Translations under genes and position numbers: made by a program | Shown: one piece after another, positions 1-20,000 of the stretch | Layout: each line of letters begins with the position of its first letter | Numbering within the stretch: position 1 is the first letter of the stretch | The notes under the pieces: model-generated | Database searches by the model: none | The model's input: the letters and a program-made list of their open reading frames with translations, nothing else | Told to the model about the DNA's origin: nothing | Virus record (IMG/VR): IMGVR_UViG_3300022861_000081 | Direction: 5' to 3' (one strand) | Length of the DNA: 20,000 bases | DNA from: an uncultured virus (IMG/VR IMGVR_UViG_3300022861_000081) | Taxonomy: Duplodnaviria; Heunggongvirae; Uroviricota; Caudoviricetes

Positions 1-306
1 GGTGGAAGGGGCAACATGATTATTCGTCCGCGTCCGACGTGGCTTATTCGATTTGTAGACATAAACGCTTTTGGAATTTGGCGGGCACGAAACCCACAGA
101 TTATGGTTGTTGGCACTGCTGAAGGTTCGGATCACATTGGCTGCTTTTGCCGCCAAAATAGCGTTGGCAAAGTCTTCAATTGCGACCTTCGGCAGACCGT
201 CTTCTCCCAGCGATGCATTCAACGCCGCATCAATCAACGGCTTATACAGATCGATATGCGACTTTTTCGGGAAAGCCTTGCTTTGTTCCATCATGCGTAA
301 TGGCAT
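1..306 (-). CDS. Hypothetical protein, partial (runs off the left edge)
   Basis: Read manually: open minus-strand frame MPLRMMEQSKAFPKKSHIDLYKPLIDAA... from ATG 306 to the window edge, with AAGGAG upstream; same strand as the recombination genes. Confidence 0.5.
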   Translation of the reverse strand, partial: MPLRMMEQSKAFPKKSHIDLYKPLIDAALNASLGEDGLPKVAIEDFANAILAAKAANVIRTFSSANNHNLWVSCPPNSKSVYVYKSNKPRRTRTNNHVAPST

Positions 307-438
307 ATTGACATAGCTCCTTGGGGCTATTTTTATTACGCAAAAATCATACGCTTTCTTTGCGCTTTTTCTCCCCTATTATGCGACCGTGGCCAAGAAC
401 AATAAACATCTGCGTTCTCTACCACGGTCGGCATGGGC

Positions 439-1518
439 TTACAGGAACAACTTGTCCGCAGGATCACTGCCCTTTTCTTGCTTTTTGCCAAACTGTTCTT
501 GAATGGCATCGAGCACTTGCTGGAACTGATCCTGCCGGATCAAGTACCGATGCTGAACTTCAAACTCCTTGTCGAGAAACGCCTTGATCTGATCTTCTGT
601 CAGGTTCAGCTTGCGCTGAATATCGAACAGCGTCACGGCATCTTCAAAAGAAATATGGATCTTGGGGTCATGGCCAGGCCGCGTCTCCCATTCTTCCCGC
701 TTGCTGGGCTTTTTCTGACTCGCCTTCTTGCCCAGCGAGCAGTCTGCCGTGTGGCCATTCAAGGTGCGGCACTCCGCGCAGATTACGGCGTCTGGTGCCC
801 GCTGCGTTCCTTCATGGCCATGGCCGCGATTGGGCTCCGAAGATACCTTGAGCGTGCCCAGCTCGCGCCGGACTTTGTCCAGCTTGTGGTTTACTGGCGG
901 CACGGGATCTCCTTCAATCGTCGACGACACTTCCTCCGGGATATAAAACTGCCCCAGCTCTTCCGGCCAACCGCGGCGAATGGCCTTCGATTCAGCGCAC
1001 TTTTCGGTCTGGCCGAGCGGCATTTTTTCCCATTGGGAGACAGGCTCCAGCTTACCTGTTGCCCGGTTTTTCTTGGTTTGCACAGATTCCCGATAGTACG
1101 CCGTTGCGCCAAATTCTTTCCATTGCGAAGACTGTTCGTGCCATTTTTGCACCCACACTGTCACGCGAAGATTGTCTGTTCCCTGCCCTTCCACCAGCGG
1201 CAGCTTGTCAGACGGCATGTACAGGCCGGTGCGATTGGCGACCGACCGGAAGCCGTCAATGCCCACCTGGAGCACCATCCGCTCTTCATATTGGCCAGTC
1301 TCTGAATTCCATGTGCGCCGCTTGATGGCATAGATTTGCTTTTGGAGCGGATCGAGTCGCCGCACGCGCGCCACATGGCAGAACATCATGAATTCCGGGT
1401 CAGACAACCCTGGTGCCACTGTTTGCTTGATCAGTTCAAGGTTTTCTGGCCGCTCCCAGTCCTGATTAACGACCGTCATGCCCTGCGTATTTGCGACCAT
1501 CATTCCAGTTTCAGGCAT
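439..1518 (-). CDS. bet: Phage recombination protein Bet / RecT-family single-strand annealing protein
   Basis: Motifs LIKQTVAPGLSDPEFMMFCHVARVRRLDPLQKQIYAIKR, QVGIDGFRSVANRTG and W.KMP..Q.EKCAESKAIRRGWPEEL...Y..EE are typical of lambda Bet-like proteins; SD GGAG upstream. Confidence 0.88.
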   Translation of the reverse strand: MPETGMMVANTQGMTVVNQDWERPENLELIKQTVAPGLSDPEFMMFCHVARVRRLDPLQKQIYAIKRRTWNSETGQYEERMVLQVGIDGFRSVANRTGLYMPSDKLPLVEGQGTDNLRVTVWVQKWHEQSSQWKEFGATAYYRESVQTKKNRATGKLEPVSQWEKMPLGQTEKCAESKAIRRGWPEELGQFYIPEEVSSTIEGDPVPPVNHKLDKVRRELGTLKVSSEPNRGHGHEGTQRAPDAVICAECRTLNGHTADCSLGKKASQKKPSKREEWETRPGHDPKIHISFEDAVTLFDIQRKLNLTEDQIKAFLDKEFEVQHRYLIRQDQFQQVLDAIQEQFGKKQEKGSDPADKLFL

Positions 1519-2563
1519 TTTCCTCTCCTTTTGTGATCTGTACCAGCACGGGATGTCTCACATAGCCGCAGATTTGGTAATATCCGCACCATTTTCGATC
1601 GCATCCCCACCAGCTTTGATTCGCCGGTACAAAGACGCCGGTTTTCATGGCGTGGATCAAATTGGCAAAGCGGTTTAAAAATACCTGCACGTCGTCTATA
1701 CTGCGTGTTGTGACCGTGGGCACGTATTTTAATGTCGGCTTTGCGGCATTCGTGCGGACCAGAAAATCCAACACCATTTTGTCGGGCAATTTCCCGTCCA
1801 CGACGTAGCTGGCAGTCGCGTACGCAGTCAACTGGTTGGAATCATCGGCCGTGCCCGCTTTATTGTTCCCGTCCATGTACGACGGAGTAGGCGATTTAGC
1901 GGATGTCTTTGTGTCACGGATGACGAGCAATTCTTTATCTCCGTCATGCACAATTTCCTGCACGTCCTGCTCACCCACGAAATCAACGCCTGTGCGGGCA
2001 GCGGCATTTAATGACCGCGCCTGTGCGTGCAGGATATTGGCCGCGTATTTGTCGGGCGTCGCTTCTGCCGAAGCGTGCAATTCTTTTGCCCGGGAGCGCA
2101 AAAAAGCGTCCATGTCCACGGAGAATTTACGGCGTGTGCGGACTGGCTGAATTTTCGGTGCCGCCTCGTCGTGGTGCAATCCGGACAAAGAAAGCGCTTT
2201 GTCCTTTGCCTCGCCCAATACCTGGTCCAGGCTTTTGCCGTCCTTTTTCTCGTCCTGGTCGAGTTCGATGGGTTCGTTTTTCTGCTCCTGCTCGAACTTG
2301 GCGGCCGAGATCGCGAGCACGTCGTCGCGCTTCAACAGCTCCCCTGTCTCGATCTTGTGGTCGAGATCCTGCGTCACCGATTCGTCTGTGGATTTGCCCA
2401 CCAGCAGAAATGCGTTCGGTGGCGACTTGATGCCGAGGATGTAGCGAAAAAGAAAGCGCTGGCCGCAATCTGCCGCCATATTCAGCGCAGAAACGTGAAT
2501 TTGACGACGCAATCTAGCTTTGCTTACGATTTTGTCAAGTGAGGGCACAGGGCTCTTTTCCAT
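1511..2563 (-). CDS. PD-(D/E)XK nuclease, Cas4/RecB-AddB-like with a probable 4Fe-4S cluster (likely the exonuclease partner of Bet)
   Basis: N-terminal SALN...C..RF..RYI, catalytic-type EQD...IRDTKTS and QLTAY, C-terminal CxxxxCxxxxxC; start placed at ATG 2563 (AAGGAG SD); overlaps the bet start. Confidence 0.8.
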   Translation of the reverse strand: MEKSPVPSLDKIVSKARLRRQIHVSALNMAADCGQRFLFRYILGIKSPPNAFLLVGKSTDESVTQDLDHKIETGELLKRDDVLAISAAKFEQEQKNEPIELDQDEKKDGKSLDQVLGEAKDKALSLSGLHHDEAAPKIQPVRTRRKFSVDMDAFLRSRAKELHASAEATPDKYAANILHAQARSLNAAARTGVDFVGEQDVQEIVHDGDKELLVIRDTKTSAKSPTPSYMDGNNKAGTADDSNQLTAYATASYVVDGKLPDKMVLDFLVRTNAAKPTLKYVPTVTTRSIDDVQVFLNRFANLIHAMKTGVFVPANQSWWGCDRKWCGYYQICGYVRHPVLVQITKGEENA

Positions 2564-3051
2564 GTGACTCCTTTCACGATGGTCCAAATGCAGAACTGAC
2601 TGACGCCGAACTGCTTGCCAATTTGTTTTTGTGAGGCAGATCCGCAAGAGTACATTTTCCGGATCGTTCCAACTTGTTCAAGCGTCAGCTTTGCATGGGG
2701 ATTGTTTTCTCCCCACGGTTTACGGTTCTTTGCAGCAGCATCCGCTTGGTTATCTAGGTCCGTTCCTAAAAACAGATGGCTTGGACGAACACAAAGAGTG
2801 TTGTCACAGCTATGACACACAAGTAATCTGTCAGGGATAGGACCAACAAACAACAGATACGCCAACCGATTTGCTTTGAAAACCTTACCGTTCCACCAAA
2901 TTTGTCCGTAGCGCGCCACTACGGTTCCTGTCCAGTTCCAACAGTTGCCAGTACGGTCAACATATTTCCAGAAATCCTGTGGTCGGCGCTTTCCATCAGG
3001 AATGTCAATTCGGCTGTTGCGGACTGCTTGAACAGCAGCGGCCATGTGCAT
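2524..3051 (-). CDS. HNH endonuclease (phage homing-type) with a C-terminal HTH-like DNA-binding segment
   Basis: CWNWTG...YGQI...ANRLAY...VCHSCDNTLCVRPSHLFLGT..DN..D, then GENNPHAKLT..QV..IR. Confidence 0.88.
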   Translation of the reverse strand: MHMAAAVQAVRNSRIDIPDGKRRPQDFWKYVDRTGNCWNWTGTVVARYGQIWWNGKVFKANRLAYLLFVGPIPDRLLVCHSCDNTLCVRPSHLFLGTDLDNQADAAAKNRKPWGENNPHAKLTLEQVGTIRKMYSCGSASQKQIGKQFGVSQFCIWTIVKGVTWKRALCPHLTKS

Positions 3052-3197
3052 GATCTCCTCAAGGCCAAAAACGACAATAGCCTAGGCCATTGCCAGGCTT
3101 GAGCCATTGCTTATTCCCGCCAACCGGGGGGCATGCGTCTCTGATAATTTGAGAGATAGTCTGAATCCGATTTTTTGTCTACTGTAAAAAATTAGAG

Positions 3198-3226
3198 TAG
3201 ACGCGCAGCGGAGTTTGCCTTATGCT
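3198..3226 (+). promoter_or_regulatory. sigma70-type promoter for a leaderless gene
   Basis: TAGACG-N17-TATGCT, ending 6 nt before ATG 3233. Confidence 0.55.
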
Positions 3227-3232
3227 GCGCGC

Positions 3233-3409
3233 ATGGAAAAGAAAACCAAGTTGACGAAAGCCGATCCAGATTTTTATAGAAAGATTGCCGCCATTGCCGG
3301 CAACAATTTGGTGCGCAAGAAGGGTACAGAATACTTTTCTAAGCTGGCGGCAAAAAGCCACCCACGCGATCATTATTTTGGCGGACGCCCCAAGAAGAAA
3401 GTGGCGTAA
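3233..3409 (+). CDS. Small basic protein, KGG/GsiB stress-repeat-like
   Basis: Two imperfect repeats, DFYRKIAAIAG and EYFSKLAAKS, resemble the 'EFY.EIG.KGG' repeat; promoter immediately upstream. Confidence 0.5.
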   Translation: MEKKTKLTKADPDFYRKIAAIAGNNLVRKKGTEYFSKLAAKSHPRDHYFGGRPKKKVA

Positions 3410-3465
3410 CCGATTCCTTTTTTTGCTGCCGTGCTCATGAGGCGCGAGGTTGTCGCGATTACCGG

Positions 3466-4747
3466 GTTGCATCTATTCGATGCACTAAAACCGCATTGCT
3501 ACGGTGGAATGTCCACTTCTTCGTCAGACGTATACAGTTGCATCTATCCGATGCACTAAAACTGCGTTGCTACAATAATCTCCCAATGGAGTGGGAACCC
3601 GACTATGTTGCACTTGTCCAGTGCACTAAAACTTCGTTGCTACTGTGCATGTTGACAAAAAAGGCAAACTTAAGTGGTTGCACTTGTCCAGTGCACTAAA
3701 ACTGCGTTGCTACGCCCAATGTCTCCGATGATGCTCTCTGGACGAACGGGTTGCACCTGTCCAGTGCACTAAAACTTCGTTGCTACGAGGTGCCGAGATG
3801 GGCAAAGACAACATTTATGTGGTTGCATCTATCCGATGCACTAAAACTTCGTTGCTGCGTAAAGCCGTGAAATTTACCTCGCATATCTGGATGTTGCACT
3901 TGTCCAGTGCACTAAAACTACGTTGCTACGCCGGGTCCAGCAGGAGCACGTTATCTGTGGGCGGTTGCACTTGTCCAGTGCACTGAAACTACGTTGCTAC
4001 GAGACACCCTGCACTTCATCGCAAAATTCGATGGGTTGCACTTATCCAGTGCACTAAAACTGCGTTGCTACGCGTAGTTTCATTCGAGGAGCGTACATTG
4101 TCATAGTTGCACTTGTCCAGTGCACTGAAACCGCGTTACTACTTCAGCGTGTTGCACTTGTCCAGTGCACTAAAACTGCATTACTGCGTGACAAAGCGTC
4201 AATAAAGCGCCGATTCCGAAGGTTGCACTTGTCCAGTGCACTCAAACTGCGTTGCTACAATGCCCCTCGGCTTGCCGTTTCGACGGCACTGGCGTTGCAC
4301 TTGTCCAGTGCACTAAAACCGCGTTACTACACTATCGGCCAAGAGATAAGGGCGACCCAAGCAAGTTGCACTTGTCCAGCGCACTAAAACCGCATTACTA
4401 CGAATCATTCATAAATTCATAGACTGCGATAAAGCGTTGCACTTGTCCAGTGCACTCAAACTGCGTTACTACTTTTGGACGAGATGGATGCAGCTGTAGG
4501 AGGAAACGTTGCACTTGTCCAGCGCACTTTAACTGCGTTGCTACTTGCTACAGTTCATACACTTGTGCGGAAGATTGGTGTTGCACTTATCCAGTGCACT
4601 TAAACCGCGTTGCTACTTGGTTCCGTATTTTTCAAGTGCGTTGCATCTACTCGATGCACTAAAACCACGTTGCTACCTGCGCTTAAGCTCGTTACAGGCT
4701 CTGAGTTTGTGTTGCATCTGCTCGATGCACTTTGACTACGCTGGTGC
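3466..4747 (-). CRISPR. CRISPR array 1: 19 repeats of 37 nt, 18 spacers
   Basis: + strand consensus GTTGCA(CT/TC)TRTCC(AG/GA)TGCACTAAAACYGCGTTRCTAC; repeats start at 3466, 3537, 3607, 3677, 3750, 3822, 3893, 3964, 4035, 4106, 4151, 4222, 4294, 4365, 4436, 4508, 4580, 4640, 4711; spacers are 33-36 nt except one of 8 nt and one of 23 nt; minus orientation inferred from G-U wobble pattern and promoter. Confidence 0.97.
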
Positions 4748-4767
4748 CTTTTCAGCACTATAAAAAC

Positions 4768-4776
4768 ATTATAGCA
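4768..4776 (-). promoter_or_regulatory. Extended -10 promoter (TGCTATAAT) driving array 1
   Basis: Perfect TGnTATAAT on the minus strand, about 20 nt upstream of the first (5'-degenerate) repeat and downstream of a GGGGCA-TTTT-TGCCCC hairpin that follows the cas stop. Confidence 0.7.
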
Positions 4777-4849
4777 TCCAAAAAATGCAAAATGCTTTGG
4801 GAGGGGGGGCAAAAATGCCCCTCCCCTGCCTCGATCTTGTTTGTTTTCA

Positions 4850-7162
4850 TCAAAGATCGTCTGTGCCGCTTTCGTCACCTTCCAGCGACTGCGTGTCTTC
4901 TTCTTCGTCTTCAAATCCCGGCGTCTGTGCGTCTTCTTCAGATTCGTCTTCATTTCCCAGCGCCAGCTTTGCCAGCTTGGGATCGCAGGCAAAGCGCGAC
5001 AGATTTACCGCAGCGTTGTAATCCTGGTCAATCAGCCTTCCACATGCTTCACACTGGAAGCGATCCTTTTCCGTCGATGGATTCAGATGATTGCAATATG
5101 AGCACATGCGCGTTGTGTTCATTGCCTCATACGGCTCAGTCACAATTCCGTATTTCACGGCAGTGTACTTGAGCAGAGAGATGAAGCGGCCAACAGCAGC
5201 AAATTGCCGGTATTTCTGCGAGCGCTTCAAGCTTACGGGATCGGTGTTCTCCTGGTGGACCGCAATTTTGGCCAGAAAGTTCTTTTCCAGGATCAACCGT
5301 GTAATGCTCTTTTTCTTCAGGTAGCTGCAAACATCATGGGCGACTTGCAGCTGGTTGTATTCAATACGCGCGCTGACTTTTTTGCTGTATGCGGCCGCAA
5401 GAGTCCCAATTTGTTCCTCGTTTTTTCCCCACGCATTCAGGATGCTCTGCACATCAACATCGTCTTTGAATTCCTCCTTGAGCCGCAGCAATCCACTACG
5501 ACCGGCTTTCTCCAGCCATGCAGGCGTGTTTTCCCCAAGTTGCTTGCGCAGCGCAATCTTGGCCGTATCTTTGAAGTAGTCACGGCGAGTCTGCAACGCG
5601 GTTCTGATCTCCAACGCGTTGGGGATTCCATCTCCCGGCTTCCAATCAGGGAATAGCCGCGTGATATTGCGTTTTTCCCAGCGTGTGGGTCCCATATCGA
5701 TGCGGAATGGCACACGATCTTTGTGATCTTTGGGCGATTTCTCAAAGTCCATCACAAGCTCGCGCACTGTCCAGCTCGTTGGCTCATACAGTGTGCCAAA
5801 CCGAATTCCCACTTCTGTACGCCGCCAGCCAATATCCAAACCGGCTGCAAGGGCAGTGGAAGTCGGTAGGTCACGTTGCAGCTCAACCACCAAGCAGAGC
5901 CAAAGTTTGCCATCCTGCAATAGAAGTTTCCACTCTTTTACGTGGGAGTTTGAGGGCAACGGTCGCCACTGAATGACCGCAAAACGAAAACGCCATTGCT
6001 GGTTATCGTCTCCACGAATGGAAATCTCCGCTTCTCGAAGCGTTTTGCCACCGCCTACCGTCTGGATTAACTCATGCCCCGTATTGGCAGGATCGAGTGG
6101 CGCTCCAAACGACAATCCCGGTACGCCTTCCTTGGACTCCAGCAATGAGGAACTGACGCCAGCCTTGTTGAAATAGTAATGCAGACCCCAATCGCCGGCC
6201 TTGGGGCTGTCGTTGTACTTGATGAGTGGCCAGCCCTCGGACCAAGTCAGCTTTTTGGTCCTGCGGCGATCGAGTGTTGCCTTGAAGGCGGTGATTGTCG
6301 GCCGAATTTCAAAGCTCCGTAGCTTGAGATCCTTTGCTTCCTTGTTGGCAATCGGTCCAAAATTCTTTACAAACTCGTCGAGCGCGGTGTAGTCCGTCTT
6401 GTGCTGCTGGGCAAAGGTAATCACCTTTTCCAGCAAACCTTCTGGCACGGGACGATCTTTGTCGACGCGCTTCCGCAGATCACCAACAAAATGCCACAAA
6501 CCATCTAGGCCGGGCATCTCGACCTTCAGCTTCGCTGGGTGCTTCATCTTGTCTTTGGAGCGACCGAGCGCGTCGTTAAAAGCATCGATCGCTGGCAAAA
6601 TAACGGTTTGGACAAAATCGGTAATCTCCTCGGGGGAACCAGAAGAGCATTGGCGCCGTGCTTCGCGGCAAAGCCAAGCCAGGCGGTTCCAGAGGTCCCT
6701 TTGTCGCGTGATCGATGCTTTGAGCCACTCAGGTACTTCGCCGCTCGTGTTCGTGCCTTCATGGGTAAAGTACGCACGGTATTTATAGATGGCATTTGAC
6801 CATCCATCTTCTGCCGAAAACTGACGCGGCGTTTTTGACATTCCGCCAATGTGGAAGATGGTCGGCTGCTTTTCGTCTACCAGCAGCACTCCAGATCGTT
6901 TCTGCGGACGCAGTTCGCCGTCAGGTGCCACCAGTTGAAAATTCATTGGTGTATCTGTCTTGAGATGAAGATCTGCGGGAATCGCCACTGCCGGCAACTG
7001 TGCAAACGTTGCCAGGCGCGTGCTCTCGTCAAACACGATGCGGCCATGCGTAAAAGCCTTGGTGGTCTTTAGTGACGTTTCTGCGGCGTGCACAAAGACG
7101 CAATCGTCTTTGTAGGTCAATTCTTTGATCATGCTTTTGATCCTTTCGGTGAACTGTTGCAT
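4850..7162 (-). CDS. cas12: Type V CRISPR effector, Cas12m (V-M / V-U1)-like TnpB-family RuvC protein, 770 aa
   Basis: RuvC-I AAGLDIGWRRTEVG preceded by QWRPLP...KLWLCLVV (resembles the Cas12m HRxLP...LCV...ALxLGWRxTExG block); RuvC-II LILE; Zn finger TTRMCSYC..NP...CEACG; RuvC-III DQDYNAAVNL; adjacent to the array. Confidence 0.85.
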   Translation of the reverse strand: MQQFTERIKSMIKELTYKDDCVFVHAAETSLKTTKAFTHGRIVFDESTRLATFAQLPAVAIPADLHLKTDTPMNFQLVAPDGELRPQKRSGVLLVDEKQPTIFHIGGMSKTPRQFSAEDGWSNAIYKYRAYFTHEGTNTSGEVPEWLKASITRQRDLWNRLAWLCREARRQCSSGSPEEITDFVQTVILPAIDAFNDALGRSKDKMKHPAKLKVEMPGLDGLWHFVGDLRKRVDKDRPVPEGLLEKVITFAQQHKTDYTALDEFVKNFGPIANKEAKDLKLRSFEIRPTITAFKATLDRRRTKKLTWSEGWPLIKYNDSPKAGDWGLHYYFNKAGVSSSLLESKEGVPGLSFGAPLDPANTGHELIQTVGGGKTLREAEISIRGDDNQQWRFRFAVIQWRPLPSNSHVKEWKLLLQDGKLWLCLVVELQRDLPTSTALAAGLDIGWRRTEVGIRFGTLYEPTSWTVRELVMDFEKSPKDHKDRVPFRIDMGPTRWEKRNITRLFPDWKPGDGIPNALEIRTALQTRRDYFKDTAKIALRKQLGENTPAWLEKAGRSGLLRLKEEFKDDVDVQSILNAWGKNEEQIGTLAAAYSKKVSARIEYNQLQVAHDVCSYLKKKSITRLILEKNFLAKIAVHQENTDPVSLKRSQKYRQFAAVGRFISLLKYTAVKYGIVTEPYEAMNTTRMCSYCNHLNPSTEKDRFQCEACGRLIDQDYNAAVNLSRFACDPKLAKLALGNEDESEEDAQTPGFEDEEEDTQSLEGDESGTDDL

Positions 7163-7175
7163 TTACCCAATGCAC

Positions 7176-7358
7176 TCAAACTTCTTCCTCTGCTGCTTTT
7201 TTCAGAGACTCGACATAATGCAGAAAAGCAGCAAGGACAGCGGGTTCTAGGTAAACTTGGTTGGTTTTGCGGATTCCATCCGATGCGTACAACTCGATCT
7301 GGTAGCCGTCAAAAGAAGCGTAAAGCCCATCGCCCAAGTAGACATCGTTTCCCTCCAT
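7176..7358 (-). CDS. Small phage hypothetical protein
   Basis: YLGDGLYASFDGYQIEL...NQVYLEP.VL motif is familiar from phage hypotheticals; ends 13 nt before the cas start, so it is probably co-transcribed; start uncertain. Confidence 0.6.
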   Translation of the reverse strand: MEGNDVYLGDGLYASFDGYQIELYASDGIRKTNQVYLEPAVLAAFLHYVESLKKAAEEEV

Positions 7359-7524
7359 GTCCAGCCTCATTTTTCGCGCCTTTTTTTCGATAGCACAGCC
7401 AGAAAAAAGAAGAGCAAAAGCCAAAAAGTACCTGGGTCAACCTTCACGCCAGACATGGCTTTTCTCCTCTGCTTGTCATGCGCGCAATTATATAAAAAAA
7501 CAGCGGTTGTGGAGCAAATTAAAT

Positions 7525-7552
7525 GGGCCGCCCGCTACCACGCGGACGGCCC
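7525..7552 (-). terminator. GC-rich hairpin, probable terminator or processing stem after tRNA-Thr
   Basis: GGGCCGTCCGC-GTGGTA-GCGGGCGGCCC followed by ATTTAATTT. Confidence 0.5.
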
Positions 7553-7557
7553 TTATC

Positions 7558-7630
7558 GTATCGACGCTGGATTTGAACCAGCGACATTCTGATTACAAGT
7601 CAGAAGCTCTACCAACTGAGCTAGTCGATG
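7558..7630 (-). tRNA. tRNA-Thr(TGT), atypical acceptor stem, no encoded CCA
   Basis: CATCGAC-TA-GCTC AGTTGGTA GAGC-T-TCTGA CTTGTAA TCAGA-ATGTC-GCTGG TTCAAAT CCAGC-GTCGATA-C. Confidence 0.75.
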
Positions 7631-7657
7631 AGTTGTGCAGCTGCGCCTTGCTTCATA

Positions 7658-7877
7658 GCCCAAAACCCTCAGTCTAATCCGGACGCTCTACCGCTAAGCC
7701 AAAGGGCCATATTTTTTGGGGGCCCCTACGGGGTTCGAACCCGCGTCTTCCGTTTGGGTGGTTTCGCCTACTCCGCTATCGTTTCGCTGCGATAAATCTT
7801 TGGGTGAAAGTCTGATCCGGTTTCAGTGACCGGGGTTGAACCTGAAGATAAGTTTGAGTCTGAGCCTGGATTGGGCA
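7658..7877 (-). ncRNA. Circularly permuted tRNA-mimic ncRNA (YrlA-like architecture); core 7679-7752
   Basis: The T-arm and acceptor 3' strand with CCA (7752-7717) come BEFORE the acceptor 5' strand and D-arm (7708-7679), joined by an 8-nt linker; outer boundaries are approximate. Confidence 0.7.
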
Positions 7878-7897
7878 TTTCTGCCCCACCCAACCGT

Positions 7898-8665
7898 TTA
7901 GGCGTCGAACAGCGGCTTGAACACGTAATCCAACAAGCCAGCGCCAATCTTTTTGTCGCTCACGCTTGTGTCCTGCTCGTTTGCCTTCGAACGAGCTTTG
8001 GTCACAGCGCGATAAAGTGTCTCCACACGATCGAGCAGATCTGCCTTTGTCGACGGCGTGATCAATGCGCTCCACTCCTGCTCAAGAATCGTGCCAATCA
8101 CGGTATCCACATCCATCACCTGTGTCTGCGCAGGATGCTTGTCCGTGGCGTCATAGAGCACCAACGGCTTCTTGTCCTTCCGGGTCCGAAACTTGGTTAC
8201 GTCCCGAGCCTTCCAGTATCCCTTGCCGCGCGATTCATCCGGTTTGAAGCCCTTTGCCGGGTCCAAGGTGGGGATGGATACAATCAGTTCCTTCCACTCG
8301 CCTACGCGCTTTTCAAGCTGAAGAAGAGTCGTTGCCGGTACGTCCTTGGCCAGGATCTCTCCATCCTCTGTCACCACGTCGGCCTTTGCCTGCGTGTTGG
8401 CCGCATCCACTTGGTAGGCGATGTCGACGGCCTTGGCCAGGTGCTTTGAAACCCACTCAATCTGCTGAGCAACCGTGGACTGTACGTCCTGCTGCTCTTC
8501 GATTGCAGAGATTCTTTCAACTTCTTCGTTGGGCGTGAAGCTCTTCATCCGCCCTTCGAACAGATGGCGTTTTTTCTCGAAGGTGGCAATCAGATCCTGA
8601 CGCACCTTCGATGCCTGACCGCTTAAACTTCCATGCACGGCCAGCAGTTCGTGCAGCTTTGACAT
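7898..8665 (-). CDS. Conserved phage/bacterial helical hypothetical protein, 255 aa
   Basis: Clean ORF with GGGAGG SD; motifs VPATTLLQLEK, IPTLDP and LYDATDKHPAQ look like a widespread uncharacterised family. Confidence 0.75.
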   Translation of the reverse strand: MSKLHELLAVHGSLSGQASKVRQDLIATFEKKRHLFEGRMKSFTPNEEVERISAIEEQQDVQSTVAQQIEWVSKHLAKAVDIAYQVDAANTQAKADVVTEDGEILAKDVPATTLLQLEKRVGEWKELIVSIPTLDPAKGFKPDESRGKGYWKARDVTKFRTRKDKKPLVLYDATDKHPAQTQVMDVDTVIGTILEQEWSALITPSTKADLLDRVETLYRAVTKARSKANEQDTSVSDKKIGAGLLDYVFKPLFDA

Positions 8666-8714
8666 GGTCCCCTCCCGACGATGGGAATATACATCACCCT
8701 GGCCATGCGCGCAA

Positions 8715-9257
8715 CTAATTTATCGTGTTTTTCCACCAGTCCGGCAAAAAGTTGACTGCAGCCGCAGGTCGTTCCTCGGTCGGCGCAAATTCAATTTTTC
8801 CTTTTGCGTTTTTCTCGTAAAAGGTCATGAAATTGGCAGGCATGATCTGTGGACCCTTGATGCTCGTGACCAATGCATCAACCCATAGCTCCCGTGGCAA
8901 ATTTGCCACAGTTCCGTCGAATCTTTCTGCAAGAATGCGAATGTATTCCTTTTCGTATTCTTTGAAGGGGATCTTTTCCGCAAGCCCAAAATACTTGGCG
9001 AATTTGCTTCCATTGACTGCCATTGCGTCCGACTGTACCAGAGCTGCCGGCAAATGAATTTCAGAAAATATCTCCCGAGTCATGGTTCTCAAAGCCGCAC
9101 GACCAGCATCGTCAATGCCATTCGTAAGAATCAAATCTCTTTGCGCAGCACATCCATTGTGGTCGTAGGCCCGCACCATAAAAGGAAGGGATTCGCCTTT
9201 GCTGAGTGTTTGAATGCCTTCGTCGTGAACTTTGCGGCAAATCTCGCGCCAATCCAT
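8715..9257 (-). CDS. Hypothetical protein, 180 aa
   Basis: ORF with a -10-like TATATT 6 nt upstream of the ATG. Confidence 0.6.
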   Translation of the reverse strand: MDWREICRKVHDEGIQTLSKGESLPFMVRAYDHNGCAAQRDLILTNGIDDAGRAALRTMTREIFSEIHLPAALVQSDAMAVNGSKFAKYFGLAEKIPFKEYEKEYIRILAERFDGTVANLPRELWVDALVTSIKGPQIMPANFMTFYEKNAKGKIEFAPTEERPAAAVNFLPDWWKNTIN

Positions 9258-9363
9258 GCACGCAATATACGCTCGGGAACTGCCGGAAGTCTACATTCCC
9301 AAGCGTAATAGGGATTGCCATTGCACCCAAAAAGTTATATATTTGTTTTATTGGAGACGCATT

Positions 9364-9621
9364 ATGTACACCACAAATCTGCGCAAAGTCGGCGGATCAA
9401 TCATGCTGGTTGTTCCCCCCGCATTTCTTGAGCAATTAAACATGCAGGTAGGAACTGCAGTAGGCGTGGCTATTGCGGATGGCCGCCTTGTCGTCAAACC
9501 AACGCCGCAGTCACATTACACGCTCAAGAAATTGCTGGCCATGTCCGACTACTCGCGCCCGCAGACAAAGGAAGATCGCGAATGGGTCAACAATCGCGCT
9601 GTGGGTGGCGAACTGCTATGA
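9364..9621 (+). CDS. pemI: AbrB/MazE-family antitoxin (PemI-like)
   Basis: MYTTNLRKVGGSIMLVVPPAFLEQL...GRLVV.P....YTL..LLA..D...EDREW....VGGELL; GGAG SD; TTGCCA-N17-TATATT promoter at 9315-9343. Confidence 0.9.
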   Translation: MYTTNLRKVGGSIMLVVPPAFLEQLNMQVGTAVGVAIADGRLVVKPTPQSHYTLKKLLAMSDYSRPQTKEDREWVNNRAVGGELL

Positions 9622-9944
9622 AGCGTGGAGACATTTATCTGGTTTCGCTCGATCCGACGCTAGGCCGTGAGCAGCAAGGAAGTCGACCAATCGTCATCGT
9701 TTCCGCAACAGAATTCAACCAAGCAACCAAATTGCCCGTAGTCTGTCCGATCACAGGCGGCGGAGATTTCGCGCGTCGCCTTGGATTTGCTGTTCCGATT
9801 TCAGGAATTGAAACAATGGGCATTGTTCGCTGCGATCAGCCCCGTGTGCTTGATCTTAGCGCTCGTAATGCACGCAAGATCGACACTTTGCCAAAGCCCA
9901 TCTTGGAAGAAGTCCTCGCAAAACTTGTTACGATTTTTGAGTGA
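9618..9944 (+). CDS. pemK: PemK/MazF-family endoribonuclease toxin
   Basis: MKRGDIYLVSLDPTLGREQQGSRPIVIVS...FN...PVVCPIT...RCDQPRVLD; ATGA overlap with the antitoxin. Confidence 0.93.
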   Translation: MKRGDIYLVSLDPTLGREQQGSRPIVIVSATEFNQATKLPVVCPITGGGDFARRLGFAVPISGIETMGIVRCDQPRVLDLSARNARKIDTLPKPILEEVLAKLVTIFE

Positions 9945-9998
9945 TTCAAATGACCAAAGATTTCTTAGGCAGTCCAGATTCCGGACTGCCTTTTTGCG

Positions 9999-10487
9999 CT
10001 ACTGGATTTTTTTGGAAGGAACCAGCCGAATGTTTTTCGGCTCGATGGCACGCAGCCTTTCCAGGCTCGCTTCATACCTGGCCAGCTCGGTCCGGTGATA
10101 CTCAACTTGGCGCTCAGAAAACAGAATCTGCTCTCCAACCTGCTCCGCGGTCGGGCAGTTCATCCGCTCCAGCCGGTCCCATTCCTGCTTGGCATGTTCT
10201 TCCTGCATCCTCTGGCGCTCGTTCATGCGCCGCTTGCGCTGCGTTGCGTAATACTCCGGATCGCAAAGTAGACTGGCCGCCTGTTGAATTCCCCGCTCTG
10301 CCGCCGTGCTGAAGGAGTAGGCCACGTCCCGAATCACCGTTTCCGTATATCGGATCAGCCAACTCTTGAATCCCGGATGCTTGTACTGCTCTGGCAGATA
10401 CTCCAGGGCATCTTCTGCCAGCTCGGCGGCAGGCCGAAAATGATTCCGCTTCGATACCACATCAGGGATCGCCTCAGGCACATTCAT
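9999..10487 (-). CDS. Hypothetical coiled-coil protein
   Basis: 162-aa ORF with AAGGA SD, in series with the upstream small ORF. Confidence 0.6.
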   Translation of the reverse strand: MNVPEAIPDVVSKRNHFRPAAELAEDALEYLPEQYKHPGFKSWLIRYTETVIRDVAYSFSTAAERGIQQAASLLCDPEYYATQRKRRMNERQRMQEEHAKQEWDRLERMNCPTAEQVGEQILFSERQVEYHRTELARYEASLERLRAIEPKNIRLVPSKKIQ

Positions 10488-10499
10488 CCGATTTCCTTT

Positions 10500-10673
10500 T
10501 TACTGGTAGAGTCCCAGCTTGGCAAAATCGCGCCGCGCCATCTCTCTGGTTTTTGGGCTAAGGCTGGCCAGCAATTGGCGTCTGTGCTCAGCTTCGGCTT
10601 CCTTCTTCTGGAGCGTCTCTTCCAACATACGCTTTTTCAAATCGGCTTTTTGGGCTTTCTTTTCTTCGTTCAT
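10500..10673 (-). CDS. Small charged hypothetical protein
   Basis: AAGGAGG SD before ATG 10673 (MNEEKKAQK...). Confidence 0.6.
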   Translation of the reverse strand: MNEEKKAQKADLKKRMLEETLQKKEAEAEHRRQLLASLSPKTREMARRDFAKLGLYQ

Positions 10674-10716
10674 TGTGGCCTCCTTGACGTTGTATTCTAA
10701 ACGGGAGGAAATAACG

Positions 10717-11088
10717 ATGGAAGAAATACTGGTCAGATTTTTCATTTCGTACACACGCAACACCTGGCTTACGGGTGAGTACATAAAAGTCTATGTGCGC
10801 AAGGGGTTGCATCTTGGCACAGATCGCAAGATGCATCACTATCTCGATATTGCCAACATTACAGTCGATCCCAGATTCCGTCGACAAGGCTACTTCAAAG
10901 CGTTCCTGGCGCTTTGTCAGGAGATCCAGCCTTATGACGGCATCAAAGTAGAAAACGTTCTGGACGACGATCTGCGCGCGTATCTTCGCCGACTGGCGCT
11001 CAGCGATCCTCGCTGGGCAGAATCCGGAATAGAACTTAGCCCGGATTTTCTATGGGAAAACTTCAAGACAGAGAGATCGGGTTCCTGA
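10717..11088 (+). CDS. GNAT-like acetyltransferase-fold protein
   Basis: LDIANITVDPRFRRQGYFKAFL matches the acetyl-CoA-binding motif A; GGAGG SD before ATG 10717. Confidence 0.65.
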   Translation: MEEILVRFFISYTRNTWLTGEYIKVYVRKGLHLGTDRKMHHYLDIANITVDPRFRRQGYFKAFLALCQEIQPYDGIKVENVLDDDLRAYLRRLALSDPRWAESGIELSPDFLWENFKTERSGS

Positions 11089-11090
11089 AC

Positions 11091-11636
11091 TCATCTTTCT
11101 GTCAGTTCGGCTACGATCATTTCTACCCAAAAAATCGCTTTTTTAACCCTTTTCTGTACGACGCTGATAGGCACATCTTCCAATGCCGCGATCTGCGCAT
11201 TCTTCAGGCCGTTGATGTGTCTAAGAACGAAATATATGCCGTACGGTGGGGGGATGCGATAGAGCACTGTTTCGAGATTCTTCTTTGCCCCCGCAGACAG
11301 CTTTGAACCGCTCCGTTTCACGGCCGCAGCACAAAGCGCCGCTTCATCCTTTTGCGCTTTTTCACACCAGGGGCCGTATTTGCGCCTCAACACGGTTCTT
11401 TCTTTTTCTTCCTGAACTTTCTCTGTTTGATCATGCTGAGACAGCCATGCCAGCACTTCGGCTTCATGCTTTTCGGCCGACAATCCCAATTCGTGAATCT
11501 TGGCAGAATCATTGTTGATCCGAAACAGGTCGTCGTCTACGGAAAGGCCGGTGTCATGATCGAACACCATCTGGGGATGAGCATATTCATGGAATATACC
11601 CTCGACAACCTCAGAAATATCCTCGTCGGTGCTCAT
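11091..11636 (-). CDS. Protein with C-terminal sigma70 region-4 (ECF-type) HTH
   Basis: L.RIPPPY..YFVLRHINGLKNAQIAALEDVPISVVQKRVKKA fits the sigma r4 pattern; no recognisable region 2. Confidence 0.65.
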   Translation of the reverse strand: MSTDEDISEVVEGIFHEYAHPQMVFDHDTGLSVDDDLFRINNDSAKIHELGLSAEKHEAEVLAWLSQHDQTEKVQEEKERTVLRRKYGPWCEKAQKDEAALCAAAVKRSGSKLSAGAKKNLETVLYRIPPPYGIYFVLRHINGLKNAQIAALEDVPISVVQKRVKKAIFWVEMIVAELTER

Positions 11637-11830
11637 ATGTTTTTCGATTTATTCTAGCAAAATCTATCGCAAGACGTTGAAGAAATTGCCGTACGCTTGG
11701 CTAAACCATTTTGGGACAGGCTATTCCCATTTATGAAGGTTCGTTAATAAAAGTGTCTAATGAATTTGAAAAACCGGTCGATAAATTTATAAAATCAGGC
11801 ACATCCTATACCCCAAAGGAATGAAATTCC

Positions 11831-12112
11831 ATGATCGATTCGGTGCTAACGAAGCTGGTAATAACGATTGTGACTATTTTAGTCTTGTTCATTTTAGTGC
11901 TGATTTTTAATGAGATGTACGAACTGCTCCAGAAATTTTTTTGTTCTAACCGTTTTGGCGGTAGTAAATCGCCGAAGGCAGATGACCCTGCGCTTCTGAA
12001 GCAGCCGCAGGATGTAAAGCGATATATGAAAGAATGGCATTGCTCGGAATCGTACGCTAAAGGTATGCTCCATAAATACCAGCGGATAAAAGATGATGAG
12101 ATGACACGCTAA
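11831..12112 (+). CDS. Hypothetical membrane-anchored protein
   Basis: N-terminal hydrophobic stretch LVITIVTILVLFILVLIF; AT-rich segment. Confidence 0.5.
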   Translation: MIDSVLTKLVITIVTILVLFILVLIFNEMYELLQKFFCSNRFGGSKSPKADDPALLKQPQDVKRYMKEWHCSESYAKGMLHKYQRIKDDEMTR

Positions 12113-12145
12113 TTGAAGTAGGTATATGGAGTAAAAAATATGAAT

Positions 12146-12290
12146 TGCCGGTCTTTCCCGGCAGTCAATCACCCCACTGTTCCACCGACATTCCTGAACT
12201 CGTCGTGCGCTCGGCTAGACGCGTCGCGCTTGAAACGAGCAGTTCCCTGATTGCCAGGCCAGCCGTTCAGGGAGAGGTGATCCTCACCCG
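12146..12290 (-). ncRNA. Candidate structured RNA downstream of tRNA-Arg
   Basis: Nested stems ATCACCTC/GGGGTGAT, CCTGAAC/GTTCAGG and CTCGT/ACGAG, then a TGCCGG-GAAAGA-CCGGCA hairpin. Confidence 0.4.
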
Positions 12291-12297
12291 TCAATCT

Positions 12298-12374
12298 TGG
12301 TAGCCCCGACTGGAATCGAACCAGCGACTAACGGTTTAGGAAACCGCTACTCTATCCAACTGAGTTACGGGGCC
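12298..12374 (-). tRNA. tRNA-Arg(CCT)
   Basis: GGCCCCG...GCGGT TTCCTAA ACCGT...GCTGG TTCGATT CCAGT CGGGGCT A CCA. Confidence 0.95.
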
Positions 12375-12379
12375 AAACT

Positions 12380-12527
12380 TGGTGCAGCGGGCCGGGCGCT
12401 ACTCCAGCTCCTCTTGCCCTCGGCCCCGGGCATTCAGCCTATGGCTATGGCCTTACCAGTACCTAGCCTTCGGTCTGATAGGCGTAGTTCCAACACTAGG
12501 CGTGCCTGCTTTCCACGCCGCCGCTGC
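12380..12527 (-). ncRNA. 148-nt tRNA-like RNA with CCA end and an expanded central domain
   Basis: Acceptor GCAGCGG/CCGCTGC-A-CCA; D-like arm GCGTG-GAAAGCAGG-CACGC; T-like arm GCTGG-AGTAGCGC-CCGGC; TAGAAT -10 just upstream. Confidence 0.65.
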
Positions 12528-12567
12528 ACTGCCATTCTACATAAGCTACGGCGCAAATTCCACAGCG

Positions 12568-12822
12568 TTAAGCGCTGCGTCGTTGCTCTTTCAGGTTGTT
12601 GATGTCCGCTTCGTGCCGCCCAAGAATCATATAGAACTGCGACAAATCGGCCTGCATTCGATCCAAACGGCCATCAATTGCAGTAAAACGGTTGTCCATT
12701 CGGGCATCCGTCGCGGTGAAACGATTGTCGATCGCACCGAACCGCGCATTGTTCAGGAAGATCCCCACCAGGACCAGCAACGAAGGAATACCGATGCTCA
12801 GGGCTAGCTGCAAGTTCGTCAT
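12568..12822 (-). CDS. Small membrane-anchored coiled-coil protein with heptad repeats
   Basis: MTNLQLALSIGIPSLLVLVGIFLN followed by ARFGAID-NRFTATD-ARMD-NRFTAID-GRLD; TATAAT 7 nt before ATG 12822. Confidence 0.7.
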   Translation of the reverse strand: MTNLQLALSIGIPSLLVLVGIFLNNARFGAIDNRFTATDARMDNRFTAIDGRLDRMQADLSQFYMILGRHEADINNLKEQRRSA

Positions 12823-13072
12823 GCCCGCAATTATACCCCGATTCTCTCCACAAGCTGGTGGGTGCATCATAAACAGCATAAAAAATCATTGCCGCCTGTA
12901 AAAAACTTTTTGTATTGAGTTGTCCAGGAAGAAGCAAAACGTGCAACAAATCGAACCATTTTTAATGATGGCGTTAGACGGCGCTGAATCGTGGATTCAT
13001 TCTGAAACACCTGCGGTTCAGGATAAGACACCGAGTGTCCAGAATAGGGCCTGTGGCCTAAAACGTTACAAG

Positions 13073-13099
13073 TAAAGGTGTTGCACGGCACACCGATGA
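13073..13099 (+). promoter_or_regulatory. sigma28 (FliA) promoter of the flagellin gene
   Basis: TAAA-N15-ACCGATGA versus the consensus TAAA-N15-GCCGATAA. Confidence 0.8.
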
Positions 13100-13151
13100 A
13101 GGGGGTGGATGCAGAAACAACAAATTTAAGCATCCCAAAGGAATTACCCAT

Positions 13152-14108
13152 ATGAGTTTGAGCGTACTCAACAACATCAATGCTTCCTACGCCGAGTCCA
13201 ACCTGAACAAAACCAGCAGCAGCCTGTCCACGGTGTTGCAGCAGTTGTCTTCGGGTTCGAAGATCAACTCTGGCGCCGATGATGCCGCCGGCCTCTCACT
13301 GGTCAACGGTCTGCAGGCCAACCAGGAAGCCCTAAGCCAGTCGACCACCAACGCGACCGAGGGCGTGGGTCTTCTGCAGGTCGCCGACGGCGCACTTTCG
13401 CAAGTCACAAGCCTGCTCAACCGTGCTGTTACGCTGGCCACCGAGGTCTCGAACGGCACCCTCAACACCACACAGGACGCGGCGGCCAACGAAGAATATC
13501 AGTCGATTTTGTCGGAAGTTTCGAGCATCGGTTCGACGACCACCTACAACCAACAGCAGGTCTTTGGCAACACTTTTGCCATCTACACCGGCGACTCCAC
13601 CACGCAGGGTTCTTCGGTTGATGTTCTGTCCATCTCCGGGCTCAATGCTACGACAGGAACGGTTGGAGACGCGGGCGGCACACTCACCTACAAGACAGGC
13701 ACGGCTGATTCGACTACGGGTACTTCGATTACTTACGGCACGGCTGCTTCCATCTCCTATACGGCCAATGCCGGTATTTCACTTGGTGCAACCTCGCTTA
13801 GCGGCACAACTACTGCTGATGCACAGAAGGCTGCACAGATTGCTCTGACTAGCTTGAACACAGCCATTTCCGATGTGTCTTCACAGGACGGCTACATTGG
13901 TGCCCAGATCAACACTCTGAATGCCATCAGTACGGTCGAATCCTCGCAGCAGGAGAACATTCAGTCCGCGCAGAATGCCGTGCAGGCCACCGACTACGCG
14001 ACGGCTTCCTCCAACCTGTCCAAGTACGAGATCCTTAGTCAGACCGGCATCTCGGCTCTTTCCCAGGCCAACAGCGTCCAGCAGGAAGTCACCAAGCTGT
14101 TGCAGTAA
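13152..14108 (+). CDS. fliC: Flagellin
   Basis: N-terminal QLSSGSKINSGADDAAGL...NATEGVGLLQVADGALSQVTSLLNR; C-terminal IGAQINTL...ATDYA...LSKYEILSQTGISALSQAN...V.KLLQ; short Thr/Gly-rich variable domain. Confidence 0.97.
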   Translation: MSLSVLNNINASYAESNLNKTSSSLSTVLQQLSSGSKINSGADDAAGLSLVNGLQANQEALSQSTTNATEGVGLLQVADGALSQVTSLLNRAVTLATEVSNGTLNTTQDAAANEEYQSILSEVSSIGSTTTYNQQQVFGNTFAIYTGDSTTQGSSVDVLSISGLNATTGTVGDAGGTLTYKTGTADSTTGTSITYGTAASISYTANAGISLGATSLSGTTTADAQKAAQIALTSLNTAISDVSSQDGYIGAQINTLNAISTVESSQQENIQSAQNAVQATDYATASSNLSKYEILSQTGISALSQANSVQQEVTKLLQ

Positions 14109-14148
14109 TCAGCGGGTTTCATCACTTTGTATCAAAACACTCAGGGAC

Positions 14149-14183
14149 GGCGGCAAAGGAAATCTACTTTGCCGCCTTTTTTT
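14149..14183 (+). terminator. Rho-independent terminator after flagellin
   Basis: GGCGGCAAAG-N8-CTTTGCCGCC followed by T7. Confidence 0.85.
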
Positions 14184-14256
14184 ATTCAAAAGATTTAACT
14201 TTGGGGTCTGTTGGATGGCATTGACCTTGCTTATTCCTTCTTGGAGGAAAGATGAC

Positions 14257-15012
14257 ATGGAAGCATACCAGCAGAGCTATCCGATTCACGTGATAAATCT
14301 TCAACGTTCTGTAGAAAGGAAAAAATCGTTTGTAAAAAACAATCAGCACTTAAAATACAATTTCTTCCCCGCCTTTGATGGGAAAACATTGGGGGCATCA
14401 CTGCTGAACAGCGATAAGCTGTTTCTCCATCCACTTCCCTTCCCCAGTCTTGGTGCCTTTGGTTGTGCGTTGTCGCATTTCACATTGTGGAAATTGGCTA
14501 TGCAGAATAACTTAGCTATCACAATTGCCGAGGATGACGCGATTTTCCGGGATGACTTTGTGACAGCTTCGGCCAATCTGATTGAGTCGCTGCCCAAAGA
14601 CTGGGACATGGTCTATTGGGGATGGAATCTGGATGCGCCCTTGGTTGTTAGCATAATGGGGAATGCTGCGTCTGCCCTCTTGTCCTTTGACCAAAATGCA
14701 ATCGTCAAAAAGATTGACGCGTTTCGGATCTCAAAAGAACCGGCGACAGCACTAAAACTGAGCAAGTGCTTTGGCATACCTGCCTATACGATTTCTCCAC
14801 AAGGGGCAAAAAAGTTTATTGAACAGTGTTTCCCAATTAAAAATACGTATGTCGTATTTCCATTGCTGAACAAATATTTTTCTATGACGGGAGTCGATAT
14901 GGCCATGAATCTTATTCTTTCAGACACACAAAGTTATGTTGCTTTCCCTCCGTTAGTTGTGACCCCGAATGATCACGGTATCAGTACGATCCAACGCCCT
15001 GATTCTTTGTGA
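14257..15012 (+). CDS. Glycosyltransferase family 25
   Basis: IHVINLQRSVERK, FPAFDGK, GAFGCALSH..LW, IAEDDAIF, AYTISPQGAKK; GGAGG SD before ATG 14257 (the longer ORF-track start overlaps fliC and was discarded). Confidence 0.9.
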   Translation: MEAYQQSYPIHVINLQRSVERKKSFVKNNQHLKYNFFPAFDGKTLGASLLNSDKLFLHPLPFPSLGAFGCALSHFTLWKLAMQNNLAITIAEDDAIFRDDFVTASANLIESLPKDWDMVYWGWNLDAPLVVSIMGNAASALLSFDQNAIVKKIDAFRISKEPATALKLSKCFGIPAYTISPQGAKKFIEQCFPIKNTYVVFPLLNKYFSMTGVDMAMNLILSDTQSYVAFPPLVVTPNDHGISTIQRPDSL

Positions 15013-15041
15013 TATTAAAAAATCGCAAGTATCACAAAATT

Positions 15042-15419
15042 TTAGAGGTCCAGCCAGTCAAATTGGCTAGAATTCTCTGCGATTTCGCTTTCGTACTCTA
15101 CAGAAAATTGCGCATCCTCCAAAAACGATGGGATAGCTTCGACGAGTCCTACGGTCTTGGGACATTGCATTCTCCCTACTCGGCCAAATGCTTCGCAGAG
15201 CCAGGGGCGCACTGGATAGATCGCGCAGCGATAGCTCGCTTTGTCCAGGAATCTGCAATCCACCTGACCCCGCTTCTGCGCTGCCAGCCGCTTCCGCTCG
15301 GTCTTGGGCATTGTTTGGACGTAGGCTTTGATCTTTCCCAACCGGTCGCGGGAAAGGGGCACAGGGCCGCAGCAAAGGGCAGTGCAGGAAGAACACGGCA
15401 ATGTATTGGACGTAATCAT
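15042..15419 (-). CDS. YkgJ-family CxxCxxCC cysteine-cluster protein
   Basis: CSSCTALCC...CRFLD....CAIYPVRPWLC..FG....C; start ATG 15419 coupled to the upstream stop (ATGA). Confidence 0.85.
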   Translation of the reverse strand: MITSNTLPCSSCTALCCGPVPLSRDRLGKIKAYVQTMPKTERKRLAAQKRGQVDCRFLDKASYRCAIYPVRPWLCEAFGRVGRMQCPKTVGLVEAIPSFLEDAQFSVEYESEIAENSSQFDWLDL

Positions 15420-15931
15420 CGCGGCACCAGCAGTGGCTTCGGTATCCACTCTGTACCAAACATCTTTTTCAACTCGGCCAGTGCCGCCTTCCGTCGCCGG
15501 CCGCGCTCCCCATCGGAGGTAATGTCTGTGGCATAAAAAAATACGACATAAACCACCTGCGCCAAGGCCGTCGGAACATCCGTCCATTGATACGGTGGCG
15601 CAAAAAGAACAGCCACCAATATCACGCCAAAAACTCCCTGCAGAATAATCCGATTCACAGCCTCGAAGCGACTTCTTTGCGTGTATTTTCTGACGGCGGC
15701 AGGACGCTTGTGCAACATCCACATCAAGGTGCCAAGGGAAAGCGCACATATGATCTTGACCAGGACCAAGCTCAGCGTCCATTTCGCAGGGGGCAACGTC
15801 AAAACCAGATAGAGCGCGATCATGCCGCGCTCGGCGTATTTTTGGCTGATCGAAAGCCATTCGTCGAGCCACTTGAGCAGCCCTTCGACACGGTGGAAGA
15901 ACCAAGCGTCATAATCGATCAACCATTTCAT
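15416..15931 (-). CDS. Multi-pass membrane hypothetical protein
   Basis: About 4 hydrophobic segments; start ATG 15931 lies 7 nt after TATAAT and avoids the tRNA-Ala overlap. Confidence 0.65.
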   Translation of the reverse strand: MKWLIDYDAWFFHRVEGLLKWLDEWLSISQKYAERGMIALYLVLTLPPAKWTLSLVLVKIICALSLGTLMWMLHKRPAAVRKYTQRSRFEAVNRIILQGVFGVILVAVLFAPPYQWTDVPTALAQVVYVVFFYATDITSDGERGRRRKAALAELKKMFGTEWIPKPLLVPR

Positions 15932-15961
15932 GCGCGTAATTATACCGTAAGAAATATGGTC

Positions 15962-16038
15962 TGGTGGAGCTGGGGAGGATCGAACTCCCGACCTCCTGCT
16001 TGCAAAGCAGGCGCTCATCCCAACTGAGCTACAGCCCC
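15962..16038 (-). tRNA. tRNA-Ala(TGC)
   Basis: GGGGCTG.../CAGCTCC A CCA with G3:U70; CCTGC TTTGCAA GCAGG. Confidence 0.96.
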
Positions 16039-16241
16039 ACTTCTTCTGTCAGCGGATTGCGGCGTTCATCCTTCACCCGCTGCGTCTGAATATCGTAATA
16101 CTTTTCCATGCAACACACACTGCATCGATCTGTCAGGTTCCACTTGCGGAACCGGCCGACAAAGTTATTCGGCGATGGATAAAGCGATGCGCGCCACCGT
16201 GCAACCTTCTCCGTCCGATACCGTCGTTCTGCCCGATTCAT
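16029..16241 (-). CDS. Small hypothetical protein
   Basis: ATGA-coupled to the upstream ORF; CSVCC motif; stop lies inside tRNA-Ala. Confidence 0.5.
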   Translation of the reverse strand: MNRAERRYRTEKVARWRASLYPSPNNFVGRFRKWNLTDRCSVCCMEKYYDIQTQRVKDERRNPLTEEVGL

Positions 16242-16522
16242 CGCGTCTCCTGTGTCTTTTGCAAGAGTCCCAGTTCTTTGGTCCAGAAGACCTGGCCAGT
16301 ATTGCTGCTGTAGATCGTCTTCGGATCGATGCCGGCTTTGGTCACCAGCTCGTTGAAGTCTTTTTTGGACATCGTGACGACTTCTTCATACCCGCAGTGA
16401 TCTAGGCATTCATGGTTTTTCTGCAAGTCTTCCAGAGAAGGGTAAATTGTGTTTCCATCTGACGCTTCTCCCAACTCGCAGGAAAAATCGATCGCGCACA
16501 TCCAACCAGGTACGGCTCTCAT
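16238..16522 (-). CDS. Hypothetical protein
   Basis: AGGAG SD before ATG 16522; GWMCAIDFSCELGEA.DGN.IYPS.EDL...H.C...CG..EV is phage-like. Confidence 0.65.
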   Translation of the reverse strand: MRAVPGWMCAIDFSCELGEASDGNTIYPSLEDLQKNHECLDHCGYEEVVTMSKKDFNELVTKAGIDPKTIYSSNTGQVFWTKELGLLQKTQETR

Positions 16523-16537
16523 CGCGTCTCCTACATT

Positions 16538-16612
16538 TGGGGTGCAGGGCGGGGTTTGAACCCGCGTAGACCAGTGCCACAGACTGGCGCCTAACCACTC
16601 GGCCACCCGCAC
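16538..16612 (-). tRNA. tRNA-His(GTG)
   Basis: GTGCGGG/CCTGCAC, C73, CCA; CCAGT CTGTGGC ACTGG; position -1 is A, not G. Confidence 0.92.
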
Positions 16613-16627
16613 TCAAACTCTTGAACC

Positions 16628-16810
16628 TTACTTTTCCCAAGGATACATTTTGCTGGAATCGAATTTCAATGCTTCCAGCTCAACCAAAAAGTCTTCAGCA
16701 GATTGCCATCCGTTTTCACGGCGGATTCCGCGCATCTTTTTTCGAAGCTTTTCGTTTTGCTGGGCGATAAAATGGGTCAAATCCGCCTCGGTTACAATCT
16801 TCTCCGGCAT
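16628..16810 (-). CDS. Small hypothetical protein
   Basis: 60-aa ORF with GGGGG SD-like run, upstream of tRNA-His. Confidence 0.45.
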   Translation of the reverse strand: MPEKIVTEADLTHFIAQQNEKLRKKMRGIRRENGWQSAEDFLVELEALKFDSSKMYPWEK

Positions 16811-17093
16811 CAAAACCCCCAAAAGGTCCCCCGGCGTGTTTCATGAAAGAGGACTGAAGGGCCATGTCCAGTCGCTTCGTCAGAGGCTCTCCCCCTGCAC
16901 CATAGCACCGGGAACTTGTCGAGCGGCGGCGAGACCTCATCGATGGGGCTACTCCGTCTCGCTTGCAAACTGCCTGACCAAGGCTTCTCTGACCGGTACT
17001 GCACAGCTCCCGAAAGCGCCGTGCCTCTTGACGAGATACTTCCCGATCTCCCCTTGGAGGACCCCAAGCCGCTCGATCTTGTAAACTTCATAA

Positions 17094-17169
17094 TCGCGGG
17101 GGCAGGATTCGAACCTGCGATCTCTGGATTATGACCCCAGCGAACACAACCGGACTGTTCCGCCCCGCG
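17094..17169 (-). tRNA. tRNA-Met(CAT), initiator-like body, no encoded CCA
   Basis: CGCGGGG/CCCCGCG-A; CTGGG GTCATAA TCCAG; GCAGG TTCGAAT CCTGC; TGCTATAAT at 17175-17183 just upstream. Confidence 0.88.
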
Positions 17170-17187
17170 CGGAAATTATAGCACAGC

Positions 17188-17397
17188 CTAAAGATGACCT
17201 GACTCAAAAGATTCTTCGATCTGGCGCGCGGTCTTGCGCAAAATCTCGGGCATTTTTATCGCGAGTTCAAAAGGTGCTTGCACAGAAAACCCAGTTCCCT
17301 TTTCGCCATCAAAAATGGCTAGGAACACGCCTTCTGCTTTTGTCTCCTCGCGAACCTTCGTGCAGCTCGCATCATACTTTCCAAGTCCCAGCGACAT
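17188..17397 (-). CDS. Hypothetical protein
   Basis: GAGGAG SD before ATG 17397 (MSLGLGKYD.SCT.VRE.T.AEGV...G..G.GFSVQ); the longer ORF-track start falls inside the CRISPR array. Confidence 0.65.
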   Translation of the reverse strand: MSLGLGKYDASCTKVREETKAEGVFLAIFDGEKGTGFSVQAPFELAIKMPEILRKTARQIEESFESGHL

Positions 17398-17435
17398 CCA
17401 GTCTTCTCCTCGGTACTGATTGTTTCGTCCTCGGT

Positions 17436-17887
17436 GTTGCATTTCTTCAATGCACTTCAACTTCGGTGGAACAAACAAAAGAGAATGCTTATCAAGGTTG
17501 CATCTATGCGACGCACTTCAACTGCTTTGCTACGTATCGTATTTAAAAGAAAAATCCCCTTGTCCATAGTTGCATCTATCCGATGCACTTCAACTGCGAG
17601 CTACTTGGGTCCAGCGTAAAAAGCACTGACATTGTTCAGTTGCATTTGTTCAATGCACTTTGACTGCTTTGCCGTAAAACGAGGCAAATATTCAATGGCT
17701 GTATGGTTGCATCTGCTCGATGCACTTCAACTGCCTTGCTACTCCAAAAGCTGGCATTATGAATCTGAGTGTTCTGTTGCATCTGCTCGATGCACTTCAA
17801 CTGCCTTACAGCGAATAGTTTAACCGATTTAGCGCAATATTGCTATTCAAGTTGCATCTATTCAATGCACTTCGACTGTGATAATTT
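17436..17887 (-). CRISPR. CRISPR array 2: 7 degenerate repeats of the same family, 6 spacers
   Basis: Repeats GTTGCATYT....RATGCACTTYRACTGC.TTGCTAC start at 17436, 17497, 17569, 17639, 17706, 17776, 17851; period 61-75 nt. Confidence 0.92.
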
Positions 17888-17888
17888 T

Positions 17889-17976
17889 TGGCGGAAGCGG
17901 TAGGATTTGAACCCACGAAGCCTTTCGGCCTAGCGGTTTTCTGGACCGCCGGCATAAACCACTCGCCCACGCTTCC
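17889..17976 (-). tRNA. tRNA-Ser(AGA) with C33
   Basis: GGAAGCG/CGCTTCC G CCA; long variable arm AGGCC GAAA GGCTT; anticodon arm GCGGT CCAGAAA ACCGC. Confidence 0.88.
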
Positions 17977-18133
17977 GCACGGTTGTCAGATGCCAACCAT
18001 TGCCATAAAGGCACTTGTAAGACGCCATGAGCACCGGCATCCTCTGGGCTGCGTAATCCGCATCGTCGCGGTCTGCGTAGCTCAACTTGCCGCACAGCTT
18101 GCATTTCTTGGTTTCCACAATCCAGCAAGACAA
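17930..18133 (-). CDS. Small Cys/His phage protein
   Basis: CxxCGK.SY...A.........YKC....GWHLT pattern; 3' end overlaps tRNA-Ser(AGA). Confidence 0.5.
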   Translation of the reverse strand: MSCWIVETKKCKLCGKLSYADRDDADYAAQRMPVLMASYKCLYGNGWHLTTVRKRGRVVYAGGPENR

Positions 18134-18148
18134 TGCCGCCTCCCAACT

Positions 18149-18237
18149 TGGCGGAGAGAGTGGGTGCTGACCCCACGTGGCTCTTCCGAGACCATCGCAT
18201 TAGCAGTGCGACCCTTTTACCGTTCAGGCATCTCTCC
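18149..18237 (-). tRNA. tRNA-Ser(GCT), atypical T-loop
   Basis: GGAGAGA/TCTCTCC G CCA; TCGCA CTGCTAA TGCGA; long variable arm; T-loop GTCAGCA. Confidence 0.85.
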
Positions 18238-18435
18238 CGCTGTGATATCCCAGGCCAGATCCTCACCAAGAGCTTGCCAGGCTTTGATCTGCACAATCTG
18301 AATAGCTCCACGCCGTTTTATTTCATCACGTGCATCCCTGGAAGTTTTGAAGTCGCGCATGATCGCGATACCGCGGTGAACTAGGAAAAAGCGAAGCGGA
18401 ACCAGTCCATGTTCTGCATCCCAGTGCTGAATCAT
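18217..18435 (-). CDS. Small hypothetical protein
   Basis: GGGAG SD; stop lies inside tRNA-Ser(GCT). Confidence 0.4.
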   Translation of the reverse strand: MIQHWDAEHGLVPLRFFLVHRGIAIMRDFKTSRDARDEIKRRGAIQIVQIKAWQALGEDLAWDITAGEMPER

Positions 18436-18453
18436 TCTGTCTCCCGTTTACAA

Positions 18454-18480
18454 TGCCTTCAGCCACTCGGCCAACTCTCC
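18454..18480 (-). pseudogene. 5' fragment of a tRNA-Ser-like gene
   Basis: GGAGAGTTGGCCGAGTGGCTGAAGGCA is an acceptor 5' strand plus D-arm; no anticodon or T-arm follows. Confidence 0.6.
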
Positions 18481-18484
18481 ATTT

Positions 18485-18560
18485 TGGTGCGGGCGAAGGG
18501 ATTCGAACCCTTAAAAAACCAATCCTAAGTCGGCTGCGTCTGCCATTCCGCCACGCCCGC
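18485..18560 (-). tRNA. tRNA-Leu(TAG) with a short variable loop
   Basis: GCGGGCG/CGCCCGC A CCA; GCCGA CTTAGGA TTGGT; variable loop only TTTTT. Confidence 0.9.
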
Positions 18561-18567
18561 TTCCAAC

Positions 18568-18595
18568 AAAAACCCCCGCCAGCTTCGGCGAGGGT
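18568..18595 (-). terminator. Rho-independent terminator-like hairpin
   Basis: ACCCTCGCC-GAAGCT-GGCGGGGGT followed by a T run. Confidence 0.55.
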
Positions 18596-18688
18596 AAGGG
18601 CCCGATGATCGCGCTTTGCTCAGGCGCACCCTACCGATCGCTTAGCAGGGACGACGAACTGGGCGTTAACCGCGGCATGGAAGTCACG

Positions 18689-19063
18689 TTACTCTGGTTC
18701 CGGATAGCCGTCAAGGATAAAAATGCGGCGGCTATCGCCAGCAAGCGACTCTGTATCCTGCTGCCAAGCGCGCAACTGTTCTTCGCTCATCGCACGGATT
18801 TTTCGGTCGACATACTCTGCCATTTGGCCTTCATTGCTGTGCGGCAACGCCATCAAATCTGGGAGGGGTGCAAGGTATCGCGAAAACAGCATCAGCTGCT
18901 CCAGATTGATATGGCAGAATCCGTGTTCCATGTGGTCGAGCACGGTCACACTCACACCAATCTTCTTTGCGAGTTCTTCTGGCGGCATCTTCTTCGCTTT
19001 TCGTCGATTCGCGATATGCCTGCCTACCAACTCCGTGAAATGCCCTACGATCGGTTTTGCCAT
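18689..19063 (-). CDS. XRE-family HTH transcriptional regulator
   Basis: VGRHIANRRKAKKMPPEELAKKIGVSVTVLDHMEHG...INLEQL; AAGGAG SD. Confidence 0.8.
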   Translation of the reverse strand: MAKPIVGHFTELVGRHIANRRKAKKMPPEELAKKIGVSVTVLDHMEHGFCHINLEQLMLFSRYLAPLPDLMALPHSNEGQMAEYVDRKIRAMSEEQLRAWQQDTESLAGDSRRIFILDGYPEPE

Positions 19064-19078
19064 CGTTCTCCTTGGTAT

Positions 19079-19300
19079 TTACTCCTGCGCAGATGCAGGT
19101 AAAGGAATTTCGAGATTAGTAGCCAAGCGACTTTCAAGCCACAACTTTCTTGAAATTTTCAGCGAAGCCACAGCTTCTACTTCGGTTTCCCCATCAGCGA
19201 TGCAACCGCGCAGCTCGGGATTCTTCGCAATCCAAGCTTCGCCATCCCACTCCAGTTCGATGCGGTAGTGCATTTTCAGGTACTGCTCAAGATCTGGCAC
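19079..19300 (-). CDS. hicB: HicB-like antitoxin domain protein (short form)
   Basis: YRIEL.....WIA..PELRGCIADGET..EAV..L......WLE.......IPLP; probable GTG start at 19300 with AGGAG SD. Confidence 0.85.
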   Translation of the reverse strand: MPDLEQYLKMHYRIELEWDGEAWIAKNPELRGCIADGETEVEAVASLKISRKLWLESRLATNLEIPLPASAQE

Positions 19301-19358
19301 GTGACTCCTTTTTTTATTTTTAATTGCGTGCGTTGCGTTCAAATGCGATTATCCTAAC

Positions 19359-20000
19359 ATGGATTTTCAATGGTTGCGCGCCGATTTGAAGTTGCCCAGT
19401 CTACTGGATGACAACAACCTTCTCAATCTGCTGGATGCCAAAGCCTACGATGCCATTTCTCCCGACGCTTTGCGCCTCTGGTGCAATCGCTATGCCCGCT
19501 ACGGCCTTCCCACCATCGAGCTGATTGAGTGGCTGCGGAAGCGGATTGCCGACCGCGATGCAATCGAGATTGGCTCGGGCACCGGTGACTTGGCGCATCA
19601 CCTTGGCATTCCCGCCACAGACAACCGGATGCAGGAGTGGCCAGAGATCAAGTTCAATTACGAAATGATGGGCCAACCGGTTATCAAGTATCCGGATTTT
19701 GTCCAGAAACTAGATGCCCTCGATGCAGTAAAGCAGTACAAGCCGGATATTGTCATTGCCTCCTGGGTCACACACTGGATCGATCCAAACCTGCCGCCGC
19801 CACCAGAAGGCGGCAATGCCTGGGGCATCAAGGAAGACGAGATCCTGGCCACCGGCTGCACCTATATTTTGATCGGCAACGAACGAGTGCATGGCATCAA
19901 AAAGATCATGGCCCAGCCGCACGAGGAGTTTGAACTTCCCTTCCTGCGCAGCCGAGCCATTCACCCAGAACTCAACCGGGTATGGATCTGGAACGAATAA
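19359..20000 (+). CDS. SAM-dependent methyltransferase-like protein
   Basis: IEIGSGTGDLA SAM-binding motif I; LDALDAV..Y.PDIVIASW; YILIG. Confidence 0.65.
   Translation: MDFQWLRADLKLPSLLDDNNLLNLLDAKAYDAISPDALRLWCNRYARYGLPTIELIEWLRKRIADRDAIEIGSGTGDLAHHLGIPATDNRMQEWPEIKFNYEMMGQPVIKYPDFVQKLDALDAVKQYKPDIVIASWVTHWIDPNLPPPPEGGNAWGIKEDEILATGCTYILIGNERVHGIKKIMAQPHEEFELPFLRSRAIHPELNRVWIWNE

Follow-up and report, generated by a model that had tools for sequence, protein, structure and literature searches.

Diverged repeats with a common RNA hairpin in a virus-borne type V CRISPR locus

In Cas12a-type guides the handle lies directly 5' of the spacer. CasPhi (Cas12j) and CasLambda are phage-encoded, tracrRNA-free single-effector type V loci that are often without cas1/cas2. 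Structured CRISPR repeat families with compensatory base pairs were reportedly recognized by Kunin et al. in 2007. As stated in part of the CRISPRmap article, repeat hairpin motifs are preserved by compensatory changes, and G.U pairs were used there for strand choice (PMC3783184). According to a review, jumbo-phage CRISPR systems without adaptation modules exist, and Cas12m systems are carried on mobile elements and described as having an inactivated RuvC (PMC11656645). We compared a virus-borne locus with these systems. Full-text literature searches listed nothing that deals with compensatory repeat variation inside a single array or with the effector family encoded here.

We analyzed 20,000 nt of an uncultured virus of the Caudoviricetes (IMG/VR record IMGVR_UViG_3300022861_000081), hereafter the window. 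A repeat search and direct extraction identified 27 repeat units of 37 nt each. The initial annotation had counted 26; all of its start positions were recovered, and the difference is a solo unit at 7156 that it had used without counting. Array 1 (3466..4747, minus strand) consists of 19 repeats and 18 spacers, 16 of them 33-36 nt long, one 23 nt and one 8 nt. Its consensus repeat in RNA sense is GTAGCAACGCAGTTTTAG-TGCACT-GGACA-AGTGCA-AC. Genes for a RecT-family protein and a PD-(D/E)XK nuclease adjoin this array. Array 2 (17436..17887, minus strand) comprises seven units within a tRNA cluster, the first of which begins 1 base past the 3' end of a tRNA-Ser gene (17889-17976, same strand); the 5' halves of these units are strongly diverged and their hairpins are intact. 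Array 2 holds a 24-nt spacer, which brings the number of shortened spacers to three.

The repeat spacing of 70-73 nt and the spacer length of 33-36 nt are those of interspaced direct repeats, as in CRISPR arrays. The near-identity of repeats that is usual within a CRISPR array was absent: all 19 repeats of array 1 and all seven of array 2 differ, and a minus-strand alignment of the 27 units holds 27 distinct sequences, as the unusual heterogeneity noted initially would lead one to expect. The repeats of array 1 have a mean pairwise identity of 0.84, those of array 2 one of 0.74. An Rfam scan of the whole window in E-value mode gave no CRISPR-DR family, only tRNAs and two weak unrelated matches. 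We infer that the arrays function in a CRISPR-like manner despite their non-identical repeats. The same 19 array 1 units are present in an independent viral contig, and contigs from RNA libraries match positions 3447-3756 and 4558-4774 with 0 differences. With independent assemblies in agreement, an assembly artefact or chimerism was ruled out for the array.

A Cas12-like effector ORF (4850..7162, minus strand; 770 aa as listed) with a C-terminal RuvC and zinc ribbon lies upstream of array 1 on the same strand, and provides the single adjacent effector with a RuvC-like nuclease domain that characterizes type V. Alignments with relatives begin only at residue 9-11, so translation probably starts at M11 (position 7132), for a protein of 760 aa. 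The effector matched the Pfam model Cas12f1-like_TNB (3e-13) and, over residues 384-723 only, a PADLOC Cas12f/Cas12u1 model (6e-23); the curated NCBIfam and Pfam models gave no subtype assignment. When an AlphaFold model (pLDDT 81.9) was searched with Foldseek, Cas12m2/Cas12m were the top matches (E 2e-20 to 1e-17, target-normalised TM 0.53-0.60, ~650-700 aligned columns), and on the predicted structure the effector shares the overall fold of Cas12m. CasLambda structures ranked far lower (TM about 0.26-0.30), and the listed chains included no CasPhi structure. The best PDB sequence matches were likewise to Cas12m, on the C-terminal RuvC/zinc-ribbon part; the alignment with Cas12m chains covers only ~110 residues at the C-terminus (1e-7), which falls short of V-M membership by sequence.

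The virus-borne setting resembles the carriage of Cas12m systems on mobile elements. The effector differs from Cas12m in being just ~14% identical and ~170 aa longer and in retaining its acidic triad, and some of its relatives carry cas4-cas1-cas2. Among 33 family members, the position of D443 holds D in 25 and E in eight, E626 is found in 33/33 and D714 in 32/33; this residue conservation argues against simple RuvC inactivation. The family, as yet without a name, comprises about 110 clusters with proteins of about 730-780 aa, and the modeled structure suggests that Cas12m is its nearest neighbour in fold. Cas-delta, described for proteins of 867-936 aa, was set aside as the identity of the effector.

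CRISPRmap and the Kunin families compare consensus repeats across arrays or organisms, whereas here compensatory variants and G.U intermediates occur within one array. The three stem variants of the initial annotation were all recovered, and two of them proved more widespread. TGCACT/AGTGCA is the majority form of array 1. TGCATC/GATGCA occurs at 3466, 3537, 3822, 4640 and 4711 and additionally at 17569, 17706 and 17776, and TGCATT/AATGCA at 17436 and 17639 and additionally at 7156. The mismatches in the five imperfect units (3750, 4365, 4508, 17497 and 17851) are all A-C or C-A on the plus strand and therefore G.U on the minus strand. On the minus strand 162/162 stem cells pair, five of them as G.U, which agrees with the proposal that a 6-bp stem with a 5-nt loop is kept by compensatory change, and RNAalifold predicted this same hairpin for the window repeats. 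Column shuffles (n = 500) paired at 92.5% +/- 1.1 and none of the 500 reached the observed value, a test that overstates independence since the units are related copies. Sliding the partners by 1-3 columns lowered pairing in the 27 units to 18.5-50.6%. Both-sided change is seen in 2/6 stem pairs (22 cells) of the window alignment, and only a few independent compensatory events are needed within the window. Single-sequence folding energies were no better than those of shuffles (z -0.1 to -1.6 for array units), so thermodynamics alone gives no evidence.

Among relatives, 380 non-redundant units contained 2206 Watson-Crick, 58 G.U, 11 A.C and 5 other stem cells, with a slight bias to known variants since detection relied on a profile and on regular expressions whose seeds came from the sense strand; 13 units with <4 Watson-Crick pairs in register and two L089 matches inside spacers had been dropped. 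The paired fraction reached 0.991 in sense and 0.966 in antisense, compared with 0.931 +/- 0.0025 for shuffles, and the ratio of G.U to A.C was significant (binomial p 7.6e-9). The 11 sense-strand A.C mismatches (e.g. L046:1512 and L002:2106) count against a strict pairing rule. Each step of the stem path ATC/GAT, ATC/GGT, ACC/GGT, ACT/GGT, ACT/AGT was observed among these units. The initial annotation had proposed that the minus strand is transcribed, which places the hairpin and AAC immediately upstream of each spacer. The excess of G.U over A.C, the location of the effector gene on the same strand and the five wobble units, whose canonical hairpin folds on the minus strand only, support this orientation, and judged by these features the RNA is probably read from the minus strand. 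Stretches of the array and of the effector gene are matched at 100% identity by contigs from three RNA libraries (four runs examined), a hint of their expression, with DNA carry-over possible and uncovered parts of the array not informative. Since such contigs reveal neither strand nor transcript start or end, the orientation is argued from sequence features.

The conserved part of the repeat is short. Across 294 distinct repeats the information content was ~1.1-2.0 bits at positions 17-25 and 29-37, 0.3-0.7 at loop positions 26-28 and 0.01-1.2 at positions 1-16. Almost no variation is seen in the hairpin and its flanking AG/AC, and the rest of the repeat drifts, a pattern which indicates that selection preserves only the ~21-nt hairpin handle. 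Read from the minus strand, each unit would present this handle (AG, 6-bp stem, 5-nt loop, AC) directly 5' of its spacer. No anti-repeat was found when the window was searched with the 18-nt 5' half of the repeat (<=3 mismatches); all 20 matches lay on the plus strand inside arrays. Within the window the repeats thus combine a 3'-end hairpin with no anti-repeat, as expected of tracrRNA-free guides. The locus resembles Cas12a (V-A) systems in these two features, in the conservation of only the last ~21 nt of the repeat, and in the position of the array downstream of the effector on the same strand. It differs from them in its 6-bp stem with 5-nt loop and in its effector of ~760 aa, which has no detectable Cas12a sequence match and finds its best matches in Cas12m and Cas12f.

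An intergenic leader (4748..4849, minus strand) separates the effector stop codon from the first array 1 repeat. It contains a GC-rich terminator-like hairpin followed by TGCTATAAT ~20 nt upstream of the first repeat. This element (plus-strand coordinates 4768-4776) may represent an extended -10-like box and is conserved in L021 and partly in L002; a simple two-hexamer sigma-70 scan of 3200-7500 returned 0 promoters. The solo repeat unit (TGCATT GGGTA AATGCA AC; 7156..7192, minus strand) is located in the 5' untranslated region of the effector, between the stop codon of a small ORF and the effector ribosome-binding site, and its hairpin ends 23 nt before the ATG. The small ORF (7176..7424, minus strand; 82 aa as listed, phrog_11545) lies directly upstream of the effector in several relatives.

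We found, on the basis of three cas1-bearing loci, that repeat uniformity within the effector family goes with an adjacent adaptation module. cas4-cas1-cas2 is present in 4/75 sequences, which represent three distinct loci, and the adjoining arrays have 1/11, 1/22 and 5/15 distinct repeats. In all 24 other arrays of at least 5 units, 56-100% of repeats are distinct, and these 24 include distal arrays of two cas1-bearing viral records. The 99%-complete record G005 has no Cas1, yet its arrays are heterogeneous (15-16 distinct repeats of 17-18). Neither the window nor the related 55-kb record G001 (64% complete) contains cas1/cas2 adaptation genes. Only arrays next to cas4-cas1-cas2 are uniform, which is consistent with the earlier remark that the repeats escape homogenization; most likely they diverge because this element is without the genes for spacer acquisition, which normally hold repeats to one sequence. 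A parallel is offered by degenerate terminal repeats and by orphan arrays, as repeats far from the acquisition site diverge there; at the trailer end of L019, units differ from those at the leader end even in stem variant. Here, in contrast, every unit diverges, the RNA handle is respected and an intact effector gene adjoins.

Recombination had been suggested by the interleaving of variants. In array 1, 62/105 informative site pairs show all four combinations, a pattern that may also come from recurrent transitions (transition:transversion 59:11); the stem sites 23, 24, 30 and 31 gave 0/6 such pairs. Unit order is a mosaic among relatives, and one truncated unit is found both in a distal array of G001 and in the array beside the effector of L021. 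The reticulate site patterns point to recombination, as initially suggested.

We consider it probable (about 0.7) that this is a tracrRNA-less type V locus without cas4-cas1-cas2 in which repeats drift, the handle is selected and units recombine. The locus comprises the effector, array 1 directly downstream, array 2 among the tRNA genes and the solo repeat ahead of the effector coding region. Without cas4-cas1-cas2, repeats would not be re-copied from one template with each new spacer and would drift apart. Purifying selection at the RNA level would retain the handle only, and changes in the stem would be tolerated only as compensatory pairs or G.U intermediates. Hairpin-plus-spacer units would be shuffled, gained and lost, leading to interleaved variants and mosaic order, and would be exchanged by recombination from repeat to repeat, between arrays of one genome and between related genomes, rather than added chronologically at the leader. 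The reading builds on the observed sequence features, the strand bias and the association of uniform repeats with an adjoining adaptation module, and presumes a transcription start, processing, effector binding and a recombination mechanism.

It is less probable that spacers are acquired in trans, with the cas4-cas1-cas2 of the host or of a co-infecting relative inserting them at internal repeats without a proper leader, and with heterogeneity arising from insertion beside already diverged repeats and subsequent mutation. Such a scenario fits the tight spacer lengths of 33-36 nt and the three loci of the same effector family that have cas4-cas1-cas2 together with the same repeat type. The most uniform repeats form the variable interior of L021, L022, L046 and L063, and L021 has blocks of near-identical repeats that resemble the outcome of recent acquisition with duplication. 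A 33-nt spacer is identical in L002 and L021, whose effectors are ~63% identical and whose repeats are lineage-specific, and is compatible with independent acquisition from one target; together with the L021 blocks it suggests that Cas1-type adaptation may to some extent continue in trans. However, array 1 has no pair of identical repeats and hence no trace of recent duplication, the complete genome without cas1 has almost exclusively distinct repeats, and the helper is hypothetical.

The initial annotation regarded the spacers as long-lived, individually maintained guides. A fixed set kept by selection, for example for regulatory or anti-defence purposes, with little turnover, now seems unlikely. 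Array 1 is identical in the window and G001, spacers S02 and S03, with their stem variants unchanged, persist in lineages whose flanks are 92% identical, the 33-nt spacer has remained identical across distant lineages, and hairpins are conserved. The window and G001 are, however, 99.8% identical across the locus, so the identity of the array says little. Only 2/18 array 1 spacers recur in relatives, and the other 16 are without counterpart in four relatives at 92% flanking identity, which does not support the earlier view. Even relatives that are 98.3-99.4% identical to each other in flanks have just 4-9 of 9-18 units in common, about half. Unit differences at this flanking identity mean that turnover is fast relative to point mutation, and frequent unit replacement in populations already looks likely. 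Related genomes had been proposed as a check for rapid polarised turnover: the turnover is indeed fast, but leader polarisation is absent, as the first four and the last units are shared among relatives and the array interior differs. The idea of selection on each unit was not borne out for individual guides either: units with 8-nt, 18-nt and 23-nt spacers persist, and the unit with the 8-nt spacer keeps a perfect hairpin.

Similarly doubtful is the notion that repeat diversity itself is selected, dissimilar repeats with the same fold resisting deletion by phage single-strand-annealing recombination. The RecT-family and PD-(D/E)XK nuclease genes adjoining array 1 would fit, truncated spacers show that repeat-to-repeat deletions occur, and the 5' halves and loops are the most variable parts. 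Yet uniform arrays of 11-22 units persist in relatives, and neutral drift outside the handle would yield the same diversity.

No convincing protospacer or PAM emerged from narrow searches (family loci, phages, exact IMG/VR scans, Acidobacteria). When 396 spacers were compared with the collected family loci with arrays masked, the sole match was one unmasked array copy. Array 1 had no match in a GenBank phage collection (distant mode) or in five Acidobacteria MAGs and only repeat-to-repeat matches in five related viral records, and exact IMG/VR scans with S03 and the 33-nt spacer of L002/L021 returned the arrays themselves only. Six matches of array 1 to 301 genomes of the family of those MAGs (E 0.002-0.01 per genome) were at about chance level and were discarded. 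That the arrays are decaying, non-functional remnants is very improbable: adaptation genes and targets were not found, repeats have diverged and some spacers are truncated, but the hairpin with AG/AC hardly changes while the remaining repeat drifts, the G.U excess is strand-specific, the effector, from a family of many clusters, has an intact ORF and a conserved acidic triad, and RNA libraries contain matching contigs.

Building on the favored reading of drifting repeats, selected handle and recombining units, we tentatively speculate that Acidobacteria-associated viruses may possess an adaptation-free CRISPR with a shuffled hairpin-plus-spacer library and a hairpin-based autoregulation of the effector. 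The guide repertoire would then consist of recombining modules instead of a chronological memory, RNA-level selection would keep each module loadable, and modules would be swapped among the four or five arrays per genome and among co-infecting relatives. Through the hairpin 15-23 nt before its start codon, the effector would gauge its supply of guides and either repress or cleave its own mRNA; the same hairpin also precedes other genes at array ends.

The locus and its relatives represent a natural experiment, within one effector family, on what keeps CRISPR repeats identical. Comparing uniform with diverged arrays defines the minimal RNA that the effector must recognize, and provides a ready-made set of tolerated handle variants, G.U intermediates included. 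The effector family is compact, uncharacterized and, as far as sequence can tell, apparently tracrRNA-independent. Naturally non-repetitive arrays are of practical interest, since identical repeats are unstable in engineered multiplex arrays. For the viruses themselves, these data indicate that arrays can turn over fast without leader-polarised acquisition.

Repeat finding placed 27 copies of a 37-nt repeat in the window, with 19 units in array 1 (3466-4747), seven in array 2 (17436-17887) and one solo unit on the minus strand (7156-7192). When each copy was extracted individually, the stem variants TGCATC/GATGCA, TGCACT/AGTGCA and TGCATT/AATGCA (inner halves ATC/GAT, ACT/AGT and ATT/AAT) were exactly those listed in the initial annotation. 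We aligned all units in minus-strand sense (alignment A2: 18 unpaired positions, six pairs enclosing a loop of five, and two unpaired positions). The 27 sequences were all distinct and the stem cells formed standard pairs throughout (162/162). Column shuffling of the 3' letters left 92.5% +/- 1.1 paired and reached 100% in none of 500 shuffles, a comparison that overstates independence because the units derive from each other by copying. Mean pairwise identity was 0.84 among the repeats of array 1 and 0.74 among those of array 2. With the partners displaced by 1-3 columns, pairing fell to 18.5-50.6%. At pair 23:31, 14 units have C-G and 13 have U-A; at pair 24:30 the counts are 16 U-A, nine C-G and two U.G, and at pair 22:32 they are 24 A-U and three G.U. 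A small number of events would be enough to account for these compensatory changes within the window. RNAalifold predicted the same hairpin from the aligned units. Single-sequence folding energies were not significantly better than those of shuffles, so the evidence for the hairpin is comparative and not thermodynamic. Full-text literature searches listed no paper that deals with this effector family or with compensatory variation inside a single array.

The window is matched by two further assemblies, a 90-kb metagenome contig and an IMG/VR viral contig of 55 kb (G001; 99.8% identity over 11.7 kb, including the effector gene and array 1). Virus or virus-like element is accordingly the most fitting description. 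Array 1 is reproducible, as G001 carries the same 19 units. Contigs from RNA libraries match both array and effector, and carry neither strand nor RNA ends; they matched 3447-3756, 4356-4501 and 4558-4774 with 0 differences, the first covering two ATC-type and two ACT-type units.

The minus strand is the putative RNA strand on four concordant lines of sequence evidence, which support the earlier proposal of minus-strand transcription with the hairpin just 5' of the spacer. First, the effector gene lies on the minus strand, and in relatives cas4-cas1-cas2 and the arrays share the strand of the effector. Second, read this way, the hairpin forms the 3' end of the repeat, immediately ahead of the spacer, and no anti-repeat was found within the window: the matches to the 5' half of the repeat, 20 in total, are all on the plus strand and inside the arrays. 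Third, G.U pairs are in excess; orienting repeats by such pairs is an established idea (PMC3783184). The imperfect units at 3750, 4365, 4508, 17497 and 17851 all show the A-C or C-A clash described for the plus strand (5/5), where the five G.U cells turn into A.C and pairing falls to 157/162. At minimum free energy these units take up the canonical hairpin on the minus strand only; their plus-strand folds shorten, break or replace the stem. A profile of the window repeats, run over 75 sequences (from 84 loci) and eight further array regions, yielded 380 non-redundant units, leaving out 13 with fewer than four Watson-Crick pairs in register and two matches inside spacers of locus L089. Their stem cells comprised 2206 Watson-Crick, 58 G.U, 11 A.C and five other combinations (58 vs 11, binomial p 7.6e-9), and the paired fraction was 0.991 in sense and 0.966 in antisense, compared with 0.931 +/- 0.0025 for 1000 shuffles. 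Among the 11 counter-examples are L046:1512 and, in L002, the final unit of the array that lies upstream of the effector. Fourth, four of the six pairs changed on both sides across the family, and all single-step intermediates of the path ATC/GAT, ATC/GGT, ACC/GGT, ACT/GGT, ACT/AGT are present, each of them a G.U in sense. On the minus strand, a TGCTATAAT box that is conserved in locus L021 precedes the first repeat by about 20 nt and is a putative promoter element; a simple promoter scan did not call it.

Among 294 distinct repeats, information content was 0.01-1.2 bits at positions 1-16, 0.3-0.7 bits at loop positions 26-28 and about 1.1-2.0 bits at positions 17-25 and 29-37. Given this concentration, the conserved unit is AG + stem + AC, about 21 nt, which would offer what a Cas12a-style handle needs.

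The effector ORF (4850-7162, minus strand, 770 aa) runs towards array 1, which begins about 100 nt past its stop codon. Pfam reported only a Cas12f1-like TNB domain, NCBIfam matches to TnpB and Cas12f2 were sub-threshold, PADLOC called Cas12f and Cas12u1 (about 6e-23, residues 384-723), and PDB sequence matches were confined to the C-terminus (Cas12m best, 1e-7). A homology search gave 111 related clusters, many on contigs of 50-480 kb and none with a CRISPR name. In Foldseek, a structure predicted by AlphaFold from 33 members of the family (mean pLDDT 81.9) matched Cas12m2 and Cas12m best (E 2e-20 to 1e-17, target-normalised TM 0.53-0.60) at only about 14% identity to Cas12m, with Cas12f, CasLambda, Cas12o, Cas12g and others behind. 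At RuvC position D443, 25 of the 33 members have D and eight have E; E626 is kept in 33/33, D714 in 32/33 and the four zinc-ribbon cysteines in 32/33. We did not accept an assignment to Cas12m and treat the protein as a type V effector without a family name, Cas12m being its closest relative of solved structure. A strongly acidic, E/D-rich C-terminal tail (residues ~737-770; 4850-4950, minus strand), modelled with low confidence, is absent from the family consensus. Because alignments of relatives begin at residue 9-11, translation probably begins at M11 (7132). The 7162 ATG falls within the solo repeat; the ATG in the repeat 3' arm (..ATGCAAC) is taken as a start by ORF finders for both the effector and the ORF after array 1 (3472, minus strand), and gene callers will thus tend to extend genes into repeats here.

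The solo hairpin (7156-7192, minus strand) lies within the effector's 5' untranslated region. The same arrangement occurs at L021:488, L045:1085, L069:1546, L026:5955, L038:2815 and in L044, with further cases at L051:5942, L056:5966, L039:232, L073:993, L002:2106 and in L055. Of 45 distinct upstream regions of relatives, 13 have such a hairpin, its stem showing both compensatory and G.U variants. The hairpin ends about 15-23 nt before the effector ATG (42 nt in L002), and the ribosome-binding site occupies the place of a spacer. The hairpin could be an autoregulatory site at which the effector binds or cuts its own mRNA, or what is left of an array that once lay upstream, as in L002. Terminal or solo hairpins are often followed by ACCGAGGA(C/T)GAAGC and then a start codon (window 17398-17435, minus strand; L056:13932; L026:5955; L038:2815; L002:6301). 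In some genomes this module precedes the effector; in others it stands at array ends ahead of unrelated short ORFs, of which the one in L056 encodes a 64-aa protein with CxxC motifs. Directly upstream of the effector, a small ORF with the function-less annotation phrog_11545 (7176-7424, minus strand), conserved in this place in L021, L045, L015, L051, L002, L069 and L055, may have an accessory role in the system.

Relatives were binned with Acidobacteria (Terracidiphilus) genomes. Neighbouring genes include one for a sigma-factor-like protein and, just downstream of array 1 on the minus strand, those for a RecT-family annealing protein (439-1518), a PD-(D/E)XK nuclease (1511-2647) and an HNH endonuclease (2524-3051), which make up a recombination module and could be a driver of array mosaicism. 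A flagellin with Flagellin_N and Flagellin_C domains (13152-14108) and a family-25 glycosyltransferase (13921-15012), both on the plus strand, are unusual cargo in a virus. All eight tRNA genes of the window lie on the minus strand. Because array 2 sits inside this same-strand cluster, between tRNA-Met (17094-17169) and tRNA-Ser (17889-17976), it may be co-transcribed with the tRNAs. Its onset is 1 base after the tRNA-Ser 3' end (17887-17976, minus strand), and its first repeat has lost the 5' half.

By tblastn with Pfam confirmation, cas4, cas1 and cas2 were present in four of the 75 sequences, representing three distinct loci (L017, the same as L031; L019; L051). There the array comes after cas2 and its repeats are nearly uniform: one distinct repeat in 11 units, one in 22, and five in 15, the last with the divergent ones, including another stem variant, at the far end. 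In the otherwise uniform array at L019:11299-11480, the oldest far-end units carry ATC/GAT instead of ACC/GGT, indicating that the template repeat switched stem variant over time. All 24 other arrays of at least five units were heterogeneous (56-100% distinct repeats), among them the distal arrays of G004 and G006, the two viral records with cas1, and the arrays of viral record G005; the suggested lack of homogenisation therefore holds outside the immediate vicinity of cas4-cas1-cas2. No Cas1 was found in G005, judged 99% complete, nor was cas1 found in the window or in G001, judged only 64% complete. On the simplest reading, duplication of the leader-proximal repeat at spacer addition would keep repeats identical, and elsewhere repeats would drift, with selection holding the handle only.

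Some features hint that Cas1-type acquisition may still be under way somewhere, perhaps in trans. The most uniform repeats of L021 and its kin are those of the variable interior, and an identical 33-nt spacer (L002:1718-1750, L021:3876-3908) is flanked in each locus by the repeat flavour of its own lineage (identity 0.68); effector identity to that of the window is only about 63% for L002 and about 94% for L021. Exchange, strong selection or separate acquisitions from a single target could account for the shared spacer. An exact IMG/VR scan for its protospacer matched arrays only, and searches for spacer targets, narrow in scope, found none.

The notion of long-lived, individually maintained guides was not supported by comparison with relatives. 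Identity to the window across the effector region is 91.5-92.1% for loci L021, L022, L046 and L063, and only two of 18 array 1 spacers (S02, S03) recur in any of them, each behind the same ACT/AGT hairpin. Among themselves they are 98.3-99.4% identical, and pairs have 4-9 units in common in arrays of 9-18; the first four and the last units are common and the interior differs. Unit turnover is thus fast relative to point substitution and not polarised to the effector-proximal end: of the rapid, polarised turnover considered in the initial annotation, the rapidity was found and the polarity was not. Between the window and G001, array 1 is the same, and array 2 differs (seven units vs three) with a 2-kb difference beside it.

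The proposed recombination is supported by this mosaic of units among relatives and by four allele combinations at 62 of 105 informative site pairs within array 1, compared with 0/6 for stem sites 23, 24, 30 and 31. This pattern suggests that 5' halves, loops and stems are reshuffled and the two stem arms remain coupled. Since changes in array 1 are mostly transitions (59 vs 11 transversions), recurrent mutation probably contributes some share of the four-combination patterns. An 18-nt truncated spacer with its following unit occurs in both a G001 distal array and the effector-adjacent array of L021. Short spacers between intact repeats (8 nt at 4143-4150, between units 4106 and 4151; 23 nt at 4617-4639), also present in G001, are scars of repeat-to-repeat deletions, and at L002:1753-1888 the same spacer in two adjacent units, with one mismatch, indicates a tandem duplication of a repeat-spacer unit.

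These arrays are dynamic mosaics. They are dispersed, with four or five per genome in relatives (G001; G003-G006), and G001 has at least 54 repeat units (contig positions ~2316-2485, 10260, 12705-13987, 35987-36729 and 40014-41390), a guide load that is very large for elements of 55-130 kb.

Follow-up and report, generated by a model that had tools for sequence, protein, structure and literature searches.

The cas12 gene of the window (the whole 20,000-nucleotide stretch of uncultured virus DNA that was analyzed) encodes a Cas12m-like type V effector that carries an extra N-terminal domain ahead of its Cas12 core, and this N-domain is almost certainly real, translated and clade-defining. Taken as a whole, our best explanation, a genuine clade-defining domain with a putative role in contacting nucleic acid, seems to us about evenly poised between right and wrong. 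The features on which the argument draws are collected in Table 1. Residues are numbered along the full open reading frame (4850..7162, minus strand), which has 770 aa if it is read from the ATG at 7162.

Table 1. Features of the cas12 locus in the window; residue numbers refer to the 770-aa ORF unless stated otherwise
Feature	Position	Strand	Remarks
CRISPR array directly downstream of cas12	3466..4747	-	Some 19 repeats, each 37 nt long and with a 3′ hairpin; spacers mostly 33–36 nt
cas12 gene, likely true extent	4850..7132	-	760 aa, Cas12m-like type V effector
First WED strand (aa 121–131, including IYKYRAY)	6770..6802	-	Strand in the AF2 model; solved Cas12/TnpB structures begin aligning
Linker (aa 106–120)	6803..6847	-	Conserved G107 and KTPRxF...EDG motif; leads into invariant W121
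N-terminal domain proper (aa 11–105, residues 1–95 of the real protein)	6848..7132	-	Order β-β-α-β-β-loop-β-β-β
Ten in-frame codons before the conserved start	7133..7162	-	Probably 5′ UTR, not protein
Shine-Dalgarno-like AAAGGA	7141..7146	-	Precedes the ATG at 7132 by 8 nt; read from the sequence
Solitary degenerate CRISPR-repeat-like element	7155..7195	-	Repeat family D1
82-aa ORF (phrog_11545, PHROG E 1.8e-15)	7176..7424	-	Directly upstream of cas12; recurrent neighbor

The window protein is a type V effector of the Cas12/TnpB superfamily, with a split RuvC-like nuclease and its acidic triad, a TNB zinc ribbon inserted in RuvC, and an adjacent array, the feature that sets Cas12 apart from TnpB. 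Its Cas12 domains run in the order WED-REC-RuvC-TNB and are followed by an acidic, disordered C-terminal tail, and the AF2 model of the full-length protein has a pLDDT of 84.9. Pfam family PF07282 (Cas12f1-like TNB) matches aa 658–721 with E 3.1e-13 (50.1 bits, cut-off 26.3), and the PADLOC Cas12u1 model matches with E 6.4e-23 on aa 379–713 only (profile positions 229–528 of 533), a ‘Cas12f’ model giving an equal score; searches of the whole protein with Pfam and NCBIfam gave no match on aa 1–550. The triad is the canonical DED (D443/E626/D714), and the RuvC core superposes on those of Cas12m, Cas12f and TnpB. In 69 aligned homologs the three triad columns hold D in 53 and E in 13, E in 64, and D in 64, respectively, and distant clade members have H and Q as their RuvC-I and RuvC-II residues; the zinc-ribbon cysteines of the TNB (C687, C690, C704 and C707) are near-invariant across homologs. 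No second cas12 copy or remnant was found within the window, where the next-best tblastn match has an E of 1.1.

The array begins 103 nt past the cas12 stop codon on the same strand, and repeat arrays were also seen in 42 of 76 related loci (many of these redundant or truncated). When the window spacers were compared with the 76 loci and the window, they matched only the arrays themselves and spacers shared with sister arrays; the array (searched in distant mode) and the Cas12 protein (searched by tblastn) each had no match among GenBank phages. These searches thus yielded no protospacer and no PAM.

The first-pass annotation had described the segment before the TnpB/Cas12-like core as in frame and rich in β strands, and it is both. 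The peptides that it quoted from this segment (CVFVH at aa 21–25, GRIVFD at 40–45, MNFQLV at 73–78, GVLLVD at 91–96 and TIFHI at 101–105) all lie in the reading frame, as do MSKTPRQ (aa 108–114), IYKYRAY (aa 125–131) and EWL...ITRQRDLWNRL (aa 145–161). In the AF2 model, aa 12–105 contain seven strands and one helix with a pLDDT near 90, and when the N-domain is modeled alone it keeps a pLDDT of 82 while that of the linker drops. Modeling thus shows an α/β domain of about 95 residues that is predicted to fold independently. The linker carries the basic KTPRxF motif, and the G107, F115, G120 and W121 columns at and just past it are invariant or near-invariant. In the VIA structural alignment all 50 of the Cas12/TnpB structures listed match the model only from aa 110–123 onward, so the domain does precede the Cas12/TnpB core, as had been proposed.

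Conservation in homologs, which had been suggested as a check on the extension, is pronounced. The N-domain is present in 101 of 111 homologs with a gap fraction of 0.0045, and the ten proteins that do not have it are short gene calls (451–693 aa) beginning inside the conserved body. Its mean pairwise identity is 0.48, compared with 0.49–0.60 for the other structured segments; its dN/dS is 0.03–0.38 (15 of 16 pairs gave a value, and one pair had a saturated dS), compared with 0.06–0.21 for the rest of the cas12 gene (13 pairs). The domain is kept in clade members down to 29–38% identity and is retained in the distant members with H and Q at RuvC-I and RuvC-II, a retention which suggests that its role may be independent of DNA cleavage.

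The N-domain had been suggested as possibly making the protein a natural Cas12 fusion. The extra domain is indeed genuine, but it is better described as a domain that characterizes an entire Cas12 clade than as a fusion to a known module, because it has no Pfam, PDB or BFVD match and no other protein context for it was found. Foldseek, which had been recommended for recognizing a known fold in the N-terminal segment, gave no usable match to the N-domain model in the PDB (best E 0.21) and a best E of 0.2 in BFVD. VIA-align against 48,161 PDB representatives gave none at Z ≥5, the best being a PAS-like FI domain at Z 4.6, and the stated noise level of that tool is a best Z of typically 7–8 for models without a true match. 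A feature comparison with the ESM Atlas, which is not a structure search, reached 0.87, below the lead threshold of 0.9. Among 34 N-domain sequences searched with Pfam at E ≤5, no family matched more than three members (best E 0.012), and the profile of alignment A2 (33 of 34 translated loci, the frameshifted L011 being left out) found nothing better in the PDB sequences than a TFG1 fragment with E 0.018.

The domain profile was also run against 1.84 billion representative proteins, with 53 matches at E ≤1e-3, of which 33, both single- and multi-stretch, were sampled. All the single-stretch matches checked are N-termini of TNB-bearing proteins of 725–854 aa or fragments that continue into WED/REC, and the N-domain was not found in any other protein context among the sampled matches. 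The multi-stretch matches (Big_9, PKD, cadherin, PAS, P-domain and Ig-like repeats) were rejected, being judged to reflect summed weak β-strand similarity and not homology. A search of the accessible literature on Cas12m, Cas12 N-terminal extensions and phage type V systems found no description of the N-domain; the supplementary tables of PMC10691335 list variants V-U6 to V-U45, and the family may already be catalogued among these under a V-U number.

As to function, we tentatively favor a domain that contacts nucleic acid, although we hold this at slightly less than an even prospect. Residue 1 of Cas12m2 superposes on ORF aa 120, and the available portions of PMC10442227 describe, for Cas12m2, stacking of Met4 on the first heteroduplex base pair, a scaffold base sandwiched by His12, and WED and REC1 as the domains that hold the PAM duplex. 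With the early WED near the R-loop and scaffold, the N-domain would lie one short linker away from the repeat-derived handle and from the R-loop’s PAM-proximal end, a packing site that we infer from chain connectivity only. The N-domain family is mostly basic (mean pI 9.03, mean net charge +3.1), with conserved positive columns at K32, K35, R85, R89, K98 and R104. R85, Q87 (in 33 of 34 N-domain sequences) and R89 (in all 34) form a conserved stripe on the same face of one strand, and the helix carries a conserved K32...K35..F37-T38-H39-G40. On the strength of the family basicity, the stripe, the conserved helix and the position in the chain, a nucleic-acid-contacting module is judged the most likely function. 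Such a module would stabilize or read the PAM duplex, the repeat handle or both, and through it the clade would gain a contact that is absent from the 600-aa Cas12m enzymes.

Several observations stand against nucleic-acid contact. The N-domain of the window protein itself is not basic (pI 6.4, net charge −1), H39 and the FTHG motif are lost in distant members, and no nucleic-acid-binding fold was recognized, the best VIA match (the PAS-like FI domain above) and the PAS domains at Z of about 3 both lying below the noise level. Among 24 distinct consensus repeats, conservation of the repeat’s 5′ half is no more than moderate, which makes a dedicated reader of that half less likely. In a more far-reaching version, which we consider rather unlikely, the N-domain would be a new fold forming a second, separate recognition site (an extended PAM/duplex reader, or a reader/processor of the repeat 5′ half) and the hallmark of a distinct type V lineage, borne by phages, that split off from Cas12m-like ancestors; part of this clade would also regulate its own translation by means of a repeat-like 5′ UTR hairpin.

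Among Cas12 effectors, Cas12p uses TrxA, Cas12k uses TniQ/S15, and Cas12f dimerizes. The N-domain could be a protein-protein module that docks a phage or host partner or oligomerizes the effector, as the first-pass annotation had suggested among other roles, a reading that we place well behind nucleic-acid contact and on the unlikely side. It would agree with the slightly acidic character of the window N-domain and with the lack of a recognizable nucleic-acid-binding fold, and an N-terminal place on a flexible linker would suit docking. A candidate partner is the small conserved 82-aa ORF, which recurs directly upstream of cas12 in several loci (tblastn matches in L015, L043, L027, L004, L028, L005, L049, L002, L069, L037 and L014; the match positions that were checked lie upstream of cas12). 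However, this neighbor occurs in only 11 other fetched loci, one of which (L014) is a duplicate of the window’s own contig, whereas the domain occurs in 101 of 111 homologs, so that no universally co-occurring partner is apparent. Solved Cas12m structures are, moreover, described in the available text of PMC10442227 as single effector-crRNA-DNA complexes. Prediction of a complex of two N-domain (A2) copies gave a score of 0.00 with a mark of 0.42, which speaks neither for nor against binding.

It is improbable, in our estimation, that the N-domain is a pre-crRNA processing module, that is, a metal-independent RNase site or a substrate grip for cutting upstream of the repeat hairpin, an activity still unexplained in Cas12m2. 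H39, K32, K35 and R89 are conserved and the domain would have to sit near the repeat handle, but distant members in which the domain is retained carry R, A, K or G in place of H39, and no likeness to a known RNase fold was seen. The Cas12m2 data, as given in the accessible part of PMC10442227, cut both ways: mutation of H269/R270 (WED) or D485 (RuvC) has little or no effect on pre-crRNA processing, and the crRNA’s 5′ end lies exposed to solvent, yet Cas12m2 processes its array without such a domain.

Still less probable is a PAS-like sensor that binds a small molecule or signal and gates Cas12 allosterically, the form that the accessory-sensor idea of the first-pass annotation would take. The weak structural matches are mostly PAS, LOV and FI domains (Z 2.9–4.6), but every PAS-type Z is below the level of 7–8 that the tool reaches without a true match, and the PAS alignments omit the first two strands (model start 25–29, covering aa 25–100 only). 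One multi-stretch profile match (P0145) carries five PAS repeats; the others are Ig-like, PKD, cadherin and P-domain repeats, however, which looks like summed generic β-strand similarity, and none of the 34 N-domain sequences matches a PAS Pfam model at E ≤5.

Translation very probably begins at Met11 of the ORF, the ATG at 7132. The first ten codons are gaps in 98% of the cells of the 69-sequence alignment, and aa 1–7 of the 770-aa ORF have an AF2 pLDDT <50. The domain starts at protein residue 1 (equivalent to Met11 here) in 75 of the 89 homologs that match the full domain profile, and the Met11-equivalent codon is the first possible ORF start in 20 of 50 related loci examined. Motifs of the GGAG/GAGGA type precede the homologous start in related loci as well. 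With the start at 7132 and not at 7162, the N-terminal extension is about 110 aa long (7132 down to 6803); the in-frame extra segment of the first-pass annotation therefore stands, and its length of about 120 aa and its start at 7162 probably do not. That the extension is an annotation artifact, with the upstream in-frame stretch noncoding and the real start at an internal Met such as that of MSKTPRQ (aa 108), is scarcely credible and already contradicted by the constraint, reading-frame and fold evidence: Met is frequent at aa 108 (consensus GMAKTPR) and gene calling places the start of one database protein (P0085, 693 aa) there, but the position also holds H, T, L, R, K, Q, A or I, P0085 has the look of a damaged copy (its 62% identity extends over only 71% of the window protein), and the upstream region shows the protein-like dN/dS given above, has no stop codon and almost no indels in the 33 locus sequences of alignment A2, and encodes a fold predicted with confidence. 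The extension is thus both conserved and, very probably, translated, the reverse of what had been named as the grounds for giving up the idea.

The 5′ UTR of cas12 also contains a solitary degenerate CRISPR-repeat-like element. Within its hairpin core (7156–7175) lies the ATG at 7162, and the core overlaps the upstream 82-aa ORF at its stop codon. A similar element is found in 13 of 42 distinct upstream regions, ending 15–42 nt before the start, compared with a count of 13 in 708 control windows that were scored by a looser criterion, and its stem is paired in 97.4% of cells with two compensatory pairs. Stand-alone repeat-like elements and CreR mini-CRISPRs, including some of type V-A, mediate autorepression of Cas expression according to the available parts of two preprints (bioRxiv 10.1101/2023.03.03.530964, 10.1101/2023.03.10.532045). 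The window element resembles those regulators, so far as these sources describe them, in being a solitary degenerate repeat beside a cas gene that it could regulate. It differs in its placement on the sense strand within the 5′ UTR; the start codon follows 23 nt later, and its ‘spacer’ is therefore the ribosome binding site and the start of cas12. Direct binding of the mRNA would be at least as plausible as promoter targeting. In the minimum free energy fold of the window 5′ UTR the repeat-like hairpin is not formed on its own (z = −1.43); any function of the hairpin would need protein binding.

Cas12 enzymes are thought to derive from TnpB by the addition of domains that made guide handling and target recognition better, and a well-folded, clade-wide N-domain that lacks a solved counterpart extends this series of domain additions. 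Compact Cas12m-type binders are already used for base editing; if the N-domain is a reader of DNA or of the guide scaffold, it would offer a new handle for engineering the PAM range or guide specificity of such binders, and if it docks a partner, the protein would be one more Cas12 reliant on an accessory protein. The family occurs on phages of peat and soil Acidobacteria together with its own arrays and so lengthens the list of phage-encoded CRISPR systems.

The nearest solved relatives of the window Cas12 are the Cas12m proteins (V-M, formerly V-U1; 8hhl, 8hio, 8hhm, 8pm4, 23vw and 23vu). They give its best PDB sequence matches (E 1e-07 and 8.5e-07), and Cas12m2 (8hhl) is its best Foldseek match (E 1.8e-21); in the VIA alignments 8pm4 has a Z of 19.2 (model 115–728 against chain 1–604) and 8hhl a Z of 19.0 (model 120–727 against chain 1–592). 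The two share the WED-REC-RuvC-TNB order and a repeat of about 36–37 nt, and, as in Cas12m systems, a Pfam scan of 23 window ORFs gave no Cas1, Cas2 or Cas4 match. Subtype V-M is marked by interference through DNA binding with no cleavage of dsDNA. The DED triad kept by the window protein is that of Cas12m clades 3 and 4, whose activity is uncharacterized according to the available portions of PMC10442227, and the H/Q drift in distant members is reminiscent of the gradual inactivation of V-M described in the accessible part of PMC10691335. The differences are nonetheless substantial. Identity over the structural alignment is 13–16%, and at the sequence level the likeness is limited to the C-terminal RuvC/TNB region (aa 612–728 in the PDB matches, aa 379–713 in PADLOC). 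The window protein has 760 aa, whereas the compact Cas12m proteins have about 600 aa with WED at the N-terminus, and about 110 residues precede the point at which the Cas12m chains start (aligning from model aa 115–120). Cas12 genes of the window type also differ in lying on phage contigs with tRNAs, RecT and HNH genes.

Cas12f and TnpB (AsCas12f, 8j1j; ISDra2 TnpB, 8h1j) have the same core fold as the window protein (VIA Z 13–16), with a first WED strand of the IYKYRAY type and the TNB zinc ribbon. The window Cas12 is far below the corresponding NCBIfam cut-offs, however (43 bits against a cut-off of 100), and Cas12f and TnpB are about half its size and have no N-terminal domain before the first strand.

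The N-terminal segment of the window's Cas12 is a real domain (hereafter the N-domain, aa 11–105 in the numbering of the 770-aa ORF, which is used throughout). Searching 5.8 billion proteins gave 111 homologues (37–94% identity), mostly 715–780 aa long. The N-domain is carried by 101 of them according to an HMM built from 34 translated sequences (the window and 33 related loci), and the remaining 10 are short gene calls (451–693 aa) whose starts fall within the conserved body. In a 69-sequence alignment its gap fraction is 0.0045 and its mean pairwise identity 0.48 (other structured segments, 0.49–0.60; acidic tail, 0.22); codon alignments give dN/dS values of 0.03–0.38 for the N-domain (15 of 16 locus pairs with a value, one dS-saturated) and 0.06–0.21 for the rest of the gene (13 computable pairs). 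Of 34 related loci that were translated, one (L011) was excluded for a frameshift within the N-domain. The AlphaFold2 model made from the 69 sequences has a mean pLDDT of 84.9 (~90 across aa 11–105), with predicted strands at 12–18 and 21–26, a helix at 31–39, and strands at 42–45, 50–53, 72–78, 84–92 and 102–105, followed by a linker (aa 106–120) and the first WED strand (aa 121–131); these elements are unchanged when the N-domain is modelled in isolation from the 34 sequences (pLDDT 82). The first-pass annotation, which proposed an unexplained domain of ~120 aa fused to the Cas12, was thus right that the domain exists: the peptides it quoted are all in frame within ORF 4850–7162 (IYKYRAY is aa 125–131), and an internal start combined with a non-conserved extension is not what we find.

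We take the protein to be 760 aa long (4850–7132, minus strand), because a majority of the 111 homologues start with MI..L, the equivalent of Met11, query residues 1–10 face gaps in 98% of cells of the 69-sequence alignment, an AAAGGA lies 8 nt upstream of ATG 7132, and ATG 7162 falls within a repeat-like hairpin, in its 3′ arm. The Met11 equivalent is also the earliest ORF start codon in 20 of 50 related loci examined, and earlier in-frame starts, where present, vary in position. The N-domain begins at protein residue 1 in 75 of the 89 homologues that match its full profile.

The protein is a distant Cas12m-like effector. Pfam finds only a C-terminal Cas12f1-like TNB zinc ribbon (aa 658–721, E 3.1e-13), and NCBIfam only sub-threshold TnpB and Cas12f matches confined to the last 180 residues; the PADLOC Cas12u1 profile (V-U1, now V-M) matches aa 379–713 (E 6.4e-23), and the nearest PDB sequences are Cas12m entries (E 1e-07), aligned over aa 612–728 only. 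With the full model, Foldseek places Cas12m2 (8hhl, E 1.8e-21) and Cas12m (8pm4) nearest, followed by Cas12f, Fanzor2, TnpB and other Cas12 subtypes. VIA-align pairs model residues 115–728 with 1–604 of 8pm4 (Z 19.2) and 120–727 with 1–592 of 8hhl (Z 19.0), and every one of the 50 listed alignments starts between model aa 110 and 123. The RuvC triad is canonical (D443, E626, D714); in the 69 family members these columns hold D in 53 and E in 13, E in 64, and D in 64, respectively. The acidic tail has a predicted disordered structure (pLDDT <50) and little conservation (mean identity 22%); it might mimic nucleic acid or act in autoinhibition.

The N-domain has no recognisable relatives in the structure and family databases searched. 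Foldseek against the PDB gave no usable match (best E 0.21), VIA-align against 48,161 representatives reached Z 4.6 (RpfR FI domain), below the tool's stated noise level, and searches of BFVD (best E 0.2), the ESM Atlas (score at most 0.87) and PDB sequences with the profile (best E 0.018) were no better; Pfam found no consistent family across the 34 N-domain sequences. A profile search of all 1.84 billion representative proteins gave 53 matches at E ≤ 1e-3, of which 33 were sampled. The single-stretch matches checked are N-termini of 725–854-aa proteins with a TNB (9 of 11 scanned) or fragments continuing into WED/REC. Multi-stretch matches were rejected as homologues and regarded as summed generic similarity, all nine scanned being Ig-like, PKD, cadherin, PAS or P-domain repeat proteins. 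Residues F37, L77, R89, G107, G40, G82, Q87, G120 and W121 are kept when distant members (29–38% identity) are aligned. Three of the distant proteins (P0128, P0133 and P0156) carry H as the RuvC-I and Q as the RuvC-II residue, an erosion resembling the pattern described for Cas12m, and retain the N-domain and overall architecture. Given this clade-wide distribution and retention, the N-domain is a signature of this Cas12 clade rather than a fused-on copy of some known module, for which the database searches gave no counterpart; among the single-stretch matches checked, the profile finds this clade only.

What the N-domain does may be approached through Cas12m2: VIA-align places residue 1 of Cas12m2 on ORF aa 120. 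According to PMC10442227, Met4 of Cas12m2 makes a stacking contact with the first base pair between guide and target, a flipped base of the scaffold is sandwiched by His12, and WED and REC1 clamp the PAM duplex. Since a linker of 15 residues (conserved G107, a basic KTPRxF motif and EDG-W121) joins the N-domain to the first WED strand, the domain would adjoin the repeat handle and the R-loop at its PAM-proximal end. The family average is basic (mean pI 9.03, net charge +3.1), with conserved positive columns at K32, K35, R85, R89, K98 and R104, and R85, Q87 and R89 would share a face, as they alternate along one predicted strand. We tentatively favour, at somewhat less than an even chance, an added module that would contact nucleic acid at the PAM duplex, the repeat handle or both. 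Against this, the query's own N-domain is slightly acidic (pI 6.4), and the histidine of the helix motif FTHG (F37-T38-H39-G40) is lost in distant members. A partner-docking or oligomerisation module is less likely. A pre-crRNA processing module is improbable. In its favour, PMC10442227 states that WED and RuvC mutations have little or no effect on processing by Cas12m2, which leaves the processing mechanism unexplained, and that the crRNA 5′ end is solvent-exposed. A PAS-like sensor is more doubtful still; many PAS and LOV domains are among the VIA-align runners-up, at Z ~3, covering model residues 25–100 only and below the stated noise level. That the extension is an annotation artefact is scarcely credible for a segment of such conservation.

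The N-domain cannot exist in order to bind the hairpin in the cas12 5′ UTR, since the hairpin, unlike the N-domain, is not near-universal among clade members. The hairpin belongs to a solitary repeat. Its core (7156–7175), together with the bases on the core's 5′ side, agrees with the array repeats; the outer 5′ part has diverged and runs over the stop codon of the 82-aa ORF that lies upstream. This repeat ends 23 nt before ATG 7132, so the would-be "spacer" is the cas12 Shine-Dalgarno and start codon. An A-tailed TGC-stem hairpin occurs in 16 of 42 distinct upstream regions, 13 of them clearly repeat-like (9 lineages, ending 15–42 nt before the start); a looser criterion picks up 13 of 708 control windows inside genes. 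In 11 aligned elements the stem pairs in 97.4% of cells, with compensatory changes in 2 of 7 pairs; the MFE fold of the window's UTR lacks the hairpin (z = -1.43). Stand-alone repeat-like regulators of cas genes are described in bioRxiv 10.1101/2023.03.03.530964 and 10.1101/2023.03.10.532045. It is plausible that Cas12 would bind its own 5′ UTR, a candidate site for autoregulation. Alternatively, an upstream array may have been lost, with the element as its terminal repeat; in L002, and apparently also L033 and L072, a small array upstream ends with it. By tblastn the 82-aa ORF is present in 11 other fetched loci (L015, L043, L004/L005/L027/L028, L049, L002, L069, L037 and L014, the last a duplicate of the window's own contig).

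Features of the cas12 locus and its surroundings (window coordinates)
Feature	Position	Strand	Details
cas12 ORF	4850..7162	-	770 aa from ATG 7162
Cas12 acidic tail	4850-4957	-	ORF aa 736-770; net charge -17
Solitary degenerate CRISPR repeat, family D1	7155-7195	-	cas12 5′ UTR
Repeat-like 5′ UTR element in related loci			L002, L008, L015, L020, L033, L037, L042, L043, L049, L054, L069, L072
82-aa ORF, phrog_11545	7176-7424	-	directly upstream of cas12; stop codon inside repeat-like element
CRISPR array	3466-4747	-	downstream of cas12; ~19 repeats of 37 nt, 3′ hairpin, spacers mostly 33-36 nt
Second array	17436-17887	-	7 more degenerate repeats, same family, 10 kb away
8 tRNA genes	7558-18560	all -	Thr, Arg, Ala, His, Met, Ser x2, Leu; among small ORFs
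MazE-like antitoxin + PemK/MazF-like toxin	9232-9944	+	E 9.1e-06, 2.9e-25; 2 kb from cas12 locus
Flagellin	13152-14108	+	full; Flagellin_N E 1.5e-27, Flagellin_C E 1.4e-14
Family-25 glycosyltransferase	13921-15012	+	after flagellin

The locus is a phage-borne type V system. The contig is listed in IMG/VR, interspersed tRNA genes are typical of large phages, and the window also encodes a RecT and PD-(D/E)XK pair and an HNH endonuclease; no Cas1, Cas2 or Cas4 match was found among 23 ORFs scanned with Pfam. The flagellin and glycosyltransferase are unusual phage cargo. After ~40 nt, the last repeat of the second array is followed by a GAGGAG Shine-Dalgarno and a small ORF, so that a repeat precedes a gene here as it does at cas12.

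No relative of the Cas12 protein was found among GenBank phage records, and no description of the N-domain or its clade in the literature searched; the family may be one of the V-U6 to V-U45 variants of PMC10691335. Compared with Cas12m, the protein has 13–16% identity in structural alignments and is ~150 residues longer, ~110 of these being the N-domain, which is an addition relative to the solved Cas12 structures among the listed matches.

Follow-up and report, generated by a model that had tools for sequence, protein, structure and literature searches.

A CRISPR array directly behind a tRNA-Ser(AGA) gene in a phage with a Cas12m-like effector

A CRISPR array on the minus strand of an uncultured virus (array 2) begins directly behind the encoded CCA of a tRNA-Ser(AGA) gene of the same strand. 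We refer to the whole stretch analysed, 20,000 nucleotides of IMG/VR record IMGVR_UViG_3300022861_000081, as the window. The adjacency had been noticed from the sequence in a first-pass annotation and is confirmed here. The CRISPR system is an ordinary one, and its arrangement is unusual and strain-specific. We consider it fairly probable that array 2 is an auxiliary array serving the one Cas12m-like (type V-M-like) effector of the phage, read through from a cluster of tRNA and small genes and matured by effector-linked processing, with the join to the tRNA arising at the level of the strain. The features of the two array loci are as follows.

18572..18595, minus strand: terminator-like hairpin and T run, just upstream of tRNA-Leu (terminator scan)
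18485..18560, minus strand: tRNA-Leu(TAG), first gene of the cluster (ARAGORN; Rfam)
18149..18237, minus strand: tRNA-Ser(GCT) (ARAGORN; Rfam)
17930..18133, minus strand: small upstream ORF, CxxC zinc-ribbon-like, overlapping the tRNA-Ser(AGA) gene at its 3′ end (ORF; weak PHROG 9124 match)
17889..17976, minus strand: tRNA-Ser(AGA), 88 nt, CCA encoded (ARAGORN; Rfam tRNA, 47.2 bits; 88/88 positions identical in the nearest virus record, G001, and in three metagenome contigs)
17879..17888, minus strand: A/U-rich linker of 10 nt, RNA strand AAAAUUAUCA (sequence, repeat alignment and BLAST breakpoints against G001)
17851..17878, minus strand: truncated first repeat of array 2, repeat-like in its 3′ 28 nt only, hairpin included (repeat alignment)
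17436..17887, minus strand: array 2, seven repeats (37-nt frame) and six spacers of 24–38 nt, 36% G+C (repeat matches)
17188..17397, minus strand: small ORF of 69 aa, no family, open in both lineages
17094..17169, minus strand: tRNA-Met, next gene of the same-strand cluster (ARAGORN; Rfam)
7156..7192, minus strand: solitary repeat within the effector gene's 5′ UTR (repeat matches)
4850..7162, minus strand: Cas12m-like effector, longest ORF 770 aa, probable start ATG 7132 (residue 11) (Pfam, profile and Foldseek)
4768..4776, minus strand: extended −10-like TGCTATAAT, 20 nt ahead of array 1's first repeat (sequence read by eye)
3466..4747, minus strand: array 1, 19 repeats, 3′ of the effector gene (repeat matches)

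The window is phage-like. Its Pfam matches include RecT, a PD-(D/E)XK nuclease, an HNH endonuclease, a sigma-70 region-4 protein, DUF7873 and a HicB-like/HTH pair, and additionally a flagellin and a family-25 glycosyltransferase. The flagellin (N- and C-terminal domains) and the glycosyltransferase lie in a plus-strand cassette (13152–15012), which G001, near-identical in other respects, lacks. ARAGORN predicts eight tRNA genes in the window, all on the minus strand. Directly after tRNA-Leu, the minus strand at 18455–18481 resembles the 5′ half (acceptor and D-arm) of a class II tRNA, and the 72-aa ORF that follows this element overlaps tRNA-Ser(GCT) with its end. A further tRNA-like element lies beside tRNA-Thr (7676–7753, minus strand), in which the order of T-arm, acceptor-like stem and D-arm is permuted; its match to YrlA (Y RNA-like) is weak, at 19.5 bits, far under the gathering score of 69.

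The last base of the encoded CCA lies at 17889, and the tRNA-Ser(AGA) gene exceeds the gathering score of the Rfam tRNA model (47.2 versus 29 bits) in a local search; it is missing from the Rfam gathering scan of the whole window. Counted in the 37-nt frame, array 2 opens with a repeat at 17887..17851, which begins 1 nt past the CCA, as had been reported. The description of this repeat as 5′-degenerate also stands and can be refined: its first nine positions are unlike the repeat in the alignment, hence the join is effectively a linker of 10 non-repeat bases in all, which separates the CCA from the conserved part of the repeat, followed by a 28-nt core. The predicted order in the RNA is thus CCA, A/U-rich linker of 10 nt, truncated repeat of 28 nt. 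Against the sister lineage, the breakpoint falls after 17888 (BLAST against G001). The 10 nt between the CCA and the repeat core leave no space for a promoter-bearing leader; array 2 is a genuine CRISPR array, on the same strand as the tRNA and, as originally claimed, leaderless. The join exists in DNA sequenced independently. A single unbroken contig of DNA run X5, whose study differs from those of the possible source samples, covers 17778–18600 at a word depth of about 760, and 17 DNA runs, from peat or permafrost, contain at least 0.80 of the region's sampled words. An MFE fold of the tRNA with the first units pairs the D-arm region with spacer 1, which we consider a prediction artefact (DNA similarity 11/18).

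The repeat core AGTGCRYYGNNNARRTGCAAC has 27 matches in the window, all on the minus strand (0.37 expected by chance): seven at 17436–17887, 19 at 3466–4747 and one at 7156–7192. Repeats are 37 nt long, with the consensus GTAGCAACGCAGTTTnAGTGCACTGGACAAGTGCAAC. Those of array 2 (17887–17851, 17812–17776, 17742–17706, 17675–17639, 17605–17569, 17533–17497 and 17472–17436) start 61–75 nt apart, and the six spacers are each different. The 3′ part of the repeat, which adjoins the spacer, contains a 6-bp hairpin. Its pairing is kept in 162 of 162 cells over the 27 repeats (42/42 in array 2 alone), and two of the six pairs switch together between C-G/U-A and U-A/C-G, giving compensatory changes in 22 cells. 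The 5′ halves are variable in five of the seven array-2 repeats. Because the hairpin stands beside the spacer, array 1 lies 3′ of the effector gene and TATAAT precedes two arrays, we read the arrays along the minus strand.

Array 2 had been credited with a repeat sub-variant of its own, and this did not hold. On the plus strand, CTTCAACTGC occurs in four of its seven repeats, and the TTGAAG form, GTTGAAGTGC, is also found in five repeats of two other arrays of G001 (arrays 3 and 4); the sub-variant is therefore not specific to array 2. Inside every array, the hairpin is immediately preceded by variable bases (TTTT, TTTC, TTGA, TCAA and others). Repeats within one array are unusually heterogeneous in this lineage, with two hairpin classes tied by compensatory changes and many loop variants (3466–4747; loci L031–L033), and array 1 includes one 8-nt and one 23-nt 'spacer'.

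Repeats also lie close to gene starts. Between the solitary repeat and the effector's probable start (ATG 7132) there are 23 nt, and the first ATG of the longest ORF falls inside the repeat hairpin. After the last repeats of array 2 (17436–17472) and of G001 array 3 (L032; G001 36693–36729), the next ATG is about 31–39 nt on, with a Shine-Dalgarno sequence before it. Effector binding at such repeats could cut or regulate the downstream mRNA. Among 22 loci of relatives with one to three pattern matches, only that of G001 precedes a Cas12 homologue. In type V-A systems, standalone repeats are described upstream of cas12a in about a third of loci (bioRxiv 10.1101/2023.03.03.530964), and nothing nearer to the solitary repeat is known to us.

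Array 2 lies 10.3 kb from the effector gene (7162..4850); the first-pass annotation had given 10 kb. The family consensus begins at residue 11 of the longest ORF. The RuvC residues D443, E626 and D714 form a canonical D/E/D triad, and the only Pfam match is a Cas12f1-like TNB domain. A 31-member profile searched against the PDB gives 23vw_A as its best hit (E 1.1e-23) and also finds Cas12m2 (8hio, E 3.8e-12); Cas12j and Cas-lambda are absent among hits at E 0.01 or better. With an AlphaFold model of the effector (mean pLDDT 84.1), Foldseek ranks 1–4 are all Cas12m (E 2.6e-21 to 7.6e-18; target-normalized TM-score 0.54–0.60). Profile and predicted fold together place the effector nearest to Cas12m among the Cas12 subtypes. 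Like Cas12m2 (PDB 8hhl/8hio) and Cas12m (PDB 8pm4 and 23vw), it appears as a single TnpB-derived protein with RuvC and zinc-ribbon (TNB) domains. As in type V-M, the repeat hairpin adjoins the spacer, and we noticed no tracrRNA-like anti-repeat. Its sequence identity to the solved Cas12m chains is 13–15%. At 760–770 aa (family members are mostly 711–797 aa), the effector is outside the compact Cas12m size of about 600 aa, known Cas12m proteins having about 580–615 aa versus 770 aa here. In a 31-sequence alignment of the family, the RuvC-I position is D in 20 members, H in six, E in four and R in one, and the second position is E in 26 and Q in five. This variation recalls the Cas12m clades of a published study (PMC10442227). 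Type V-M is marked by DNA binding without cleavage and, in some clades, by a non-canonical RuvC triad; the effector here has the canonical triad.

The effector family comprises 112 clusters, none with an informative name, two of which are labelled as Terracidiphilus MAGs. Its seven genome loci lie in six Acidobacteriaceae or Acidobacteria MAGs and one unclassified bacterial MAG, so that the host is probably an acidobacterium; the phage is probably temperate and infects Acidobacteriaceae. G001, a record of 55 kb estimated to be 64% complete, carries exactly one effector homologue (100% identical) and one TNB-domain protein. As the Cas12m-like protein is the only effector found in that record, the earlier suggestion that array 2 acts in trans with the distant Cas12 is supported by gene content, and any function of the array would have to be in trans. 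No Cas1 was found in five of five related virus records, all incomplete. In comparison with known type V-M, the system here is phage-borne and has at least four arrays in the sister genome G001.

Comparison with sister phages reveals how the join may have arisen. G001 is 99.8% identical to the window over 1–11691, 95.6% over 15040–17535 and 100% over 17888–18218, and lacks 17536–17887. Behind the identical tRNA-Ser(AGA), G001 has a TATAAT box about 40 nt on, then a gene for a 619-aa thiamine-pyrophosphate (TPP) enzyme, a 58-nt gap, three repeats, of which the last two are common to the window, and the small ORF. The TPP-enzyme gene is full-length, with N, M and C domains (L031 399–2258, G001), and stands where the window has extra repeats. 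Metagenome contigs scanned with the last 26 bases of the tRNA gave 48 loci; the identical 88-nt tRNA occurs in three, all with the G001 arrangement. The window-type join is therefore seen in none of the four records with an identical tRNA-Ser(AGA) (G001 and the three contigs), which all have the TPP-enzyme gene, TATAAT and three repeats. Nor does an array start behind a same-strand tRNA in any of 74 loci with the repeat core in viral contigs; these loci overlap in part and come from 37 contigs, and arrays at locus or contig ends could not be judged. The shortest tRNA–array distances among them are 365 nt (a solitary repeat after tRNA-Thr) and 979 nt. The search for tRNA-anchored arrays in relatives, which the first-pass annotation had proposed, thus returned none among the four identical-tRNA records and the 74 array loci. 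G002–G006 show mostly repeat-level matches in synteny comparisons, with no comparable tRNA–array region seen; short non-repeat matches (query 1517–2689) occur in G006 and G004 only.

The difference between the two types is that of a cassette: the window has five repeat–spacer units where the sisters have a promoter-like box, the TPP-enzyme gene and one unit. Judged from these alignments, the direct abutment is most likely a strain-level cassette replacement bounded by the 3′ end of the tRNA and by repeat 6. Because the join is absent in relatives and spacers 1–5 of array 2 are unmatched elsewhere in the fetched DNA, we regard the window type as an established strain-level variant that arose by cassette swap. 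The unusual arrangement of the array is probably accidental.

The other arrays of the lineage provide a background for this interpretation. G001 has four arrays and the solitary repeat. Its array 1 is preceded by a strong hairpin after the effector stop codon and then by TGCTATAAT, 20 nt before the first repeat; in array 4, the distance from TATAAT to the first repeat is 8 nt; and array 3 begins 30 nt past the stop codon of the preceding gene, its last repeat being followed by an ATG about 31 nt on. First repeats are 5′-degenerate in arrays 1 and 2 of the window, in G001 array 3 and in the solitary repeat, with or without a tRNA, and the 5′ part is kept in G001 array 4 and largely in the G001-type array 2. 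With TATAAT at 8–20 nt and arrays embedded among genes, classical leaders are generally absent in the lineage, and the arrays behave as passengers of operons.

A scan with consensus sigma-70, which may not be that of the host, found neither a promoter-like nor a terminator-like site on the minus strand from 18572 to 16873. The sigma-70 scan of 15800–19400 yielded one site, unrelated to array 2, and the promoter scan found none for the tRNA cluster. A promoter-like motif of the lineage, TATAATTGCGCGCATGAC, occurs four times on the minus strand (7475–7492, 8702–8719, 12818–12835 and 15927–15944), each time ahead of a minus-strand ORF, and is absent from the array-2 stretch (18572–16873). Given the same-strand cluster of tRNAs and small ORFs and the lack of a promoter of its own, array 2 is most likely transcribed by read-through. 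In the 69-aa ORF behind it, the Shine-Dalgarno sequence GAGGAG starts 24 nt, and the ATG 39 nt, past the last repeat. This ORF differs from that of the sister type by seven non-synonymous and three synonymous codons; ten codon differences are too few to judge selection, and the ORF's need for upstream transcription is therefore a weak argument. Against read-through from the cluster, a terminator-like hairpin precedes tRNA-Leu, and the scan did not find a cluster promoter. A promoter may instead lie within the tRNA or the array, as host promoter rules may differ from those of a sigma-70 scan.

Metatranscriptomes bear on the sister type. Three runs contain 10–13% of the region's words, with contigs that match the sister type or other arrays; no RNA contig in these runs crosses the window-type join, and they are uninformative on expression of the window type. 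In RNA run X18, one sister-type contig joins tRNA-Ser(AGA) to its own downstream flank, and a second starts in the small ORF, crosses the last two repeats and continues into sequence of the G001 type. These contigs were seen as the first 30 letters per loose end, and DNA in the RNA library is a possible source; they give a weak hint of transcription reading through the tRNA and through the array.

Our favoured model is that a polycistronic transcript would carry tRNA-Leu, the 72-aa ORF, tRNA-Ser(GCT), the zinc-ribbon ORF, tRNA-Ser(AGA), array 2, the 69-aa ORF and tRNA-Met. Bacterial tRNAs with an encoded CCA are cut by RNase P at the 5′ end and endonucleolytically in the A/U-rich trailer, followed by exonucleolytic trimming. 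Here, such maturation (RNase P at the 5′ end, an endonuclease and exonuclease trimming in the linker) would only detach the tRNA from the array that follows it. The effector would bind the conserved 3′ hairpin of each repeat, the precursor would be cleaved 5′ of the repeat scaffold, following the pattern of other Cas12m systems, and the resulting guides would be loaded into the effector. Cas12m2, the nearest relative to have been characterised, when co-expressed with its array in a cell-free system yields processed crRNAs, cut upstream of the repeat scaffold by a mechanism left unresolved there, and the crRNA retains the whole 36-nt repeat (PMC10442227). If the same applied here, the first guide of array 2, with its truncated scaffold, may be inactive.

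The spacers of array 2 have 36% G+C, versus about 48–50% in the spacers of other arrays (Mann–Whitney P 0.0006) and 51% in the window. Spacers 1–5 are unmatched in the fetched loci, among them the full 55 kb of G001, and spacer 6 agrees with the sister type in 22 of 24 positions. Spacers 2, 4 and 5, searched as exact 24-mers, have no match in viral contigs, and the whole array has none in GenBank phages or in five Acidobacteriaceae MAGs. Searched against 301 genomes of the Acidobacteriaceae family, it gives nine weak hits (E 0.001–0.01 per genome), about chance level. The same search with an array-1 spacer recovered nothing beyond that spacer's copy in G001; because it too lacks a target, the missing targets of array 2 are uninformative. 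The A+T-rich spacers of irregular length (24–38 nt) fit either a distinct class of targets (for example, promoter regions for a DNA-binding effector) or decay.

The more striking reading put forward by the first-pass annotation is that of an evolved natural tRNA–guide fusion, the array being the trailer of the tRNA from which host tRNA-processing enzymes release a separately regulated guide set. The truncated repeat 10 nt past the CCA, on the same strand and with no space for a promoter, the abundance of the join in the independent run X5, the 17 DNA runs with at least 0.80 of the region's words, and a spacer composition unlike that of other arrays speak for such a fusion. Nevertheless, as an evolved design it seems very unlikely. 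The join is not conserved: a gene and TATAAT intervene in four of four records with the identical tRNA, and none of the 74 array loci has it. Most first repeats are 5′-degenerate whatever their neighbours, that of G001 array 4 being the exception, and the repeat sub-variant is common to other arrays. An encoded CCA is an anti-determinant for RNase Z, and tRNA-Ser(AGA) encodes its CCA. As a single tRNA flanks array 2, the inner guides would still need effector-linked processing. By analogy with Cas12m2, which yields processed crRNAs with its own array (PMC10442227), release by tRNA processing would not be needed.

Another reading is that array 2 is transcribed independently of the tRNA, from a promoter at the join or in an A+T-rich spacer. 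By eye, TTCAAA in the T-arm and AATTAT in the linker resemble −35 and −10 boxes (4/6 each), the other arrays of the lineage have TATAAT 8–20 nt before the first repeat, and the array-2 spacers are A+T-rich; yet the spacing of 19 nt between these boxes exceeds the 16–18 nt range, the scan reported no site there and the lineage motif TATAATTGCGCGCATGAC is absent, which together render this origin distinctly improbable. It is also unlikely that array 2 is a remnant in decay, with guides that have ceased to be of use. Its full hairpin pairing in seven of seven repeats, with compensatory variants, argues against decay, as does the fact that the window-type array is longer than that of the sister, which retains three repeats only, a number that would itself suit erosion. 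Variable 5′ halves in five of seven repeats, spacers of 24–38 nt with 36% G+C and the lack of targets speak for a remnant; the last of these applies equally to the array-1 spacer, found only as its own copy in G001. A slim chance is given to a more elaborate proposal, that the phage deliberately rides the tRNA-cluster transcript for a second guide set, which would make it nature's equivalent of the engineered tRNA–crRNA arrays. Leaderless arrays and solitary repeats would then be placed in operons, and effector binding at terminal repeats in 5′ untranslated regions would couple guide production to cutting and translational control downstream. The repeats concerned would be those before the effector's own gene, the small ORF after array 2 and the gene after G001 array 3.

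Engineered arrays are among the nearer parallels to this locus. In the portions of the literature consulted, we found no natural tRNA–guide array, only engineered ones, namely polycistronic tRNA–crRNA and 'drive-and-process' arrays (PMC9120480; bioRxiv 10.1101/046417; PMC8956186). They share with the present locus a tRNA directly 5′ of a Cas12-type repeat–spacer array on one strand, and the effector's own processing would free the guides in both. The engineered arrays are eukaryotic designs, with the tRNA providing a Pol III promoter or RNase P/Z cut sites. A Thermus Cas12r preprint and a Pyrobaculum paper mention tRNAs in other contexts. Unlike the engineered arrays, the locus here has a bacterial-type tRNA gene with an encoded CCA, single and at the 5′ end, and its join is not conserved.

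Huge phages, as described by Al-Shayeb et al. in 2020 and 2022, reportedly encode CRISPR arrays or mini-arrays without adaptation genes. The phage here resembles them in having compact phage-borne arrays, several per one small type V effector, and no Cas1 was found in its related records. It differs in the effector family, in probably being temperate and on Acidobacteriaceae, and in its unusually heterogeneous repeats.

Should array 2 prove to derive from the tRNA transcript, the tRNA–crRNA polycistrons of genome editing would have a precedent in nature, and a self-processing type V system would be seen to be able to draw guides from any transcript, with no leader. The analysis documents a peat phage lineage, probably of Acidobacteriaceae, whose Cas12m-like effector is enlarged, in which no adaptation genes were found and whose several arrays are heterogeneous and embedded in operons; the position and content of the arrays differ between strains that are 95–99.8% identical elsewhere.
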